A DNA stretch of 64,000 bases from an uncultured Caldisericales bacterium. GTDB taxonomy: Bacteria > Caldisericota > Caldisericia > JAAYUI01. Where the stretch lies: positions 88,425 to 152,424 of the forward strand of contig CAZXEH010000002.1 of the NCBI GenBank assembly GCA_964639885.1. Reading direction: 5' to 3'. The position numbers and the translations under genes were made by a program. Under the pieces are notes generated by a model, which made no database searches, was not told where the DNA came from, and was given only the letters and a program-made list of their open reading frames with translations. Shown one piece after another: positions 1 to 64,000 of this stretch. How positions within the stretch are numbered: position 1 is the first letter of the stretch; the number at the start of each line of letters is the position of its first letter.

Positions 1-270
1 AACCCTGCCGAGAACGCCTTCGCCAACTGGAACGGTGATCGGTTTTTTTGTGTCGACGCACACCATGCCGCGCATAAGGAGTTCCGTTGGGCCGAGTGCA
101 ATGCATCTGACATCGGTTTCGTCAAGGATTTGTGCAACTTCGCAAACCAGCTTTTCAGGGAGGCTTGGATCGTTCACCTCAACGGCGCTTGTAAGCTCTG
201 GCAAACCGCCTTTTTCAAACCGGAAATCAATAACCGGTCCTTCTACTCTAATCAGTTTTCCCTGGCTCAT
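1..270 (-). CDS. atpD: ATP synthase F1 beta subunit, N-terminal part (runs off window edge)
   Basis: Not in ORF track; manual translation from ATG at 270 gives MSQGKLIRVEGPVIDFRF...EVAQILD...VRCIALGPT...PITVPVGEGVLGRV, a typical beta N-terminus; abuts atpG stop. Confidence 0.95.
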   Translation of the reverse strand, partial: MSQGKLIRVEGPVIDFRFEKGGLPELTSAVEVNDPSLPEKLVCEVAQILDETDVRCIALGPTELLMRGMVCVDTKKPITVPVGEGVLGRV

Positions 271-1131
271 CTATCTCTCCTTGATGGCATTGGCGCCGGA
301 TGTGATTTCTGTGAGTTCCTTGGTGATGGCTGCCTGGCGGGTTCTCTGGTATTTGATCCAGAGCTTCTGGCCAAGCTCCTCAGCGTTTTCCGTGGCCCGG
401 TGCATGCTCATCCTTCTCATGGCCTGCTCTGAGGCGGCTGCCTCAAGCAAGACCTTGTAAACAAACAGATCAACGTAGTTGCTCATAAGACCGTCAAGAA
501 TCTCTCTTGGTTCAGGTTTGAAAATAAACGTTTCAAGTGATTTCTTGTAGCCTTTTGTTATCGGCACAAGCGGAAGCATCTCTCTGATGACGCTTTCCTG
601 CTTGAGCACCGACTGAAACTCCATATAGGCAAAGCTGACAGACTGGATTTCGTTTGTGATATACATTTTTTTGATCACATGCGAAATCTTTTGAGCTACT
701 GAAAAGGTCACATGGTCAAGCAGGCCAGGTTCTTCAATGATAAACTCGTGTCCGTGTTTTTTGAACTGCTTTGCTGTCTTTTTTGAGGTTGTTCCCAGAA
801 AGACATTTTTGCCCTGGATGAAGTTTTCTGAAATTGTGGTTACGTTTGAGTTGAATGCTCCACAAAAACCCCTGTCAGAGGTGAGAATCATCAAAAGCGA
901 CTTTTCAACCGGTCTTGATTCAAAAAGCGGGGATACCGTAATGTCTTCGTGCACGTGCGCTGAAATCGAAAGAAGCAGCTCGCGCAGTTTTTCCACGTAC
1001 GGCACCGATTCCTCGACCTGCTTGCGCAGATGGTAAATCTTGACCACGGAGAGCATTTCCATCGATCTGGTGATGTGCGACACCGACTTGACCGATGATA
1101 TCCTCCTACGAAGTGCTCGAAGTGTCGCCAC
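271..1131 (-). CDS. atpG: ATP synthase F1 gamma subunit
   Basis: ITRSMEM, LTSDRGFCGAFN, ASEQAMRRMSM, RTRQAAITKEL motifs. Confidence 0.97.
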   Translation of the reverse strand: MATLRALRRRISSVKSVSHITRSMEMLSVVKIYHLRKQVEESVPYVEKLRELLLSISAHVHEDITVSPLFESRPVEKSLLMILTSDRGFCGAFNSNVTTISENFIQGKNVFLGTTSKKTAKQFKKHGHEFIIEEPGLLDHVTFSVAQKISHVIKKMYITNEIQSVSFAYMEFQSVLKQESVIREMLPLVPITKGYKKSLETFIFKPEPREILDGLMSNYVDLFVYKVLLEAAASEQAMRRMSMHRATENAEELGQKLWIKYQRTRQAAITKELTEITSGANAIKER

Positions 1132-2642
1132 TACTGGCTCCTGTAATCCTTTGCTATCTTGCCCACAACGTCAGCAACCTCTTCCCTGAGCGAATCGGTG
1201 AGTTTTGGGGAAACGGTCAGCTGGGTGATCACCGCAGGATTGGATTTCTTCACTTCATCGATGAGGTAGCGCTCGAAATCCTTTACCTTGTCTTTTGGCA
1301 GATCGTCAAAAGCACCGGTTGAGTAGGCAAGCAGAACAAGAACCTGCTGTCCAACAGGAAGCGGTGAATACTGCGGTTGCTTGAGCAATTCAACCAGACG
1401 CTCACCTCTGCTGAGTTTCTTCTGTGTAACAGGGTCAAGCTCAGCTCCAAACTGGGCAAATGCCTTGAGGTCGTTGTACTGTGAAAGGTCAAGCTTCAGT
1501 GTTCCACCGACTTTTTTCATCGTTGGGATCTGCGCTGCTCCACCGACACGTGAGACGGAAAGTCCTACGTTGACAGCAGGTCTGATACCTTCGTGGAAAA
1601 GCTCTTTCTCAAGGTGAATTTGACCGTCAGTGATGGATATGAGGTTTGTCGGGATGTACTGCGAAATATCGCCTGCCTGGGTTTCGATGACTGGCAGAGC
1701 GGTAACCGAGCCACCACCAAAATCCTTGTGGAGTTTTGCAGCTCTCTCAAGCAGTCTCGAGTGGAGGTAGAAAATGTCGCCCGGGTAAGCTTCGCGTCCA
1801 GGCGGTCTTCTAAGAAGCAATGCCAGTTCACGATAAGAATCGGCGTGCTTGCTCAGATCGTCGTAAATGATGAGGACGTGCTTACCTGCCTTCATGAACT
1901 CTTCGGCAATGGCGCATCCTACATAAGGGGCAATGTATCTGACTGCTGGCGACTGGTCGGCAAGAGAACCGACAACAATCGTATAATCCAGCGCTCCACC
2001 TTCGCGAAGCGTCTTTACTATGCCGGCAAGCGTTGATGATTTCTGGGCGATTCCGACATAGATGCAGATCATGTTCTGGTCTTTTTGATTGAGGATTGCA
2101 TCGATGGCTATGGCGGTTTTTCCGGTCTGTCTGTCACCGATGATCAGTTCGCGCTGGCCACGGCCGATTGGGAACAGGGCGTCAATGCACTTAAGACCTG
2201 TCTGCATCGATTCATGAACCGGTTCCCTGTCGATAACCGACGGCGCCTTCTGCTCAAGAGGAATGTGCTTGAGAGTAGCTGGGGCTGGTTTTCCATCGAT
2301 TGGCAAACCGAGCGGGTCGATAACGCGGCCGATGAGCTGGTGTGAGAACGGAACAGAAAGGACACGACCGGTTCTCGTAACTCTGTCGCCTTCCCTGACC
2401 ATCTTGTCATCGCCAAGAAGAACGACGCCGACTGATTCCGGTGAGAGCGAGAGGACGAATCCTTCGATTCCACCCTGGAAGGTCAGGATTTCACCGATGA
2501 AGGCATCGGAAAGGCCGGTAATGGTTGCAACGCCATCACCAACTGAAAAGACTACTCCGGCATTCTCAAGTTTAACTTCAAACTTTGTCTGGGTCAGTTG
2601 CCCCATCCACTCATTGAAGATTCTGTCAAGGGTTTCGGCCAT
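1131..2642 (-). CDS. atpA: ATP synthase F1 alpha subunit
   Basis: [38 protein letters not shown]. Confidence 0.98.
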
Positions 2643-2646
2643 GACA

Positions 2647-3465
2647 TCACCTCATTGAGCTGACGGTGGATTCGATTATCTTGGCAACCGATGTGTCAAA
2701 GATTGTGTCGTCAAAAGCTAGCTTGAGTCCAGAGATGATTTCCGGGTTCACTTCGAAGGCATAGGACTGCTTTCCGGGAATTGTTGTACCGATGAAGTCC
2801 TTCACCTTGGCCTTGAGTGGTTCAGGAAGTTCAGAAGCTGACGTGATCACAACCTTCTTCACATCCTTGACCGTTTTCAGGAAGTCGCAAAGCTGGGTTT
2901 TCTGTCCTGAAAGGTCACAAGCCATCTGCTCGGGCAGGCTGTCGATAATGCTCTTGGTGTAGGAAACGCTGTTTCCAGTTCCAAAAACCTTGACGGCAAC
3001 TGACTTTGTAACCTGGGCGAGAATCTTTTTTGTCCTGTCCTTGAGCTGAATGTCAGTGATCTCGCGTTCACCCTTTGCTTCATCTTCAGCAGACTTGATG
3101 ATTGATTTTGCCTCTTCACGAGCCTTGATGATGATTTCTTCCTTCATGGATTCAGCGGACATGACGCTGTCAGACTGGATTCGCTTGGCCTGGTCGCGGG
3201 CTTCGGCTATGACCGTATCGGCTTCGGCAAGCTTCTTTTCTGATTCAGCCTGGAGCGCTTTTGCCTCGTCGATTTCCTTGGAGGCAGCACTCTTCCTCTC
3301 TGCAAGCATCTTCTGAACCGGCGTGTACAGGAATGATCTGAACAGCAAAACCAGCACGAGCAGGTTTATGAAAACAACAACCATTGTCACCCAGTCGACT
3401 CCCAGGAGTCCCGGGCCTGTCGCTTCGGATGTCGACAGTAGCATTGATGAAAGGTTCACCGTCAA
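2647..3465 (-). CDS. atpF: ATP synthase subunit b with fused delta/OSCP-like C-terminus
   Basis: N-terminal TM ([18 protein letters not shown]), long coiled coil, then delta-like VVITSA...[11 protein letters not shown]; no separate atpH before atpA. True start may be slightly downstream of the TTG. Confidence 0.85.
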
Positions 3466-3468
3466 CTC

Positions 3469-3714
3469 CTAGAGGACGAACAGAATGACGAGTGCAACGG
3501 CGAGGGCGTAGATGACCAGTGACTCGATGAGAGCCAGCGAGAGGATGAGGGTTGTGAAAATCCTGTCTCCTGCTTCAGGCTGCCTGGCGATAGCGTCTAC
3601 AGCCGAGGCTGCCGCTTTTCCCTGTCCAAGTGCTCCGCCAAATGCGGCAATCGAGATTCCAAGTGCCGAGGCAAACATCTTTGCCACCGAGATTATTGCT
3701 GCTGAATTTTCCAT
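3469..3714 (-). CDS. atpE: ATP synthase subunit c (81 aa)
   Basis: Start re-set to ATG 3714 (TAATG overlap with atpB); GxGxGxG-like helix, RQPE loop, LIESLVIY. Confidence 0.95.
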   Translation of the reverse strand: MENSAAIISVAKMFASALGISIAAFGGALGQGKAAASAVDAIARQPEAGDRIFTTLILSLALIESLVIYALAVALVILFVL

Positions 3715-4730
3715 TAGTGTCCTCCTTTGGCTGAGACAGCCGGTTGCAGATATACCATGAACAGCATTGTAAATACCAATGCCTGAACGAATCCTGTGAA
3801 GAGACCGAGTACGAGAATGATACATGGCACAGCGAATGCCACCAGTGATGTGATGACTTCCAGAACGATGTGCTCACCTGTCAGGTTTCCAAAAAGACGG
3901 ACGGCAAGCGAGATTGGCTTGCTGACCTCTTCAAGGATGTTGATCGGGAGCATGATCGGTGTTGGTTTTATGTAGTGCTTGAGATAGTTTCCAAAGCCCT
4001 TGACCTTGATCCACTGGAAGTGGAAGTAGCTGACGGCTGTTAGTGCCAGCGCCAGCGTCACTGAAAGGTCGGTTGTTGGGGCGATGATCATTTTGATATT
4101 GATGTGGCCATAGAACGGAACCGTGAGGCTTGAGATGATTCCCAGCAGGTTCGAGATGACAATGAAACCAAACAGTGTACCAACAATGACTTCATATTTT
4201 TCACCGTCGTGACCGAGAATCATGTTTGTCAAGCCCTTTACAGAACCAACGAGCATTTCAGCCAGGGCTGCAAGAGTGGAACCCTTCTTCTTTAGGCCGA
4301 TTCCGAGAATAATTATGATTGCTGCAAAGATGAGTCCGGCGATGATTACTGCGAAGAAAGTGTTTGTCATTCTATGACCCCACAACACAACCGTTGTGAA
4401 TTGAGGCCCAACAGGAATGCGTTCATGCACAACCGCTGTTCCGCCAAACAAACCGGTGATGTAGGGAACTGCAAGAAGAGCGAACGACCAGCCGAAAAGA
4501 CCAAACACAAGAACCTTCGTCATGTACTTCGTCAGCTTGTCAAAAGCAACCTTGAGGAAAAGAGCCAGAATCAGACCAACATAGACAAGATTTGAAAATG
4601 GAGCTAGAGCAGATACTTGTGACGCTGCAATGCCATAACCGATTCCAAGCACAAGAAGAATGACCAGCCATGTGAAGTTTTGCTGGAAGAGCGGTACTTT
4701 TGGCTTTGCTACCTTTGCTTCTTCAGACAT
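3714..4730 (-). CDS. atpB: ATP synthase subunit a with N-terminal hydrophobic extension
   Basis: Start re-set to ATG 4730; SNLLGII, APTTDLSVTLALAL, SLAVRLFGN, VQALVF motifs. Confidence 0.95.
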   Translation of the reverse strand: MSEEAKVAKPKVPLFQQNFTWLVILLVLGIGYGIAASQVSALAPFSNLVYVGLILALFLKVAFDKLTKYMTKVLVFGLFGWSFALLAVPYITGLFGGTAVVHERIPVGPQFTTVVLWGHRMTNTFFAVIIAGLIFAAIIIILGIGLKKKGSTLAALAEMLVGSVKGLTNMILGHDGEKYEVIVGTLFGFIVISNLLGIISSLTVPFYGHINIKMIIAPTTDLSVTLALALTAVSYFHFQWIKVKGFGNYLKHYIKPTPIMLPINILEEVSKPISLAVRLFGNLTGEHIVLEVITSLVAFAVPCIILVLGLFTGFVQALVFTMLFMVYLQPAVSAKGGH

Positions 4731-5023
4731 CAATTGCCTCCATCCTTGTTTTTGCGGATGTAGATGATCCACCACACCCCCGACCCTACGGCAAATCCGG
4801 CCATTGAAGAAAGAATGCCGGCTATTCCGTATACCTTGTCCCAAAGAGTCAGGAGAAGCGGCAAGCACATGACGATCACTGCACCCATTGACCTGAGAGG
4901 ATTGGAGACGGCTGGAATGCCTTTCTCCATCGACTTTCTTGTCTGCGAGAACAGTGTCTGGAACCAAATATAGCCCAATCCGGCTCCCCAAGATAAACAA
5001 ACGATGATGATCAAGTAAATCAC
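4730..5023 (-). CDS. AtpR-like membrane protein of ATP synthase operon
   Basis: 97 aa, three hydrophobic segments, GAGLGYIWF pattern, between AtpQ-like gene and atpB, overlapping both. Confidence 0.6.
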   Translation of the reverse strand: MIYLIIIVCLSWGAGLGYIWFQTLFSQTRKSMEKGIPAVSNPLRSMGAVIVMCLPLLLTLWDKVYGIAGILSSMAGFAVGSGVWWIIYIRKNKDGGN

Positions 5024-5229
5024 AGCTTAAACCTCATTAAGGATTTTACCCCGGCTACAAGGCCACAAAGCATGAGCACAAGAAAGAAAATTGGCATTGT
5101 GTGCAACCAGCGGTCAAGGAAAAACCCAGCTAAACCACCAAGGGTAAGCGGTACAAGGAACATGACCAGCACCGTGATTGCAGTCATTCTTGACTTGACC
5201 ATTTCAGCTGCAATATTGCCTGTCTTCAT
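5020..5229 (-). CDS. AtpZ/AtpI/AtpQ-family small membrane protein
   Basis: GGLAGFFLDRW...G two-TM signature; ATGA overlap with nuoN stop. Confidence 0.8.
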   Translation of the reverse strand: MKTGNIAAEMVKSRMTAITVLVMFLVPLTLGGLAGFFLDRWLHTMPIFFLVLMLCGLVAGVKSLMRFKL

Positions 5230-6698
5230 GATCCAAACCCTTTTGCAGCCGTAAGAATTGCACTGTATATGATAGGCAGAAGTCCAATGAGCAGCGTGCC
5301 GGCCGTGCAGATGAACGCCGAGATGGTTGCCGGATTGCTCAAATACGTCATGGAGAGTTTGTCAGTGTCGCCGTTTTCAATGTACATGGCTTTTGCGATG
5401 TTGAAGTAGTAGAAAGCTGACAGAGCCGAGTTGAGGATTGCAGCGATGACGATCCAGTAGATGTGGGCGCTGACTGCGCTAGAGAAAACCCAGAGCTTTC
5501 CAAAGAAGCCTGCCGTGAAAGGGATTCCAAGCAGAGACACAAGAGCGATTGTCATGCACAATGCCAGTGCCGGATGGGTTTTTGAAAGTCCTTTGAAATG
5601 GTCGAGTGTCGTTCCTCCGCGTTCCTTTTCCACGACTTTTATAATTGAAAACACAGCAATGTTCATCAGGGCATAGGCGGTAACGTACATCAAAACACCT
5701 TGAATTGCACCACTTTTCATCGAATCATTGGCAAATATGACGACCACCGAGATGAGCATGTAGCCAATCTGTGCAATCGAGCTGTAAGCCATGATCCTTT
5801 TGACTTCAGTCTGAATCAGGGCCGTGATGTTGCCATATGTCATGGAAGCCACAGAGATACCCATAACGATGTAGGAGAGCAAATCCCTGAACAATGGGTA
5901 GGCTGGCACAGCAAATCCGGCAAACCTCGACAGGGCAACGAGAGCGCCTATTTTTGGAGCAACCGATATGAAAGCTGTTGAAACTGGTGGTGCCCCCTCG
6001 TAAACATCTGGCGCCCAGAAATGGAACGGAACGGCAGCAACCTTGAACGAAAGTCCGGCTATCACAAGCAGGAAACCAATTGTGTAGGCGTTGATCAGAC
6101 CCAGTGAGCCGATTGTCTCAACGTTGACCTTTGCAATCGAAATGAAATCAAAGCTCTTGGCAACCGAGAAGATCAATGAGATGCCATAAATTGTTATCGC
6201 CGAAGCAAACGCTCCGAGCAGGAAGTATTTGACAACTGCTTCTTTTGGCCGGATGTCACCAGTCTTGAGTCCTGCGAGCATGTAAAGTGGAATCGATGCA
6301 CACTCGATTGTCAGGTACAGGACAAGCAGGTTTGAAGTCTGAACCATAACCATCAAACCGCCAACAGAGAGCAGCAGCAGGAACAGGAACTCACCCTGGC
6401 GCTTTGATTCGACCGAGAACATGTCCATGCTTGAAAGCAAAACCGGATAGGCGATCAAGAGGAGCAGAACCCTGCAGTAAGCTGCGACATTGTCCTGGAT
6501 GATCAATGAACCGGACGGCATAACACCACTGAACAAGTTTGCATCTTTTGCCAATACCAGCAATGCTATTGTAATCACAGCAAACGCTAGAATTCCAAGA
6601 ACCCAGTTTTTTCTCGGCATCCTGATCACCGACGTCAGCAACAGAAGGCAGGCGCCGACAAAGACCACTATCTCAGGTATGAAGTAGTCGAGTGTCAT
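5226..6698 (-). CDS. nuoN: NADH-quinone oxidoreductase-like subunit N
   Basis: EAVVKYFLLG, FKVAAVPFHFWAPDVYEGAP, KRIMAYSSIAQIGY. Confidence 0.95.
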   Translation of the reverse strand: MTLDYFIPEIVVFVGACLLLLTSVIRMPRKNWVLGILAFAVITIALLVLAKDANLFSGVMPSGSLIIQDNVAAYCRVLLLLIAYPVLLSSMDMFSVESKRQGEFLFLLLLSVGGLMVMVQTSNLLVLYLTIECASIPLYMLAGLKTGDIRPKEAVVKYFLLGAFASAITIYGISLIFSVAKSFDFISIAKVNVETIGSLGLINAYTIGFLLVIAGLSFKVAAVPFHFWAPDVYEGAPPVSTAFISVAPKIGALVALSRFAGFAVPAYPLFRDLLSYIVMGISVASMTYGNITALIQTEVKRIMAYSSIAQIGYMLISVVVIFANDSMKSGAIQGVLMYVTAYALMNIAVFSIIKVVEKERGGTTLDHFKGLSKTHPALALCMTIALVSLLGIPFTAGFFGKLWVFSSAVSAHIYWIVIAAILNSALSAFYYFNIAKAMYIENGDTDKLSMTYLSNPATISAFICTAGTLLIGLLPIIYSAILTAAKGFGS

Positions 6699-6707
6699 GA
6701 TCCCAAC

Positions 6708-8243
6708 CTACTTCACAAACATCTGGTTTATCATGGTTATGAACGGAAGTGGAAATATTCCTATGAAGAAGCTGAGACCAAACAATGGGAGGGCAGCGAT
6801 GATTTCTCTGAAGTCAGCATCTTTTGCCGGTTGGTGTCCATCATCATGGGCAGCGACAGCGTGTGAATCGTGACCATGAGCATCATCGGTTTCTGGTGCA
6901 CCTTTCGGTTTTCCAAACATTACCCTCTGCATCATCCACAGCATGCAGGCTGCGTTTATGAGAATTCCAATGACAGCGACCCATGGTGACCAGTCAAAGG
7001 CGAGGTATGAGCCGTTCATCGAGAGGAATTCACCAACAAAACCGGAGAGCGCCGGAAGACCCATCGAAGCAAACGAGGCGATGATCAACATGATTGCAAT
7101 GACTGGAATCTTTGAGCCCATACCTGTGAGTTTTGAAATCTCTCTGGTGTGTTCCCTTTCATAGATGTAGCCGACGAGAAGGAAGAGCAGTCCGGTTATC
7201 AGTCCATGGCTGAACATAACCAGAATTGCACCCTGGAGGGCAACCTGCGAACCTGTCCAGGCGTAGGCTGCAACAGCTAGAAGAACGAAGCCCATGTGGT
7301 TTACTGATGTGTAGGCAACGAGCTTCTTTAGGTCTTTCTGGATCAATGCGCAGAAGGCTCCATAGACAATGCCAATCACAGCAAGGATTGCCATTGGCAA
7401 CGCCCACCATTTTGCTGCCTGAGGAAGGATTCCGACACCGATTCTGATGAGACCGTAGCCGCCCATCTTCAGGAGCACACCGGCAAGGAGAACCGAAATT
7501 GGGGCAGGCGCTTCGACGTGGGCATCAGGAAGCCAGGTGTGGAACGGGAAGGCCGGAATCTTGATGGCAAACGCAAGGAACATGGCTCCGAATGCAGGGA
7601 GGGCGAGTGCCCAGTTTGAAAATGAACCGCTCATTTTTACAAGATCAGGGATTGAGAATGTGTGTGTTGGAGCTGTGAAATAAATCGCAAGGATGGCCAC
7701 CAGCATGAACAGCGAGCCAACCAGTGTGTAGATGAAGAACTTGATCGAGGCGTAAAGTTTTCGTTCACCGCCCCAGATGGCGATCAGGAAGTACATCGGG
7801 ACAAGGACGATTTCCCAAAAGACGTAGAACATGACCAGGTCGAGAGCCACAAAAACACCAAGCAAGCCGGTGATCAAAAGCAGGTAGAGAGAGAAATACT
7901 CCTTGACCCTGGTTTTGATGGTGAAGCTGGCAAGGCAGGCGGTGACCGAAAGAAGGCAAGTCAGGAACACCAGAAGCATCGACATGCCGTCAACACCAAG
8001 GTGGAAACTGATACCCAAATCCTTGATCCATGGGGTGAAGTCCTGCACCTGGTAACCAGGAACAGAGGACTTGAACTGGGTCCAGATGAATATCGAAATA
8101 CCCAGCGATATGACGCAAATTACAAGAGAAAAATACTTTATAAAGGCTTCCTTGGTTTTGGGGATGAACAGAATGATTAGCGATCCCAGCAGCGGAAGGA
8201 AGGTCAAAGTTGTAAGCCAACCGTTGAATCCAATGTCTTGCAT
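6708..8243 (-). CDS. nuoM: Complex I-like subunit M
   Basis: FYVFWE, PFHTWLPDAHVEAP, KKLVAYTSVNHMG, GLPALSGFVGEF. Confidence 0.96.
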   Translation of the reverse strand: MQDIGFNGWLTTLTFLPLLGSLIILFIPKTKEAFIKYFSLVICVISLGISIFIWTQFKSSVPGYQVQDFTPWIKDLGISFHLGVDGMSMLLVFLTCLLSVTACLASFTIKTRVKEYFSLYLLLITGLLGVFVALDLVMFYVFWEIVLVPMYFLIAIWGGERKLYASIKFFIYTLVGSLFMLVAILAIYFTAPTHTFSIPDLVKMSGSFSNWALALPAFGAMFLAFAIKIPAFPFHTWLPDAHVEAPAPISVLLAGVLLKMGGYGLIRIGVGILPQAAKWWALPMAILAVIGIVYGAFCALIQKDLKKLVAYTSVNHMGFVLLAVAAYAWTGSQVALQGAILVMFSHGLITGLLFLLVGYIYEREHTREISKLTGMGSKIPVIAIMLIIASFASMGLPALSGFVGEFLSMNGSYLAFDWSPWVAVIGILINAACMLWMMQRVMFGKPKGAPETDDAHGHDSHAVAAHDDGHQPAKDADFREIIAALPLFGLSFFIGIFPLPFITMINQMFVK

Positions 8244-8244
8244 T

Positions 8245-10362
8245 TTACCTCCTGATGAAAACGATAATTATGACAATGAGTATGACAGCCAGCGAAGCAA
8301 ACATCACTGCTGCATAGTTTTGGACATAACCGGTCTGGGCTTTTCTCGTTTTCCCCGAGAGCCAGCCAAAGAACGCGGCCATGCCGTCAATGAATCCGTC
8401 AATCACATACTTGTCAAAAATTCCTGCAAAGTTTCCAAGCGTCACGCCCAGCCAGCCGGCACCGTTGACCATTCCGTCAACAATATTATGGTCAAACCAA
8501 TAGCAGATTTTGCCCCACTGTCTGGCAAGCCATGCAGCTCCGTTGACCATGCCATCGATGACATGCTGGTCAATCCAGAGGAACACCCTGGCAAAGAAGA
8601 ACATCGGCTTTATGGCAAGGAAAGTCCACGCTTCGTCGATGAACCACTTGTTCTTGAAGAAGACGTAGAAGGGTTTCAAAATCCTGATCAGTGTCTCTCG
8701 TTTCACCCACTGCCAGATGTAGATGGCTGCACCGACAAAAATGCCAAGCAAGGCAAGCCCCGTTGAGCCCCAGAGTACGAGCCAGTTGATCTCTTCGTGG
8801 AATTCGGCATGGATTAGCTTCTGGAAGATTTCACCAAGGAAAGGTGAGCCAACCAAGCCAATTACAACCGCAAACACTGCAAGAACGATCAACGGTGTCG
8901 TTGTTCTCCACGATGCTTCATGGGCGTGGTTTTCTTTCCTTGGCTTGCCAAAGAACGTCAGCCAGACGCACCTTGTCATGTAGTAAGGCGTCAGGAACGC
9001 TGCACACATGGCCATTATGAACGGAACCCATGCAATCGGGAATTCGCTTGTCATGTGGTAAGCATTGGCCAGGACCATGTCCTTGCTCCAGAACCCTGCA
9101 AACGGGAATATGCCTGCAAGGGCAATCGAGCCAAGGATGAAGGTCAAGCCTGTTGTTTTCATCTTTTTGTACAGACCGCCCATCTCGTGCATGTTCTGCG
9201 TGTGGGTGGCGTGAATGACAGAGCCTGAACCGAGGAAGAGCAATCCTTTAAAGAAAGCGTGGGTCATCAGGTGGAAGAACGCTGCAATGCAACCACCGGA
9301 GACCATAACAGATGTTGCTGCTGCAGCTTCACCGGCGTGGCCGCCTTCAATACCGCCGACAACCACCGATCCAAGACCAAGCACCATGTAACCAAGCTGA
9401 CTTATGGTCGAGTAGGCCAAAACCTTTTTGATGTCTTCCTGAACCGTTGCAATTGTGGCAGCAAAGAAGGCTGTGAATCCACCAATGCACATGACAACAA
9501 GCAACGCATCTTGCGTGAATAGGAAAAGCGTTCTAGAGACCATGTAAACGCCTGCTGCAACCATTGTCGCTGCGTGGATAAGCGCAGAAACCGGCGTCGG
9601 GCCTTCCATGGCGTTTGGAAGCCAGACATGAAGCGGGAACTGGGCTGATTTGCCGACTGCGCCCATGAAGATCAGGATTCCAACCAGAGGCGTCACGAGA
9701 CCGGCTGTTGCCCAGATGGCTGGCAGCTCAATCAAGTTGAGTGTTCCGGTTACCATGAAAACAATGACGATTCCGATGAACAGGCCGGCATCACCAACTT
9801 TTGTGACAAAGAAAGCTTTCTTGGCAGCCTGGTATGCTGAACGCTTTGCAAACCAGAAGCCGATGAGCAGGTACGAACACAAACCCACCAGCTCCCAGAA
9901 CATGAACAGCTGGAGAAGGTTTGAAGCCGTTACCACACCAAGCATTGACATGGTGAACAGCTGAAGTTCGGCGTAGAACCTTGCTATACCCGGGTCGCCG
10001 TGCATGTAGTCGATTGAGAAAAGGTGGACGAGGAATGAAACAAGCGTGACGACCACTAGCATGACCGCCGAGATGAAGTCAATCCTGAAGCCGAAGTCAA
10101 GAACAAAGGTTTTTGCAGCCCCATTCACAACACCGTCAAACTTCATCCATGTGAACGACTCGACACCCGGCTTTACTCCGTTGTAGGTGTTGATCGAGAC
10201 AATGATGAGAACGGCAATTGCACACGCAAGCGCCAGACCCATCATTATCGTGCCAAGCCTTGGCGCCCAGCCCTTTGCCTTCTTTGCAAACAAACCGATG
10301 ACCAGGAATCCCAGGAACGGGAAAATCATGGTCAATGCTGCAAGAATGATTGTTATGTCCAT
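8245..10362 (-). CDS. nuoL: Complex I-like subunit L
   Basis: GKSAQFPLHVWLPNAMEGPTPVSALIHAATMV, HLMTHAFFK, QTGYVQNYA. Confidence 0.96.
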   Translation of the reverse strand: MDITIILAALTMIFPFLGFLVIGLFAKKAKGWAPRLGTIMMGLALACAIAVLIIVSINTYNGVKPGVESFTWMKFDGVVNGAAKTFVLDFGFRIDFISAVMLVVVTLVSFLVHLFSIDYMHGDPGIARFYAELQLFTMSMLGVVTASNLLQLFMFWELVGLCSYLLIGFWFAKRSAYQAAKKAFFVTKVGDAGLFIGIVIVFMVTGTLNLIELPAIWATAGLVTPLVGILIFMGAVGKSAQFPLHVWLPNAMEGPTPVSALIHAATMVAAGVYMVSRTLFLFTQDALLVVMCIGGFTAFFAATIATVQEDIKKVLAYSTISQLGYMVLGLGSVVVGGIEGGHAGEAAAATSVMVSGGCIAAFFHLMTHAFFKGLLFLGSGSVIHATHTQNMHEMGGLYKKMKTTGLTFILGSIALAGIFPFAGFWSKDMVLANAYHMTSEFPIAWVPFIMAMCAAFLTPYYMTRCVWLTFFGKPRKENHAHEASWRTTTPLIVLAVFAVVIGLVGSPFLGEIFQKLIHAEFHEEINWLVLWGSTGLALLGIFVGAAIYIWQWVKRETLIRILKPFYVFFKNKWFIDEAWTFLAIKPMFFFARVFLWIDQHVIDGMVNGAAWLARQWGKICYWFDHNIVDGMVNGAGWLGVTLGNFAGIFDKYVIDGFIDGMAAFFGWLSGKTRKAQTGYVQNYAAVMFASLAVILIVIIIVFIRR

Positions 10363-10369
10363 GATCCTC

Positions 10370-10687
10370 CTATCCCTTCAGAATGTTGAAGTTTTCAACG
10401 ATGATCCAGCCTTTTGCCCTGAACATCGCTATGATGGCTCCAAGACCGACGATTGTTTCAGCTGCAGCAACGGCGATTGCAAAAACCACCATCGTCTGTG
10501 CCGGGCCTGGATCGGGGAGGGTTGAGGCCGTAGCAAGCAGCGTGATGTTTGCGCCGTTGAGCATCAGTTCAATGCACATCAGGATTCTGATGGCGTTTTT
10601 GAGGGTGAGCGCTCCCATGACTCCGATGCAAAAAATTGCTGCACCGAGGATCATCAGGAACGTTGTCATGTTAAAAGCGGCGTTCAC
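10370..10687 (-). CDS. nuoK: Complex I-like subunit K
   Basis: LMCIELMLNGAN, VAAAETIVGL. Confidence 0.93.
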   Translation of the reverse strand: MNAAFNMTTFLMILGAAIFCIGVMGALTLKNAIRILMCIELMLNGANITLLATASTLPDPGPAQTMVVFAIAVAAAETIVGLGAIIAMFRAKGWIIVENFNILKG

Positions 10688-11217
10688 AGCTCATCCTCCT
10701 TCTTTTTGGCCATTTCAATCGCCCCGACCAACGCACCCAGAATAACAAACGATGCCAGCTGGACAGGGATGAAGTAGTTGGAGAATTTGACTGTATCCTC
10801 GGTTCCAAACATCGTGTGTGAAACAGCCTGAACCGAGGAGATGGAATCTTTTGTTGTGTTAAGCATGACATCGAAGTGTGTGTTGAAGATGAAGAAGAAC
10901 ACGACTCCGAAAAGCATCAGGGCAACAAAAACGCCAAGGTATGTCTGGCGATTCAGGTGGCTGATCACCTTGCTGGACTTGTCGTGGATGAACATGACGG
11001 CAAAGATGATCAGGATCGAAATGGCTCCTACATATATTGCCACCTGTGCAGCTGCAATGAAGTCAGCCCTCAAGCCAATGTAGATCGGTACTATCGATAT
11101 GAGGCAGAAGATCAGACAAATTACAGCATGAACAATGTTTTTGACGATTACTGTGAGGGCGGCGAAACAGAACGCCGGAATAGCCATTACTATGAACAGG
11201 AGTGTTGGCCCTGTCAC
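10684..11217 (-). CDS. nuoJ: Complex I-like subunit J
   Basis: AAQVAIYVGAISILIIFAVM; operon position. Confidence 0.93.
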   Translation of the reverse strand: MTGPTLLFIVMAIPAFCFAALTVIVKNIVHAVICLIFCLISIVPIYIGLRADFIAAAQVAIYVGAISILIIFAVMFIHDKSSKVISHLNRQTYLGVFVALMLFGVVFFFIFNTHFDVMLNTTKDSISSVQAVSHTMFGTEDTVKFSNYFIPVQLASFVILGALVGAIEMAKKKEDEL

Positions 11218-11636
11218 TTTTCACCTCCAGTTCTGACAAGGATGTCTTCCTTCTGATAGACCATATGCTCCCTGTCGTACGTTGAAAGCTCGAATTTGTG
11301 GCCCACGTGGAGAGCGTCGAACGGACAGACCTCGACACAGATGCCGCAGAACATGCACTGCTGGATGTTCACCTGATATTTTTCGGCGCATGGTTTGCCA
11401 TCTTCACGCTTGCCTTTGACGATTGTTATACAGTGTGTGGGGCAGTTTGAAGCACAAATGCCGCAGCCGGTGCACTTTTCAACGCCGTTCTCATCGGTGA
11501 CAAGGTTCATCAGGGCAAAGAAACGCTCAGCCATGGCCTGTTTTCTGAGTGGGTATCTCAGCGTCACTTTCGGCCTGAAGAGGTGTTTGAGGGTGATGAC
11601 CAGCGAGTATACGATTCCAGATCCGGGTATGCTCAT
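11214..11636 (-). CDS. nuoI: Complex I-like subunit I (two 4Fe-4S motifs)
   Basis: VTLRYP, CTGCGICASNCP, CMFCGICVEVCP. Confidence 0.95.
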   Translation of the reverse strand: MSIPGSGIVYSLVITLKHLFRPKVTLRYPLRKQAMAERFFALMNLVTDENGVEKCTGCGICASNCPTHCITIVKGKREDGKPCAEKYQVNIQQCMFCGICVEVCPFDALHVGHKFELSTYDREHMVYQKEDILVRTGGEK

Positions 11637-11648
11637 CTATCGCACCTC

Positions 11649-12698
11649 CTACAACGACCTTACAAACCACTCGCCGATTGGTGTAAGGGCGAGAACAACA
11701 GTAAACACAAGGTTGAACAGCGAGAGAGGAACCAGCCATTTCCATGCTGTGTTCATAAGCTGGTCAGCCCTGACTCGTGGCAGCGAACGTGAAATCCAGA
11801 GGATTACACAGACGATAGCCATTGTTTTTACAAGGAACCAGAACACTGAGGAAAGGCCCCAGAGGAAGTATGGGCCAGAACCACCGCCAAGATAAAGCGT
11901 CGTGACCAGTGCACCGGTTACAAAGAGGTAGGTGTACTCGGCAAAGAAGAAGAAGACGAACCTGATGCCTGCAAACTCAACATTGTATCCGGCAACCAGC
12001 TCGGACTCGCCTTCGGCAAGATCAAATGGAATCCTGAAGACTTCGGCAAGTGAGGCTATGAAGAAGATCACAAACCCGAGAGCTTGCGGAATGATGAACC
12101 AAATTTTCTGGACTTCGGAAATCTTGAACAGGCTCATGGTTCCGGCAAGGATTACAACTGAGATCACAGCCAATGTTTTTGGCACTTCGTAGCTGATTTC
12201 CTGCGCAGCCGTCCTCATGGCTCCAAGCAGTGAGAATTTGTTGCCTGAAGACCAGCCTCCGACAAGCGTTCCGATGACCGAGATTGACATGATCGAAGCC
12301 ACAAGAAGGACAGTCACGTCAGTGTTTACCGGCACGAGATTGAACGGATGCGCCATGCCGGGAAACTGCACTGATCCATAAGGGAAGAATGCAAAAACAA
12401 TGAACGCCGGGGCAAACGCGATGATTGGGGAGTAGCAGTAAAAGAATTTGTCGGCGTTTTTGGGGATGACATCACCTTTTGCGAGAATTTTGACTGCATC
12501 AGCAAACGGTTGCAGCAATCCCCATGGTCCAACTTCCATCGGCCCAAGTCTTTGCTGCATCCAGCCAAGCAATTTTCTCTCTACAAGAGTGAGAACAAGC
12601 GCCATGACGGTCACAAAGACAAAAAGGCCGACGGAGATCAGCAGCTGGATGAGGATCAAAAGCCAGTAGTCATTGAAAAGAGACAGCAGTTCTTTCAT
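11649..12698 (-). CDS. nuoH: Complex I-like subunit H
   Basis: Start re-set to ATG 12698 (GAGG SD); ERKLLGWMQQRLGP, PFDLAEGESELVAG. Confidence 0.96.
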   Translation of the reverse strand: MKELLSLFNDYWLLILIQLLISVGLFVFVTVMALVLTLVERKLLGWMQQRLGPMEVGPWGLLQPFADAVKILAKGDVIPKNADKFFYCYSPIIAFAPAFIVFAFFPYGSVQFPGMAHPFNLVPVNTDVTVLLVASIMSISVIGTLVGGWSSGNKFSLLGAMRTAAQEISYEVPKTLAVISVVILAGTMSLFKISEVQKIWFIIPQALGFVIFFIASLAEVFRIPFDLAEGESELVAGYNVEFAGIRFVFFFFAEYTYLFVTGALVTTLYLGGGSGPYFLWGLSSVFWFLVKTMAIVCVILWISRSLPRVRADQLMNTAWKWLVPLSLFNLVFTVVLALTPIGEWFVRSL

Positions 12699-12702
12699 TT
12701 CC

Positions 12703-13809
12703 TCACCTGTCAGCCTCTCCCATCGTCGGTGCGATCGATGCCAGTGTGGCAACCACATCAGGTATCGATATTCCCTGGACGATGTGTGGGAGCGCCATGA
12801 GATTTGAGAATGATGGCGCCCTGAGTTTCATTCTGTAAGGTTTGTTGGAGCCGTCTGAAACAAGGTAAACTCCAAGCTCTCCAATCGGCGCCTCAACTCT
12901 TGTGTAGATTTCGCCTGCCGGAGGTTTGATAACTTTCGGAACCTTCGACTGAACCGGGCCAGAAGGAATGCGAGTCAGAATCTGTTCAATGATTCTGATC
13001 GACTGCTTCACTTCGTTGAATCTTACCATGAATCTCGAAAGCGAGTCACATCCCTGCTCGGTCACAACCTCAAAATCAAGCTGGTCGTATACCTCGTAAG
13101 GTTCATCCCGTCTCAAGTCCCTGTTTATGCCTGATCCCCTTAGCACAGGGCCAGTGCAACCGAGGTCGAGAGCAAGTGATGGTGTCAGCATTCCAATGCC
13201 CTTCGTTCTCGAAATGAAGATTTCATTGTCGCTCAGAAGGTTGGCATATTCTGGAATCCTATCCTTTAGATAATGAATAAAGCGATCAATTTTTGCCAGA
13301 TAGCCATCGGGGAGGTCGTACCTGACTCCGCCAAACCTGAAAAAGTTGAATGTCATTCTTGATCCGGTGGCTTCAGCGAGGAGTTCGACAAGATATTCAC
13401 GATCCCTCATGCAGTAGACCATTGGAGTCATCGATGCAAGATCAAGTCCCTGGGCGCCGGCGTTTACAAGGTGGGCTCCGATCCTGTTGAGTTCCATGAG
13501 CATGACCCTGATATAGGAAGCTCTCGGTGGAACCTCAATACCCATCAGCCTTTCGACAGCGGAAACGTAAGGCCACTCATTGAGAAGCCCTGAAAGATAA
13601 TCTAGTCTGTCAAAGTATGGAATCACCTGGTGATACAGGAGTTTTTCGGAAAGTTTTTCAATGCCCCTGTGAAGGTAGCCGAGAACCGGTCGGCAATGTG
13701 TGACAACTTCACCATCAAGCGTAATCTCAGCCCTGAAGACGCCGTGGGTTGCCGGATGCTGTGGGCCTATGTTGACTTTTATCTGATCAGTGCAAATAAA
13801 ATCCGACAT
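12703..13809 (-). CDS. nuoD: Complex I-like subunit D
   Basis: NIGPQHPATHGVFR, GYLHRGIEK, RLDY, GEADR; lacks NiFe CxxC motifs. Confidence 0.95.
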   Translation of the reverse strand: MSDFICTDQIKVNIGPQHPATHGVFRAEITLDGEVVTHCRPVLGYLHRGIEKLSEKLLYHQVIPYFDRLDYLSGLLNEWPYVSAVERLMGIEVPPRASYIRVMLMELNRIGAHLVNAGAQGLDLASMTPMVYCMRDREYLVELLAEATGSRMTFNFFRFGGVRYDLPDGYLAKIDRFIHYLKDRIPEYANLLSDNEIFISRTKGIGMLTPSLALDLGCTGPVLRGSGINRDLRRDEPYEVYDQLDFEVVTEQGCDSLSRFMVRFNEVKQSIRIIEQILTRIPSGPVQSKVPKVIKPPAGEIYTRVEAPIGELGVYLVSDGSNKPYRMKLRAPSFSNLMALPHIVQGISIPDVVATLASIAPTMGEADR

Positions 13810-13817
13810 CTGTCCTC

Positions 13818-14246
13818 CTAGTCCACATCCGTGAAGTCTTTGCGAAGCGGAAACTTGTCAAAGCCATCAGGTGTCAGAATTCTAATCATGTTTGGATGTC
13901 CTTCAAATTCGATTCCGAACATGTCATAAACCTCGCGTTCAAGCCAGTCAGCTCCAGGCCAGAAAGGTGTGAGTGACGGCACTCTGAGTGATTTTGGAGC
14001 GTCAGCATAAACCCACATTTCTTCTCCTGTTCCCCAGTTATCAAAGATGTAAACGAGCGTGAATCCAGTTTCCGTGCACTTTGCTGTTAACATGGTGAGG
14101 AAATTGAACCCGTTGCTGGAGAGACCGTTTGCTATGTCAATAATCGTTTCAGGATCAATCCTGATTTTCATTCCTTTTTCAGCGATTTCAAAACGTTCGA
14201 TCGTGATGCCTTTGCTGCCAAGCATTTCCTGGAGGTTTGTCGTCAT
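13818..14246 (-). CDS. nuoC: Complex I-like subunit C
   Basis: [18 protein letters not shown]...PLRKDF. Confidence 0.95.
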
Positions 14247-14752
14247 TTTCTGCCTCCAAGCTTCATCTTTTCAGCCATGATCTTTTCTTTGAGCTTCATG
14301 ACTCCGTACATCAAAGCCTCTGGTCTTGGTGGGCATCCTGGGACGTAAATGTCTACTGGAATAATCTTGTCCACGCCTTTGACCACTGCGTAACTGTCAA
14401 TGAATGGCCCGCCTGAGCAAGCACAGGCTCCCATTGCGATAACCCACTTTGGATTTGGGATCTGCTCATAAAGGAGTTTTGTTGGCTCAGCCATTTTCTT
14501 TGTGATTGTTCCAGCAACGATCATGACATCGCACTGCCTTGGCGTCGGCCTGAAGAAGCATCCGTGACGGTCAAAATCATATCTTGGCATCCACGCATGG
14601 ATCATTTCGAAGGCACAACAGGCGGTGGCGTATGTCAGAGGCCAAAGCGAACCTGCCCTGCCCCAGGCAACAAGCCATTCAAGTGGTGCAAGCATGATCG
14701 ACGATTTCTCATCCGGTTTGTAGACAACCGGCCCTTCCTTGCTCAATCCCAT
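14243..14752 (-). CDS. nuoB: Complex I-like subunit B
   Basis: Start re-set to ATG 14752; [30 protein letters not shown]. Confidence 0.96.
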
Positions 14753-15108
14753 TTCAACAGCCCCCTTCCCCAGGCGTAAAAGTATCCTACAAGAAGGATT
14801 CCGATAAACAGCAATGCCTCTCCAACTGCGTACCAGCCCAGTAGTTTTGCATGAACAGCCCACGGGTAAAGGAAGACGGCCTCAACGTCAAAAGCAACGA
14901 AAATAAGGGTAAAAATCAGGTATCTGACGTTGAACTTGATGTCGGCTGAACCTTCGGGCTTGATGCCGCACTCATAGGAAGTGACAGATTCTGGGCTGTC
15001 AATGCGTTTGGGACGCAGCAGCCAGGAAAGGAAATAGGCGAATAGACCAAAACCTATTCCAACGAGAACAAAAATGCCTACAAAGAGGTAGTACTTGAAG
15101 TAGGTCAA
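14743..15108 (-). CDS. nuoA: Complex I-like subunit A
   Basis: [26 protein letters not shown]; GGAGG SD before TTG. Confidence 0.95.
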
Positions 15109-15146
15109 AACACACCTCCGGTCGAATTTTTGACTACTGATTTTTA

Positions 15147-15175
15147 ATTATAGGTTTTCGGTTTTCATTTGTAAA
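15147..15175 (-). promoter_or_regulatory. Sigma70-type promoter of nuo-atp operon
   Basis: Minus strand TTTACA-N17-TATAAT about 40 nt upstream of nuoA. Confidence 0.75.
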
Positions 15176-15186
15176 CTTGACAAATT

Positions 15187-17082
15187 TCAGTGGAGAAGAT
15201 CTTCAAACTCCTGAGATTTGGTTTCCCAGGTCTGTTCGAGTTTTGGGATTTCTTTGCCAAGAAAGTCATATCTGTCCATATCCGTTACGCTTTGTGTGCC
15301 TCGATTGTAAAAGTCAGAGTTTTGCATTGCCAGCTCAAGGGCCTGCTTTTCAGCTTCAAATTGCTGGATTTTGCTCTCTAATTTTGTAATTTCATCTTGC
15401 ATGGCTTTCAGTCGGTTTTTGGAAATTGTCTGCTTTGAAGGTGATTTTTCGATAACAGCCTGTTTTGGTTTGTCGGACTTTGCCGACTGCCTCCACTCGA
15501 GATACTGCTCCAGATTCATGCCCGTGTCACGAATGGTTTTGCCCTCAAGAAGCCAGATTCTGGCGTTGATATTCTTGATGAAGTACCTGTCGTGACTCAC
15601 AAGCATAATCGAACCTTTGTAATTTCTTAACGTATCCTCGAGAGCCATTCGCGCGTTGATGTCCAAATGATTGGTGGGTTCATCAAAAACCAGGAAATTT
15701 GCAGAAATCAGGGCAAGCTTTGACATGATCAGCCTGCTGGTTTCACCGCCTGAAAGGATGCTGCACTTCTTGAATACGTCATCTCCGGTGAAAAGGAAGG
15801 TTGCAAGATGATCTCTCGCCTCTGGAATGTTGAGATCTGATGAGTCCATCAGCTCTTTAAGCACGGTCTTCTCGGGATCAAATCCGCCAAGTTCCTGTTC
15901 AAGGTAGATTGGTTCAACACTTGGCCCAACCCAGACTTCTCCAGATGTTGGCTGCGCATCCCCCATGACAATCTTGAGAAATGTGGTTTTGCCGCAACCG
16001 TTTGGCCCCATCAGGGCAATTTTCTGGCCATACTTGAGTTCAATGTCGACATCCTCAAAAAGGGTCTTCTGTTCGAATGTCTTGGTTAGTTTTCTGGTTC
16101 GGAAGACTATTTCACCAGACCTGCCAGATGAGGCAATATCGAGGCTTATCGTGTCCTCTTTTGGCCTGACATTGATTTCATCAAGCCTTTCAACCCGACG
16201 CTCCATGTTCTTTGCTCTCTTGCTGGCGATTTCCGTGCCAATGCCCTTGAAACGTTGGATATATCTCTTTGCTCTGTCAAGAAATTCGTTTTGTTCCTGC
16301 ATTCTGTAAAGTTCAAGCTCACGCTCCTGTTGATACTGCTTCCTGGCTTCTGTGAAATTGCAATGGTAGAGATAGGTTTTCCCGCCCATCAGTATGACTG
16401 TTTTGGGACAAACCTTGTCCAGAAGGAAACGGTCGTGAGAGACGATCAGCACTGAACCTTTGAAATTTATCAGGAATTCCTCGAGCCACATGATCGAGTC
16501 AAGGTCGAGGTGGTTTGTGGGTTCGTCGAGTACGAGCGTGTCCGGTTCGGCTGCAAGGATTCTTGAAAGATAGAGCCTGGACCGCTCACCACCTGACAAG
16601 CTCAAAATTGGCCTCATCCAGTCTGCTTTTGTAAACCCAAGCCCTGTCAGAATTCGATCTATCTTGTGATCGAGTTCGTAACCGCCCAGAGCTTCATACT
16701 CATGGAGGCACTTCTCAAGTTTTTCCAGAAGTTCCTGGTTGGTTGGATTCTTCTCGATTTCCTTGTGCAGCACATCAATCTTGTCAGCCAGCTCCGTGAT
16801 TTTTGAAAATGCTTCCCTTATGTAGGTGATTACGGATTTTTCTGAAACATCAACAGCCCTGTCCTGAGCAAAATAACCAACTGTCTTGTTCGGTTCAAAC
16901 GAAAATGATCCGGCGTCAGGTTCGAGCTCGCCCATCAAAATCTTGATGAGCGTTGATTTTCCACAGCCATTTTGACCGATAATGCTGACGCGGTCGTAAG
17001 TGCCAATGTTGAACGTTGCATCTTCAATGACTGGATCGATGCCAAAGTATTTTTTTATTCCGCCTACAATGATTGAACCCAT
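15187..17082 (-). CDS. ABC-F family ATP-binding protein
   Basis: Two ABC domains (GQNGCGKS, LSGGE, DEPTNHLD twice), no TM segments, C-terminal coiled coil. Confidence 0.93.
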   Translation of the reverse strand: MGSIIVGGIKKYFGIDPVIEDATFNIGTYDRVSIIGQNGCGKSTLIKILMGELEPDAGSFSFEPNKTVGYFAQDRAVDVSEKSVITYIREAFSKITELADKIDVLHKEIEKNPTNQELLEKLEKCLHEYEALGGYELDHKIDRILTGLGFTKADWMRPILSLSGGERSRLYLSRILAAEPDTLVLDEPTNHLDLDSIMWLEEFLINFKGSVLIVSHDRFLLDKVCPKTVILMGGKTYLYHCNFTEARKQYQQERELELYRMQEQNEFLDRAKRYIQRFKGIGTEIASKRAKNMERRVERLDEINVRPKEDTISLDIASSGRSGEIVFRTRKLTKTFEQKTLFEDVDIELKYGQKIALMGPNGCGKTTFLKIVMGDAQPTSGEVWVGPSVEPIYLEQELGGFDPEKTVLKELMDSSDLNIPEARDHLATFLFTGDDVFKKCSILSGGETSRLIMSKLALISANFLVFDEPTNHLDINARMALEDTLRNYKGSIMLVSHDRYFIKNINARIWLLEGKTIRDTGMNLEQYLEWRQSAKSDKPKQAVIEKSPSKQTISKNRLKAMQDEITKLESKIQQFEAEKQALELAMQNSDFYNRGTQSVTDMDRYDFLGKEIPKLEQTWETKSQEFEDLLH

Positions 17083-19409
17083 CAGCTCACCCAGGCGAAT
17101 CCAGTGTGTTTTGTCATGTACTTTTCGATTCCTTCTTTAAGTCTTTCGTGACCGGGAGCGGTCAGCTCCGAATCGTCTGCAAGTATAGCCTCGGCCTCCG
17201 TTCTTGCCAAGGTCAGAAGCGGAAGGTTTGTCGGTGTCAGCAACGGCGCCACTTCCAGCGTCGGTGCTCCTGCCTGCTGTGTACCGCCAATGTCGCCAGG
17301 CCCTCTCAGCTTCAAATCCTCCTCAGCCACCTCAAGGCCGTTGTTTGTACGCTCCAGAATCATCAGGTTTTGTGAAGGCCTGTCGGTTAGAAGGAAGCAA
17401 TAGCTTTGGTCTTTGCCTCGCCCAACCCTTCCCCTAAGCTGGTGAAGCTGGGCAAGCCCGAATCTTTCGGCATTTTCAACGATCATCACGGTTGCATCCG
17501 GCACATCGATGCCAACCTCGATAACGGTTGTGGAAATGAGGACTTTAATCATTCCATCAGCAAAAGCCCTCATCACTTCGTCTTTTTCGGCAGGTTTCAT
17601 CCTTCCATGAAGGAGTCCACAAGGAACTTCCTTAAATCTTGTTGCCTTCAGCTCTTCAAAGTGTTCGACAGCTGATTTGGCTTCCAGTTTTTCCGATTCT
17701 TCAACCAGCGGACAGACCACGTAAGTCTTGTTGCCCTTCGAAATTTCTGAAAGAGCTCGCTTGTAAGCCGATGATTCTGAATTGATGCAAACTTTTGTGA
17801 TGATTGGGATTCTTCCCTCCGGCATCTCGTCAATTGCTGAAACGTCGAGGTCGCCGTAAAGCGTCATCGCAAGCGTTCTGGGAATAGGGGTAGCGCTCAT
17901 AACGAGAATGTGTGGGCTTGAGCCTTTCCTGGCCAGCCTTGCCCTTTGAAGAACGCCAAACCTGTGCTGCTCGTCAACAACGCAGAGTGCAAGTTTTGGA
18001 AACTCAATCCAGTCCTCAAGAACCGCGTGAGTTCCAATCACGCAAAACGGTTCACCAGTCGACAGAAGTTTGAATATTTCAGCTCTTTCAGCTTTTTTCG
18101 TTGAGCCTGAAAGGTACAAAACCTTGTCGCCAAAAAATTTCTTTGCATTCTTGAAGGTTTGTGTCGCCAAGACCTCGGTCGGGGCAATCCAGGCCGCTTG
18201 AAAACCTGCGTCCATGATCGCTTTCACCGCCGAAAAGCCAACGACAGTTTTTCCTGATCCGACATCTCCATGAAGCAAACGGTTCATCGGTCTGCTAGAT
18301 TCGAGGTCTTTTGCTATTTCAGCTCTTGACCTGTCCTGGGCATTTGTTGGTTTGAACGGAAGGTCTTCAAAGAATTCCCTTGAACTCTCCGTTGCGTTTG
18401 GAATTTTCCTGGCAGTTTGTTTTTTGAAAAGCGCCCTTTGTCTGAGCAATCCAGCTTCAAGCAGGAGCAGACTCTCCATGACCACACGTTTTCGCGAGAT
18501 TTCAACTGATTCTTCAGACGGCGGATGATGGATGGTGAAATAACTGTCAGTCAAAGACGGCAGTTCAAGCCTTTTTACAATTTCGTCGGGAATCCAGCCA
18601 GGATCAAGCTCAGGCATCCTTTCCAGCACGAACTTTATCGTTTGCTGGATAAGCCACTGCGGAATCGAAGCGGTTGCGGGATAGACCGGGATTATTCGTT
18701 GGGAACCGGGCTTATCGTCCAAATCAGGGTTTGTCATGTGTGCCCCACCGAAATCGCCAACTCTGCCGGAGATCAAGAATGTTTTACCAACAGCGAGTTT
18801 CTTTGCGATGTACGGTGCGTTGAACCAGGTCGCCATGATTTTTCCAGAATCATCGCCAAACAAAGCCTGTAAATATCTCTTGCCTGGTCTTGGTAACCTG
18901 ACATCTAAAACTTTTCCAAAAAAGGAAACATCGGCTCCGACCTTTATTTTGCTTATTTTCACAACCTTTGTCCGGTCAATGTAACGGTTTGGAAAATGCC
19001 TGAGCAGGTCAAAAACCGTTGAAAGCCCAAATTTTTCAAACTTTTCAGCTCTTGACGGCCCAACACCGGGAACCATTTTTATCGGTGTGGTCAACTCAAA
19101 TTTTTGCCTGTCTGGGCTTGGTTTTGCCAGGATTGATGTTTTCTTGGCAACCTCTTCGCCTTCAAGAAAGGCAACCAGTTTTTCAAGCAGCTGCTTTCTT
19201 TTCTCAGGTTCGTACCTGTCGTAATAGTTTATGTACTTTATAAAATAATTGATTACTGCAATGTTTTCCGGTTCGTGTTTGCCAATTTGTTCGAGTTTGC
19301 CGATTGCGAATTTGGCAAACCCTCCGCCAACAACCTTATCCAGGCAGCCCTTTTCAATCTCAACTCTTGCCGGTTCAAGGAGTGTTTTTCTGTCAGAAGG
19401 GGTCATCAC
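17082..19409 (-). CDS. recG: ATP-dependent DNA helicase RecG
   Basis: GDVGSGKT, DEQHRFG, MSATPIPRTLA, QLHQLRGRVGRG. Confidence 0.97.
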   Translation of the reverse strand: MMTPSDRKTLLEPARVEIEKGCLDKVVGGGFAKFAIGKLEQIGKHEPENIAVINYFIKYINYYDRYEPEKRKQLLEKLVAFLEGEEVAKKTSILAKPSPDRQKFELTTPIKMVPGVGPSRAEKFEKFGLSTVFDLLRHFPNRYIDRTKVVKISKIKVGADVSFFGKVLDVRLPRPGKRYLQALFGDDSGKIMATWFNAPYIAKKLAVGKTFLISGRVGDFGGAHMTNPDLDDKPGSQRIIPVYPATASIPQWLIQQTIKFVLERMPELDPGWIPDEIVKRLELPSLTDSYFTIHHPPSEESVEISRKRVVMESLLLLEAGLLRQRALFKKQTARKIPNATESSREFFEDLPFKPTNAQDRSRAEIAKDLESSRPMNRLLHGDVGSGKTVVGFSAVKAIMDAGFQAAWIAPTEVLATQTFKNAKKFFGDKVLYLSGSTKKAERAEIFKLLSTGEPFCVIGTHAVLEDWIEFPKLALCVVDEQHRFGVLQRARLARKGSSPHILVMSATPIPRTLAMTLYGDLDVSAIDEMPEGRIPIITKVCINSESSAYKRALSEISKGNKTYVVCPLVEESEKLEAKSAVEHFEELKATRFKEVPCGLLHGRMKPAEKDEVMRAFADGMIKVLISTTVIEVGIDVPDATVMIVENAERFGLAQLHQLRGRVGRGKDQSYCFLLTDRPSQNLMILERTNNGLEVAEEDLKLRGPGDIGGTQQAGAPTLEVAPLLTPTNLPLLTLARTEAEAILADDSELTAPGHERLKEGIEKYMTKHTGFAWVS

Positions 19410-20200
19410 TGCATGACAAGCCTGCAGACTAGGAAGAAGGCGATGCAGTAGACAGCAAATACGGTGAAATCGGTCTTTTTGACGATCTTGAAGAAAACTA
19501 TCAATGACAGGTAACCAATGACGGCTGCAACGATCATTCCGATGATTGACGGCATCCAGAAAACAGGCATCGAGTTTTTGACAGCCTTGAACAGGCTGTA
19601 GGCAAATGCTCCGCCAATGGCCGGAATTGCAATGTGGAAGGCAAACTTTGCCGATGCTTCCCTGTCGAAACCCATGATTCTTGCGCCAGTGATGGTTGCT
19701 CCTGATCTGGAAATGCCTGGCAATATTGCAATGGCTTGCATCACACCAACAACAAGTGCGTCAGTCCATGTGGCAGATTCAAGCTTTCTGACACCCTTAA
19801 CGTAAGTTGCAATGATAAGAAGGGCAGCGGTTCCAAGCAACATCCATGAAGCCATGACCGGATCGCCGAAAGCCGCTTCAATCCTGTCTGAAAAGAGAAA
19901 TTCAGCAATAACAGCAGGGATCACAGCAAGGATCAGCAGCCATGGATATACGGTCGTAAAAGGAAGAGGTTTTGCAAAAGGATTGGAAAATATTCCTTTG
20001 ATCATATTAACAAACTCAGGCCAGAAATAAATTATCAGAGCCAGAAGAGTTCCGAAATGAACAAACACGTCAAAAGTCATGGGCGGCTGTGCCCAATTGA
20101 ACAGTCGCGGCAAAATTACAAGATGCGCTGAAGATGAAACCGGAATAAATTCCGTTGCTCCCTGTACAAATCCGAGGATTGCTGCCTGAATTGGGTTCAT
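19406..20200 (-). CDS. uppP: Undecaprenyl-diphosphate phosphatase
   Basis: QGATEFIPVSSSAH, PGISRSGAT; start re-set to ATG 20200. Confidence 0.95.
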   Translation of the reverse strand: MNPIQAAILGFVQGATEFIPVSSSAHLVILPRLFNWAQPPMTFDVFVHFGTLLALIIYFWPEFVNMIKGIFSNPFAKPLPFTTVYPWLLILAVIPAVIAEFLFSDRIEAAFGDPVMASWMLLGTAALLIIATYVKGVRKLESATWTDALVVGVMQAIAILPGISRSGATITGARIMGFDREASAKFAFHIAIPAIGGAFAYSLFKAVKNSMPVFWMPSIIGMIVAAVIGYLSLIVFFKIVKKTDFTVFAVYCIAFFLVCRLVMQ

Positions 20201-20202
20201 TT

Positions 20203-20949
20203 TTAATGCTCCTTGAGGTAATTTCTGCAAAAAATGAGATCAGATGGTTTGTCAACGTCGACGCCAAGCTCCGGTAACGGGACGAACGGTGCCGAGACTG
20301 AAATTTTCAAAATTCCTTCAACTTTTTTCTGAAGCTGTGGGACTGTAGCTGATCCAAAAAGCAGCTTCAGGATGAAACCGAAGCCAAGCTGCATTGCCTG
20401 CTTCAGTGCCGATTTCCTGCGTCTCTGCACTTCAGCGACAACAGGCTCAACCTTCACATAAGCCTCACGTTTCAAGAGGAAGCAGTTTGAAACCTTGACC
20501 TTCCCCTCTCTGAGCTTTGCAAAAGTCCTCTTGGTTCCGGGGAATTTTGCGTCAGTGTCGGTTTTTGTCAGCAATGGCAGGATCAAATCAGCATTGTTTC
20601 CTTCAAGTCTTTTCATTAGTTCGATGTAGGTTTGCCTGGTCACAAGCGGGGTGTCCGACGTTGCAATCAACACCTTGTCTGACTTGGCAACTTCAAAAGC
20701 CAGATCGACGTTTGCTTTCAATGATCCGGCATCCGGCCTGTTTTCATCTACCAAATCCAGAATTTCCTTCGAATAGTTGCTTCCTATCAAAACAATGCGA
20801 TCGATCCCGGGGGCAGTTTTGAGAGCGTTTATCGTGTACCAGACGCAGGGTTTTCCGCCCAGCTCCAGCATACCCTTGTGAGGAACATTCTCGTTTGCAA
20901 ACCAGTCCTCAACTCCACCACCACCCAGGATCACCGCATCCATGTTCAC
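20203..20949 (-). CDS. Nucleotidyltransferase-family (MobA/NTP_transf-like) protein
   Basis: AVILGGG...KGMLELGGKP, ATSDTP, C-terminal DVDKPSD. Confidence 0.75.
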   Translation of the reverse strand: MNMDAVILGGGGVEDWFANENVPHKGMLELGGKPCVWYTINALKTAPGIDRIVLIGSNYSKEILDLVDENRPDAGSLKANVDLAFEVAKSDKVLIATSDTPLVTRQTYIELMKRLEGNNADLILPLLTKTDTDAKFPGTKRTFAKLREGKVKVSNCFLLKREAYVKVEPVVAEVQRRRKSALKQAMQLGFGFILKLLFGSATVPQLQKKVEGILKISVSAPFVPLPELGVDVDKPSDLIFCRNYLKEH

Positions 20950-22979
20950 CTCGCAGGAAATCTGATTGTTATTTTTTTTGTTGCACTATCGTAAGCAACT
21001 TCGGCACCCAGAGCGTTTGCCGTAAATCTGAGCGGAAGCATGGTTTTACCGCCAACAATTGCAGGATACAGTTTCTGCTTCGAATCGATCCACTGATCGG
21101 CACCGTTGATCTTCGCCTGTTTCTTTCCAATCCAAAGCTCAATGGTTTTCTTTTTGCCGTCTGGCGTGTTCTGGGTCAATGTCACTTTTTGTGTTGCAGC
21201 TTCCCAGCCGACTGTTGAGAAAAGAGCCTCCGCAACAGGACGGATTGGCATATATGTTGAACCGGCAAGGTCAGATGGAAGAGGGGGCGATGAAGCGGTT
21301 GGGGCTGAAGCAAGCGTTTGAGCTGAACTTCCGACATACATGGTCTTGTTGTCAAGCTGGAGCGAAATCTGGATGTATCTGAAGATTGTGATGGTTTTTT
21401 CAGTCGTGAGTCCGTCCAGTTCAGCAACGATTTTGAAGGTGTTATTGCCGGGGGCGATAGAAACAACCACCTTGAATTGACCTTTGGCATCAACTGATGC
21501 TGGTTTTCCCGTGACAGTTACAGTGGCACCAATTGTGGTGGATCCTTCAAAAGTGAGCGAATCTTTATCCGTTTCAGTCTGCTCTAGATTGATAGTTAGC
21601 GTCGGTGCTACCTTCGGCTTGTCCTTTTCATAGGTGAAAGAAACTGTAATCTGCGCTTCGCCACCGTTTGATTCGATGTTGATGAAACCAGATTTTGTCG
21701 ACGGTTCAATGCCTGAAACATCTGCTTTGACAGCAATTGTTTGCGATGATCCAGGTTCAACCGAGAATTCTTCTGGTGTCACCGAGATGAATGTCTCAGT
21801 GGTTGCCAGTTTTCCGGTCAGTGTCTCATTGCCTGAGTTTGTCAGAGCGAAGGTTTTTGTTGCACTTTCCTTGATCGTTCCGAATTCAATCGCTTTAGTG
21901 TCAACTGTAAGCAAAGGTGTTTTGATTGTCTCGGCAGTGAAGGCAAATGTCAGGTTGTCGCTGATTGGATGTACATCCTTTGAGAGAACACCCTTCAAGC
22001 CACCAAGCAGATAGATGACATAGTCGCCATCCTTGAGGCCACCAGTCGGCTCAATTGATACAACATTGTTGTTTGTCTTTGCTGTAAAGTCGACGGTCTC
22101 ACCCGATGAAGTCGTCAGGAGAATCGAGTTTGTTCCAACGGTTGATTTGTCGATGGCTGTATCAAATTCGAGATTGAAGGATTTTCCTGACGGAACTGGC
22201 TTTGAGAAGTCAGTTGAAACGTGTGGGGCAACATAATCCCAAACACTGTACCCATAAACCTCGAGTGTATCGGCATCCCATATGACAAAAACAAAGCCTG
22301 TGTTCTCGGAAACCCATTCTTCGTTCATTTCAAGTGTGCGTTTGATGCTCTTTCTGGTCTCGTTGCCAAAACGGAGAGAGCCGCCCTGAGCTGAAGGATC
22401 AATTAGCCTTATAACATGATTGAAAACATGCGTGCCTTCCTCAAATCCACTTTCGAATGCGAAAAAGGCATATTTGAGCTTGTCGTTTGCGAGGTTGTCA
22501 AGCCTTTCGACCGAACCAACAAAGTCAATCTTTTTCTTGTCCGAGCCTTCGGCAAATCTGCCATCAAGCTGTGCCGAGAACTGAACTTTTTTCTTCCATT
22601 CCTTTGTTATTGCGGCATCAACTTCTGCATCTGACATGCCTGTCCTGACAACGCTTCCGCCATTGAACAGCGTTGTAGGATAGCTCTTTCTGTCATACAT
22701 CTGGGCTCTTTTGCCTGATTCAACATTGTAAAGGAAGTCTATCGGGTTGCTGTGTTCCCTGAGATAAAAAATTGAGCTGGCGCCGTTTTCTGATTGAAGT
22801 TTTTCAAACCGATTCACGATCGGGTGACACTTCGTTCAGTTCGGCTCCACAAAAATTTCACACAAAGCCCTGCGTTTTGGCGCAAAGTCAGCCTTGGAGA
22901 GAGCCACAGCCGTGTGCACCATTGGAAGCACCTGAGCGACCAGGAGCATGATCAGTAGTGCAACAAACGTTCTCTTCAT
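20946..22979 (-). CDS. Secreted selenoprotein (677 aa): signal peptide, UxxC thioredoxin/Omp28-like domain, Ig-like domains, copper-amine-oxidase-N-terminal (stalk) domain
   Basis: Track ORFs 22836..23066 and 20946..22817 are in the same frame, separated only by TGA (22836-22838) plus 6 sense codons: LCEIFVEPN-U-TKCHP. AGGAGG SD and TGATG overlap at 22979; later YPTTLFNG; stalk motifs YMPIRPVAEAL and MLPLRFTANALG. Confidence 0.85.
22796..22835 (-). promoter_or_regulatory. Candidate bacterial SECIS element
   Basis: 3' of the UGA: lower stem GAAGT/ACTTC, upper stem CCGAT/ATCGG, G-containing loop CGTGA starting 17 nt after the UGA. Confidence 0.65.
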
Positions 22980-24106
22980 CAAACGACCTCCTTGTTGGTC
23001 AACGTGTATTTGATTTTTATCCTGCCCCCCAATAAAGTCAATATTTCGTAAGAAGAAGTGTTGCAAATATTTGCCAGATCAGAAACGGTGATTGATTCCC
23101 TTCCATCCTCGCCAATCAAAATAACCCTGTCCCCGACTTCTGTTGTCGGTATGTCAGTCAGGTCGATCATGAACTGATCCATGCAGATTCTGCCAAGAAT
23201 CGGTGCTTTTTTGCCACCGACCAGCACAAAACCGCCGTCTTTAAGGTTCCAGCGCCATCCGTCAGCGTAACCCACAGGAACAGTGCCAATAACTTTTACA
23301 GTGTCAGCCTTAAAGGTGCAGCCATAACCAACACAATCTCCAGGCTTCAGAATTTTCATGTCACAGACAAGCGATGTCCAGGACAGGACCGGCAGCAGAT
23401 TAACCTCATTTTCGCAAGGCGGGACACCATAAAGCATCAGCCCCGGCCTCACTGCATCGAAATGATACTCCCTGTGGTTAACCGTTGCCGCTGAATTTGC
23501 AGCGTGGATGATTGACGGATGAACTCCGAGTTCTTTTGCCTGCCCAACAATCTTGATGAATGACTCGCCCTGGAATCTGGTATATTCAGGATTTGTGTCG
23601 GCTGAGGCAAAATGGGTGAACAGTCCATCGATTTTTATCCTTGGGAGTTTGAGAACGCTTGTAATGAAATGGATTGCATCCTTTACAGCTATTCCGGCCC
23701 AGCCCATTCCGGTGTCTATCTTGATGTGAACATTGACAGGCTTGGAACTGAGACGGTTGAGCTCAACTGCAAGATCATAATCAAATATGGTTGGAGTCAG
23801 GTTGTAGTGAAGGATGTCGGCTGCATATGCAGCGTGGGTGTAGCCAAGAATCAGAATCGGAGCAACAACGCCTGCCTGTCTCAACTGTAACGCCTCTTCC
23901 GGCATCTGGACAGCAAGCCATTCAACCCCGTTTTGAATAAGGCACTGGGCAACTGCAGGAGCTCCGTGACCGTAAGCATTGGCCTTGACCACAGCGATAA
24001 TTTTCTTGCCTGAAGCGCATCTCCTCACTGTTCCGAGGTTTGAAACCAGCCGGTCAAGGTTGATTTCTGCAGTCGATGGAAGGATTTTTTCCGGTGCAAG
24101 GCTCAT
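22979..24106 (-). CDS. alr: Alanine racemase
   Basis: AVVKANAYGHG, HIKIDTGMG, VRPGLMLYG, GRICMDQ. Confidence 0.97.
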   Translation of the reverse strand: MSLAPEKILPSTAEINLDRLVSNLGTVRRCASGKKIIAVVKANAYGHGAPAVAQCLIQNGVEWLAVQMPEEALQLRQAGVVAPILILGYTHAAYAADILHYNLTPTIFDYDLAVELNRLSSKPVNVHIKIDTGMGWAGIAVKDAIHFITSVLKLPRIKIDGLFTHFASADTNPEYTRFQGESFIKIVGQAKELGVHPSIIHAANSAATVNHREYHFDAVRPGLMLYGVPPCENEVNLLPVLSWTSLVCDMKILKPGDCVGYGCTFKADTVKVIGTVPVGYADGWRWNLKDGGFVLVGGKKAPILGRICMDQFMIDLTDIPTTEVGDRVILIGEDGRESITVSDLANICNTSSYEILTLLGGRIKIKYTLTNKEVV

Positions 24107-25428
24107 TCTGAAGTAACCGTCACCCCTTCGACCCTGATTGATGGAGTGACAATATTTATCAGGTCTTCAGTGTCGCTTGTCATGCCTGTGATGTTGTTGA
24201 CGCACTGGAAAAGGTTGCCGGCAATCATGGTGCCAAGAAGCGGTGTTGTGAGCTTGCCATTTTCGATAAGATAACCACCTTTGACAATGCCAGAGAAATC
24301 ACCCGACTGATGGTCAACATTGCCTGAGAAACGCTTGATGAATACACCTTGCTTGGTGTCTCTGATCAAATTCTCAAGAGAATCATTGCCGGGCTTTACA
24401 AAAACCGTTGAGGGGCCACAACCGGGCGACATGCTTGCAGAACCGGAGGCATGACCGTTTGAAACTGCCTTGTCACGGGCTGCCGATCTGGTGTTGTAAT
24501 ACATTTCGGAGAAAACGCCGTTTTTAATCGGGAACATGGTCTTTGGCGTCAGTCCTTCACGGTCAAACTTGTAGGAACCGATTCGCCCGGGAGCCCTGCC
24601 CCAGTCTTTCAAAGTCAAATCCTTGTAAGCAACCTTTTTGCCCATCTTTCCGACAAAGTGCGAGGCTCCAAGCTGGATGCCGTCAGCCATCATCGAGTAG
24701 ATGAGTGGAGTGATGAGCACTTCCTGGAGAGCGTCTCCAAAGAAGATAACCGGGCCTTTAAAACTCTTGCCTTTTTTTGCGCCAAGGCTTTCCACCAAAC
24801 CTTTGGCAAGCTTCTCTGGAATGTTTACCAGATCGAGTGTGTCAAGGCTAGTAGTGGCGCAAACGTTGTAATCAAAAGAACCGACCACCGGACCATCGAC
24901 CGCCTGCCCCATGAAGAAGTAGACGATTCCAGTTCCTTTAGTTTCCGATGAAAGGCCTTTGCTGGAAACGATTGCGTTTTTGCCGACACTCACCGAAAAT
25001 TCACCTTCACAGGAAATTCTCTTGTCGTAAGAAGTGATGACGCCGAGGACTTCGCTTGCCAGCTTCATCGTGTCGTCGAGATCCATTTTGGCAATTCGAC
25101 TGTCATAAAGACCGGAAACAGAAGGTGTTGCCGTTGGTGCTGGCAGCATATTGGCATCTTCCTTCGGAGACGACTTGGCTATTGCAAGCGCCTCCTTCGC
25201 AGCAAAATCAATTTTGGTAAGGTCATTGACAGCCGAGAAACCGGCAGATTTATTTGAAATGATCCTTACTCCAGCCCATGAACTCGTATCCGAGCTTGCG
25301 ACATGGAGCCTGTTGTTTTGGATCGTAACCTTTATTTCTTTGCTCTCCGAGATGCATACTTCAGCATCCACCTTGTTCTTTTTTGTAATGTCCTCAACAG
25401 CCTCAGATGCGATGTCGTGTATCTTCAT
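24103..25428 (-). CDS. pmbA: PmbA/TldE family protein
   Basis: FDREG, GDFSG, GTMIAGN; lacks HExxxH; start re-set to ATG 25428 overlapping tldD stop. Confidence 0.85.
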   Translation of the reverse strand: MKIHDIASEAVEDITKKNKVDAEVCISESKEIKVTIQNNRLHVASSDTSSWAGVRIISNKSAGFSAVNDLTKIDFAAKEALAIAKSSPKEDANMLPAPTATPSVSGLYDSRIAKMDLDDTMKLASEVLGVITSYDKRISCEGEFSVSVGKNAIVSSKGLSSETKGTGIVYFFMGQAVDGPVVGSFDYNVCATTSLDTLDLVNIPEKLAKGLVESLGAKKGKSFKGPVIFFGDALQEVLITPLIYSMMADGIQLGASHFVGKMGKKVAYKDLTLKDWGRAPGRIGSYKFDREGLTPKTMFPIKNGVFSEMYYNTRSAARDKAVSNGHASGSASMSPGCGPSTVFVKPGNDSLENLIRDTKQGVFIKRFSGNVDHQSGDFSGIVKGGYLIENGKLTTPLLGTMIAGNLFQCVNNITGMTSDTEDLINIVTPSIRVEGVTVTSE

Positions 25429-26816
25429 GCCTGGCCTCCGATCATTGCCTTGCAGCGGATTGTTGGGCCGCCTCCGTCTACGGCTGCAGGCTGGCCCTTG
25501 CCGCAATAGCCTGAACCCATCGCCCACAAGAAATCGTTTCCGACCATGTCAACCGATTTGAGAACTTCGAAAGCGTCACCGGAAATTGTGGCGTTCTTGT
25601 AGAGCTTGCCAACTTTTCCGTTCTTAATTTCGTAGACTTCTTCGCAACCGAACATGAATTCAGCGTTGGAGTCAGCCTGGCCTGAACCTGGCAGGACAAT
25701 GTAGAATCCTTCCTTTGTCGAGCTGATGATCTCTTCAGGAGTGGATTTACCTGGCATGATGTAGGTGTTCCTCATGCGGATGATTGGGATGTCGGTGTAA
25801 CCCCATGCCCTTGCGTTTCCGGTAGGTTCAACCTTGAAATGGGCTGCAGTTTCGCGGTTATGGAGGTATGACCTCATCACGCCATCGACGATTATTCCCA
25901 CGTCCTTTGATTCGATGCCTTCATCGTCAATGCCGATCTGTCCAGTCGGATGGCCAACAGACATGGTGTTGGTTCCAGCGTCCTTGAGCGTGACAAGTTC
26001 AGAGGCGACCTTCTGGTTCATCTTCTGTGCTGCTATCGATCCTTGAAGAACAAAATCAGCTTCAACAGTGTGGCCGATCGCCTCATGCGACAGGATGCCG
26101 ACCATTGCCGGGTGCAAAACAACGGTGTGGAAACCACCAGGAATGTGCGGAGCTGTCAGCCTGTCAACGGCAAGCCTCACAGCCTTTTCAGCAATCTGTT
26201 CCGGTTTCTTCTTGGCAAACAGGTCATCAAGACCTCCAGATACGCCCTCTGCCTCAAAACCGCTGGTCATTTGCCCATCTTTTGCAGCAACCGTGGTTGT
26301 GTAAAACTGCGGTTTTGTGTCGAGGATGTGGACCCTTGCGCCATCAGAGGTGCAAATCCACTTTTCATCGAGAACCTCCCTGAACATAACCGAAGTGTTT
26401 GAGATGAGCGGTGAGAGCTTCTTTGCGTATTTTTCAGTGTTGATGCAAAGCTCGATTTTCTTGTCGATCGGCATCTTCCTCAGGTCATTGTTTGCCTTTA
26501 CAACAAATTCTCCTTTGGCAAGATGCTTGGTTTCAAACTTTGCAATCTTGTGCTGGTTTGATTTTGAAAGCAGCTTTGCCATCGACTGTGCGTCCGTGAG
26601 AGCTTTTGTCAGTCCTTTTACCGTCATGTCGGATGTTGAGGCAAAGCCCCATGTTCCATTGACAAGCACCCTTATTCCGGCGCCGATTGACTCCCTTGAG
26701 TTGGCATTCATGAGGATTCCGTTGCTCACGGACACCCCCCTTGTCACCCTCGATTGGATTCTTATTTCGCAAAAACCTGACGATTTTGCCAGGACTTTTT
26801 CAATCAGATCAAACAT
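25425..26816 (-). CDS. tldD: TldD metalloprotease
   Basis: HEAIGH, IDDEG, RMRNTYI, GYCGKGQ. Confidence 0.92.
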   Translation of the reverse strand: MFDLIEKVLAKSSGFCEIRIQSRVTRGVSVSNGILMNANSRESIGAGIRVLVNGTWGFASTSDMTVKGLTKALTDAQSMAKLLSKSNQHKIAKFETKHLAKGEFVVKANNDLRKMPIDKKIELCINTEKYAKKLSPLISNTSVMFREVLDEKWICTSDGARVHILDTKPQFYTTTVAAKDGQMTSGFEAEGVSGGLDDLFAKKKPEQIAEKAVRLAVDRLTAPHIPGGFHTVVLHPAMVGILSHEAIGHTVEADFVLQGSIAAQKMNQKVASELVTLKDAGTNTMSVGHPTGQIGIDDEGIESKDVGIIVDGVMRSYLHNRETAAHFKVEPTGNARAWGYTDIPIIRMRNTYIMPGKSTPEEIISSTKEGFYIVLPGSGQADSNAEFMFGCEEVYEIKNGKVGKLYKNATISGDAFEVLKSVDMVGNDFLWAMGSGYCGKGQPAAVDGGGPTIRCKAMIGGQA

Positions 26817-28185
26817 TTTGCCTCCTGACCAGTATTACAGGGGTCTGGTCGTCTTCGTTCCCTGCAGGATTGTCGGCCATCCACCCTTCGAGTGCGGCGG
26901 AATCTATTCCGTCAGTCTTTCCAACGACCCACGCGATCCCGAGATCGTTTGCGTCAACAATTGCCGTCTCTAGTCCGGTTTCAGCCTTTATCTGGCTTGC
27001 CAGCACGTCCGAATCGTATGGCCCGGGTATGACATAGTAGTCATAGGGAGCCATTGACGCAGGCATGTCATCGATCATTGCAACTTCAGGGCCAGCAACC
27101 ATGTAGAACCAGCCCTTTTTGCCGATCAGTTTTCCGAATGCACCACAAAACGCAGCAAAGAGAATCCTGAATGTGCTGGCGATCTCAATTGCCACCTGGA
27201 ACGAAAGCGGATTGGCAAGCGGCGACGTGGTTGCAAATGAATTTCTTGAGGAAGCGGTTACGAATCTGGCAAGGAATTTTGCCAGTCTTGAAGGTATGAT
27301 TGTTTCAGCCTGATAAATTCTTCCCTGCGTTATTGAGGCGACCGCCGATGCAAAAGTGACAATATCGCCGGGTTTCGCAATGTCTTTGATAGCCTCAGAA
27401 ATGACTTTTCCAGCAACATCTTCTTCAGTTATGATTTTTGTCTTCACCGGTATTTTGATTGTACCAGGTTTTGACGGGAGAGGCGGGGCAAGCTTCACTG
27501 ACTTCGCCGTTTCCGCAGACACTCTCTGGATTTCCTTGAGACATTTTGCGCCTTTGCGTCTTCTTGTACCTTCAAGCCAGATGTCCAGAGCTTTTCCACG
27601 GTTTCCACTCAGCTCATAACACTTGCCAAGCAAAACAAAATCGCTCTCGTAGAAGTTCGATGGTTCAAGCTTTTTGAACTCCTCGAAATACTTTATCGCC
27701 TCATCGTATTTTTTCAGGTCGAAAAGGATGTGCGATATTCGCTTGAGAATGTAGCGGTAGATCGAAAGGATGTCGGGTCTCAGGTTTTCCTTGCCAAGTT
27801 TTGTTCCTTCAAGATAGATCGATAGTGCTCTCTCAAGGTCTTCTGCAAAATAATAGAAGATATCGCCCATCGAAATAATATGCCAGTGTTGTTCGGGATT
27901 TGCCTTGTATGCCTTGCTGACAATTTTGTATGCTTCATCATACTTGCCGTCAAGTGAGAGTATCCTGGTAAGTTGACGAACCGCCGTAGGATACTTGCCA
28001 TATCTGCCGTCAATAACGCCTTCAAGCATCACTCTCGCATCAACGTTGTTCCCGAGTTTGCACAGTGCGTAGGCCAGAATGCCTGCGTTTTTATCGCCTA
28101 TTGACCTGAACGATTTCTTGCCAAGAAGTTCAACAATTTTTCTGAAGTCCTGCTCAGTTAGAGCTCGTTTCAATGCTGGGTTCAC
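26809..28185 (-). CDS. TPR-repeat protein fused to an F420-0:gamma-glutamyl-ligase-like domain
   Basis: N-terminal helical TPR-like repeats; C-terminal IPVKTKII, ASITQGR, AMIDD, IVDANDLG. Confidence 0.65.
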   Translation of the reverse strand: MNPALKRALTEQDFRKIVELLGKKSFRSIGDKNAGILAYALCKLGNNVDARVMLEGVIDGRYGKYPTAVRQLTRILSLDGKYDEAYKIVSKAYKANPEQHWHIISMGDIFYYFAEDLERALSIYLEGTKLGKENLRPDILSIYRYILKRISHILFDLKKYDEAIKYFEEFKKLEPSNFYESDFVLLGKCYELSGNRGKALDIWLEGTRRRKGAKCLKEIQRVSAETAKSVKLAPPLPSKPGTIKIPVKTKIITEEDVAGKVISEAIKDIAKPGDIVTFASAVASITQGRIYQAETIIPSRLAKFLARFVTASSRNSFATTSPLANPLSFQVAIEIASTFRILFAAFCGAFGKLIGKKGWFYMVAGPEVAMIDDMPASMAPYDYYVIPGPYDSDVLASQIKAETGLETAIVDANDLGIAWVVGKTDGIDSAALEGWMADNPAGNEDDQTPVILVRRQNV

Positions 28186-28723
28186 TTATTTCCTCTTCCA
28201 TGCCAGATTCGTTGATTATTTCAAACAGCCTTATTAGAACACTTTTAACGGATTCCCTATCCCTCGAAACGCAGGGCAGAACCTCTATCGAATCATCGAG
28301 ACTGAGAGCCTGTCTTATCTGTTCCGGTCTGAGTGCATTGGGGTCATCCTGTTTGTTTGCAACCACCACGCACGGTATTTTCATCTTGTGAAGGAAGAAT
28401 GCAAGATAGCGTTTGCCAAGGATGACCGACTTGTAGTCAGACGCATCGACCATGACAATCAATCCAAGAGCGCCGACAGAGAGTACATCCCACATGTAGG
28501 AAAACCTCTCCTGGCCTGGAGTCCCGAAGATGTACAAAACCAACTCTTCGTTGATCGTCAGTCTTCCAAAATCGAGAGCAACCGTTGTCTGTGTCTTTAC
28601 CACACGGCTCTCGTCAGTGACAGCTTTTTCTGTTGACACAACCGGAATCTCCGAAATTGTCTGTATCAGCGAAGTCTTGCCGGATGCAAAAGGCCCGGTG
28701 ACAAGAATCTTGACTCTTCTCAT
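28154..28723 (-). CDS. MglA/CvnD-like small GTPase
   Basis: GPFASGKTS, TTVALDFG, GTPGQERF, NKQD. Confidence 0.9.
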   Translation of the reverse strand: MRRVKILVTGPFASGKTSLIQTISEIPVVSTEKAVTDESRVVKTQTTVALDFGRLTINEELVLYIFGTPGQERFSYMWDVLSVGALGLIVMVDASDYKSVILGKRYLAFFLHKMKIPCVVVANKQDDPNALRPEQIRQALSLDDSIEVLPCVSRDRESVKSVLIRLFEIINESGMEEEISEPSIETSSN

Positions 28724-29352
28724 AATTTTCTCAGATAGTCAATGATAACGTTGATGATCGACTTTTTTTGCTTTTCAGGTTCGATCTTCTTTTCAACCTT
28801 CTGCTTGACCGACATCCTCTTGACCACTCCAACCTGCAAAAGCGAGTAGAAGACTCTCATAGTGTCAAATTCAGGCAAACCCAGCTCTTTGGAGATGTCC
28901 CCAAGGCTCCTGTTTCCATCGGTGAGTGCGATGACCCGCCACTGGTTCTTGTCAAACTCAAGACTGAACATCGTGAATTCAGGAGAGAGCGCATAAATTA
29001 TGTTGTTTGAAGGGATTTCCCTTCTCAAGGTTTCAAAGAGTTTCACCCTGCCTGAAGCCTCAAGCAGGAGCTGATCCATGGCGGTTACAATGTTTGCCTC
29101 CGGGGAGGTTTCATCGCCAACAAACCTGAAACTGCCGTCCTCAGCTTCGCAGATGAAGAAGAAGGCCTCCTTGCCACGAAGATCGTCAGCATAAGAGTTT
29201 GTGATAGTGCCATTCACAAAATAGACAGCGCAGTCGTACCTTTTTCCACCCTGTTCGATAACAAGAACGAGTTTTCCAGTCTTTTTGGAGATCCAGATGA
29301 ATTGACAAATCTCAACAACCGAAAAATCCTTTACATTTCCCGCAAGTTCCAT
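28720..29352 (-). CDS. DUF4388 (PatA_N-like) protein with C-terminal winged helix
   Basis: LAGNVKDFSVVEICQFI..KKTGKL..YFVNG..G.F.F; ALTDGNRSLGDISKELG. Confidence 0.8.
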   Translation of the reverse strand: MELAGNVKDFSVVEICQFIWISKKTGKLVLVIEQGGKRYDCAVYFVNGTITNSYADDLRGKEAFFFICEAEDGSFRFVGDETSPEANIVTAMDQLLLEASGRVKLFETLRREIPSNNIIYALSPEFTMFSLEFDKNQWRVIALTDGNRSLGDISKELGLPEFDTMRVFYSLLQVGVVKRMSVKQKVEKKIEPEKQKKSIINVIIDYLRKL

Positions 29353-29360
29353 TCATCACC

Positions 29361-31694
29361 TCATTTGAAAAATACTATTGTCACCGCGTCTCCGCCCTGG
29401 CCAGCATCCGCTGCATGGAACCTGTCAACGCGGTTATGCTGGGAAAGGAAATCCTGAACAGCTTTTTTCAAGGCTCCGGTTCCTCTTCCGTGCACAACAT
29501 AAACAAATGGCGTTCCACTGCCATAGGCTGAATCAAGATATTTTTCAAGTCTGTGCAGTGCTTCCTCGACAGTCAGCCCATAAAGCTCGAGTTTGAGAGG
29601 TACTTCCAGCCTTGGCCTGACTTCAACTTTCTCATCATTTTTCACTTCTGACACGATCAGTTCAACCTGGTCATATGAGAGCTGAACCCTTGCCGTTCCA
29701 ATCTGAACGAGGATTTTTGACTTTTCTGGGTACTTGTCGATGACCACACCCTGGCTTTTGAATTTTGGCACAAACACAGCATCGCCGACATCAACCGGTC
29801 CATACGATGTTTCCGGTTCGACAGACTCTACCGGTTTGACCTCGGATTCAGATATTTCGGAAGTCAGCTCCTTGAGCCTCTTGTGAAGGGTGTCTGTTTC
29901 CTTGCTCTGTCTGGTTGCCGCCGCAAGCTTGCTCACAATCTCGTTTGCCTCAGCTATTTTTTCACCAAGGAAACGTTTAGCTTTTGAAAGCTCGCGCTCG
30001 AGCATGTCCTTTTTTGTAGATTCAAGTTCAATCAGCTCTGATTCACGCTTTCGCTTTAACTCGTCAGCCTCATCCCTTGCCCTGATCAACTCTTCCTTCT
30101 CGTGGCTGATGGTTTGGGCATCTTCAGACATCTTGGTGATGATTTCGTTGATGTTTTTGTCTTCAGCGCCAATCAGGGATTTCGCCCTGTCGATGATGTC
30201 AGCCGGTAAACCAAGCTTCTCTGCAATATGGAAGGCGTGCGATGAACCGGGCGTGCCAATGTAAATTCTGTAGGTTGGCTCAAGGGTTTCGGAGTCAAAA
30301 CCCATAGAAGCGTTCACTGCATTTTCATTCTTGTACGCAAAAGCTTTCAGCTCGCCAATGTGAGTCGTGATGATCGATGGAACATGGGCAAAATGGAGGT
30401 GTTCGGTTATCGAGTAGGCCAAAGATGCGCCCTCAAGGGGATCGGTTCCGGCTCCAAGCTCGTCAAGCAGCACCAGTGTTGATTTGTTTGCACTTCCAAG
30501 AATTTTTACAATGTTTCCAAGGTGAGACGAAAAAGTTGAAAGGTTTTGTGAAATGCTCTGTTCGTCACCAATGTCCACCAGTACATCGTCAAACATGCCG
30601 ATTATTGTTCCCCTGTTTGCCGGAACGTGAAGCCCGCACTGGGTCATGAGAATGAAAAGACCGATTGTTTTAAGTGAAACAGTTTTCCCGCCAGTGTTGG
30701 GGCCTGTTAAAATCAACGTTCTCTGGCGCTCGTTGATTGCAATGCTGATTGGCACCGGCTCAACCTTCAGAAGTGGATGCCTGCCATTGATTATGTCAAT
30801 CCATGGGTTTGTTGTCAGTTCGGGTTCGACAGCATCCCAGACCAGCGAAAGTTCACCCTTGGCAAAAATGAAATCAAGCAGGGTAAGCGTCTGATCCAAA
30901 ACCTCAAGGTCGGAGAACTTGAAGCTGACCTCTTTTGCGAGATTGAGAAGGATCATTTCAATCTCTTCCGACTCACGCTGTTTCAGGTTTCTGATATCGT
31001 TGTTTAGCGGAATAACCGATAGTGGCTCAACGTAAAGCGTCTGGCCTGAAGCAGAAGTGTCGTGAACGATGCAGGGGAAATGGTTTTTATACTCGGCCTT
31101 GAGCGGGATGACATAGCGGTCTTCCCTCATGGTTACGATCGGATCCTGGATCATCCTGGAATAGGACGAAGTTTTTATGATTTCACCAAGCTTTGCCTGA
31201 ACCCTCGTATAGACGAGCTTCATCTGAACACGGATTGACGAAAGCCTTTCGGATGCAGAGTCCAGAACCTCACCGTTTTCATCGATTGTTGATTCTATCA
31301 GGTCAATGAGTTTTGGTTGTGGTCGGATTCGTTTGGAAAGTTCGAAGAGATCAGGTGTCCTGTCGTGACTTCGTTCAAGCAGGTCTTTTATTTTTTCAGA
31401 TGCTTTCAAAGTTGCTAGCAAATCCAGTGCCTGCCTTGGTTGTACGGCAATGCCAATCATTGAATTCTGGATTGTCTGGTGGATCGGCCTGATGTCGCAC
31501 AATGGGAGAGCATCGAAGTTTTCAAGATACTGTCTTGCCTGGGTCGTTTCCTTGAGCGCAGAGGTGACTTCCTCGATGGAGTTTTTTGGTGTCAGCTCCC
31601 GAGCGAGCAGTTTTGCATTCTCAGTGAATGCGTGGCTCTCAAGAATCTCAAGAATTGAAGAAAATTCAAGCACTCTCAGCGAATGCTCATTCAT
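29361..31694 (-). CDS. mutS2: Endonuclease MutS2
   Basis: TGPNTGGKT, DIGDEQSI.QNLSTFSSH, DELGAGTDP, C-terminal Smr domain (VVHGRGTG). Confidence 0.96.
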   Translation of the reverse strand: MNEHSLRVLEFSSILEILESHAFTENAKLLARELTPKNSIEEVTSALKETTQARQYLENFDALPLCDIRPIHQTIQNSMIGIAVQPRQALDLLATLKASEKIKDLLERSHDRTPDLFELSKRIRPQPKLIDLIESTIDENGEVLDSASERLSSIRVQMKLVYTRVQAKLGEIIKTSSYSRMIQDPIVTMREDRYVIPLKAEYKNHFPCIVHDTSASGQTLYVEPLSVIPLNNDIRNLKQRESEEIEMILLNLAKEVSFKFSDLEVLDQTLTLLDFIFAKGELSLVWDAVEPELTTNPWIDIINGRHPLLKVEPVPISIAINERQRTLILTGPNTGGKTVSLKTIGLFILMTQCGLHVPANRGTIIGMFDDVLVDIGDEQSISQNLSTFSSHLGNIVKILGSANKSTLVLLDELGAGTDPLEGASLAYSITEHLHFAHVPSIITTHIGELKAFAYKNENAVNASMGFDSETLEPTYRIYIGTPGSSHAFHIAEKLGLPADIIDRAKSLIGAEDKNINEIITKMSEDAQTISHEKEELIRARDEADELKRKRESELIELESTKKDMLERELSKAKRFLGEKIAEANEIVSKLAAATRQSKETDTLHKRLKELTSEISESEVKPVESVEPETSYGPVDVGDAVFVPKFKSQGVVIDKYPEKSKILVQIGTARVQLSYDQVELIVSEVKNDEKVEVRPRLEVPLKLELYGLTVEEALHRLEKYLDSAYGSGTPFVYVVHGRGTGALKKAVQDFLSQHNRVDRFHAADAGQGGDAVTIVFFK

Positions 31695-33367
31695 TATTTT
31701 CTCCAGTTCTTTCCCAGTATATAATCATACTCGTAACAGTTTAGCACTTTTTGCTTTGAAAGGCCAGACCTTCTGGCAAGGATTGCACCTGATCTGAAAT
31801 TTGTGAGCTGAGTGGCACCATGCAAGTCTCCACCGATGGAAAACACGCATCCGCATTTATCGGCGAGACGACCAAGCGGCCACGGAATATCACAACGATC
31901 CGGGGCATAGTTCATCTCAACAGCTACGCCATGGTTTGCGCAGGCCAGGAAAATCTGCTCCCAGTCTAGCTCCAAAGGTGGTCTTTGCTGGAGCTGTCTC
32001 GTGGTGGCATGGGTGATGATGTCAATCTGTCCTGATTTAACCGCATTGACATATCTATTTGTTATTTCAGCAGAGTGCTGGCCAAGCCCCGAGTGCAGGC
32101 CTGCAAGCCGTAAAACATTGTGTCTGAGTTCAAAATCAACCCGCCCATCATCGTCGATGTTGAATTCAATACCAGGGAGAACACGACACGGGCTGTTTCC
32201 AGAATTTATTTTGTTGATCAGGTCAATCTGCTTCATGAACGACTGGTAGGTCAGACCTCTTGCAACGCCAATCTTTTCTGCATGATCCGTTATTGCAAGA
32301 TAGCTCAGGCCAATTCGTTCAGCTTCGTGAAGAATATCGCCCAGCCTCGATCTTCCATCGCTCCAATTTGTGTGGCTATGCAGTTCGCCAAGCAAATCCT
32401 CAGACTCGATCAGCTCCCATTTGTTTTCAGGCTTTGAAAGTTCAATAACATCTGGCCATTCTCGAATTTCTGGCGGTATCCAGGCAAGACCGATTTTTTC
32501 AAAGAAACCGTGCTCATCGCCAATGATTCCAAGAAAACCGGCTACGGTTTTAAACGGCTTGAAAACGAGACTTTCGAGTCTTTGATAGAAATCACCGGGG
32601 CCGGTCGACCAGGCAAGCGCGGAACCGACGTACTTGGGCTTGCAAAAATGAAGCCTTATCGGCATCCCAAAAAGAACGCCGGAGATGCCTGATTTTGTCA
32701 GCTCAACATCTGAAACGCCCAGCTTGCTTGCGATGCTGTTGGACAAGGCAACGGAGGGTTTCGAGACAGCGCAAAGAAATTCCATCCTGTCCGTCAGTTC
32801 CTTGCCACGTCTGACCTCACCGACGATGAAAGGCTTTAGAATGTCAGTGTTTTGTTCTAGTGTCTGCAGCACAAGCTTTGTCAGGTGCATCATCCTTGGG
32901 AGTGGGACAAATTTCCTTCCGGACAGATTTTGCATTGCGAGGTGCCCGACCTGATCTGAAAACCGTGTTCCGAAACTTTGGTGGTTTGCGATTCTTCCAG
33001 ACTGAGAGGCTCTTTTCAGCTCCTCGACCGTTTCGATCCCCAGTTCGTCGTAAAGTCTTTTTGCATTTGACGCCTTGATCCCATCAATTCCAAGAAGATT
33101 GACCACGCCTTTTGGGAGTCTTCTGATGTATTCGTTCTCCGTTGATGATTGGCCAGTTCTGAGTAGCTCCAGAGCATCATTAGCAACGTAATCGTAAATG
33201 ATACCGGTTTGCTTGCCGTACTCGATTGATTGAGTTGTGACCTCGGTAGTTTCAAGCGAATTCGCAAGCATGGCTCCATCGACATAGGCTTTGGCCTTTA
33301 TCGGATCAGCAACGCTTGCCAGCTGGTATAACCAACGAAGCCTTTCGGAGAGTTCCCAGGAGTTCAT
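31694..33367 (-). CDS. polX: PolX-family protein with PHP domain (polymerase motifs atypical)
   Basis: HhH-like region, GEVRRGKE, PHP motifs LHSHTNWSDG, ITDH, GDLH. Confidence 0.8.
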   Translation of the reverse strand: MNSWELSERLRWLYQLASVADPIKAKAYVDGAMLANSLETTEVTTQSIEYGKQTGIIYDYVANDALELLRTGQSSTENEYIRRLPKGVVNLLGIDGIKASNAKRLYDELGIETVEELKRASQSGRIANHQSFGTRFSDQVGHLAMQNLSGRKFVPLPRMMHLTKLVLQTLEQNTDILKPFIVGEVRRGKELTDRMEFLCAVSKPSVALSNSIASKLGVSDVELTKSGISGVLFGMPIRLHFCKPKYVGSALAWSTGPGDFYQRLESLVFKPFKTVAGFLGIIGDEHGFFEKIGLAWIPPEIREWPDVIELSKPENKWELIESEDLLGELHSHTNWSDGRSRLGDILHEAERIGLSYLAITDHAEKIGVARGLTYQSFMKQIDLINKINSGNSPCRVLPGIEFNIDDDGRVDFELRHNVLRLAGLHSGLGQHSAEITNRYVNAVKSGQIDIITHATTRQLQQRPPLELDWEQIFLACANHGVAVEMNYAPDRCDIPWPLGRLADKCGCVFSIGGDLHGATQLTNFRSGAILARRSGLSKQKVLNCYEYDYILGKNWRK

Positions 33368-35736
33368 GCCGACCTGAGTGTGGCTCCCTTTGTCTCCAAT
33401 GCCTTTGAAATATTGGAAATTACTGTGTCAATCTCTTCACCTGCAAGTGAGCCGGTTCCTTTCGAGAATGTCAGCGAATAGGCCATCGAACGCTTGTCTT
33501 CACGGGCAAAATCACCGGCGTAAAGGTCAAAGAGTTTGATTGTTTCAAGATATTCTCCGCCATTAGTCCTGATAATGCTTTCGAGATCGGCATTTGATAG
33601 TGAATTTGGTGCAAGAATGGCGATGTCCCTCAGAACCTGTGGATAGATTGGTGTTGGTTTAGCCTCAATTTTTTCAGAGACGAGCCTTGAGAATGTTTCC
33701 AGATCAAGGCTTGCTACGAATACCGGCGTTGGGATATCGAGTTTCCCAGAGATTTCTGGATGAAGCTGACCCATGTAGCCGGCTGCCTGACCGTTCACAA
33801 CAATTTTTGCCTGTCTGTAAGGGTGGAAATATGAGGTTTCGTTGGCTGCGAATTCAACTTTACCGAGCAACAGCGATTCAAACAGGGCTTCAATCGACCC
33901 TTTCAGATCAAAGTAGTCGTAATCCGCTTTTTCTGACCATGAGCTGTGTTTCCTGCCGGTCAGCATTATCGTGAGTTTGCGGAGTTCCGGGCCATATTGC
34001 GAACCGACCTCGAACATTCCAAGGTCGGTGTTCCTTTGTCTTGTATTGTACGCTGCAATCTGGATGATTCCGATTTCGGCGAGGGGTCTCATCAACGTTG
34101 AATCGGTAGTCATCGGGTTGAGAATCCTGGGTGAACTGTCGATCCATGCGTCCATGCCAAGCAGCTTCAACTCTTCTTCGCATGTAAGCATTTTGGAGTG
34201 GACCTCCATCAAGCCCATGCCTGACATGATGCGCCTTATCCGTCTTTCTAGCCCGAATAATGCCGATTCTTTCATGGTTCGTTCGGTTATGATCGGGAAA
34301 GTGGTTGGAATTTCGTCATAGCCTACAGCCCTGACCGCTTCTTCAATCAGATCGATTTCAGCCTTCAAATCTGTGTGGCGGTTGCCAGGGATTTCGCACT
34401 TGAAAGGATCGCCCTTTTCAACCTTAATACCAAGAATCTCCAGGCCCTGACAGACTTTTTCAATATTAAGGTCGAATCCAAGAATTTTCTTCATCCTGGG
34501 AATTCTGACCGGAACGATTCTCCTCTTTGTTTCAGGATAATAATCGACTGGCAGGCAGGGAACATTGCCTGAAAGCGCAAAAACTTTGTCAGCCGTTTTG
34601 CCTGACTGCTCAAAATCAGCGCCTTTTTCAAAGCGGGTCGAGGCCTCAGACCTCAAACCAAGCAGCATGGAGGTTTTGGCAATCAGAAGCGGGTTGAAGT
34701 AGGCTGATTCAAGGAAAATTCGCTTTGTAGAATCCGACACCTCGGAATCAGAACCGCCCATAACGCCGGCTATTCCAATCGGTTTGTCGCCATCCCAGAT
34801 CATCAGGGTTCCAACCGGAAGATTTCTCTTGATGCCATCAAGCGTTGTAAACTCCATGTTGACTTTGGTTCTGGCAACTCTGACAGTGCCAGATGTGATT
34901 TTATCGGCATCAAAGGCGTGGGTTGGCTGGCCGTCTTCGTACATTGCGAGGTTTGTTGCATCGACAATGTTGCTTACAGGTCTAAGTCCGGCCGAAAGGA
35001 GCTTTCTTCTGATTTCAAAACCGGATGGGACAGGCGAAACATCGGCCAGAACGCCGACATACCTTGGGCAATCTTCGGCTGATTCGATCTCAAGCTTGAG
35101 TTTATCGGAGGTTTTCAAACCGTTGTCTGAATGCTTGACATCGAGTGTTGGAATTTCCGGTGTTTTCCCGTTGATTCTCCAGTATGTTAAAGCAATTTCC
35201 CTTATCAATCCACGAACTGACAGCCATTCAGGATGGTTGGGTGTAATCTTAAGTTCAAGGATTGTGTCAGTGAGCCAGAAGGTTTTGGTTGGGTCTGTAA
35301 AAAGCGGTGCGTCCTTGGGGAAAATCCAGACTCCTTCACGCTCTGAAGCTGGCAGGATGTCAGGTTCAATGCCAAAATCCGCCGATGACAGCATCACGCC
35401 TTCTGACGTGAATCCCTGGATGGTGGCAACAGTGACATCCCGATCGCCGACTTTTCCGCCAGGCAGACAAACAGCGACTACATCACCAGCAGCGACAGTT
35501 TTGGAGTTTGTTACAACGTTTGCAGTTTTATCAGGTGAAACCTGCACCTTTGCCATCTGAAGCTTCTCTGTTGCTTTTTCAAGCGAGAGAATCTTGCCAA
35601 AAACAGAACCTTTCACCCTGTCCCTGACTTCAACGCCTTCGACTTCGATGCCAAGAATTTTGAATCCTTCTGAAATCTGGTCGAAAGAAAGACCCCAGTT
35701 TATGATCGATTCGATATAGTTTTTTGAAATTCTCAT
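33364..35736 (-). CDS. pheT: Phenylalanyl-tRNA synthetase beta subunit
   Basis: ITPNHPEWLSVRG, SNIVDATN, RFEKG, C-terminal anticodon-binding domain. Confidence 0.96.
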   Translation of the reverse strand: MRISKNYIESIINWGLSFDQISEGFKILGIEVEGVEVRDRVKGSVFGKILSLEKATEKLQMAKVQVSPDKTANVVTNSKTVAAGDVVAVCLPGGKVGDRDVTVATIQGFTSEGVMLSSADFGIEPDILPASEREGVWIFPKDAPLFTDPTKTFWLTDTILELKITPNHPEWLSVRGLIREIALTYWRINGKTPEIPTLDVKHSDNGLKTSDKLKLEIESAEDCPRYVGVLADVSPVPSGFEIRRKLLSAGLRPVSNIVDATNLAMYEDGQPTHAFDADKITSGTVRVARTKVNMEFTTLDGIKRNLPVGTLMIWDGDKPIGIAGVMGGSDSEVSDSTKRIFLESAYFNPLLIAKTSMLLGLRSEASTRFEKGADFEQSGKTADKVFALSGNVPCLPVDYYPETKRRIVPVRIPRMKKILGFDLNIEKVCQGLEILGIKVEKGDPFKCEIPGNRHTDLKAEIDLIEEAVRAVGYDEIPTTFPIITERTMKESALFGLERRIRRIMSGMGLMEVHSKMLTCEEELKLLGMDAWIDSSPRILNPMTTDSTLMRPLAEIGIIQIAAYNTRQRNTDLGMFEVGSQYGPELRKLTIMLTGRKHSSWSEKADYDYFDLKGSIEALFESLLLGKVEFAANETSYFHPYRQAKIVVNGQAAGYMGQLHPEISGKLDIPTPVFVASLDLETFSRLVSEKIEAKPTPIYPQVLRDIAILAPNSLSNADLESIIRTNGGEYLETIKLFDLYAGDFAREDKRSMAYSLTFSKGTGSLAGEEIDTVISNISKALETKGATLRSA

Positions 35737-36836
35737 CTCACGCCTCCAAACTGCGAAAGGAAGCGGGCATCGCAGGCTGTGAACTCCCTTATGTCCTTGA
35801 CTCCGAACTTCATGATGGCGATTCGCTCTATTCCCCAGCCAAAGGCAAAACCCTGGTAAACCTCAGGATCAATACCACATTTTTGAAGCACGTTTGGGTG
35901 AACCATTCCTGAGCCACCCATCTCGATCCAGCCTGATTGCTGGCAGATGTTGCAGCCTTTACCACCACAGAATGGACAGGAAGCCAGCGTTTCGGCGCCC
36001 GGTTCGACAAACGGGAAATATGACGGCAGAAACTTGACCTTCACGTCACCGCCAAACAGTTCGGACAAAATGATTGAGATAATTCCAGCCAAATCAGAGA
36101 AGCCAATGTTCTTGTCGACCATCAGGCCTTCAACCTGGTTGAAGTAAGGGGAGTGGGTTGCATCGAGTGCATCACGCCTGAAGCACGATCCCATGGCAAT
36201 CATTCTGATCGGTGGTTTCTGCTCAAGCATTGTTCTTACCTGAACCGGTGAGGTGTGAGTCCTCAGAAGCCTGTCCCCGTCGATATAAAACGTGTCCTGC
36301 ATGGCTCGAGCCGGGTGCCACTGCGGGAAGTTCAGGGCTTCGAAGTTGTAGAAATCTGTTTCTATATGTGGTCCCTGCTTGACCTCAAAACCAAGCTTGT
36401 GGAATATTTCGGTTATCTCTTCCTGAACGATTGTCAAAGGGTGAACCGTGCCATAGTTTGGCTTTCTGCCTGGCATGGTTATGTCGATGGTTTCAGACCT
36501 GAGGGCTTCCTCACGCTGGAATTTTCTAAACTTCTCAAGCTGGAATTCAATTTGTCCATCGAGATGGTTTTTGAAATCGTTGAGTATCTGGCCAAACTCC
36601 TTGCGTTTATCTGGGTCAAGTTTGCCAAGTTCCCTTAGAAGTCCGGTGACAACACCTTTTCTTCCAAAGAGATTGGTCTGCATGTTTGAGAGATTCTCGC
36701 CGGCCTCTTTGGTAAATCCATTGACTTCGGCAAATGCATGCTTGATTGATTCTTCAATGTTCAATGATTCTTTCAGTTGCGGAAACTGGCTCAGGAGTTT
36801 ATCTCCGAGTTCCCTGACTTTTCCAGCGTCACTCAC
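35733..36836 (-). CDS. pheS: Phenylalanyl-tRNA synthetase alpha subunit
   Basis: Start re-set to GTG 36836 (GGAGG SD, GTGA overlap); HPARAMQDTFY, LRTHTSPVQ, YFPFVEP, GFAFGWGIER. Confidence 0.97.
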   Translation of the reverse strand: MSDAGKVRELGDKLLSQFPQLKESLNIEESIKHAFAEVNGFTKEAGENLSNMQTNLFGRKGVVTGLLRELGKLDPDKRKEFGQILNDFKNHLDGQIEFQLEKFRKFQREEALRSETIDITMPGRKPNYGTVHPLTIVQEEITEIFHKLGFEVKQGPHIETDFYNFEALNFPQWHPARAMQDTFYIDGDRLLRTHTSPVQVRTMLEQKPPIRMIAMGSCFRRDALDATHSPYFNQVEGLMVDKNIGFSDLAGIISIILSELFGGDVKVKFLPSYFPFVEPGAETLASCPFCGGKGCNICQQSGWIEMGGSGMVHPNVLQKCGIDPEVYQGFAFGWGIERIAIMKFGVKDIREFTACDARFLSQFGGVR

Positions 36837-38203
36837 TTTATTGCCTCCATATAACGGTTTGTGTAGCATCCATAGTCTGGCCCAAGCGCATCGCCCATTC
36901 CGGCAGCCCTTGCCCTGCATCCGCCGCATTCGATCCTGTGCCTGCAGTTTCCGCAGATTCCTTTGAGTTTTGTTCTGTCCCAAAGAATCTCAAATCCCAG
37001 CCATGCTTCTTTAAGGGTTTGCCTTGTCAAATTGCCGACGACCGGATAGAACGGCGAAAACATGCATGGAGTGAGGTCTCCGTTGGGCTGAATGTTGGCA
37101 TAGAGCCTGCCGGCTGGACACCCACCGAAAACGAACCTCAAAGATTTCATGTATCTTCGGTTTTTGCCCATGTTGAAATAGGCCGTGATCGGGAAGCAGT
37201 TTGAATCAGGCAGCTTTTGCTCTCCACGACCATCAACCATCGCTGATTCGGTTGCAAAGTGTGGCGTTTCCGAGAGTACTTCAATCTCGGGATCATCAAT
37301 CTTTGCAAGCTTTTCCATGACTTCCGCCCTTTGTTTTGGCGTTAGGTCAAGGTTTTTGATCGATTCGCCCCTTCCAACCGGAATGAGGTGGTAGAAAACA
37401 ATCCTGTTGAAATGGTGATTTTTTGCCAAATCTACGAACTCGTCGATCTTGTCTGCATTGAAAGCTGTGAGAGTGACGCCCATTGAAAGGTACATGCCAA
37501 CAGCCTTCATCGCTGCAACACCTTTCATGCTCAGGTTGAAAGCGCCATCCATTCCCCTGAACTGGTCATGGACTTTTGGATCAGGGGAGTCGATTGAGAC
37601 CTGGGCGTATCTGATGCCGAATTCGACGAGCTTTGAAGCGACCTGGTTATCAATGAGGGTTCCGTTTGTATCGATGGAGACAAAGATGCCCTTCGACGAA
37701 GCATAACCCGCAATCTCCCAGAAATCATCAGACATGAGCGGTTCTCCACCTGAAAAGGTGATTGCGGCAGTTCCAGTCTCATCCAGCTGGTCAATGATTG
37801 ACAGTTTCTGGGCTTTGGTCATCAAATCCTTCTGGTCTATCGAAGCTTTCTGGAAGCAGTGCTGACACAGGAGATTGCACCTGTTTGTCAGATTGAATAC
37901 CACAGAAAATGGGGCCGTGACAATGAGTGGCGTGTTGTAGCCATACTTTATCAGGCTGTCCACAACGATCATGAAGCACCTTGCAATGCCAGGATCAGAC
38001 AGTGATTTCTTTACTTCTGACCATGGAACGCCTGCACTTCCCATAAAAACCCTGAGGACAAGCCCGAAGAAGAACGCGTAGAACCTTTCGGAAAAGGTTC
38101 CATTTCGTCTTGCGCCGATGATCTCAAATGAAATGCGTGCCAGTCTCTTTGACCTTGATAGCACAAAGCGGGAAAATCTATTACCAACAAGCCATTTAGC
38201 CAT
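36833..38203 (-). CDS. Radical SAM protein with SPASM domain
   Basis: CNLLCQHC, FSGGEPL, CPAG...PC, CGNC...CGGCRARA. Confidence 0.9.
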   Translation of the reverse strand: MAKWLVGNRFSRFVLSRSKRLARISFEIIGARRNGTFSERFYAFFFGLVLRVFMGSAGVPWSEVKKSLSDPGIARCFMIVVDSLIKYGYNTPLIVTAPFSVVFNLTNRCNLLCQHCFQKASIDQKDLMTKAQKLSIIDQLDETGTAAITFSGGEPLMSDDFWEIAGYASSKGIFVSIDTNGTLIDNQVASKLVEFGIRYAQVSIDSPDPKVHDQFRGMDGAFNLSMKGVAAMKAVGMYLSMGVTLTAFNADKIDEFVDLAKNHHFNRIVFYHLIPVGRGESIKNLDLTPKQRAEVMEKLAKIDDPEIEVLSETPHFATESAMVDGRGEQKLPDSNCFPITAYFNMGKNRRYMKSLRFVFGGCPAGRLYANIQPNGDLTPCMFSPFYPVVGNLTRQTLKEAWLGFEILWDRTKLKGICGNCRHRIECGGCRARAAGMGDALGPDYGCYTNRYMEAIK

Positions 38204-38320
38204 TTGGCTACATTATACACTGCCTAAAACAAAATAAAAGTCAGGTTTTTAAAGGGGTTGACTGCGTGTGATTTCAAAGTAGCATCATTATTAGGATTCT
38301 TATGTCTTAAGGAGGCCATC

Positions 38321-38683
38321 GTGGAGCTTGAGAATGTACTGGAGGAATTGGAGCTGGAACTGTCTGATTTTTACGCGGCCGCAATCGTTGGTCTTGACGG
38401 GCTGTCCATTGCGGAAGTTTCAGCAGGTGTTGAGATGGATATAACCGAGGTCTCGGCTGAATTTGCCTCAGTTATCAATTCGCTTGCAAAAACTTCACTT
38501 TCCATTAACGCCGGAGCAGTGACCGGAACACTCGAATCTACAGAAAAATATCACTTTCTCACTCAGATGATCGATGACTTCCCATATTTCCTGCTCGTCG
38601 TCATTGGCAATTCAGGCAACATCGGCAAGGCGCGCTACATGATGAACAGAGTATCACCGGTCATCAAGGAGATCCTGCGATGA
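38321..38683 (+). CDS. Roadblock/LC7 (MglB-like) protein
   Basis: Start re-set to GTG 38321 (GGAGG SD); AAIVGLDGL..., GNIGKARY; 120 aa. Confidence 0.8.
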   Translation: MELENVLEELELELSDFYAAAIVGLDGLSIAEVSAGVEMDITEVSAEFASVINSLAKTSLSINAGAVTGTLESTEKYHFLTQMIDDFPYFLLVVIGNSGNIGKARYMMNRVSPVIKEILR

Positions 38684-40923
38684 ACACCAGAATCATTGAA
38701 AAGATGATGGCGAAAGCCTACAAAAAAATCCCATCCTGCGAACAGATAGTCGTGGCCACAGCTGATGGAATCGGAATCGCCTGCTATCCACCTAACTGTG
38801 ACTTTGCCGACTCGATTGCAGCATCATCAACCTCAATCACCGGCCTCTCTGACGCCTCTTCTGAATTCCTTGGAAAAGGTGAGGTCAACTACACCCTCAT
38901 CCGCTCAAACGGCGGGTACATCCTCGTTTTTGGCATGGGAACATTCAACCTGTTTGTCATGGCGGGCAAAAAGGTGAACCTTGGACTGCTTCTGCTGGTC
39001 GGAAACAGGCTTGCTGACGACCTGGCGCAATCCGTTTCAGAAATCGTTGTCGAGAGGGAACTTGAGGAAGACGTGCACATGCTGGCAAGAGAGCTGGCGG
39101 AAGCCCAATCGGAAGACAAGGTTCAAATCGAGCTCATGCTTGAAGATGAAGAGGGCGAGGCTGTGCCGAAAGATTTGAAAGAAACCCTTGACATTGCAGG
39201 TCAAATTGCCGACGAATGCGCCAAGAAGGACATTCCCTGCGACATCAGGATTTCAATCGAAGAACCTTTTAAACACCCAACCTCTCACGACCACACCGAC
39301 TTCGAGCCAACCACAGAGAAGATTGAACCCAAAGTGAAGATCAACCCTGAAGATGTGAAGCCCTCAGAAATCAAATATCACAACGAGGTACCCATCTACC
39401 ATCAGGAACCGCCAAAAGACAGGCCTGAACCGACAAAGTCACCAATCCAGGAACATGAAGACGAAGTGGTTCTTGAGCCGACAACATTCATGAAAAACGG
39501 AGTTAAATTCATTCCTGATGACATCAAGCCAACAGAAGTCAGGCAAATGAACGACTCCGAGATCAGGGATGAAACGGTTGAATTCAAGGAAAAGGCAATG
39601 CAGGATTATGGCGTCACGCACGATGACCATGTTCTTGAGCCAACAACCGAGAAATTGCCCGATGTTGAAAAGCCGGTTCCGGCTAAACCGGTTGAAGTCA
39701 GGCGCATGAATGATTCAGAAATCAGCAACGAAAGAACCGAGTTCGAGCCAAAACCGATGCAAGATTACGGCAAAGATCATGAAGACCACGTTCTCGAGCC
39801 GACAACTGAACATATTCAGGCAAAAGATGCGGTAAATCCTGAAGAAGTTAAACCACAGGAAGTCAAGTGGCACAATGAAGTTCCGATCTACCACGAAGAA
39901 CCGAAGAAAGATTCTCCCGATCCAACAATTATTCCCAAAACTGAGCATGTTGATGAAACAGTCCTTGAGCCGACCACTTTGACAAAAAGATATGACGGAA
40001 CAAGGATTCTGCCTGAGGAAGTGAAACCGGTTGAAGTTAGGCGTATGAACGATTCTGAAATCAGCCATGAAAGAACAGAGTTCGAACCAAAGAGAATGCA
40101 GGACTATGGCGTCACGCACGATGACCATGTTCTTGAGCCAACCATCGAGAAGTTGCCCGATGTTGAAAAGCCGGTTCCGGCTAAACCGGTTGAAGTCAGA
40201 CGCATGAATGATTCTGAAATTAGCCATGAAAGAACAGAATTCGAGCCGAAACCGATGCAGGACTACGGCAAGGAACACGATGATCATGTTCTCGAACCAA
40301 CAACTGAACATATTCCGGCAAAAGATGCGGTTAATCCTGAAGAAGTTAAACCACAGGAAGTCAAATGGCATAATGAGGTTCCGATCTACCACGAAGAACC
40401 GAAGAAAGATTCTCCCGATCCAACGATCATTCCGAGAACTGAGCATGTTGATGAAACAGTCCTTGAGCCGACCACTTTGACAAAAAGATATGACGGAACA
40501 AGGATTCTGCCTGAGGAAGTGAAACCGGTTGAAGTTAGGCGTATGAACGATTCAGTTGAACATCACGAACCGATCGAGTTCCAGCCGAAGGAAATGAAGG
40601 AATACGGCAAGACGTACGACGACCACACCCTTGAACCGACAACCGAAAAAATTGATGTCGAGCAGCCGAACCCTGACGATGTGAAACCATCTCCAATAAT
40701 CAGAGCCGGCGAAGAGGATCATGCAAAGGCCATCGAATTCCCTTCGGACAGAGCAAATATTGATGAATCGGCGAAACAGGCTGAGATCGACCCAAACGTT
40801 TCATCGGTTCTTGACAGGCTCAACAAGGCGATTGACAGCTTCAAGAACTCTGAAAAGAATTCACTTTTTGACAAAGACGAAGCTGACCCGTTTGCCGACA
40901 AGGATGATTTGACCGAGTATTAA
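38680..40923 (+). CDS. Roadblock/LC7-domain protein with long acidic Pro/His-rich repeat tail
   Basis: N-terminal VVATADGI...VNLGLLL Roadblock fold; nine ~55-aa EPT(T/I)-containing repeats follow. Confidence 0.8.
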   Translation: MNTRIIEKMMAKAYKKIPSCEQIVVATADGIGIACYPPNCDFADSIAASSTSITGLSDASSEFLGKGEVNYTLIRSNGGYILVFGMGTFNLFVMAGKKVNLGLLLLVGNRLADDLAQSVSEIVVERELEEDVHMLARELAEAQSEDKVQIELMLEDEEGEAVPKDLKETLDIAGQIADECAKKDIPCDIRISIEEPFKHPTSHDHTDFEPTTEKIEPKVKINPEDVKPSEIKYHNEVPIYHQEPPKDRPEPTKSPIQEHEDEVVLEPTTFMKNGVKFIPDDIKPTEVRQMNDSEIRDETVEFKEKAMQDYGVTHDDHVLEPTTEKLPDVEKPVPAKPVEVRRMNDSEISNERTEFEPKPMQDYGKDHEDHVLEPTTEHIQAKDAVNPEEVKPQEVKWHNEVPIYHEEPKKDSPDPTIIPKTEHVDETVLEPTTLTKRYDGTRILPEEVKPVEVRRMNDSEISHERTEFEPKRMQDYGVTHDDHVLEPTIEKLPDVEKPVPAKPVEVRRMNDSEISHERTEFEPKPMQDYGKEHDDHVLEPTTEHIPAKDAVNPEEVKPQEVKWHNEVPIYHEEPKKDSPDPTIIPRTEHVDETVLEPTTLTKRYDGTRILPEEVKPVEVRRMNDSVEHHEPIEFQPKEMKEYGKTYDDHTLEPTTEKIDVEQPNPDDVKPSPIIRAGEEDHAKAIEFPSDRANIDESAKQAEIDPNVSSVLDRLNKAIDSFKNSEKNSLFDKDEADPFADKDDLTEY
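39598..40553 (+). repeat. Intragenic tandem duplication, period 498 bp (166 aa)
   Basis: ATGCAGGA(T/C)TATGGCGTCACGCACGATGACC at 39598 and 40096; near identity runs to GGCGTATGAACGATTC at ~40055 and 40553. Confidence 0.92.
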
Positions 40924-40937
40924 ACCTAATCCAAAAC

Positions 40938-40970
40938 AAAAAGGCCAGACATAAAGTCTGGCCTTTTTTT
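40938..40970. terminator. Bidirectional intrinsic terminator
   Basis: AAAAAGGCCAGAC-ATAAA-GTCTGGCCTTTTTTT between convergent genes. Confidence 0.88.
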
Positions 40971-40986
40971 ATGTTCATTCAATCAA

Positions 40987-42204
40987 TCAAACCGATTCAG
41001 TCTGGTACTGGAGTTTCATCGAACCCATGCCTGCACTTTTCCACACTTTGGCAAGCGTTTCAACCATATAGTCGATGTCGGCTTTTTCGTGCATTGACGT
41101 GACGTTGCAGCGCATTCTCGCTGTTCCAGCCGGTACTGCCGGTGGGAGGATTGGCATAAGGTAAACGCCAGCCTCAAACAGCTGTTTTGAAATTTCGTAA
41201 GCATACCACTCGTCTCCAATGATGATCGGCACTATGGCTGTGGTTGAATTGCCCGTGTCAAATCCGGCTTTCTTCAAGGCATGGAGGTAGTAGGCGATGT
41301 TTTCATTGAGTTTGTGGACTCTCCACGGCTCCTGCTCAAGGATCTCAAAAGTCTTGTGGGCTGCGGCCGCTGTTCCCGGAGGCATTGGTGCCGAGAAGAC
41401 ATAGCCTCTTGAGAAAAATCTCAACATGTCGATGATTTCTTTTCTTGCAGCTATGTAACCGCCTGTGATTGAGGCAAACTTGGAGAGGCTACACATGATT
41501 ATGTCCACACCGTCTTTCAGGCCGAAATGCTCCATGATTCCAAGTCCGTTTTTGCCAATGACGCCTAGTGAATGCGATTCATCAACCATGAGGAGTGCTT
41601 CGTGTTTCTTGGCAACCCTGATGATGTCTGGAAGAGGCGTGACGTCTCCGTCCATCGAGAAAACTGCATCGACAACAATGAATTTGCCGTTTGACTTTGA
41701 AGCCGTCAGCTTTTTGTCCAGGTCTTCAACGCTGTTGTGGGCAAATCTTGTGAACTTCGACCTTGAAAGCAGGCAGCCATCAATGATCGATGCATGATTG
41801 AGGTTGTCACAGAAGATTTCATCTTCCCTCTGGCAAAGGGTCGAGACGGTTGTGAGGTTTGTTAGGTAGCCGGACGAATAGATTATGGCGTCATCCATAT
41901 TGTGAAACTGGGCAATCTTTCTTTCAAAATCAATGTGAACGGTTGTGGTGCCACACAGTAGCCTGATGGCGTGCGAGCCGGTGCCAAATTTGTTTGTGGC
42001 ATCGATTGCAGCCTGGTTGACCCTCTCGTCACCAAGCAAGCCAAGGTAGTTGTAGCTTGTGAAGTTGAGGTATCTTTTTCCACCGATCCAAACGTACTGA
42101 TGATCATTCCTTTCAATCTCTCTTGAGAGAATGAAATGATCGTCAGCAACGACCTGCTTCTGCTTCTCCTGGATAGCAGCAAAGCGTTTCTCAAAATTGT
42201 TCAT
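40987..42204 (-). CDS. PLP-dependent alpha-oxoamine synthase family enzyme (Kbl/BioF/SPT-like)
   Basis: SYNYLGL, NHASIIDG, DAVFSMDGD, VDESH, SLSK; start re-set to ATG 42204 (AAGGAG SD). Confidence 0.88.
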   Translation of the reverse strand: MNNFEKRFAAIQEKQKQVVADDHFILSREIERNDHQYVWIGGKRYLNFTSYNYLGLLGDERVNQAAIDATNKFGTGSHAIRLLCGTTTVHIDFERKIAQFHNMDDAIIYSSGYLTNLTTVSTLCQREDEIFCDNLNHASIIDGCLLSRSKFTRFAHNSVEDLDKKLTASKSNGKFIVVDAVFSMDGDVTPLPDIIRVAKKHEALLMVDESHSLGVIGKNGLGIMEHFGLKDGVDIIMCSLSKFASITGGYIAARKEIIDMLRFFSRGYVFSAPMPPGTAAAAHKTFEILEQEPWRVHKLNENIAYYLHALKKAGFDTGNSTTAIVPIIIGDEWYAYEISKQLFEAGVYLMPILPPAVPAGTARMRCNVTSMHEKADIDYMVETLAKVWKSAGMGSMKLQYQTESV

Positions 42205-42408
42205 ACCCACTCCTTGAAGGTGAATGGACTTGTGGGCCAATTTTCCTTTTTTCGGATGCCCAAATTGTCCTGGTTTAACCAAAGAATCTTTGACAAATGA
42301 ATCGAGTTCTGTCGTGGCGGTTTTGCCGCCTTCTGGAATAATGATTATACGCACGTCACTGGCAAATCAATACTTTTTTTGTTTGTGCAATGTTAGCCAA
42401 ATAAATTC

Positions 42409-42437
42409 TTGACAATGCCTGCGTTTGTTGTTATAAG
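42409..42437 (+). promoter_or_regulatory. Putative promoter of tRNA-zinc ribbon-rnhA-rho unit
   Basis: TTGACA-N17-TATAAG with TGn extension. Confidence 0.55.
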
Positions 42438-42488
42438 TTTTCCACGGCGAAAATTCTCTATGCCAATCCAACCAGGAGATCAATTCAC

Positions 42489-42562
42489 GGGCCCATAGCT
42501 CAGTCGGTCAGAGCAGCTGGCTCATAACCAGCGGGTCGTAGGTTCGAGTCCTACTGGGCCCA
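42489..42562 (+). tRNA. tRNA with CAT anticodon, most likely tRNA-Ile2 (lysidine)
   Basis: Cloverleaf GGGCCCA...TGGGCCC-A, loop CTCATAA, G1-C72 paired (not initiator), C4/C5 as in TilS substrates; CCA not encoded. Confidence 0.9.
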
Positions 42563-42573
42563 GACTACCAAAC

Positions 42574-43284
42574 ATGCTAGGAATTCAAGGACTAATCAGA
42601 CTTTCGAAGCTTGACCTGGAAATAAGGCTGATTGAAAAAGAAATCGAAACAGCTGATGACGGTTCCAGCCTGCAGTCAGAGATTACCAATCTGGCGCAGA
42701 TTGTTGCACAGGGTGAGGCCATCTTCAAAAAGAACAGGGAAGAGCTTGAAGACAACAAACTCCAGCTTGACAAGTCGATCCTGGAACGCAAAAAAATTGA
42801 ATCATCGATGTTTCAGCCAAACACATCGGTCAAGCGCCTTGAAGAGCTTCAGGACCACAAAAAGAAGATCGACAAATTCATCGACGAGCTTGAGACTAAA
42901 GGCATCGGGCTGATGGATCAATCCGACAAGATCGGAGAAAAGCTGGCCAAAGCGAAGAGGCTGCTCGATAATAAAAAACAGCTGTTTGAACAAAAATCCA
43001 CCGAATTCAAAAAACTCAAGCTCAAAGGCGAGATAAAAATCGCAGACATCAAAAGAGACAGAGACCAGCTTGCGCCAACAATTTCGAAAGACCTGACAAC
43101 AATTTATGACAAACTCATGAACACTAAAAATGGTCTTGCGATGGTGGAAGTGGCTGGCAATCAATGCAACGGATGCCAGCAGACAATCCCTTCCGTCATC
43201 ATCCAGGCGGTCAGGGATGAGCCTGAAGAGCTTCATTATTGCAACAATTGTGGCAGGCTGATCTACATCTGGAGGAACGAGTGA
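42574..43284 (+). CDS. Coiled-coil protein with C4-type zinc ribbon (DUF164-like)
   Basis: Long coiled coil, then CNGC...CNNCGRLI. Confidence 0.85.
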   Translation: MLGIQGLIRLSKLDLEIRLIEKEIETADDGSSLQSEITNLAQIVAQGEAIFKKNREELEDNKLQLDKSILERKKIESSMFQPNTSVKRLEELQDHKKKIDKFIDELETKGIGLMDQSDKIGEKLAKAKRLLDNKKQLFEQKSTEFKKLKLKGEIKIADIKRDRDQLAPTISKDLTTIYDKLMNTKNGLAMVEVAGNQCNGCQQTIPSVIIQAVRDEPEELHYCNNCGRLIYIWRNE

Positions 43285-43694
43285 AAAAGGTTGAAGTCTG
43301 GACAGATGGCGCATCGAGGGGAAACCCTGGTCAGGCCAGTTTTGGAACCATCTGTGAAGTTGACGGAAAACTCACTTTCCAGGACAGCTACGAAATCGGC
43401 ATAAAGACAAACAATGCTGCTGAATATGCCGGCCTGATTTATGCCCTCTCCAAGCTGATCAAGCTTGGCCTGGAAAACGAAGATGTGACGATCAAGTCTG
43501 ACAGCCAGCTGATGGTCAGGCACATGTCAGGCGAATACAAGCTGAAAACCAAAGAGCTGCTGGAGTATTTCCTGACAGCCCAAAACCTTTATTCGAGATT
43601 CACCAGTTGCAAAATCATCCACGTTGGCAGGGAACTCAACAAGTCAGCCGACAGGATGGCAAACCTCGCGTTCGGGCAAGGAGATGAGAAATGA
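43281..43694 (+). CDS. rnhA: Ribonuclease HI
   Basis: WTDGASRGNPG, TNNAAEY, SDSQL, NKSADRMAN; start re-set to GTG 43281. Confidence 0.92.
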   Translation: MKKVEVWTDGASRGNPGQASFGTICEVDGKLTFQDSYEIGIKTNNAAEYAGLIYALSKLIKLGLENEDVTIKSDSQLMVRHMSGEYKLKTKELLEYFLTAQNLYSRFTSCKIIHVGRELNKSADRMANLAFGQGDEK

Positions 43695-45220
43695 GCGGAA
43701 AAACGTACACCTATGAAGAGCTTGATGTCATGACTGCAAGAGAACTCTACGACATCTGCAAGGATTTGAAGATCAAGAATTATACAAGCTTCAAAAAGAA
43801 TGACCTCATCAACGAGATCATCATGGTTGCCTCGGGTGAGAAAGAGATTGTCAGGAAAAAGAGGGGCAGAAAATCCAAAGCCGAACTTGAAGCCATGAGA
43901 AAGGCGCTCGAGCTTGCAGAGAAACGCGAGACAGAGAAGCTCTACGGCACAATAAAGCCGGAAGAGAAAAAGCCTGTTCCACACGAACCAAAAGAAAAGC
44001 CGGATTACGACAAACCCCTTCTCATAAAGCACGATATCAGCCACCTCAGGGAACAGCAGCAGAAAACAGTACAGCAGGAGCAGAAAGCCTCAGAAGATGA
44101 CGAGCTCCAGGGTCATGCAGGCGGAGTTCTTGAAATCCACCCGGATGGATACGGCTTCCTGAGAACCCAGTACGTTCCTTCGCCAAAGGACGTTTATCTT
44201 GCCCCGTCGCAGATCAGGCGCTTCGGTTTCAGAAACGGCGATTTCATTGAAGGAATCGTCAGGTTCCCGACAAAGCAGGGCGAAAAATATTCAGCCATGC
44301 TCAAGATCGAAACCTGCAACGGCGTCGACCCGGAACAGCTTCGCAGCAGACCAAATTTTGAAAGCCTCATCCCGATTTTCCCGAATGAAAAACTGAAAAT
44401 GGAATATCCAGGAAGAAACGACATTACGCTGAGGGTTGTTGACCTTGTCGCACCAATCGGCAAAGGCCAGCGCGGCATGATCGTCTCTCCGCCAAAAGCT
44501 GGAAAAACCACAGTCATAAAAAAGATAGCCCAGGCCATTTCGGTCAATCATCCGGAAGTCACGCTCATGATCCTCCTGGTTGACGAACGCCCGGAAGAGG
44601 TAACCGACATGCAAAGATCGGTGAATGCACAGGTTATCAGCTCAACATTCGACCAACTCCCTGAAAATCACATAAGGGTTGTCGAACTCGCAATTGAACG
44701 CGCAAAACGTCTTGTCGAAATGAGGAAAGATGTAGTCATTCTGATGGACGGCATCACGAGGCTGACAAGAGCTTACAACCTTGTAATGACCCCGACTGGC
44801 AGAACCCTCACCGGCGGCCTCGACACCTCCGCCATTCATGGGCCAAAGAAAATCCTTGGCGCTGCAAGAAACATTGACAACGGTGGTTCACTGACCATCA
44901 TCGCAACATCGCTCATCGAGACCGGCTCAAAGATGGACGAGGTCATTTACGAAGAGTTCAAGGGAACCGGCAATATGGAGCTTGTTCTTGACAGAAAGCT
45001 TGCAGAAAAGGGTATTTTCCCAGCCATCGACATCAACCGCTCAGGCACAAGGCGCGACGAACTCCTTTACGACGACGAGATGGGCAAGAGAATCAGACAA
45101 CTTCGTAGATTCCTCACAAACCTCGACCCGACAGACGCTCTCGACAAACTCTACAAGTGGCTGCAGGAAACACGCGACAACAAGACGTTCCTCCAGATGT
45201 TGGTGGCAGAAAAGCGCTAG
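43691..45220 (+). CDS. rho: Transcription termination factor Rho
   Basis: DGYGFLR, PIGKGQRG, PPKAGKT, DERPEEVTD, FKGTGN. Confidence 0.98.
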   Translation: MSGKTYTYEELDVMTARELYDICKDLKIKNYTSFKKNDLINEIIMVASGEKEIVRKKRGRKSKAELEAMRKALELAEKRETEKLYGTIKPEEKKPVPHEPKEKPDYDKPLLIKHDISHLREQQQKTVQQEQKASEDDELQGHAGGVLEIHPDGYGFLRTQYVPSPKDVYLAPSQIRRFGFRNGDFIEGIVRFPTKQGEKYSAMLKIETCNGVDPEQLRSRPNFESLIPIFPNEKLKMEYPGRNDITLRVVDLVAPIGKGQRGMIVSPPKAGKTTVIKKIAQAISVNHPEVTLMILLVDERPEEVTDMQRSVNAQVISSTFDQLPENHIRVVELAIERAKRLVEMRKDVVILMDGITRLTRAYNLVMTPTGRTLTGGLDTSAIHGPKKILGAARNIDNGGSLTIIATSLIETGSKMDEVIYEEFKGTGNMELVLDRKLAEKGIFPAIDINRSGTRRDELLYDDEMGKRIRQLRRFLTNLDPTDALDKLYKWLQETRDNKTFLQMLVAEKR

Positions 45221-45237
45221 GAATATCCAACGATTAC

Positions 45238-45266
45238 ACCGGTTCCTTGCGGAGCCGGTTTTTTTT
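45238..45266 (+). terminator. Intrinsic terminator after rho
   Basis: ACCGGTTCC-TTGC-GGAGCCGGT followed by T7. Confidence 0.85.
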
Positions 45267-45268
45267 GT

Positions 45269-46255
45269 TTACCAGGGTTTCCAGACGGTTCTCATTTCAA
45301 GCTGGCCTACGTTTTCGCCGTGAGTGGTCAAAATCTGAATATCGTAGAAAGGTTTAAGTTTTTCAACCTTCCCACCGATTTTTGGCGAGAGTCTGGCCAT
45401 CGTGAATCTGAAAGGATCACCGCCATCGCCACACTCAATCTTGAAAGCAAAGGCTCTACCGTCTTTTCCGGCACAGAAAACAGCTTCCGCACCGTCTTTT
45501 GCCACAATACCCGGATTGTCTTCAAGAAATGCCGTCATAACACGATCTTCGCCACCCATGAGTAATGGATGTCGCTTAACCGATTCAGAAATCATCGATG
45601 CTGCGTCCTTCAACTCAGACTCAAGATTGACAGGGTTTGAAAGATTGGAAAAACCAACAGCCATGTTGTAGATGGGCATCCCAAAAACCGGCACACCGCA
45701 ACCGTCGACGCCTATTACAATATCGTCTCTGTTCATTTCGCACATCTTGGCAATCACATCAAGGGTCATTTGCTGGATTGGGTGTTCAATTTTGTTGTAA
45801 CCGTCAGTACTCCAGCCCTTCGTCATGCAAGTGGCCAGCATTCCGGCATGTTTCCCTGAGCAGTTGTGGTTTATCGGCTTTGCTGACACTTCATCGAACT
45901 CAGTTCTTGCAGCTTTTGTGAGAGGTGGATGGGTTCCGCAAAGCAAAAACTCATCATTTAGTCCGCATCTTTCGAGCAGATCGAGAACAACTTCTGTGTG
46001 AACCTTCTGTCCGTTGTGTGAGCCAGAAGCGATTGCCAGATGTTTAAGGCTCAGTCTGAATTTTTCGTAAGCACCGGAAATTACGAGAGTCATTGCCTGG
46101 ATTGGCTTGGATGAGCTTCGAAAATATGTAATGTACATTGGGTTTCCAAGGTTTGAGGTTATTTTGTGGCTCTCGTCGATTGAAACCGCATGACCCCTGA
46201 ATACCGATTCATCAAGGCCATTCCTGACTTTCGCACATATTATCTCTGAATTCAT
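45269..46255 (-). CDS. Rhizobial-type L-asparaginase II family protein
   Basis: RSSSKPIQA, NCSGKHAG, DGCG, KDGAEAV; ATG 46255. Confidence 0.88.
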   Translation of the reverse strand: MNSEIICAKVRNGLDESVFRGHAVSIDESHKITSNLGNPMYITYFRSSSKPIQAMTLVISGAYEKFRLSLKHLAIASGSHNGQKVHTEVVLDLLERCGLNDEFLLCGTHPPLTKAARTEFDEVSAKPINHNCSGKHAGMLATCMTKGWSTDGYNKIEHPIQQMTLDVIAKMCEMNRDDIVIGVDGCGVPVFGMPIYNMAVGFSNLSNPVNLESELKDAASMISESVKRHPLLMGGEDRVMTAFLEDNPGIVAKDGAEAVFCAGKDGRAFAFKIECGDGGDPFRFTMARLSPKIGGKVEKLKPFYDIQILTTHGENVGQLEMRTVWKPW

Positions 46256-46262
46256 GAAAGCA

Positions 46263-46324
46263 ATTCTAGCCAAACAGTCTCAGGCTTCAAGCACTTGAAG
46301 AAGTAGCTCCTCATCTGGTAGAAT
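46263..46324. promoter_or_regulatory. Back-to-back divergent promoters (asparaginase / AlaX)
   Basis: TTGAAG-N16-TAGAAT on minus and TTGAAG-N18-TAGAAT on plus; both -35 boxes lie in palindrome CTTCAAG-CA-CTTGAAG (46285-46300). Confidence 0.65.
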
Positions 46325-46330
46325 CTGCAT

Positions 46331-47461
46331 ATGAAAAGATTTTACTGGGAAAACCCGTTCGCTTTTGAAGCTGAGATCGAACTCGTTCAGATTGAAGGCT
46401 CGCTGTGCAGGATTTCGCCGATCATTTTCCATCCAGATGAAGGTGGACAACCACCAGACAGGGGAACGATAGGCGTCGCCAACATCATAAAGATTGAGGC
46501 AAAGGACGGCGATGCCATCATAACGCTTGACAGACCACTTCCCTCCGGTAAATACCCAGCCAAAATCGAAACTGCACACAGGGTTTCCCAGAGCAGAAGG
46601 CACACTGCGCAGCACATCATTTCAGGAATCGCCGAAACCGAGATGGGGCTTGCAACAACTGGCGTGAAGATCGGTTCCAACTGCACAATTGATTTCGATA
46701 AAAAGGTCGAATGGGAGCAGATTCTTAAGCTTGAGCAGCTCTCAAATGAAGCAATAATGAACAATATTCCCGTCGTAACCGAGTATGGAACCCTGACAAA
46801 CCGTGGACGATTCAGTGAAAACCTTTCCGAAAAAGACACTTCAGAACTGAGGGTTGTGGTTATCGAAGGGATTGATCGTTCAGCCTGTTGTGGGACACAC
46901 GTGCCAATGACCGGAATGGTCGGCTCGATCAGAATCACGAACCTCGAAGCAAACAGACAGGGCAACCGAATCACATTTGTTGCCGGATTGGATGCAGTCG
47001 GGTTTGGAGCAGGCGAATCGACGATTCTGAGAGAACTTCGAAAAACTGCAAGCTGCTCAAACGAGGAGCTCAAAGACTCCTACCTGAAGATCGTGAACCT
47101 GAATTCAGCACAGTCCAAAGAAATAGCCTCACTTTGGGAGAAGGTGATTCCACTGGAACTTGAAAATGCGAAACAGATTGAATCGAGGTTCGGGAAGATA
47201 AGCATCCTTCAAACCTCGGCCCCATCAAAACTTATCTCCAAAATTGGCTCCATGCTGGTGGCGAAATCAGGCTTAAATTCGATTGTTTTCTCTTCAAACC
47301 CATGCCAACTGGCAACCGGTTCGCCAACTGGTCAAGCAAAAGAGATTCTCGAAGCCCTGGCAAACTCCGTAGGCGCCAAAGGTGGAGGAAATCCAAATGC
47401 TGTAAACGGATCGTGCTCTGCGGATATTACACTTGAACAGATAAATAAAGCATTGGTCTAG
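46331..47461 (+). CDS. AlaX-type alanyl-tRNA editing protein with DHHA1-like C-terminus
   Basis: GGQPPDRG, HTAQH, CCGTHV, GAKGGG. Confidence 0.88.
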   Translation: MKRFYWENPFAFEAEIELVQIEGSLCRISPIIFHPDEGGQPPDRGTIGVANIIKIEAKDGDAIITLDRPLPSGKYPAKIETAHRVSQSRRHTAQHIISGIAETEMGLATTGVKIGSNCTIDFDKKVEWEQILKLEQLSNEAIMNNIPVVTEYGTLTNRGRFSENLSEKDTSELRVVVIEGIDRSACCGTHVPMTGMVGSIRITNLEANRQGNRITFVAGLDAVGFGAGESTILRELRKTASCSNEELKDSYLKIVNLNSAQSKEIASLWEKVIPLELENAKQIESRFGKISILQTSAPSKLISKIGSMLVAKSGLNSIVFSSNPCQLATGSPTGQAKEILEALANSVGAKGGGNPNAVNGSCSADITLEQINKALV

Positions 47462-47574
47462 CTTTCATCTACCTGACATATAAGCGCGATAACAAATAAG
47501 ATCAAACATGAGATTGATTTGATTCAATACAATTATTAAAATAATATATATAAAAAATTGCCAAGGAGACGAAA

Positions 47575-48378
47575 ATGCAATTTTCAATGCTGCTTGGAAC
47601 GCAAGTCATCGGTTGTTACATGGCCAAAGGGTTCACCGGAGCCGTCAAGATTTCAAATCAGAACGACATGGCTACAGCCTGGCTCAATTTGGGTAAGGTA
47701 ACTGCCATGAGAACCAGTCAGGAGGCAGAAACCCAGGCTCTTAATTTTCTCTCGAAAACTACGGCCGGTGAGGTTATAACAAAATCTGATCTGGCTGGCT
47801 CAGGTAAAACCGATTACCCAATGTTGCTTGAGGAACTGGTACTGTCCGGCAGAATCAATTTCTCATCGATGCTTCCTGTTCAACACAATGTTTTTTGTAT
47901 CAAAGGCGGTAACTCAGACTTCGAGTCTCTCAAATCATCGCAATCAATAAAAAATCTTCTGAGCATGGTTGGAAATGGCATAACTTTCTCTGCGTTGGCA
48001 AACGCCTTTCCGGTTACAGATTTCTGGAGCTCTTTCATTCTGGCAACATCTGTCGGAGCCGTAATCCCAAGCTACCACAAACTCCTCGGTGAAGTCGTAA
48101 AAAAATACCAGGAGGTTGTAGACGCTGAGATAAAGAGATTCATGGGAATTGCCATATCGCACTCCTTCAACACAAAAGTGGACAAGGCAATTGTTGACTG
48201 GAGGGAAAGTTTCACTGATCCGGTGTTTGGTGCCAAGCCGTTTGAAGCATGGGCCAAAGCGGTTGTTATTGCAGTCAACGAAACAGTACCATCAACCATT
48301 TCGGAGAAAATGCTGGCAAAGGTTTTATCATCATTTTCAACACTTGACCAAAAAACAATTTCATTACTTGTTTCCTGA
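47575..48378 (+). CDS. Hypothetical protein with DUF4388-like N-terminus
   Basis: AAGGAG SD; FTGAVKI...AWLNLGKV resembles the DUF4388 TG.L.I..G.I pattern. Confidence 0.55.
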   Translation: MQFSMLLGTQVIGCYMAKGFTGAVKISNQNDMATAWLNLGKVTAMRTSQEAETQALNFLSKTTAGEVITKSDLAGSGKTDYPMLLEELVLSGRINFSSMLPVQHNVFCIKGGNSDFESLKSSQSIKNLLSMVGNGITFSALANAFPVTDFWSSFILATSVGAVIPSYHKLLGEVVKKYQEVVDAEIKRFMGIAISHSFNTKVDKAIVDWRESFTDPVFGAKPFEAWAKAVVIAVNETVPSTISEKMLAKVLSSFSTLDQKTISLLVS

Positions 48379-48389
48379 AAGGAGCAGAA

Positions 48390-49199
48390 ATGACTTTAAA
48401 TTCAATTCTTATGGCTGTTTTGTGGATGATTCCGTTTGTTTTCATGCTCATGATTGGTCAATGGGGTCTGATCAGCGCTGATCCAAAGTTCATCACTGAT
48501 TATTCCAACATCGTGACAACCCTGACTGTTTGGATTTCGGCAGCGTTATGTTTTGTAACCTCTACTGTCTATAGCTGGGTTGATCTGAACAGGAAAGCCT
48601 GGCTTTTCATAGGTCTGGGGCTGGTCTCCTGGAGCATAGGAAACGTATTTCTTTCATGGGCTGACGGACTGTTTTCAATTACAGAAGCAACCGCAAACGC
48701 ACTCCCGAATATTTATGATTTCTTCTTCATCATCTCAATTCCATTGATCATAGTTGGATTCTACAATCTTAACAAATCAATGAGGGTGCCGATTCCACTT
48801 TATGGCTGGATCATCGGTGGTGTCGTCCTTATTGGCTCTTTGGTTGTTTCAGCCATGATTAACTGGAGCCTTCTGTTCCCTGCAGACTCTGCGAATATGC
48901 TTGCAACAGACAGGTTTATTTTCGCTCTGCTTTACGCGATTCTTTACCCACTGATGCTTTCCTACGCAGTGACAATGGCTTCAACTCTATTTTCAGGTAT
49001 GCTTGGCCGCCCCTGGATCCTTGTTCTTGTTGGTTTTGTTGTCTACAGCACCGGTGAAATCATCTGGAACCTCATTACCCATCCCAACGTCAACATTTAC
49101 GTTGTTGGTGGATATTTCGATCTTTTCTGGCTTGTCGGGTTCATGATCATCGGCATCGGTGCCTACATGAACTATTATATGGTCAAAAATCCTTATTGA
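48390..49199 (+). CDS. Polytopic membrane protein resembling a stand-alone sensor domain
   Basis: About 8 TM helices; two similar halves (AWLFIGLGL..W.IG...DFFF and PWILVLVGF..Y..G...DLFW); no cytoplasmic output domain. Confidence 0.7.
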   Translation: MTLNSILMAVLWMIPFVFMLMIGQWGLISADPKFITDYSNIVTTLTVWISAALCFVTSTVYSWVDLNRKAWLFIGLGLVSWSIGNVFLSWADGLFSITEATANALPNIYDFFFIISIPLIIVGFYNLNKSMRVPIPLYGWIIGGVVLIGSLVVSAMINWSLLFPADSANMLATDRFIFALLYAILYPLMLSYAVTMASTLFSGMLGRPWILVLVGFVVYSTGEIIWNLITHPNVNIYVVGGYFDLFWLVGFMIIGIGAYMNYYMVKNPY

Positions 49200-49216
49200 T
49201 TCCAATTTTCAACCTC

Positions 49217-49244
49217 ACTGCCCCAGTCGATCGACTGGGGCAGT
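49217..49244 (+). terminator. Perfect 28-bp palindrome, likely terminator
   Basis: ACTGCCCCAGTCGATCGACTGGGGCAGT followed by TGCATTTTT. Confidence 0.7.
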
Positions 49245-49343
49245 TGCATTTTTGTGTCAATAAGAAGAAACCTTCTATTGCAAATAATTTGTTTTAGGTC
49301 AATGCTTGATTTTTTTCACAAATTCATTATTATTGGCAGTCCA

Positions 49344-50228
49344 ATGAGACAACTTACAAAAGAACAGGAAATAAGAAGGATAACACTAATAGGGATCTGT
49401 GTGAACCTTGTGTTGACGGCATCAAAAATACTCGGCGGTCTGTTTGGGGGGTCATCGGCTCTGTTTACAGATGGATTTCACTCCATGACGGACCTCAGCT
49501 CAGATTTCATAGTGCTGTTCGGCCTGAAGTACTGGATGAGGCCGGCTGATGAAAACCACCCACATGGCCATAAAAGGCTTGAAACCGTTGTTACGGTCAT
49601 CATCGGCGTAATGCTCGCCTCAATCGGCATCACCCTCGGCTACAATTCCGTAATTGACCTGATAGCGGGCAACTCAAGACAGGCCGACTGGATTACATTT
49701 GGCATCGCCTGTCTGGCTATCGTCACAAAGGAAGCAATGGCCAGATGGTCTGTCAGCGTTGGCACAAGACTGAATTCAAAAGCAGTCCTCGCAAACTCAT
49801 GGGATCAAAGATCGGATGCCCTTGGCGCAATCCCTGTAGCAATCTCAATTCTTCTTGTAAGAATCAATCCGAAACTCTGGTGGATAGACCAGACAGCAGC
49901 CATTCTAGTCTGTATTCTGATTTTGAGGGCAGCTGTTAACATTGTCTGGCCATCGCTCAAGGAACTAATTGACACGGGCGCGAACAAGGAAACCAGAGAG
50001 AAAATCAAATCTATCATTTCAGAGACTCCAGGAGTCCTGTCGATTCACAAGCTCAGAACGCGTTATCTAAGCGGTGACCTTGACCTGACATGCCACATCC
50101 AGGTTGACCCCAAAATGACCGTAATGGAAAGCCACAACATCACTGGCAAAATAAAACAGAGACTCATCGAGTCAGGCCTGAACCTCCACGACACAAACAT
50201 TCACGTCGAGCCTTACGAGCAGAAATAA
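49344..50228 (+). CDS. Cation diffusion facilitator transporter
   Basis: DGFHSMTD, HPHGH.RLE, DQRSDA, IHVEP; start re-set to ATG 49344. Confidence 0.92.
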   Translation: MRQLTKEQEIRRITLIGICVNLVLTASKILGGLFGGSSALFTDGFHSMTDLSSDFIVLFGLKYWMRPADENHPHGHKRLETVVTVIIGVMLASIGITLGYNSVIDLIAGNSRQADWITFGIACLAIVTKEAMARWSVSVGTRLNSKAVLANSWDQRSDALGAIPVAISILLVRINPKLWWIDQTAAILVCILILRAAVNIVWPSLKELIDTGANKETREKIKSIISETPGVLSIHKLRTRYLSGDLDLTCHIQVDPKMTVMESHNITGKIKQRLIESGLNLHDTNIHVEPYEQK

Positions 50229-50254
50229 AAAAAGACCCGCCGAAAGACGGGTCT
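50227..50254 (-). terminator. Intrinsic terminator after hcp
   Basis: AGACCCG/CGGGTCT stem with A-run on plus strand (U-tract on minus). Confidence 0.7.
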
Positions 50255-50270
50255 ACAAAATAGGACTTTT

Positions 50271-51905
50271 TTAGCCGAGTATCTCTTTCAAATCCATATC
50301 AGGTGTTGTAATCATTTTCAGACCGAGTTTTCCCCTGAGCACCTCAAAGACCGCTTCCTTGATTGGAGCTGGCGCAGTTGGGCCAATTCTTATGTTTTTG
50401 ATTCCAAGCGAGAGAAGGGTGAGAAGAACGCAGATTGCTTTCTGCTCATACCAAGAGAGAACCAGTGATAGTGGCAAGTTGTTGACATCTGTCCCAAGTT
50501 TTTGAGCAAGTGTGACAGCGAACATGATTGCCGAGTACGAATCATTACATTGGCCGCAATCCAGTAGCCTTGGAAGTCCTTCAATGTTTCCAAAATCTAG
50601 CTTGTTGAATCTGTACTTTCCGCAGGCACAGGTCAGGATGACGCAATCTTTCGGCACCTTTTGTGCGAACTCAGTATAGTAGTTCCTGCCTGGTTTTGCT
50701 CCATCGCAACCACCGACGAGAAATGCGTGCCTCAACTTTCCGGCCTTCACTAGTTCGATAACGGCATCGGCACTTGAAATGAGCGTATCTTTTCCAAACC
50801 CGATCATTATCGTCTTCTCATCAAGATCAGAAAGATACCCCTGGGACTTTACAGCTGATTCAATAACCTCGGAAAAATCACGATTATTGACGTGTCTGAT
50901 ACCAGGAAAACCCACTTCATTCATGGTAAAAAGCCTGTCCTGATAAGACGGTCTTGGCTTCATAAGACAGTTTGTCGTCAAAACAATCGACCCAGGAAAT
51001 TCGCCAAATTCCGACTGCTGGTTTTGCCAGGCTGAACCGAAGTTTCCAGCGAGGTGTTTGAATTTCTTCAACTCAGGATAGGCGTTTGCAGGCAGCATTT
51101 CCCCATGCGTGTAAACGTTGATGTCTTTTCCTTCAGTCTGTTTGAGGAGTTCGCGCAGGTCAGCAAGGTCGTGACCTGAAATCAGGATGCACTTGCCTTT
51201 GATCGGTGTAATCCTTACTTTTGTCGGTTCTGGTTTGCCAAACTTGCAGTTTGCTTCGTTAAGCAATTCCATCACTCTGAGATTCAACTTGCCAACAAAC
51301 ATGGCCATGTCAAATAATTCATCGATTGTTCTCGATGTGTCGCTCAGAAAATCAAGAACTTCATGGAATCCTGCATAGACTTCGTCATTTTCGACACCAT
51401 TCAATCTTGCGTGATCTGCATAGGCTGCAACACCCTTCAGGCCGTAAAGCACGAAGTGGTACAGGCCGGCAGCTGTTTCGCCCATTTTTTCAATGTCTTT
51501 CGTGAAGATGAATCTTTCCCCTTCAGACTCCAAAAAACGTTTGTCATGTCTGAATTCCCAACCTGAGTCAAGGTTGATCCCTTCAATGTTGCCAGTTCTT
51601 GAAAAATACTCTTCTTTCAGCTTCTTCTCGCAATCTTTCGCCTCCATGAGCAATTCTACAAAGCGATTTTCATCAAAGTTCACGTTTGTGATGGTTGCAA
51701 ACAGGGCTCTTACCGTGAAAACATCGCAACCATAAATATGGCAGCCGGTCTTGGCAAGCCTGTGGGCCAGCGTCGAGTTGAATCTTAGAGCATGAAGAAG
51801 CATATCCATCAGAGCTGAAACCTGCGGATCCTTGCTGCAAACTCCAATCTTTGTACATCCGGTTCCCTTCATCGTCTGCTCACACTGGTAACAAAACATG
51901 TCCAT
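50271..51905 (-). CDS. hcp: Hybrid cluster protein (hydroxylamine/NO reductase)
   Basis: MFCYQCEQT...CTKIGVC, GHDL, TTNCL, VGGCDG, SWYEQKA; start at 51905 or 51899. Confidence 0.96.
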   Translation of the reverse strand: MDMFCYQCEQTMKGTGCTKIGVCSKDPQVSALMDMLLHALRFNSTLAHRLAKTGCHIYGCDVFTVRALFATITNVNFDENRFVELLMEAKDCEKKLKEEYFSRTGNIEGINLDSGWEFRHDKRFLESEGERFIFTKDIEKMGETAAGLYHFVLYGLKGVAAYADHARLNGVENDEVYAGFHEVLDFLSDTSRTIDELFDMAMFVGKLNLRVMELLNEANCKFGKPEPTKVRITPIKGKCILISGHDLADLRELLKQTEGKDINVYTHGEMLPANAYPELKKFKHLAGNFGSAWQNQQSEFGEFPGSIVLTTNCLMKPRPSYQDRLFTMNEVGFPGIRHVNNRDFSEVIESAVKSQGYLSDLDEKTIMIGFGKDTLISSADAVIELVKAGKLRHAFLVGGCDGAKPGRNYYTEFAQKVPKDCVILTCACGKYRFNKLDFGNIEGLPRLLDCGQCNDSYSAIMFAVTLAQKLGTDVNNLPLSLVLSWYEQKAICVLLTLLSLGIKNIRIGPTAPAPIKEAVFEVLRGKLGLKMITTPDMDLKEILG

Positions 51906-52075
51906 AAATTCCATCCTTTCATTGCCAATGGTTATGTGCTCGTTTAATTGTACCAGGAATTCGTCGAATTCAATACGATAAGAAAATTTAAAAAACCAAT
52001 GTCTTAGAAAATAATAATCCGACTTTTTTGGTGGGTTGGAATCTCTGAACTCCAACCCTATTGCCACGATTTATG

Positions 52076-52891
52076 TTACATTCTTTCGCCGTTAAGCGAA
52101 ATTTTTGTGAGCGTCAGAGGGATGTTCTTCCCTGAATTTGCCAGAGCCGACCTTACAATCTGCACGAGACCGTTGCAACAAGGAACTTCCATATATGCAA
52201 CTTCGACTGAATTGATGTTGTTCATTTTGAACATCTGGGTCAGTTTTTCGAGGTAAATCTCGGCGTTGTCCAGTTTTGGGCAAGCAATGGTCAGAACCCT
52301 GTCCGGCAGAAGATCGAGATGGAAATCGGCTTTTGTATAGGCGACACAGTCAGCGGCAATAAGTAGATCAGAGTTCTGAAGGTATGGGGCATTCGGTGGC
52401 ATCAACATCAGCTGAACCGGCCAGTTTACTAGGGCAGAAGCAATTGAAATTCCACCTTTTCTTGGCTTGACTGACTGCTGGGGCTGGCTCTGGGACAAAT
52501 TTTTAACGGCTGAACCAGGGCATCCGCAAGCAAGTTTTTCTGGCATACCGTGTCCACCTTCGCAATGATGCTCATGATCATGGTGTTCATGGTGATGATG
52601 ATCGTGATGGTGCTCATGATGGTGGCCATGATGATCTTCAGGGTTATAATGCTCGTGAGGGCCAACCTCTGGATTGCCAAATCCGTTGTAATCTTCGGCT
52701 TCCCTTTCGATTATTTTTATGGCGTCGACAGGACAGTCACCGATACAGGCACCAAGACCGTCGCAATAGGAATCGGTGACAAGCTTTGCCTTGCCATTTA
52801 TCATCTTTATTGCACCTTCGGCGCAGGCATTTGCACACTGTCCGCAGCCATTACATTTTTCTTCATCTATCTGGATGATTTTTCTCAGCAT
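52076..52891 (-). CDS. Ferredoxin-domain Fe-S protein with His-rich linker
   Basis: CNGCGQC..AC, CDGLGACIGDCP, His tract, GCPGS, NWPVQL, ACPKLD, MEVPCC. Confidence 0.85.
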   Translation of the reverse strand: MLRKIIQIDEEKCNGCGQCANACAEGAIKMINGKAKLVTDSYCDGLGACIGDCPVDAIKIIEREAEDYNGFGNPEVGPHEHYNPEDHHGHHHEHHHDHHHHEHHDHEHHCEGGHGMPEKLACGCPGSAVKNLSQSQPQQSVKPRKGGISIASALVNWPVQLMLMPPNAPYLQNSDLLIAADCVAYTKADFHLDLLPDRVLTIACPKLDNAEIYLEKLTQMFKMNNINSVEVAYMEVPCCNGLVQIVRSALANSGKNIPLTLTKISLNGERM

Positions 52892-53301
52892 TTGTCTCCT
52901 TGTGGTTTTGTGAACGCTTTGAGGGTTGTTCCTGAAAGAAACTTGCAGAACTTGTCATTGAGATCATTGAGCACTCCCCTGAAAAGGCAGATATCAAACA
53001 CGCAATTCTGCTTTCCGTAGGCACACGGGTTGCTATCAATGCGCCCTTCTATCGATTCGTATATGTCCAAAAGAGTGATTTTTTCAGAATCCTTTGCAAG
53101 CATGAATCCACCCTCTGGTCCGCGGGTGGATTTGACCAGGCCATCCTTTGCAAGGCGCTGCATGATCTTGCTCAAATGGAACTCTGACGAATCGGTTTTT
53201 TGTGCAAGCTCCTTTATGCTCATCTTGTCGCCATGTATGGCAAGAACAGAGAGGGCATGGAACCCGATATAGCTTGCTTCGCTTAGGTTTATAAGTCTCA
53301 T
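52885..53301 (-). CDS. Rrf2-family transcriptional regulator
   Basis: HLSKIMQRL...VKSTRGPEGGF, LLDIYESIEG, Cys-x5-Cys-x4-Cys. Confidence 0.92.
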   Translation of the reverse strand: MRLINLSEASYIGFHALSVLAIHGDKMSIKELAQKTDSSEFHLSKIMQRLAKDGLVKSTRGPEGGFMLAKDSEKITLLDIYESIEGRIDSNPCAYGKQNCVFDICLFRGVLNDLNDKFCKFLSGTTLKAFTKPQGDKC

Positions 53302-53307
53302 ATACGC

Positions 53308-53336
53308 ATTCTAGTATTCTTATGCTTAAATTACAA
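53308..53336 (-). promoter_or_regulatory. Promoter of rrf2 operon (probably leaderless)
   Basis: TTGTAA-N17-TAGAAT ending 6 nt before ATG; no SD. Confidence 0.65.
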
Positions 53337-53467
53337 TTAAATACCATGATCCCACACTTGACAGCATGTTATAATTTATGTCATGTTGAAAGCTTATTTA
53401 ATTCAAATGCTTTCAAGTTTTCGGTAATGGGTATCATACACGTAACTATACAAAAAATGGAGGAATT

Positions 53468-53872
53468 ATGAGCATCAACGCAGTATTGGGTATTGTCACC
53501 TGGATCCTTCTTCTCTTGACCGCTCTTCATAGCATGTTCCTGAGAAAGAAGCTTGGAGCAGGATTCATGTCGCTCCATGTCTTAGACATTATTTTCACGC
53601 TTGGTTTTGCAACCATTCACGGAGTGCTTATCCTTAATGGTATCATCTCCAGCGGCAGACCGGTAATGACCGGAGCTCTTCTCGGAATACTCACCTGGAG
53701 CCTTGTTTTTTTGACATTTCTCTTTGGAATCTTCAGGAAACCACTTGCTTCAGCTCTGAAAAAAGCCTACATGACAGTCCACATCACCCTCGGAATTCTT
53801 GCTTTCCTGATGGCAACCACTCACGGCGGTTTCATGCTTTACAGCTTCCTTAACAGGCCACCGAAATTATAA
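53468..53872 (+). CDS. Four-TM membrane protein with paired His (cytochrome b-like)
   Basis: GGAGG SD; two repeats of LGI.TW...H-x13-HG. Confidence 0.7.
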   Translation: MSINAVLGIVTWILLLLTALHSMFLRKKLGAGFMSLHVLDIIFTLGFATIHGVLILNGIISSGRPVMTGALLGILTWSLVFLTFLFGIFRKPLASALKKAYMTVHITLGILAFLMATTHGGFMLYSFLNRPPKL

Positions 53873-53876
53873 TCTC

Positions 53877-53915
53877 TTTAGAAAAGACCCCTGGATTCCA
53901 GGGGTCTTTTCTAAA
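53877..53915. terminator. Bidirectional terminator
   Basis: TTTAGAAAAGACCCCTGGA-T-TCCAGGGGTCTTTTCTAAA between convergent genes. Confidence 0.88.
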
Positions 53916-53925
53916 TTATATTGAA

Positions 53926-54267
53926 TTAACCGTTACCTTTGGGATCGTTGCCATACGATCTCCGATCAGAAATTTTTCCATTTTTGTTATGGATAACCAG
54001 TTCTGCATGAAGTTCTTTTGCCACTCTTCTTGCCTCTTTCAAAGCAATATCCTTCGTACTGAACTCGACTAAAATTTCATTTTTTTCTCTGTCTTTTGCT
54101 CGCCAAGTATTGTCATTATGTACTAAATCTATAAATGGTGTTTTTTTGGTTTTGATTACATTTTTTGTTCCAACCATCTTCTTCGCCGGTTCTGTTTTCG
54201 TCACTGACTTTGTCTGATTCTTATCTCCAGCTTTTGCCGTCTTCGATTCTGGTTTTTTAGTCATCAT
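53926..54267 (-). CDS. DUF2188-domain protein with Lys-rich N-terminal tail
   Basis: W...FSTKDIALKEAR..A...ELVIHNKNGKI..R.SYGNDP; GGAGG SD. Confidence 0.8.
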   Translation of the reverse strand: MMTKKPESKTAKAGDKNQTKSVTKTEPAKKMVGTKNVIKTKKTPFIDLVHNDNTWRAKDREKNEILVEFSTKDIALKEARRVAKELHAELVIHNKNGKISDRRSYGNDPKGNG

Positions 54268-54478
54268 GCACCTCCACAAATAATTGTGCGCTATTAGGTG
54301 ATTCTGTCAAAAACAGCAATATTTGGAATTTACACCGGTATTTTCAAATGTCGTACTATATTTGATTGAAGATTTCGGGTTTTGTTAATCAGAAGGAAAA
54401 AAGTAGGATATATCATTATAACAGAATAATACGAAAAGATTTTTGGGTATTATTTGGAAATCAGCTCCCAGAAATGAC

Positions 54479-54553
54479 TGGCTCCCCGACGAGGATTCGA
54501 ACCTCGAACCTACTGGTTAACAGCCAGCCGCTCTACCGTTGAGCTATCGGGGA
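54479..54553 (-). tRNA. tRNA-Asn (GTT)
   Basis: TCCCCGA...CTGTTAA...GTTCGAATCC...TCGGGGA-G-CCA cloverleaf. Confidence 0.96.
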
Positions 54554-54566
54554 ACAACGTTTTGAC

Positions 54567-54594
54567 AGTATAATTAAGCTCGTTTGCCTGTCAA
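54567..54594 (-). promoter_or_regulatory. tRNA-Asn promoter
   Basis: TTGACA-N16-TATACT. Confidence 0.7.
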
Positions 54595-54599
54595 GCAAA

Positions 54600-55310
54600 T
54601 CAACTTGAAGGGTCAAAAGAGTAGCCAATTTTGTGAATTGTTCGGATTATCGAGACCGAGAATGGCTTTTCTTCGATCTTCTTTCTTAACTTGTTCACGT
54701 GTACGTCGACTGTTCTGCAGTCGAGCAGTGATTTCTTTTTCCATATTTTTGTGAAGAGCTCTTCTCTGGTGAAGACTCTTCCGGGATTACACATTAGCAG
54801 CCAGAGCAGTTCAAACTCCTTGACTGTCAGATGAATACGCTTGTTGTTTTTGATCACCGAGTGAGCTTTGGAATCAACGATCATGTCATCGTATACAATT
54901 TCTTCCTTTGGCTTTGTCGGTGCCGAGAGATAGTGGCATCTCCTGATCAGGCCCCTGATTCTGGCAATGAGCTCATTTAACGAGAACGGTTTTGTCAGGT
55001 AGTCGTCGGCTCCTGAGGCTATGCCGAGAACCTTGTCAACTTCGGAATTCTTGGCCGTGAGCATGAGGATTGGCAAGTTTGAACGCTTGCGTATTTGCCG
55101 ACAGATTTCTATGCCATCCATGTCGGAGAGCATCAGGTCCAAGATCATAAGGTCGGGTTCATGCTGATTAAATTTGTTTATTCCATCGTTGCCGGTATCG
55201 GAATGAATAACCTCAAAACCTTCTGATTTCAGGCGGAGTTCAACGAGACGTGCAATTTCTTTATCGTCTTCGATGAGCAGAATTCTGTTGTGTGATTCTT
55301 TCTCCTTCAT
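54600..55310 (-). CDS. OmpR/PhoB-family response regulator (no adjacent kinase)
   Basis: LLIEDD, LDLML, MLTAK, DDYLTKPF, wHTH with RTVDVHVNKLR. Confidence 0.95.
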   Translation of the reverse strand: MKEKESHNRILLIEDDKEIARLVELRLKSEGFEVIHSDTGNDGINKFNQHEPDLMILDLMLSDMDGIEICRQIRKRSNLPILMLTAKNSEVDKVLGIASGADDYLTKPFSLNELIARIRGLIRRCHYLSAPTKPKEEIVYDDMIVDSKAHSVIKNNKRIHLTVKEFELLWLLMCNPGRVFTREELFTKIWKKKSLLDCRTVDVHVNKLRKKIEEKPFSVSIIRTIHKIGYSFDPSS

Positions 55311-55435
55311 AAATATAAATCTATTATCAATTCAAAACTTGTCAAGGGTTAAAAAAATGTTACCTACCACAAATTTGCTTGATATGTTATAATACGGGTG
55401 CTAGACTTTCGAATTCAGTATCAAGGAGGTAATGA

Positions 55436-55981
55436 ATGCGTATACAGGTAACAGGAAAGAACACCACCATTACTGACGAATTGAGCATTTACGCGCAGGA
55501 AAAGATCGGAAAGCTGGAAAGGTATTTTGATGGAATTCAGGATGCGCAAGTTCTGTTTTCAGAACAAAGGAACATAAGGGTCTGTGAAGTCACCTTGAAG
55601 GCATCCGGAAAGATAATCAGGGCCGAATATAAAGGCCAGGATTTCAGGGAAGCCATCGACTTCGTCGCTGAAAAACTTGAAAGGCAGATAAGGAAATTCC
55701 ACGACAAATTCAAGGAGAGAAGGAAAGAAGCACTCAGCACAAAGGAAGGGATGATGGAGCCACCACCGGCTTTCATCGAGCCTGAAGAGTTTGAAATTCC
55801 AAAGATCGTCAGAGTCAAAGAGGTTTCAGTCAAATCAATGACCTACGACGAAGCCATGATGCAGATGGAACTCCTATCCCATGACTTCTTCGTTTTCTTC
55901 AACCACGAGACCGACAAGATCAACGTCCTGTACAGAAGGAAAGACGGTGACTACGGTATTCTCGAACCGATAAAAGCATGA
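55436..55981 (+). CDS. hpf: Ribosome hibernation promoting factor (long HPF)
   Basis: IQVTGKN, AIDFVAEKLERQIRK, EAMMQMELLSHDFFVF, YRRKDGDYG. Confidence 0.95.
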   Translation: MRIQVTGKNTTITDELSIYAQEKIGKLERYFDGIQDAQVLFSEQRNIRVCEVTLKASGKIIRAEYKGQDFREAIDFVAEKLERQIRKFHDKFKERRKEALSTKEGMMEPPPAFIEPEEFEIPKIVRVKEVSVKSMTYDEAMMQMELLSHDFFVFFNHETDKINVLYRRKDGDYGILEPIKA

Positions 55982-56460
55982 GGAAACTGAATTTCTGGGA
56001 CTGGGTGGCTATCGGAGCCGCTGCAGTCATAGTGGCTCTTTTGGGCTTCAGTGTTTACGCCAAGGCCACAGAAGAGAAGGCCAAGCCAATCACCATCATG
56101 GTGAAGGCAGGAAACCTTGAACCTGAAGTGGCTGACTCAATCAACGTCGGTGACCTCATCGTCGACAGGGATGGACGAGCCTACTTCAGGATCACCGAAA
56201 TCGTGGAAAACCGCCAGGCAAAACAGGCCGTTGTAACATGGGACAGCAAGCTGACATCGGCAGAAAACCCTGAACAGAAGTCTGTCATCTTCGAAGCTGT
56301 CTCTGTCAATCCAAAGTTCAAGGGTTCAAGCCTGTTCTACAACTGGGAACTGGTCAAGCCTGGCCGAAAAATCTACATGGAAACAACAAAAACCGGCTTC
56401 TTCGGGATCATAGTGAGCATCGGTGACCTGGAAAAACAAGGGCCGGCAAAGGAAGAGTAG
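55978..56460 (+). CDS. Membrane-anchored hypothetical protein (DUF4330-like)
   Basis: N-terminal NFWDW plus TM helix; ATGA overlap with hpf. Confidence 0.6.
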   Translation: MRKLNFWDWVAIGAAAVIVALLGFSVYAKATEEKAKPITIMVKAGNLEPEVADSINVGDLIVDRDGRAYFRITEIVENRQAKQAVVTWDSKLTSAENPEQKSVIFEAVSVNPKFKGSSLFYNWELVKPGRKIYMETTKTGFFGIIVSIGDLEKQGPAKEE

Positions 56461-56465
56461 CAAAT

Positions 56466-59039
56466 ATGTCATTTTTATCAGGTATTTTCGATTCTTCAGA
56501 GAGATTTCTGAAGGGTAAACAAGGGTTTGTCTCACGCATCAACGCACTTGAGCCAGAATACGAGAAATTCACAGACGACCAGATAAAAGCCGAAATCAAC
56601 AAATTCAGGGAAGAGATCAAGAATGGTGCTAAACTTGATGATTATCTTGTCGAATCGTTTGCGATAACACGCGAGGCGGCAAAGAGAGTTCTTGGCCAGC
56701 GTCATTTCGATGTCCAGCTTCTGGGCGGTATGGCTCTCCATTACAACAAAATATCCGAAATGAAAACCGGTGAGGGCAAAACGCTCACCGCCACATTGCC
56801 GGCAGTACTCAACAGTCTTGATGGCCAGGGTGTCCACGTCGTAACCGTAAACGATTATCTGGCAAAACGTGACGCCGAATGGATGGGGAAAATCTACAAT
56901 TTCCTTGGTCTCACCGTCGGCTGCATCCACCATGAGGCAAGCTACGAGGACAGAAGGAAATCCTACTGGTCTGACATCACTTATGGAACCAACAACGAAT
57001 TCGGCTTTGACTACCTCAGGGACAACATGGCCGTGCATCCGTCACAATTGGTGCAAAGGGTTCTCAACTATGCAATCGTTGACGAGGTTGATTCAATTCT
57101 CATCGATGAAGCCAGAACACCACTCATCATCTCTGGCCCAGCCGAGGAATCGACAGAGCTCTACGGCATCGCTGCAAAGGCAGTGAAAAAACTAGGTGAA
57201 GAGGATTACGTCGTCGACGAAAAGGACAGGAACGTAACGCTTACCGAAAAAGGTGTTGCCAGGGTTGAAAGCATCCTCAGCATCTCCAACCTCTACGGCC
57301 CCGAAAACGTTGAAACCGCAAGGCACATTGCTGCCTCACTGAAAGCTCACCACCTGTTCAAAAACGACGTTGATTACATCGTTAAAGATGACGAGATAAT
57401 TATCGTTGACGAGTTCACAGGCAGGCTTATGTACGGCCGACGCTACAGCGACGGTCTGCACCAGGCAATCGAGGCCAAGGAAGGCATCTCGGTAAAGCAG
57501 GAAAACCAGACACTGGCAACAATCACCTTCCAGAATTACTTCCGACTCTACAACAAGATCGCAGGCATGACCGGTACAGCAAAGACCGAAGAAAACGAGT
57601 TCAGGGAAATCTACGGACTTGAAGTGGTCGTGGTTCCAACAAACCGACCAATGGCCAGAAAAGACCACTCTGATATCGTGTGGAAAAACGAAAAAATCAA
57701 ATTCGAGAAGATCATTGATGAAATCGTGGATTGCCACAAGATCGGCCAGCCGGTTCTCGTGGGAACAAGATCGATTGAAAAATCAGAGATGCTCTCACGT
57801 GCGCTCCTGAAAAAGAATATCCCGCACGAAGTCCTGAACGCCAAGTACCACGAGAAGGAAGCCACAATCATCGCCAAAGCCGGCGAAGTCAACGCTGTCA
57901 CGATCGCCACCAACATGGCTGGCCGTGGTGTTGACATCGTGCTTGCACCAGGCGTAAAGGAACTCGGTGGTCTTCACATTATCGGTACTGAGCGACATGA
58001 ATCCCGCCGAATTGACAACCAGCTCCGCGGCCGTTCAGGTCGTCAGGGTGACCCGGGATCGACAAGATTCCATCTGGCTCTCGATGACGAGCTTCTGAGA
58101 ATTTTCGGTGGCGAAAGATTGCAGGGGATGTTCAGCTTCCTCAAGATAGAAGATGATGTTCCCCTTGAACACCCGCTTCTCACCAGAACGATTGAAAATT
58201 CACAGAAAAAGGTTGAGAGCAGAAACTTCGACATCAGAAAATACGTTCTCGAATACGACGACGTACTCAACAAACAGCGCGAGGTCATCTACAACGAACG
58301 CAGGCGAGTTCTTGACGGAGAGAACCTCAGGGAAACAACCGTCAAAAACATTGGCGAGTCGGTAAAGCAGCTTTGCGATGTCCATTGTCCGGCAAGCCTG
58401 CCGCCAGATGAATGGAACCTGAACATGCTCATGGCAGAGGTAATGGATTTCACTGCCGGAGCGGTCAAAACTGTCGATTACAGGAACCGTGAGGATTTGG
58501 TAAAAAATCTCATTGATGCCAGCCTCAACGCCTACAACGAGAGAGAACAGCGTTTCGGTGAAGAAACCATGCGTGAAATCGAGCGTTTTGTACTCCTTCA
58601 TGTTGTCGACCAGAAGTGGAAAGACCACCTCTACAACATGGACAACCTCAGGGAAGGCATCCATCTGAGAAGCTTCGCCCAGAAGAACCCGCTTCAGGAA
58701 TACCAGCAGGAAGGGTTTGCAATGTTCAACAACATGCTTGCCTCAATCTGGGAAGAGACAGCAAAACTGCTGTTCAGGGTTGAACTTCAGGCCAACACTC
58801 CACCTCCTCCACCGAGAAACGTAGGCAAGACAAACGAGAACTCGATCAAGGAATCGCAGAAGCTCAGCGAACTACCGCCTGATGAGCAGGATGACGGATA
58901 TTCAAAAGCCAGACCAACCGAATCCGGACACGCTTCAAACGCTCCGATGGTAAGAAACCAGCCGAAGGTTGGCAGGAACGATCCTTGCCCATGCGGTTCA
59001 GGCAAAAAATACAAAAACTGTTGCGGGAGGAATGAGTGA
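56466..59039 (+). CDS. secA: Preprotein translocase ATPase SecA
   Basis: EMKTGEGKT, IVDEVDS, ATNMAGRG, GRNDPCPCGSGKKYKNCCG. Confidence 0.98.
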   Translation: MSFLSGIFDSSERFLKGKQGFVSRINALEPEYEKFTDDQIKAEINKFREEIKNGAKLDDYLVESFAITREAAKRVLGQRHFDVQLLGGMALHYNKISEMKTGEGKTLTATLPAVLNSLDGQGVHVVTVNDYLAKRDAEWMGKIYNFLGLTVGCIHHEASYEDRRKSYWSDITYGTNNEFGFDYLRDNMAVHPSQLVQRVLNYAIVDEVDSILIDEARTPLIISGPAEESTELYGIAAKAVKKLGEEDYVVDEKDRNVTLTEKGVARVESILSISNLYGPENVETARHIAASLKAHHLFKNDVDYIVKDDEIIIVDEFTGRLMYGRRYSDGLHQAIEAKEGISVKQENQTLATITFQNYFRLYNKIAGMTGTAKTEENEFREIYGLEVVVVPTNRPMARKDHSDIVWKNEKIKFEKIIDEIVDCHKIGQPVLVGTRSIEKSEMLSRALLKKNIPHEVLNAKYHEKEATIIAKAGEVNAVTIATNMAGRGVDIVLAPGVKELGGLHIIGTERHESRRIDNQLRGRSGRQGDPGSTRFHLALDDELLRIFGGERLQGMFSFLKIEDDVPLEHPLLTRTIENSQKKVESRNFDIRKYVLEYDDVLNKQREVIYNERRRVLDGENLRETTVKNIGESVKQLCDVHCPASLPPDEWNLNMLMAEVMDFTAGAVKTVDYRNREDLVKNLIDASLNAYNEREQRFGEETMREIERFVLLHVVDQKWKDHLYNMDNLREGIHLRSFAQKNPLQEYQQEGFAMFNNMLASIWEETAKLLFRVELQANTPPPPPRNVGKTNENSIKESQKLSELPPDEQDDGYSKARPTESGHASNAPMVRNQPKVGRNDPCPCGSGKKYKNCCGRNE

Positions 59040-60145
59040 CAAAATTCAAGACAGTGATTGTGGCAATCGCAATTGTGGCCTTCCTCGGCTACTGCGTGTG
59101 GCTCTCTCCGAACCTCTTCGGAAACCGCATAAAAAGCGAAATGATTGCCGATTCACTCTTGAAATATGATCAGGGAGCCGGTGTTTATCTGGCATCTAAG
59201 GACGACAACTCAAAGGTTTTCTTTGGGCAGTCCGGAAAATACAGATTCTACGGCACCGGCGCACTCACACTCAAAGCCTCTCCAAAAGAAGGTGTTACCA
59301 ATTTTGGAAGCGGTTTCAACCTCCTCATTGAAGGTGGAAATCTCGAACTTAAAGCCGGTCAGGCAGATATCCTGACCGGTTCTGTCTCACCAAACGGCCA
59401 GTTCCTGGCGCTGATGAACATCAATGGAATCTTATCAATTTTCGAAATATCCAGTGGAAAGCAAACATACGAGTCCAAAGAAAATTTCGTCCACTACAAT
59501 CCCATCGGTGGGAGCACTGTCGAGTTCCCAGGTTTTTACTGGACCGATCAGGGATTGATTGTTCAAAAATATAAAGACTCGGCAATGGTTGACAGTGGAT
59601 CAGAAATTCTCGGAACATACGATATGATAACCAACACGTGGACTTCAAACAAAGAAATTGTACCTATGATTGTCTCGATTGAGCCAACAACGGGAAATGA
59701 AAATGAAATCCCAATAGAAAACAAGGAAATAGAATTAAGAAATATTTTTGGCACAATAGATTCAGATAATCTGTTGATAACTTTTTCTTCTAGCAATAAA
59801 GATATGTCAAGTGACATTGGCAAATTCAATGTCAGCACATCTGAAACAACCAAGATGGAAAACATTCAATTTCCAACGATTGGTTTCCATGACAATTCAG
59901 CCTTTTTCTTAAAAGATCATACACTCGTCTACTCAAAAATCACAGCAAAGTCGGCATCGGCTCCGGTTGCGGTAAAGCTCCCAGAGCTTGAAGGCGAGCA
60001 ACTCACGCCTGAACTGATTGAAAACCTCAGGGTTACATCAAAAGGTTATCTCCATTTCAGGCACATCAAAACCGCAAAAACATACCTCCTCGACCCGATT
60101 TCGGGAGTTTATGTCGAAATCCCCAAAGAAAGGTACCCCTACTAA
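59036..60145 (+). CDS. Membrane-anchored hypothetical protein, possibly beta-propeller
   Basis: N-terminal hydrophobic anchor, SVSPNGQFLAL; overlaps secA stop and prfB start. Confidence 0.6.
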   Translation: MTKFKTVIVAIAIVAFLGYCVWLSPNLFGNRIKSEMIADSLLKYDQGAGVYLASKDDNSKVFFGQSGKYRFYGTGALTLKASPKEGVTNFGSGFNLLIEGGNLELKAGQADILTGSVSPNGQFLALMNINGILSIFEISSGKQTYESKENFVHYNPIGGSTVEFPGFYWTDQGLIVQKYKDSAMVDSGSEILGTYDMITNTWTSNKEIVPMIVSIEPTTGNENEIPIENKEIELRNIFGTIDSDNLLITFSSSNKDMSSDIGKFNVSTSETTKMENIQFPTIGFHDNSAFFLKDHTLVYSKITAKSASAPVAVKLPELEGEQLTPELIENLRVTSKGYLHFRHIKTAKTYLLDPISGVYVEIPKERYPY

Positions 60146-61237
60146 TGCTTCTTGACGATTTGATTCGCAGTCTGGATGAGCTTAAGCTCCGCTTCACCCA
60201 GGCGAAGGAGTTTCTTTGACCCTTCAAGGGTAGAGAAAGAAAAAATACAGACTGAAACACAAAAGCCAGAGGTTTGGAGTGACCAGGAAAAATTCAAGGA
60301 ATTGAACAAAAAGCTGGCCATTCTTGACGAAAGGCTCAACGCTCTGGAAGAAGTAAAAAAGTCGCTCGATGATTCCGATGTTCTTGTCGAGTTTGCCCAG
60401 GGCGATGAAACCCAGATTCCGGATTTGCAGGAATCGATCAGGGATATTGCAAAAAAGCTTGATGACATCGAGATTAAAAACCTGCTTTCAGGCAAGAACG
60501 ACCAGCTCAACTGCTTCCTCAGTTTCAGCTCAGGCGCAGGTGGCGTCGATGCCCAGGACTGGACAGAGATGCTTATGAGAATGTACACAAGATGGGCAAC
60601 AGAGCATAATTTCAAGGTTACAATCGAGGAATACTCACCTGGCGATGAAGCCGGCGTGAAATCCGCAACACTGAAAATCGACGGCAACTACGCTTTCGGA
60701 TTCTTGAAAAGTGAAAAGGGCGTTCACAGACTGGTTAGAATCTCGCCATTTGACGCAAACCACAGAAGGCACACCTCCTTCTCGCTGGTCGAGGTCTTAC
60801 CAGAACTGCCACCTGCAGAAGAAATTCAGATCAATCCTGACGACATCAGGGTTGACACCTTCAACGCATCCGGCCACGGTGGACAAAACGTCCAGAAAAA
60901 CGACACAGCCGTAAGGGTTACACACTACCCAACCGGTCTAGTCGTAGCCTGCCAGAATGAGCGTTCGCAGGGCTTGAATCGCGCAATGGCAATGAAAATC
61001 CTCTCGGCAAGACTGCAAGCGCTTCAGGATGAGCAGATTGCCGATGAAGAAAAAAAGATGCGTGGGCCAAGGGTTTCAATCGAATGGGGCAACCAGATAA
61101 GATCATACGTTCTTCAGCCTTATACACTTGTCAAAGATAACCGGACAAACATCGAAGTCGGCAACGCCAACAAAGTCCTTGAAGGCGATCTGGACGAGTT
61201 CATCTGGGGTTACCTGAAGGCACAGCTGAAAAAGTAA
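60145..61237 (+). CDS. prfB: Peptide chain release factor 2, with programmed +1 frameshift
   Basis: ATG 60145 (TAATG overlap), 24 codons ending CTT then TGA-C; +1 frame continues DPSRVEK...; SPF and GGQ motifs. Confidence 0.96.
60205..60220 (+). promoter_or_regulatory. prfB +1 frameshift site
   Basis: AAGGAG-TTT-CTT-TGA-C matches the canonical internal SD plus CTT TGA C. Confidence 0.93.
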
Positions 61238-61277
61238 TTCTTGTCTAGGACGCCCGATTCAGATAGAATTGTTCCAA

Positions 61278-63128
61278 ATGGAAGCAAGAAGCTTTATTGT
61301 CGGCACTGCCGGACACGTTGACCATGGAAAATCAACCCTTGTAACAAAGATTTCCGGGATTGATCCTGACAGGCTGCCAGAGGAAAAAGAGAGGCAGATG
61401 ACCATCGAGCTGGGCTTCGCTCCGCTCAAGCTGCCTTCTGGCCGAAAATGCGGCATTGTCGATGTCCCAGGCCATGAAAAACTGGTCAGGCAGATGCTCA
61501 TGGGCGCCCAGGGATTTGACCTCGTCATGTTCACGGTTGCCTGTGATGAGGGGCCAAAAGTTCAGACAGAAGAGCACCTGGCTATTCTCAACCAACTCAA
61601 TCTCAAGCTTGGAATCGTCGTTTTGACAAAGTGCGACCTGCCACACGACGACGCCGAGTTACAATCAAAAGTTGACAGGCTAGTAGTCAACTCATTTCTG
61701 GAAAATGCGCCAAGAATCAAGGTTTCCGCTTTCACTGGCGAGGGCATTGACAAGCTGCTGTTGAAAATCGATGAAATGCTCGATCATTCCGAACCAAGAC
61801 CACTGAACATGCCCGCCTTTTACCCGATTGACAGGGCATTTGCTGTAAAAGGATTCGGAGTTGTGACCACCGGAACGCTCTGGCAAGGGTCGATCGCCAA
61901 AGGTTCGGAACTCGAAATCTTCCCAACACGAAAACTCGGAAAAGTGAGAAGAATTGAACTCTTCGATGCCGAAACCGACACAGGACTGGCAGGGTCAAGA
62001 CTTGCAATCAATTTTCCAAACATGGAAAAGGCTGACCTTGACCATGGATACATAGCAGCAACCCCGAAAAAATTTGATGCCACCTCAGTGATTGATGCAA
62101 AAGTTCAGTTGGTCAAGAATGTCAAACGCAAGACGAGACTGAAATTCCACTACGCAACGATCGTTCAGGAAGTCGATTACATTGACCATGGAGACGGCTT
62201 CGCGAGAATCCATCTTGAATCACCGCTTCCAATGACCCGGGGGGCAAGGTTCATCCTCAGGTCAATCGCTCCGGCGGATACGGTTGGCGGCGGAAACGTG
62301 CTTGATGTCGAACCGACACAAAAACCTCAGCACCAGGAAACCATCGACAGGCTCAAACAAATCGATGCCTGCACAGATGAGGACTACCTCAAGGTCAGGA
62401 TCACCGAAACCGGGCAAAACGGCTTTGAAATTGGCAAGCTGAGGTTTCTGGTCAACTGGCCGGATGACCGGTATGAAAAATTTCTGAAGGATGCAGCGAT
62501 CATCAAAATCGGTTACAGAATGGTTTCAGCTTCGGTTCTGAAATCAATCACAGACAAACTCGCGGCAGACATCACCAGATTCTTCAAAGACAACTCCGAC
62601 AGAACCACGCTTTCCAAGGCTGAGGCCAGATCAAGGCTTGCACCTGAAATGCCGGAAGACATCTTCTCGTCGGTAATTGAAAACGCTGTCAAAGAGCCAC
62701 TAAAAAAAGTTGGAAATGACATTGTTTCAGGCTCATCAGTCACACAAAACCCAATTGAACAGGCTGTCGTTGCAATGCTCAAGCACGAAATCCTTCAACC
62801 ACCGTCACTTACAGAGATTCGCCAAAGCTCGAGATTCGCAAACAGCAGGCGAGAGCTTGAATCAGTCCTGTCAAAACTGATTTCAGAAAAGCAGTTGTTG
62901 CGCGGCGACCAGGATTTGTACTTCCACAAGGATGCAGTCGAAGTTGCATTTCAGATCGTGAAAAAATACATCGCCAAAGAGGGTTCGATCAAGCTCGCAC
63001 AGTTCAGGGACGAGATAAAAGCATCCAGAAAATATGCACAGGCGATGCTTGAGTTGCTGGATTTGCTTGGCTTAACCCGCAGAAACGGTGATGTGAGACA
63101 GCTAGGGTCGAAGGGAATGGACAAATAA
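61278..63128 (+). CDS. selB: Selenocysteine-specific elongation factor
   Basis: GTAGHVDHGKST, DVPGHEK, C-terminal winged helices with SRKYA..LLE..D; upstream of tRNA-Sec. Confidence 0.96.
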   Translation: MEARSFIVGTAGHVDHGKSTLVTKISGIDPDRLPEEKERQMTIELGFAPLKLPSGRKCGIVDVPGHEKLVRQMLMGAQGFDLVMFTVACDEGPKVQTEEHLAILNQLNLKLGIVVLTKCDLPHDDAELQSKVDRLVVNSFLENAPRIKVSAFTGEGIDKLLLKIDEMLDHSEPRPLNMPAFYPIDRAFAVKGFGVVTTGTLWQGSIAKGSELEIFPTRKLGKVRRIELFDAETDTGLAGSRLAINFPNMEKADLDHGYIAATPKKFDATSVIDAKVQLVKNVKRKTRLKFHYATIVQEVDYIDHGDGFARIHLESPLPMTRGARFILRSIAPADTVGGGNVLDVEPTQKPQHQETIDRLKQIDACTDEDYLKVRITETGQNGFEIGKLRFLVNWPDDRYEKFLKDAAIIKIGYRMVSASVLKSITDKLAADITRFFKDNSDRTTLSKAEARSRLAPEMPEDIFSSVIENAVKEPLKKVGNDIVSGSSVTQNPIEQAVVAMLKHEILQPPSLTEIRQSSRFANSRRELESVLSKLISEKQLLRGDQDLYFHKDAVEVAFQIVKKYIAKEGSIKLAQFRDEIKASRKYAQAMLELLDLLGLTRRNGDVRQLGSKGMDK

Positions 63129-63148
63129 TACTGCGTTGCATGTTTTCT

Positions 63149-63640
63149 GGGGTGGTTGGCTCCCTTTGTTGTGAGCTGCTCCTGGAAATTTATCCATACC
63201 TTTAGACAATCTTTCAAAAAAAGAATAAGAGAAGATTTTAGGATTATTTTTTCTTGAATGACAATATAAAAATCAAGATTTATAGTACATTTTTCAGCTT
63301 GTGAAGGGGGTGGTTGGGCTCCCTTTGTTGTGTGCCGCTCCTGATCTTTCCATATTTTTGGAATCCTTCAAAAATAAGAATTAAAGTAAATTGAGGGGTA
63401 TACCTTTCATTATCGGCAGATGAAAGAGTCAATGCTTTGTAGTACATTTTTCAGCTCGTGACGGGGGTGGTTGGGCTCCATTTGTTGTGTGCTGCTCCTG
63501 GATTTATCCATATCTTAAAGCAAACCATAATAAACTATGAATAATAGTAGACTGTAAGGTTAACTCTTCTTTGATCGTCACTTGACAAATCGAGGCTTTG
63601 TAGTACATTTTTCAGCTCGTGACGGGGGTGGTTGGGCTCT
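63149..63640 (+). repeat. Degenerate tandem repeat (~157-161 bp period); three copies of a tRNA-Sec 5'-half-like core before the real selC
   Basis: GGGGTGGTTGG(G)CTC starts at 63149, 63307, 63464, 63625; TAGTACATTTTTCAGCT at 63283, 63440, 63601; TTTGTTGTG..C.GCTCCTG in copies 1-3. Confidence 0.9.
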
Positions 63641-63715
63641 GGTGGGCCTCCTGGACTTCAAATCCAGTGTGTGGTGAACTCCACGGGTAGGTTCGATTCC
63701 TATGCGCCCCCGCCA
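63624..63715 (+). tRNA. selC: tRNA-Sec (TCA)
   Basis: 6-bp D-stem GGGCTC/GGGCCT with TGGT loop, CTGGA-CTTCAAA-TCCAG, long variable arm, GTTCGATTCC, G discriminator, CCA. Confidence 0.96.
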
Positions 63716-63725
63716 AAGGAGAAAA

Positions 63726-64000
63726 ATGAACTTCGTAGTGATTGGATCGGGCAGGGTTGGTTCCCAGCTGGCAACAATTCTCAGCGCTGATGGCCACAAT
63801 GTGACCATAGTAGATTCAAATCCGGACAACTTCAACATACTTCCCAGCACATTTTCAGGCAAAAAGGTTACCGGCATTGAGTTTGACGTTGAGGTTCTCA
63901 AGGAAGCTGAGGTTGGTTCCGCCGATGGTGTAGCAGTTGTAACACCAAACGACAACACTAACATCATGGTTGCTGAAACGATAAGGCAAATCTTCGGGGT
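63726..64000 (+). CDS. trkA: TrkA-family RCK/NAD-binding K+ uptake regulator (5' part)
   Basis: Not in ORF track; MNFVVIGSGRVGSQLA...GHNVTIVD...VTPNDNTNIMVA; AAGGAG SD. Confidence 0.88.
   Translation, partial: MNFVVIGSGRVGSQLATILSADGHNVTIVDSNPDNFNILPSTFSGKKVTGIEFDVEVLKEAEVGSADGVAVVTPNDNTNIMVAETIRQIFG

What the first reader, a model, noticed from the sequence alone, without database searches (positions are those of the whole stretch)
20946..22979. Hidden secreted selenoprotein: UxxC redox domain on a multi-Ig, stalk-anchored scaffold
Seen: the track splits this gene in two, but both parts share a frame. ATG 22979 (AGGAGG SD) gives a signal peptide, then RRALCEIFVEPN-TGA-TKCHP, and the frame stays open to 20946. 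UGA sits at the first Cys position of a thioredoxin CxxC motif, and a cis-Pro-loop-like YPT follows. A SECIS-like hairpin starts right after the UGA (loop 17 nt downstream). selB and tRNA-Sec(TCA) are in this window. Established: bacterial Sec insertion needs UGA, a 3' SECIS, SelB and selC, and UxxC is a typical selenoprotein motif. Inference: an extracytoplasmic Sec oxidoreductase (Omp28/Trx-like domain, Big_5-like, BACON-like and further Ig domains, stalk domain) displayed on the envelope. Pipelines would miss it or call it a pseudogene. I cannot confirm whether this family is already described.
Basis: partly seen in the sequence, partly recalled or inferred. Interest (0 to 1): 0.88.

Follow-up and report, generated by a model that had tools for sequence, protein, structure and literature searches.

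The report
Secreted selenocysteine thioredoxin-fold surface protein
This is a real but mis-split gene for a large secreted protein whose thioredoxin-like active site uses selenocysteine (UGA-encoded) instead of cysteine; it adds a selenoprotein family, found in Caldisericales-type anaerobes, that is absent from a 2026 catalogue and that gene callers cut in two.

Summary
One 677-codon frame (22979-20946, minus strand) has an AGGAGG ribosome-binding site and a signal peptide. It carries a single in-frame TGA at codon 48 (22838-22836) in the motif EPN-U-TKC-H.

The TGA is kept in all eight distinct homologues I recovered (34-85% identity). More distant relatives, the Omp28-related/HBP35-like proteins, have Cys there (WCxxC).

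A hairpin 12 nt after the UGA has an invariant CGU in its loop. Three to four of its pairs show compensatory changes, and it meets the published bacterial SECIS model. selB (above its curated cutoff) and tRNA-Sec are in the window. UGA is otherwise the commonest stop, and RF2 is present.

An AlphaFold model (pLDDT 85.7) gives a thioredoxin fold plus a beta-sandwich. Its best PDB match is P. gingivalis HBP35, whose Cys48/Cys51 are needed for its thioredoxin activity. Three Ig-like domains and a Cu_amine_oxidN1 domain follow.

The family is absent from a 2026 catalogue of 119 prokaryotic selenoprotein families and from NCBIfam. I did not find selA or selD in the window. Selenium incorporation, substrate and surface anchoring are inferred, not shown.

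Verdict: a genuine new member of the known class of UxxC thioredoxin-fold selenoproteins.

The parts
22987..22992 (-). Shine-Dalgarno AGGAGG, 7 nt upstream of the ATG
   Evidence: Read directly from the sequence.
20946..22979 (-). Full selenoprotein CDS: 677 codons including Sec48, plus the TGA stop at 20946-20948. The ATG overlaps the alr stop (TGATG), and the stop overlaps the GTG of the next gene.
   Evidence: Translation. Homologues are colinear over the full length.
22902..22979 (-). Signal peptide, residues 1-26 (AVA|LS), with no lipobox
   Evidence: Read from the sequence. Present in all homologues. Judged by eye, not by a predictor.
22836..22838 (-). UGA codon 48, read as selenocysteine
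   Evidence: TGA conserved in 8 of 8 clade members and aligned to Cys in Omp28-related homologues.
22827..22838 (-). U-T-K-C redox motif (UxxC), just before the first helix of the thioredoxin fold
   Evidence: Alignments A1, A3 and A4. Model secondary structure.
22796..22833 (-). SECIS-like stem-loop. Upper stem CCGAU/AUCGG at 22823-22819 and 22813-22809, apical loop CGUGA at 22818-22814, plus a lower stem. The GTG that ORF finders take as the start of the 623-aa ORF lies in this loop.
   Evidence: Folds. Covariation. Published bSECIS constraints.
22581..22865 (-). Thioredoxin-fold subdomain (residues 39-133), including the invariant P101-T102 (YPT codons at 22682-22674) just before the third strand
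   Evidence: AF2 model, pLDDT 85.7. Profile hits to the thioredoxins 1nho and 1fo5.
22233..22565 (-). Beta-sandwich subdomain (residues 139-249), Omp28/HBP35-like
   Evidence: Foldseek hits to 5y1a and 2r2c. Pfam Omp28 over residues 95-238, E = 3.7e-6, below the gathering cutoff.
21942..22214 (-). Ig-like domain 1 (Big_5, residues 256-346)
   Evidence: Pfam, 23.8 bits against a cutoff of 23.6. Big_5 is also called in homologues.
21636..21917 (-). Ig-like domain 2 (HYDIN/VesB/Cep192-type, residues 355-448)
   Evidence: Pfam PF22544 (2e-7) and PF22076 (2.1e-9).
21378..21605 (-). Ig-like domain 3 (Glucodextran_B-like, residues 459-534)
   Evidence: Pfam, E = 2.8e-5, below the cutoff.
20964..21266 (-). 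C-terminal Cu_amine_oxidN1 ('stalk') domain, residues 572-672, after a Pro-rich linker
   Evidence: Pfam PF07833, E = 3.4e-22, 78.9 bits against a cutoff of 24.2.
61278..63128 (+). selB, the Sec-specific elongation factor, with its C-terminal winged-helix SECIS-binding domain
   Evidence: Pfam. TIGR00475, 315.8 bits against a cutoff of 242.25.
63624..63715 (+). tRNA-Sec (anticodon TCA)
   Evidence: ARAGORN. Rfam RF01852, 74.5 bits against 47.
22979..24106 (-). alr (alanine racemase), directly upstream, with its stop overlapping the selenoprotein start
   Evidence: Pfam. The same arrangement is seen in L002 and L003.
19406..20949 (-). Downstream genes in the same direction: a MobA-like nucleotidyltransferase (20203-20949) and uppP/BacA (19406-20230)
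   Evidence: Pfam and NCBIfam. Synteny is conserved in L002; only the nucleotidyltransferase position is visible in L003, whose contig ends there.

Best explanation
One gene (22979-20946, minus strand) encodes a 677-residue secreted selenoprotein.

How it is made (inferred from the anatomy):
- Translation starts at the ATG, which is coupled to the end of alr.
- At codon 48 the UGA is recoded as selenocysteine.
- A SECIS hairpin begins 12 nt downstream and has the apical loop CGUGA. It would recruit SelB carrying Sec-tRNA(Sec). Both selB and the tRNA-Sec gene are about 40 kb away in the same window.

What the product is:
- After signal-peptide cleavage the mature protein starts with a thioredoxin-fold domain.
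- Its active site is U48-T-K-C51, just before the first helix, with the invariant Pro101-Thr102 loop just before the third strand.
- This domain is fused to the beta-sandwich typical of HBP35/Omp28-related proteins.
- Three Ig-like spacer domains, a Pro-rich linker and a C-terminal Cu_amine_oxidN1 domain follow.

Most likely function (inferred): an extracytoplasmic thiol/selenol-disulfide oxidoreductase.
- Sec48 would be the attacking nucleophile and Cys51 the resolving residue.
- The Ig-like spacers would hold the catalytic domain away from the cell. The C-terminal domain would attach it to the envelope or make it a dimer.
- The gene sits in a conserved cluster alr - X - nucleotidyltransferase - uppP, which hints at a link with envelope biogenesis.

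Shown here: the conserved UGA/Cys pairing, the covarying SECIS, the Sec machinery genes, the fold, and the domain architecture.
Inferred: actual selenium insertion, redox activity and its direction, the substrate, and surface attachment.
For: **Single reading frame**
- The frame is continuous across the TGA.
- The 47 upstream codons evolve like coding sequence. Substitutions by codon position are 6:3:14 for window vs L001 and 0:0:5 for L006 vs L007, mostly synonymous.

**Conserved UGA**
- The TGA is present in all eight distinct clade members from independent assemblies: window, L001, L002, L003/L009, L004, L005/L008, L006 and L007. They are 34-85% identical.
- Between distant homologues, the UGA flank is the best conserved DNA stretch of the gene.

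**Sec/Cys pair**
- An exhaustive HMMER search found distant homologues with WCxxC aligned on U..C.
- Of the 120 listed proteins of the 224 profile hits, 102 carry a WCxxC-type motif. Those named by a source are called 'Omp28-related outer membrane protein'.

**SECIS**
- The hairpin lies at a fixed distance from the UGA. Loop bases C-G-U are invariant.
- 3-4 of 5 pairs show compensatory changes. 91% of cells are paired, against at most 40% when the partner is slid. 0 of 500 shuffles reach the observed covariation score.
- These changes alter amino acids (IVN, AVS, TVG, AVR), so the structure is kept at the expense of the protein sequence.
- It meets the published bSECIS model: 5-nt loop with G in position 2, 17 nt from UGA to loop, and MFE of -8.8 to -15.8 kcal/mol.

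**Machinery and genetic code**
- selB passes its equivalog cutoff and tRNA-Sec passes the Rfam threshold.
- TGA is the commonest ordinary stop (27 of 46 long ORFs).
- prfB carries its canonical CTT TGA C frameshift site.

**Fold**
- The AF2 model has pLDDT 85.7 and pTM 0.84, with thioredoxin-fold order b-a-b-a-b-b-a followed by a beta-sandwich.
- The Foldseek top hit is HBP35, 5y1a (E = 4.5e-12, TMq 0.77). The Omp28 domain 2r2c comes next.
- The sequence profile hits the thioredoxins 1nho and 1fo5 at about 1e-6, with their CxxC on U..C.
- HBP35 reduces insulin, and this needs C48 and C51 (PMC2907840).

**Context**
- Conserved synteny and overlapping start and stop codons.
Against: - selA and selD were not found among the window ORFs, nor in the stretch just beyond selB. 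The rest of the genome could not be searched.
- There is no experimental evidence of selenium incorporation.
- Rfam has no SECIS family matching this element.
- The upper stem is short (4-5 bp), and its outermost pair is unpaired in 3 of 7 sequences.
- The Omp28 Pfam and NCBIfam scores are below their cutoffs.
- The CxxC motif is not universal in the wider Omp28-related family. Some members have TxxC, SxxC or no Cys at all, so redox catalysis is not the only possible role of the fold.
- No CcdA/DsbD-type electron donor was seen in the window.
- The C-terminal PF07833 domain is reported as a dimerisation module as well as a cell-wall-associated domain.
Confidence: 0.85

Rival explanations
1. 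Pseudogene or assembly/sequencing error. On this view the TGA is a nonsense mutation or a miscalled base in a former Cys codon, and no full-length product is made.
For: Gene callers split the locus, and one public record calls the remnant a 'hypothetical protein'.
Against: - The same TGA sits at the same codon in eight distinct sequences from unrelated samples and assemblers, down to 34% identity.
- Both sides of it are under purifying selection.
- There are no other disruptions in 677 codons.
Confidence: 0.02
2. Two separate genes: a 47-aa secreted peptide that ends at the UGA, and an independently initiated protein of about 620 aa.
For: A GTG (window) or an ATG (L002, L003, L004, L006) lies 6-8 codons after the TGA, and gene callers use it.
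Against: - No start codon is conserved. L005 has no nearby call.
- The window's GTG lies inside the hairpin loop and has no Shine-Dalgarno sequence.
- The downstream product would lack a signal peptide. It would also lack strand 1 and the first active-site residue of the thioredoxin fold, which are encoded upstream of the TGA.
- Cys homologues are single polypeptides.
Confidence: 0.04
3. The UGA is read through by something other than Sec. This could be Trp, Gly or Cys reassignment, or near-cognate suppression, and would give a W/G/CxxC protein.
For: Read-through alone would also keep the frame open. selA and selD were not seen.
Against: - TGA terminates most genes in the window, and RF2 with its UGA-dependent frameshift is present.
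- A dedicated SelB and tRNA-Sec are encoded.
- The structure downstream of the UGA covaries as a SECIS should.
- The position is the catalytic Cys of a CxxC motif.
Confidence: 0.03
4. It is a genuine selenoprotein, but the U/C pair serves ligand binding rather than disulfide exchange. The ligand could be haem (as with HBP35 hemin binding), a metal, or a sulfur or selenium species. The local motif UxxCH also resembles a CxxCH haem-attachment site.
For: - HBP35 binds hemin and supports growth under hemin limitation (PMC2907840).
- Most clade members have His after the Cys, and Pfam gave a faint magnetochrome hit at residues 47-56.
- Some Omp28-related proteins lack the first Cys.
Against: - The His is absent in L005 (UTFCPP) and in nearly all Omp28-related proteins (CxYCPG).
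- The motif sits in a canonical thioredoxin active-site position next to the invariant Pro-Thr loop.
- HBP35 hemin binding is also a property of the 27-kDa truncated form.
- HBP35's CxxC is needed for its reductase activity.
Confidence: 0.1

Closest known systems
HBP35 (35-kDa hemin-binding protein) of Porphyromonas gingivalis, PDB 5y1a
   Same: - Best structural match to the N-terminal module across both subdomains, the thioredoxin fold and the beta-sandwich (E = 4.5e-12, TMq 0.77).
- Both are secreted proteins with a CxxC-type motif at residues 48 and 51.
- HBP35's Cys48 and Cys51 are needed for its insulin-reducing activity.
- Both have an N-terminal redox module followed by a C-terminal surface-sorting or attachment part.
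   Different: - Only 12% identity in the structural alignment.
- HBP35 has Cys rather than Sec, and uses a T9SS C-terminal domain rather than Ig-like domains plus Cu_amine_oxidN1.
- It comes from Bacteroidota, not Caldisericales.
- Hemin binding was not tested here.
Omp28-related outer membrane proteins (Pfam PF11551, NCBIfam NF033782) of Bacteroidota, Cloacimonadota and Marinimicrobia
   Same: - Detectable sequence homology over the whole 220-residue module.
- Shared invariant residues: the Glu in strand 1, the second Cys, Asp, Arg, Pro-Thr, and Gly.
- These are the Cys-form counterparts that make up the Sec/Cys pair.
   Different: - The window protein scores below both curated cutoffs: 27.3 against 34.9 bits, and 17.3 against 150 bits.
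- It has no lipoprotein signal and no T9SS tail.
- Its motif is EPN-U-xKC-H instead of GTGTWCxYCPGA.
Known Sec-containing thioredoxin-fold families with UxxC (Trx, Grx, DsbA-like, thiol:disulfide interchange protein, TlpA-like, redoxin), as listed in PMC13188914
   Same: - Same kind of protein: Sec replaces the first, nucleophilic Cys of a CxxC in a thioredoxin fold.
- The SECIS lies in the coding sequence directly after the UGA.
   Different: - None of those Pfam families appears among the hits listed for this protein at E up to 1 (HMMER drops most matches above about 0.1).
- The Omp28/HBP35 lineage is not among the 119 catalogued families.
- At 677 aa with six domains, this protein is a large multi-domain one.
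Consensus bacterial SECIS model, as summarised in PMC13188914
   Same: - 5-nt apical loop with G then U at positions 2 and 3.
- 4-5 bp upper stem plus a lower stem.
- 17 nt from the UGA to the loop.
- MFE at or below -7.5 kcal/mol.
   Different: - No sequence similarity to any Rfam SECIS family.
- The upper stem is at the short end of the allowed range.

Membership tests
Bacterial selenoprotein gene | In-frame UGA conserved among orthologues | tested here: met
   TGA at the same codon in 8 of 8 distinct clade members at 34-85% identity.
Bacterial selenoprotein gene | Homologues carry Cys at the aligned position (Sec/Cys pair) | tested here: met
   U48 aligns with the first Cys of WCxxC in Omp28-related proteins.
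Bacterial selenoprotein gene | SECIS stem-loop directly 3' of the UGA that fits the bSECIS model | tested here: met
   Loop CGUGA, 17 nt from the UGA, MFE -8.8 to -15.8 kcal/mol. 3-4 pairs covary, and 0 of 500 shuffles reach the observed score.
Bacterial selenoprotein gene | SelB and tRNA-Sec in the same genome | tested here: met
   selB passes TIGR00475 (315.8 bits against a cutoff of 242). tRNA-Sec scores 74.5 bits in Rfam.
Bacterial selenoprotein gene | SelA and SelD in the same genome | tested here: inconclusive
   Neither was found among the window ORFs scanned with Pfam, nor in L010 beyond selB.
Bacterial selenoprotein gene | Selenium actually incorporated into the polypeptide | not testable with these tools
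   Needs 75Se labelling or mass spectrometry.
Thioredoxin-fold thiol:disulfide oxidoreductase | Thioredoxin fold (b-a-b-a-b-b-a) with the CxxC just before the first helix | tested here: met
   AF2 model with pLDDT 85.7. Strand 11-17, U21/C24, helix 24-38, and so on. Profile hits to 1nho and 1fo5.
Thioredoxin-fold thiol:disulfide oxidoreductase | Conserved Pro loop just before strand 3 (cis-Pro in thioredoxins) | tested here: met
   P101-T102 is invariant in 48 aligned sequences and lies directly before strand 3 of the model. The cis geometry itself was not examined.
Thioredoxin-fold thiol:disulfide oxidoreductase | Disulfide-exchange activity | not testable with these tools
   Known only by analogy with HBP35.
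Omp28 family (PF11551 / NF033782) | Score above the curated family cutoff | tested here: not met
   PF11551: 27.3 bits against 34.9. NF033782: 17.3 bits against 150.
Omp28 family (PF11551 / NF033782) | Same two-subdomain fold as solved members | tested here: met
   5y1a at TMq 0.77 over 241 columns. 2r2c at TMt 0.72-0.77.
Omp28 family (PF11551 / NF033782) | Lipoprotein signal and/or T9SS C-terminal sorting domain | tested here: not met
   No lipobox Cys in residues 1-30. The C-terminus is PF07833, not PF18962.
Catalogued Sec-containing extracytoplasmic Trx-like families (PF13098, PF01323, PF08534, PF00578, cd02966) | Match to the family model | tested here: not met
   None of the Pfam models is listed at E up to 1. 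Only Thioredoxin_3 appears, at E = 0.13. No NCBIfam '(seleno)protein' model covers the N-terminal domain. cd02966 is a CDD model and was not searched.

The most novel reading that the evidence does not exclude
This would be the founding member of a selenoprotein family of the HBP35/Omp28 lineage that has not been described, and the first reported for Caldisericales-type bacteria. On this reading the protein is a cell-surface-displayed selenoenzyme. Its exposed selenolate would act on extracellular or envelope substrates, for example polysulfide, thiosulfate-derived sulfur species or disulfides of envelope proteins. It would be held away from the cell by Ig-like spacers and co-expressed with envelope-biogenesis genes (alr, uppP). 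It might also be one of the proteins that keep the costly Sec machinery in this lineage.
Probability: 0.2. Interest if true: 0.7.

Novelty: new member of a known kind. Interest (0 to 1): 0.55.

Why it matters
- **Annotation.** Every public copy I looked at is truncated to the part after the UGA, and is unnamed or labelled 'hypothetical protein'. The signal peptide and the catalytic residue are therefore lost from the databases.
- **Catalogue.** Correcting this adds a family to the prokaryotic selenoproteome. A 2026 review lists 119 families and none is of this lineage.
- **Taxonomy.** It shows Sec use in a poorly studied group. The nearest relative is a Caldisericales MAG at 91% nucleotide identity.
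- **Comparative biochemistry.** It provides a natural Sec/Cys pair within the HBP35/Omp28 fold. This could be used to ask what selenium contributes to an extracytoplasmic redox domain.
- **Conceptual weight.** This is moderate. UxxC thioredoxin-fold selenoproteins with an in-frame SECIS are a well-known class.

Tried and rejected
- **Word-indexed protein search.** A search with the N-terminal domain found nothing at E <= 0.001. The exhaustive HMMER search was needed instead.
- **Rfam.** Neither the gathering threshold nor a permissive local scan gave a SECIS family. The only local match was a chance flavivirus frameshift element.
- I used the window sequence with X at position 48, plus database homologues.
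- **selB look-up.** The look-up from the TTG start was not on record. The ATG start worked, but the extra 3.7 kb beyond the window held trk genes, not selA or selD.
- **Other recoded genes.** A scan of the window for other ORF pairs split by a TGA gave no second convincing candidate.
- **Sec forms elsewhere in the Omp28-related family.** Eighteen of the 120 listed profile hits lack the standard motif. They turned out to be TxxC, SxxC or Cys-less variants. One, P0119, is a Cys form with an upstream frameshift. None has a TGA.
- **CxxCH haem-attachment idea.** Rejected, because the His is not conserved in L005 or in the wider family.
- **Genetic code 4/25.** Rejected.
- **C-terminal domain against PDB sequences.** No hit.
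- **Literature.** Searches for Omp28 with selenoprotein, and for Caldiserica/Caldisericum with selenoprotein or selenocysteine, found nothing relevant.


Full report
**1. The observation**

On the minus strand an ATG at 22979 is preceded by AGGAGG at 22992-22987. The frame reads MKRTFVALLIMLLVAQVLPMVHTAVALSKADFAPKRRALCEIFVEPN-TGA-TKCHPIVNRFEKL... and stays open for 677 codons, to the TGA stop at 20948-20946. The internal TGA is codon 48 (22838-22836).

Mechanical ORF listing splits the locus into a 76-aa ORF that ends at this TGA and a 623-aa ORF that starts at GTG 22817.

The ATG overlaps the stop of alanine racemase (TGATG). The stop overlaps the GTG of a MobA-like nucleotidyltransferase, which is followed by uppP and recG.

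**2. Is the UGA conserved?**

- A scan of one genome per GTDB species found one close relative. This is an uncultured Caldisericales MAG (L001), 84% identical in the query domain. It is 91% identical in DNA and colinear over 12.7 kb. It has TGA at the same codon: FCEIFVEPN*TKCHP.
- An exhaustive HMMER search used the part after the UGA against 1.84 billion representatives. It gave only 12 hits.
- The five closest hits (P0001-P0005) all begin just after the Sec position (MNRFEKL, MDTLEKE, MDQLEKE, MDKLETD), which is the signature of truncated gene calls.
- I fetched their contigs. Each has a 47-48-aa ORF with a signal peptide that ends at an in-frame TGA directly upstream:
  - L002: FCEIFVEPN*IKCHT
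  - L003: YCEIFTEPH*PKCHT
  - L004: FCEIFVEPN*LKCHT
  - L005: LVEMFLEPE*TFCPP

.
- A metagenome scan added L006 and L007 (FCEIFVEPN*TKCHT).

This makes eight distinct sequences at 34-85% identity, from different samples and assemblers, all with TGA.

The 47 codons before the TGA change mostly at third positions. Counts by codon position are 6:3:14 for window vs L001 and 0:0:5 for L006 vs L007. They are therefore translated in this frame. The UGA flank is the best conserved DNA segment between distant homologues.

**3. The Sec/Cys pair**

The more distant hits (P0006-P0008, P0010-P0012) are full-length proteins with TWCxxCP or ATWCGWCH exactly where the clade has U..C.

A profile search returned 224 proteins. 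Those that carry a name from a source are mostly called 'Omp28-related outer membrane protein'. Most have PF11551, and many also have a T9SS tail. Of the 120 listed, 102 carry a WCxxC-type motif, typically GTGTWCxYCPGA. The other 18 are TxxC, SxxC or Cys-less variants. One is a Cys form broken by a frameshift. None has a TGA.

Among what I examined, the Sec form is confined to the Caldisericales-type clade.

**4. The SECIS**

- Twelve nt after the UGA lies the stem-loop CCGAU-CGUGA-AUCGG (22823-22809), on top of a lower stem.
- In an alignment of seven homologues the loop bases C-G-U are invariant.
- The stem changes by compensatory substitutions: CCGAU/AUCGG, ACUGC/GCAGA, ACUGC/GCAGU and CCUAC/GUAGG. 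Three to four of the five pairs show double changes.
- 91% of cells are paired, against 23-40% when the partner column is slid. No shuffle out of 500 reaches the observed covariation score.
- These changes alter the encoded amino acids (IVN, AVS, TVG, AVR). The RNA structure is being preserved at the cost of the protein sequence.
- The element meets the published consensus for bacterial SECIS: loop of 3-9 nt, stem of at least 4 bp, G in the first two loop positions followed by G or U, 16-37 nt from the UGA, and MFE at or below -7.5 kcal/mol (PMC13188914). Here the loop is 5 nt, G-U sit at loop positions 2-3, the distance is 17 nt, and the MFE is -8.8 to -15.8 kcal/mol.
- Rfam has no matching family.
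- The GTG that ORF finders take as the start of the 623-aa ORF is the GUG of this loop.

**5. Decoding machinery and genetic code**

- selB (61278-63128) has the SelB beta-barrel and C-terminal winged-helix domains. It passes the TIGR00475 cutoff.
- tRNA-Sec lies at 63624-63715.
- TGA ends 27 of 46 long ORFs. RF2 is encoded with its classical CTT TGA C frameshift site. UGA is therefore an ordinary stop in this organism, which rules out a reassigned code.
- selA and selD are not in the window, nor just beyond it. This remains the main open point on the genomic side.

**6. What the protein is**

Pfam gives the following:

| Residues | Domain | Support |
|---|---|---|
| 572-672 | Cu_amine_oxidN1 | E = 3.4e-22 |
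| 256-346 | Ig-like, Big_5 | at threshold |
| 355-448 | Ig-like, HYDIN/Cep192-type | E = 2e-7 to 2e-9 |
| 459-534 | Ig-like, Glucodextran_B-like | sub-threshold |
| 95-238 | Omp28 | sub-threshold |
| 41-87 | Thioredoxin_3 | faint, E = 0.13 |

An AlphaFold model of residues 29-254 used an alignment of 47 Cys homologues. It has pLDDT 85.7 and pTM 0.84. It shows a thioredoxin fold (b-a-b-a-b-b-a) with U and C just before the first helix, and the invariant Pro101-Thr102 just before strand 3. A beta-sandwich follows.

The best PDB match by far is HBP35 of P. gingivalis (5y1a, E = 4.5e-12, TMq 0.77). The Omp28 domain 2r2c comes next, and classical thioredoxins rank lower. A sequence profile also hits the archaeal thioredoxins 1nho and 1fo5 at about 1e-6, with their CxxC on U..C.

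HBP35 is a secreted surface protein. Its insulin-reducing activity is lost when Cys48 and Cys51 are mutated. By coincidence these are the same residue numbers as U48 and C51 here (PMC2907840).

**7. Mechanism proposed**

Shown: one gene, UGA recoding signals, the Sec machinery genes, a signal peptide, a thioredoxin fold with UxxC, and the domain order.

Inferred: the mature protein is an extracytoplasmic selenol/thiol-disulfide oxidoreductase. Sec48 would be the nucleophile and Cys51 the resolving residue.

The layout is a catalytic module, then Ig-like spacers, then a C-terminal domain. It parallels the Cys homologues, which have a catalytic module, then PKD/Ig-like domains, then a T9SS tail. 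This suggests display at the cell surface.

PF07833 occurs on surface-exposed, cell-wall-associated proteins of Desulfotomaculum reducens (PMC4137172). It also mediates dimerisation of a Paenibacillus superoxide dismutase (PMC10432803). 'Anchor' is therefore only one possibility.

The conserved cluster pmbA/tldD - alr - X - nucleotidyltransferase - uppP suggests a link with envelope biogenesis. The substrate and the electron source are unknown.

**8. Rivals**

- Pseudogene or sequencing error: excluded by conservation.
- Two separate genes: excluded because there is no conserved start codon, the fold would be broken, and the signal peptide would be lost.
- Non-Sec read-through: unlikely, given that UGA is a normal stop, the SECIS covaries, and selB and tRNA-Sec are present.
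- A ligand-binding role (haem or metal, UxxCH) rather than redox catalysis: cannot be excluded, but disfavoured because the His is not conserved.

**9. Comparison with what is known**

By kind, this is a UxxC thioredoxin-fold selenoprotein with an in-frame SECIS, which is a well-known class. By family, it is a distant relative of Omp28-related/HBP35 proteins. It falls below their curated cutoffs and lacks their lipoprotein and T9SS features.

A 2026 review that catalogues 119 prokaryotic selenoprotein families lists no Omp28, HBP35 or PF11551 family. NCBIfam release 20 has no selenoprotein model covering the domain. Full-text searches found nothing. The public copies I looked at are truncated, and are unnamed or called 'hypothetical protein'.

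I rate it a new member of a known kind. It is a solid, correctable annotation gap and a useful natural Sec/Cys pair, but not a conceptual surprise. The interest score is 0.55.

Noticed in passing
window 63149-63639 (+), between selB and tRNA-Sec: There are about three decayed tandem copies (unit about 157-161 nt, 77-80% identical) of the segment that precedes tRNA-Sec, including its first bases. Each copy carries 'ttgtagtacatttttcagctcgtgac' followed by GGGGGTGGTTGGGCTCC...GCTCCTGGAT.TATCC, which resembles the acceptor/D-arm and the 5' half of the anticodon stem. Only the last copy is a complete tRNA-Sec, and Rfam scores none of the others. This looks like a repeated promoter plus 5' fragment of selC. 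The origin is unexplained.
   Followed up: partly
window 60146-61237 (+): prfB (RF2) carries the classical programmed +1 frameshift site CTT TGA C (60215-60221), preceded by AGGAG. Mechanical ORF listing shows only the +1 part, from 60176. The ATG at 60146 overlaps the TAA of the upstream 369-aa ORF, which has no Pfam or NCBIfam hit.
   Followed up: partly
window 22814-22818 (-): The GTG that ORF finders use as the start of the truncated 623-aa product is the conserved GUG of the SECIS apical loop. In four homologues the called ATG lies right after the 3' arm of the hairpin. This produces a systematic, recognisable mis-annotation pattern for this family.
   Followed up: yes
P0061-P0126 (Omp28-related proteins): A subset of Omp28-related proteins has lost the first Cys of the CxxC (GTGTWTSYCVGA, GTGTFTPYCVGA) or both (GTGTWVKYGPGA). 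The fold is therefore not always redox-active in the wider family.
   Followed up: partly
window 28154-29352 (-) and 38258-40923 (+): The window holds a small Ras/Arf-like GTPase (ATP_bind_1/Arf/Ras hits) next to a DUF4388 protein. Further on there is a 747-aa protein with an N-terminal Roadblock/LC7 domain. Together these resemble MglA/MglB-like polarity modules.
   Followed up: no
window 5226-14863 (-) and 271-5000 (-): A complex-I-like operon is present (20-kDa, 30-kDa and 49-kDa subunits, NuoH and three antiporter-like subunits). No NuoE, NuoF or NuoG homologue was seen among the ORFs scanned. An F-type ATP synthase operon is adjacent, and its a-subunit ORF is unusually long (428 aa).
   Followed up: no
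window 50271-53301 (-): A hybrid-cluster protein (Prismane family, 598 aa) sits with a 4Fe-4S ferredoxin-domain partner and an Rrf2-family regulator. This is a typical nitrosative or oxidative stress module of anaerobes.
   Followed up: no

What the first reader, a model, noticed from the sequence alone, without database searches (positions are those of the whole stretch)
38680..40923. Roadblock domain fused to a hierarchical 9 x ~55-aa repeat tail
Seen: after a Roadblock fold and linker come nine units with H.D..LEPT(T/I)...P..VKP.EV..(MND/HNE). Three unit types form a 166-aa higher-order repeat duplicated almost exactly (498 bp period). The tail is acidic, rich in Pro, His and Glu, and has almost no hydrophobic core. 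I do not recognise the repeat family. Inference: a recently expanding disordered scaffold, for example a polar organiser, condensate former, multivalent GTPase dock or metal binder.
Basis: partly seen in the sequence, partly recalled or inferred. Interest (0 to 1): 0.7.

Follow-up and report, generated by a model that had tools for sequence, protein, structure and literature searches.

The report
Roadblock protein with conserved nine-repeat acidic tail
A few uncultured sludge bacteria (Caldisericales) encode a small-GTPase-regulator domain (Roadblock/MglB type) fused to a long, acidic, probably unfolded tail of nine ~55-residue repeats found nowhere else; the gene sits in a two-gene operon with an MglC-like partner, so it most likely acts as a scaffold in a cell-polarity-type GTPase switch.

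Summary
ORF 38680-40923 (+) encodes 747 aa: a Roadblock/LC7 domain, a conserved helix plus a small beta-alpha-beta element, nine ~55-aa units in the pattern (B-C-A)x3, and a conserved C-terminal helix with an acidic end peptide. No known family matches the repeat. A profile search of 1.84 billion proteins found only its own orthologues.

"Recently expanding" is not supported. Three orthologues at ~66% identity share the nine-unit layout. The two similar 166-aa blocks differ at dS 0.33-0.80, with dN/dS 0.05-0.13. Paralogous units share species-specific residues, which indicates concerted evolution. The one six-unit relative is probably a collapsed assembly.

AlphaFold2 gives no fold for the tail, yet the tail is as conserved as the folded domain. 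A more distant relative carries a non-repetitive acidic Pro/Glu tail instead.

New context:
- The upstream, translationally coupled 120-aa gene is MglC-like (PDB 7ct3, E 5e-10).
- A PATAN / GTPGQ-type MglA-family GTPase / TPR operon lies 10 kb away.

Best reading (confidence ~0.45): an MglB-family subunit carrying a RomR-like acidic disordered scaffold. It is a new variant of a known kind and moderately interesting.

The parts
38258..38285 (+). Promoter-like site (TTGACT-16-TAGCAT) upstream of the two-gene operon
   Evidence: Consensus scan. This is weak evidence on its own. It lies about 36 nt before the GTG start of the partner gene.
38321..38683 (+). Partner gene: 120-aa MglC-like Roadblock protein with a GTG start preceded by AAGGAGG. 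Its stop overlaps the ATG of the next gene (ATGA).
   Evidence: phmmer and profile searches against PDB hit M. xanthus MglC 7ct3 at E 7.5e-9 and 4.6e-10; the next hit is at 5e-3. The start and Shine-Dalgarno site were read from the sequence. The gene is called at 120 aa in all relatives. It keeps L25-D26-L28 and K103/R105/(R/K)110, which correspond to the MglC FDI and KRR patches (PMC10329633).
38680..40923 (+). Roadblock-repeat gene, 747 aa
   Evidence: ORF. Orthologues P0001-P0004. Synonymous changes dominate in this frame only, among frames that hold an ORF.
38680..39039 (+). Roadblock/LC7 domain (aa 1-120) with an invariant D29-G30
   Evidence: Pfam PF03259 above its gathering score. PDB profile hits to the Thorarchaeota Roadblock 7f8m (5e-7), 9jue, Rv3364c and CvnB5. 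AF2 plus Foldseek.
39040..39264 (+). Conserved helix (EEDVH.LARELxE) and a small predicted beta-alpha-beta element with invariant C180 and C187 (aa 121-195)
   Evidence: Alignment A1. AF2 secondary structure at pLDDT 40-64. The fold is not identified.
39265..40764 (+). Nine ~55-aa units (aa 196-695) in the pattern (B-C-A)x3. Consensus: MQDYG..HDDH.LEPTTE..P....NPEEVKP.EV...N(D/E)SE..HE..EFEPK
   Evidence: The unit HMM scores 59-93 bits on each of the nine units, which is circular but shows the register.
39598..40095 (+). 166-aa block, copy 1 (units 3-5, aa 307-472)
   Evidence: TRF period 498. Codon comparison.
40096..40593 (+). 166-aa block, copy 2 (units 6-8, aa 473-638)
   Evidence: As for copy 1. 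A 115-nt perfectly identical tract (39939-40053 = 40437-40551) has permutation P of about 0.002, which suggests a gene-conversion tract.
40792..40860 (+). Conserved C-terminal amphipathic helix (aa 705-727, VSSVLDRLNKAIDSF...)
   Evidence: AF2 helix at pLDDT 55-69. Conserved in all full-length orthologues and in fragments P0005 and P0006.
40861..40920 (+). Acidic C-terminal peptide ending ...DPFADKDDLTEY
   Evidence: Identical in W, P0001-P0003 and P0005. P0006 ends ...DPFNDKDDLTEY. The distant homologue ends ...EGDDLFKGF.
40938..40968 (.). Strong bidirectional terminator-like hairpin (13-bp stem flanked by A and T runs) between this operon and the convergent BioF/Kbl-like gene
28154..28723 (-). 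Candidate cognate small GTPase (189 aa) of the MglA family with a GTPGQ G3 motif. This is context, not a proven partner.
   Evidence: Pfam ATP_bind_1, Arf and Ras. Sequence. PDB hits to Arf-like proteins and MglA. The GTPGQ motif marks MglA groups 2-5 (PMC4316618). It is the only small P-loop GTPase in the window.
28720..29352 (-). PATAN/DUF4388 protein immediately upstream of the GTPase, with overlapping stop and start (context)
   Evidence: Pfam PF14332, 8e-13. PATAN genes are known neighbours of MglA and MglB genes (PMC4316618).
26809..28185 (-). TPR protein immediately downstream of the GTPase (context)
   Evidence: Pfam TPR_2, TPR_14 and TPR_8.

Best explanation
The 747-aa protein is the large subunit of a two-protein Roadblock complex that regulates or positions a small MglA-family GTPase. 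It resembles an MglB-type platform fused to a RomR-like scaffold.

Shown:
- Its N-terminus is a Roadblock/MglB-family domain.
- It is co-oriented and translationally coupled with a 120-aa MglC-like Roadblock protein in a two-gene operon.
- Its remaining ~550 residues are an acidic, Pro/Glu-rich segment with no predicted fold.
- That segment ends in a conserved helix and an acidic end peptide.

Inferred:
- The Roadblock domains dimerise, with each other or with the partner, to form the GTPase-binding platform. The GTPGQ-type GTPase of the nearby PATAN-GTPase-TPR operon is the obvious candidate.
- The tail provides many copies of a conserved set of short binding motifs: nine per chain, eighteen per dimer.
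- The C-terminal helix and peptide oligomerise or anchor the complex. They may bind the basic patch kept by the MglC-like partner, as the acidic helical C-terminus of RomR binds MglC.

The net effect would be to concentrate the GTPase switch at one cellular site.
For: Domain and fold:
- Roadblock domain above the Pfam gathering threshold. The Roadblock fold is confirmed by AF2 and Foldseek, with hits including MglB, MglC, Asgard Roadblocks and Ragulator.
- Invariant D29-G30. This is the one motif reported as conserved in MglB homologues coupled to GTPGQ-type MglA proteins (PMC4316618).

Partner gene:
- It matches MglC 7ct3 at E 4.6e-10 and keeps the FDI-like and KRR-like residues. In M. xanthus those patches bind MglB and the acidic RomR C-terminal helix (PMC10329633).
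- ATGA overlap, Shine-Dalgarno sites, one promoter-like site and one terminator.
- One metatranscriptome contig spans both genes, 38320-38890.

GTPase context:
- A GTPGQ GTPase with PATAN and TPR genes lies 10 kb away, in the same position in all relatives.

Tail:
- pLDDT below 35; one block modelled alone gave pTM 0.12 and no secondary structure.
- Net charge -57, Pro 12%.
- dN/dS 0.05-0.13, and 65-69% identity between orthologues against 62-67% for the folded domain. The sequence itself is therefore selected, not only length or charge.
- A distant homologue in the same synteny has a 252-aa non-repetitive tail with 20% Glu, 13% Pro, net charge -47, one ILEPTS motif and an acidic ...DDLFKGF end.
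Against: - No interaction was tested and no multimer prediction was possible.
- The GTPase is seven genes away. That is outside the 'within four genes' criterion for coupled MglA/MglB pairs (PMC4316618). The synteny is conserved only among close relatives, so it proves little.
- The MglC subfamily was reported only in genomes with group-1 MglA (PMC4719450). The only GTPase in the window is the GTPGQ type, so the true cognate GTPase may lie elsewhere in the genome.
- By sequence the Roadblock domain is closer to archaeal and CvnB-type Roadblocks than to MglB.
- Conservation as high as in the folded domain is unusual for a disordered scaffold. The units may instead fold on a partner, or adopt a structure AF2 cannot see with so shallow an alignment.
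Confidence: 0.45

Rival explanations
1. The tail is a passive spacer or entropic spring, like titin PEVK or the TonB Pro-rich rod. It only sets a distance between the Roadblock platform and whatever the C-terminal helix and peptide bind. The repeats matter for length and charge, not as binding sites.
For: The composition is Pro/Glu/Val/Lys/Asp-rich with frequent EP, KP and NP dipeptides and a recurring PEEVKP.EV motif. No fold is predicted. Unit number is conserved at nine in three lineages. There is a conserved C-terminal anchor-like element. The distant homologue has a non-repetitive tail of similar composition.
Against: Position-specific conservation is as strong as in the folded domain. 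dN/dS is 0.05-0.13, and motifs such as MQDYG, HDDH.LEPTT, MNDSE, EFEPK and HNEVPIYHEEP are kept across ~35% overall divergence. A pure spacer would tolerate far more change.
Confidence: 0.2
2. The units are filament- or lattice-binding modules, like nebulin or tau. Each ~55-aa unit would bind one subunit of a periodic cytoskeletal or membrane-associated polymer, and the three-unit block would match a higher-order period. The protein would then tether a Roadblock/GTPase platform along that polymer.
For: The two-level periodicity (55 aa and 166 aa), strict conservation of unit number and order, strong purifying selection on a segment with no predicted autonomous fold, and concerted evolution resemble known disordered filament-binding repeat proteins. 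That comparison rests on general knowledge.
Against: No candidate polymer gene lies in the window. The distant homologue works with a non-repetitive tail. There is no sequence similarity to any known filament-binding repeat.
Confidence: 0.08
3. The tail is a metal-binding or metal-buffering segment, with His/Asp/Glu clusters such as H-D-D-H binding Zn, Ni or Fe.
For: Each unit has two to four His next to acidic residues (HDDH, EH.DE, YH.EP). His makes up 5.5% of the tail. A cation-efflux gene lies 8 kb downstream.
Against: His content is modest compared with true His-rich metal chaperones. There are no Cys in the tail. In type-C units the first His of the motif is replaced (EHVDET). The tail of the distant homologue shows no such His motifs when its translation is read (not quantified). 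The efflux gene is not in the operon.
Confidence: 0.05
4. The tail, or its C-terminal ...TEY end, is a substrate of the divergently transcribed radical-SAM/SPASM enzyme (36833-38203). That enzyme would cross-link or otherwise modify the repeated motifs.
For: The rSAM/SPASM gene is the immediate divergent neighbour in every locus recovered. This includes the distant ones (L007, L009), where the downstream neighbour has changed. SPASM enzymes commonly modify peptides. This one matches no NCBIfam equivalog above its cut-off and has an extra ~100-aa N-terminus.
Against: Its best matches are the heme-type enzymes NirJ and AhbD. PheS and PheT are equally syntenic, so the adjacency may be plain inherited gene order. 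A 747-aa cytoplasmic protein is not a typical RiPP precursor. There are no Cys in the tail.
Confidence: 0.04

Closest known systems
MglB (Roadblock/LC7-family GAP of MglA; T. thermophilus, M. xanthus) and the wider prokaryotic MglB family, including CvnB
   Same: Roadblock fold with Foldseek TM ~0.7 to MglB structures. Pfam Robl_LC7 match. A conserved Asp-Gly pair, as in MglB homologues coupled to GTPGQ-type MglA proteins. An MglA-family GTPase lies in the neighbourhood.
   Different: Typical family members are single-domain proteins of 129-179 aa encoded within four genes of their GTPase (PMC4316618). This one is 747 aa with a ~550-aa non-globular extension and lies seven genes from the GTPase. 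By sequence it is nearer to archaeal and CvnB-type Roadblocks than to MglB. GAP activity is untested.
MglC (M. xanthus MXAN_5770, PDB 7ct3/7cy1). This comparison is for the operon partner, not the repeat protein.
   Same: 120 aa, full-length similarity at E 4.6e-10, a GN(F/I)GK(G/A)RY motif, and conservation of the positions equivalent to F25/D26/I28 and K104/R106.
   Different: F and I are replaced by Leu, and the third basic residue is shifted by one position. MglC-type proteins were described in genomes with group-1 MglA and are usually orphan genes. Here the gene is fused into an operon with another Roadblock gene, and the visible GTPase is the GTPGQ type.
RomR (M. xanthus polarity scaffold: receiver domain + IDR + acidic alpha-helical C-terminus that oligomerises, binds MglC and targets the pole)
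   Same: The same three-part logic: a folded N-terminal signalling domain, a long disordered region and a conserved helical/acidic C-terminus. It is genetically linked to an MglC-like protein.
   Different: There is no homology. The N-terminal domain is Roadblock, not a receiver. The disordered part is about 510 aa of highly conserved hierarchical repeats. Binding of the C-terminus to the partner is only inferred.
PEVK region of titin / TonB Pro-rich spacer / PopZ linker (acidic Pro-rich disordered segments)
   Same: Composition rich in Pro, Glu, Val, Lys and Asp, with PEEVKP-like motifs, predicted extended and disordered, and repetitive. The comparison rests on general knowledge.
   Different: No detectable sequence relationship. 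The protein is cytoplasmic and bacterial, and its residue-level conservation is much stronger.

Membership tests
Roadblock/LC7 (Pfam PF03259), prokaryotic MglB family | Sequence match to the Robl_LC7 model above its gathering score | tested here: met
   32.1 bits against a cut-off of 23, aa 12-87. A PDB profile search hits Roadblock proteins only.
Roadblock/LC7 (Pfam PF03259), prokaryotic MglB family | Alpha-beta-beta-alpha-beta-beta-beta-alpha Roadblock fold | tested here: met
   AF2 secondary-structure order H-E-E-H-E-E-E-H at pLDDT ~65-83. Foldseek top 50 are all Roadblock-type structures, TM 0.6-0.77.
Roadblock/LC7 (Pfam PF03259), prokaryotic MglB family | Conserved Asp-Gly pair reported for MglB homologues coupled to group 2-5 (GTPGQ) MglA proteins | tested here: met
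   D29-G30 is invariant in five orthologues. The criterion comes from PMC4316618.
Roadblock/LC7 (Pfam PF03259), prokaryotic MglB family | Gene coupled to an MglA-family GTPase gene (within four genes) | tested here: not met
   The only small GTPase in the window (28154-28723) is seven genes and ~10 kb away. About 44% of MglB-family genes are such 'orphans' (PMC4316618), so this does not exclude membership.
Roadblock/LC7 (Pfam PF03259), prokaryotic MglB family | GAP or platform activity on a small GTPase | not testable with these tools
   Needs biochemistry or multimer modelling.
MglC subfamily (operon partner, 38321-38683) | Specific sequence similarity to MglC rather than to other Roadblock proteins | tested here: met
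   7ct3 at E 4.6e-10. The next Roadblock hit is at 5e-3, and MglB is not hit.
MglC subfamily (operon partner, 38321-38683) | Conserved F25-D26-I28 (MglB interface) and K104-R106-R110 (RomR interface) | tested here: inconclusive
   The partner has L25-D26-L28 and K103-R105, with R/K at position 110 (one position off) in all four orthologues. The residues are conservative but not identical.
MglC subfamily (operon partner, 38321-38683) | Occurs in genomes that encode a group-1 (TVPGQ, Arg-finger) MglA | not testable with these tools
   Only 64 kb of the genome is visible, and the GTPase seen there is the GTPGQ type. The criterion comes from PMC4719450.
RomR | N-terminal response-regulator receiver domain | tested here: not met
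   The N-terminus is Roadblock, with no Response_reg hit. The protein is not a RomR homologue. The resemblance is architectural only.
RomR | Long IDR followed by an acidic alpha-helical C-terminus | tested here: inconclusive
   The IDR and a C-terminal helix (aa 705-727) plus acidic peptide are predicted. The helix itself is amphipathic rather than Glu-rich.
Any curated repeat or domain family for the tail (Pfam, NCBIfam, PDB) | Significant match of the 55-aa unit or the 166-aa block | tested here: not met
   There are no hits above threshold. The best are sub-threshold chance matches: PaRep2b at 0.008 and CHORD at 0.013. The exhaustive profile search found only orthologues.

The most novel reading that the evidence does not exclude
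The nine conserved units are not merely disordered docking sites. Two readings of this kind remain open. In the first, they are substrates of the conserved, divergently transcribed radical-SAM/SPASM enzyme, giving a post-translationally cross-linked cytoplasmic scaffold. In the second, they are nebulin-like modules that measure out a periodic polymer. Either reading would make this a new kind of bacterial structural protein tethering a Roadblock/GTPase switch.
Probability: 0.08. Interest if true: 0.8.

Novelty: new variant of a known kind. Interest (0 to 1): 0.47.

Why it matters
Small-GTPase polarity modules (MglA, MglB, MglC, RomR) are understood almost only in Myxococcus and a few relatives.

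This operon, from a deep-branching and barely studied phylum (Caldisericota), pairs an MglC-like protein with a Roadblock protein that carries its own long acidic disordered region and a C-terminal helix. Those are the features supplied in Myxococcus by the separate protein RomR. If the analogy holds, the 'folded switch domain + acidic IDR + oligomerising C-terminus' design would have arisen independently. It would also provide a naturally fused, minimal two-gene system for study.

Separately, the tail is a clear bacterial example of a predicted-disordered region under purifying selection as strong as a folded domain's. It has a two-level repeat structure maintained by concerted evolution. That makes it useful material for asking what sequence-specific functions such regions have.

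Tried and rejected
1. A protein search with the N-terminal 196 aa alone returned nothing, not even the known 97%-identical orthologue. I treat this as a failure of candidate retrieval, not as evidence of absence.
2. A search for Nanopore runs holding the locus found none, so no long read spans the array. The duplication rests on junction contigs, depth and sequence divergence.
3. The sub-threshold Pfam hits (PaRep2b at 0.008, CHORD at 0.013) are rejected. They fall below their gathering scores and lie in low-complexity helical or His-rich stretches.
4. The 243-aa antisense ORF at 39715-40446 is rejected as a gene. In its frame the differences between copies are 1 synonymous to 31 non-synonymous.
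5. The six-unit orthologue P0001 is rejected as evidence of copy-number variation. A contig from a sample carrying that lineage has the ...EFEPK(R)|MQDYGV... junction, which exists only in the longer array. Depth over the block is ~2.8x the flanks in another sample. That fits a collapsed MAG assembly.
6. 'Recent expansion' is rejected.
7. Scans of GTDB species genomes and JGI metagenomes added only the two known MAGs and one plain short Roadblock gene in an unrelated context (L006). The scan patterns were strict, so absence elsewhere is not proven by them. The exhaustive profile search carries the weight here.
8. The window was scanned for further Roadblock or small-GTPase genes and none was found.
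9. The two neighbouring no-Pfam proteins (47575-48378 and 48390-49199) were tested for paralogy and are unrelated.
Full report
**1. The observation**

The ORF at 38680-40923 (+) is real and encodes 747 aa.
- Pfam places a Roadblock/LC7 domain at aa 12-87, at 32.1 bits against a gathering score of 23.
- [LF]EPT anchors recur nine times, at aa 208, 265, 319, 372, 429, 485, 538, 595 and 651, spaced 53-57 residues apart.
- Tandem Repeats Finder reports 39597-40553 with period 498, 1.9 copies and 93% matches.
- The tail (aa 196-703) has 125 acidic and 68 basic residues (net -57), 12% Pro, 5.5% His and no Cys. Its mean hydropathy is -1.23, well on the disordered side of the Uversky line.

The description needs three refinements:
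- The units fall into three types arranged (B-C-A)x3, so the whole array is three copies of one three-unit block. The first copy is the most diverged.
- The 'linker' (aa 121-195) is a conserved helix plus a small predicted beta-alpha-beta element with two invariant cysteines.
- The repeats are followed by a conserved amphipathic helix (aa 705-727) and an acidic end peptide, ...DPFADKDDLTEY.

**2. Is the duplication an artefact?**

No.
- The two 498-nt blocks differ at 51 positions. In the 456-nt core they differ at 31 positions, giving 25 synonymous and 6 non-synonymous codon changes. An assembler cannot invent that pattern.
- Logan contigs from a biofilm metagenome (X1) match the window exactly. 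They include a contig (40026-40134) that crosses the block-2 to block-3 junction at flank-like depth. The repeated part has 1.5x the flank depth.
- A sludge metagenome (X2) has an exact junction contig at 39987-40134.
- A metatranscriptome (X12) holds exact contigs of copy-2-specific sequence, and one contig (38320-38890) runs from the upstream gene into this one. The tool warns that such runs can contain DNA.
- No long-read run could be found.

**3. Relatives and the age of the array**

Only four homologues exist among 5.8 billion clustered proteins, all from Caldisericia/Caldisericales metagenome bins or sludge-type samples. The two complete ones at ~66% identity (P0002, P0003) have the same nine units in the same order.

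Position-specific signatures are shared across species. Unit 5 ends ...SE(I/V)SHE(R/K)TEFEPK and unit 8 ends ...SVEH(H/P)EP(I/V)EF(E/Q)PK in all three. The nine-unit layout therefore predates their divergence.

Within each genome, however, units 3/6, 4/7 and 5/8 are 74-96% identical in DNA, while orthologous units between genomes are ~70% identical. Species-specific residues are shared by paralogous units: LEPT in the window, LEPQ in P0002 and LEPA in P0003. A 115-nt perfectly identical tract sits within otherwise diverged copies (permutation P of about 0.002). Together these are the marks of concerted evolution by gene conversion, not of recent expansion. Synonymous divergence between the two blocks is 0.33 (window core), 0.74 (P0002) and 0.80 (P0003).

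The 581-aa relative P0001 lacks exactly one block, and its single block is a hybrid of the window's two. But a contig from a sample holding that lineage carries the ...EFEPK(R)|MQDYGV... junction, which exists only in the longer array. In another sample the block has ~2.8x the depth of its flanks. The six-unit gene model is therefore most likely a collapsed assembly. Other contigs carrying the operon simply end inside the repeats.

**4. Selection and structure of the tail**

dN/dS between the two blocks is 0.05-0.13. Between the window and P0001 it is 0.10 for units 1-3, against 0.02 for the N-terminal part and 0.07 for the partner gene. Amino-acid identity of the tail between orthologues (65-69%) equals that of the Roadblock domain (62-67%).

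AlphaFold2 nevertheless gives pLDDT below 35 and no secondary structure for aa 186-703 in the full-length model. One 166-aa block modelled with a 12-sequence alignment of blocks gave pTM 0.12 and no secondary structure. The tail is thus most likely non-globular, yet its sequence is constrained residue by residue. That argues for many copies of specific binding motifs, or folding upon binding, rather than a mere spacer.

The 243-aa antisense ORF inside the repeats is not coding: 1 synonymous to 31 non-synonymous differences in its frame.

**5. Is the repeat known?**

No.
- Pfam, NCBIfam and PDB sequence searches of the tail and of single blocks give nothing above noise.
- A profile of 30 units searched against all 1.84 billion cluster representatives found three proteins, all orthologues or their C-terminal fragments.
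- No paper in the searched library mentions Caldisericum together with MglA. A broader search for MglB/Roadblock proteins with disordered C-terminal extensions returned nothing describing this family.

**6. Surroundings**

*The partner gene.* The gene immediately upstream (38321-38683, GTG start behind AAGGAGG) ends in an ATGA overlap with the start of the repeat gene. A promoter-like site lies upstream and a strong bidirectional hairpin lies right after the stop, so this is a two-gene operon. The 120-aa product has no Pfam hit. It matches M. xanthus MglC (7ct3) over its full length at E 7.5e-9 as a single sequence and 4.6e-10 as a profile, far better than any other Roadblock structure. It keeps L25-D26-L28 and K103/R105/(R/K)110. 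The equivalent MglC residues (F25-D26-I28 and K104-R106-R110) form the interfaces to MglB and to the acidic helical C-terminus of RomR (PMC10329633).

*The GTPase operon.* Ten kilobases upstream on the other strand lie three overlapping genes:
- a PATAN/DUF4388 protein (28720-29352);
- a 189-aa small GTPase (28154-28723);
- a TPR protein (26809-28185).

The GTPase has the G3 motif GTPGQ. According to PMC4316618 this motif marks groups 2-5 of the MglA family. The same paper notes PATAN genes near some MglA genes, and a conserved Asp-Gly pair in the MglB homologues coupled to such GTPases. D29-G30 is invariant in the repeat protein and D26-G27 in the partner. No other small GTPase or Roadblock gene is in the window. 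In Bdellovibrio, MglA and RomR both bind a TPR protein (PMC3983030).

*Other neighbours.* The rest of the window holds housekeeping genes. Gene order around the operon is the same in all close relatives, which says little about function at this phylogenetic distance.

**7. A more distant relative**

The partner family has 14 members. One at 45% identity (L007) sits in the same PheS / rSAM | partner | Roadblock arrangement. Its Roadblock protein is 372 aa, with a non-repetitive 252-aa tail of 20% Glu and 13% Pro and net charge -47. That tail has one ILEPTS motif and ends ...EGDDLFKGF. The ancestral trait is therefore 'Roadblock + acidic Pro/Glu disordered tail + acidic/aromatic C-terminus'. The nine-unit array is a clade-specific elaboration built around an LEPT-containing segment.

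**8. Mechanism**

My best reading (confidence ~0.45) is an MglB-family platform subunit that carries a RomR-like scaffold of its own.
- *Shown:* domain identity, operon structure, MglC-like partner, predicted disorder, purifying selection, and the conserved C-terminal helix and peptide.
- *Inferred:* the Roadblock domains and partner form a complex; that complex acts on the GTPGQ GTPase or on another MglA-family GTPase elsewhere in the genome; the tail supplies up to 18 motif sets per dimer; the acidic C-terminus binds the partner's basic patch or oligomerises, as RomR's does.

Rival readings:
- a passive PEVK/TonB-like spacer (0.2), disfavoured by the residue-level conservation;
- a nebulin/tau-like polymer-binding ruler (0.08);
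- a metal binder (0.05);
- a substrate of the neighbouring rSAM/SPASM enzyme (0.04).

**9. Classification**

The protein meets the sequence and fold criteria of the Roadblock/MglB family. It fails the genomic-coupling criterion and departs from the family's single-domain architecture. It is not a RomR homologue. The repeat belongs to no described family. I rate it a new variant of a known kind and moderately interesting. It is unlikely to overturn anything, but it offers a compact natural system for studying how disordered scaffolds are joined to Roadblock/GTPase switches, and an unusually well-constrained bacterial disordered repeat.

Noticed in passing
window 26809-29352 (-): Three overlapping genes encode a PATAN/DUF4388 protein, a GTPGQ-type MglA-family small GTPase and a TPR protein. 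No Roadblock gene is in this operon. The only Roadblock genes in the window are 10 kb away.
   Followed up: partly
window 36833-38203 (-); also L001, L002, L003, L007, L009, L011, L012: A radical-SAM/SPASM protein (456 aa) is transcribed divergently from the Roadblock operon in every locus recovered, including distant ones. Its best NCBIfam hits are NirJ and AhbD types at ~180-200 bits, far below their cut-offs of 500 or more. It has an extra ~100-aa N-terminus. Its family and substrate are unknown.
   Followed up: partly
window 42574-45220 (+): Three genes with overlapping ends encode a CT398/CdsZ-like coiled-coil zinc-ribbon protein, an RNase H and the transcription terminator Rho. An RNase H directly coupled to rho suggests a shared role in R-loop handling. 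This Rho (509 aa) carries a Lys/Glu/Pro-rich N-terminal insertion.
   Followed up: no
window 39715-40446 (-): A 243-aa antisense ORF lies inside the repeats. It is itself repetitive and rich in Phe, Arg and Asn. It is a by-product of the sense-strand codon pattern: differences between copies are 1 synonymous to 31 non-synonymous in its frame.
   Followed up: yes
L003 10001-11746 (MAG CAYYJO010000017.1): The 581-aa orthologue with six units appears to be a collapsed repeat in a co-assembled MAG. Sample contigs show a junction that only a longer array has, and the block has ~2.8x the flank depth.
   Followed up: yes
window 35733-36983 (-): The longest PheS ORF (416 aa, TTG start) overlaps the end of the rSAM gene by ~150 nt. 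Relatives call PheS at 367 aa, so the true start is probably about 49 codons further in.
   Followed up: no
window 47575-49199 (+): Two adjacent proteins of 267 and 269 aa have no Pfam match and are conserved in the relatives (266 + 270/273 aa). They are not paralogues of each other. The second looks membrane-embedded.
   Followed up: partly
L006 17-289 (JGI Ga0315289_10081899): A plain short Roadblock protein shares the MAGKKVNLGL motif (43% identity over 78 aa). It lies in a low-GC contig next to a PAS-domain protein and a KaiC/RecA-like ATPase. It shows that the parent of the N-terminal domain is an ordinary single-domain Roadblock.
   Followed up: partly
(tool behaviour): A word-indexed protein search with the 196-aa N-terminus found no hit at all, although a 97%-identical protein is in the database. 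Negative results from that tool with short queries should not be read as absence.
   Followed up: no
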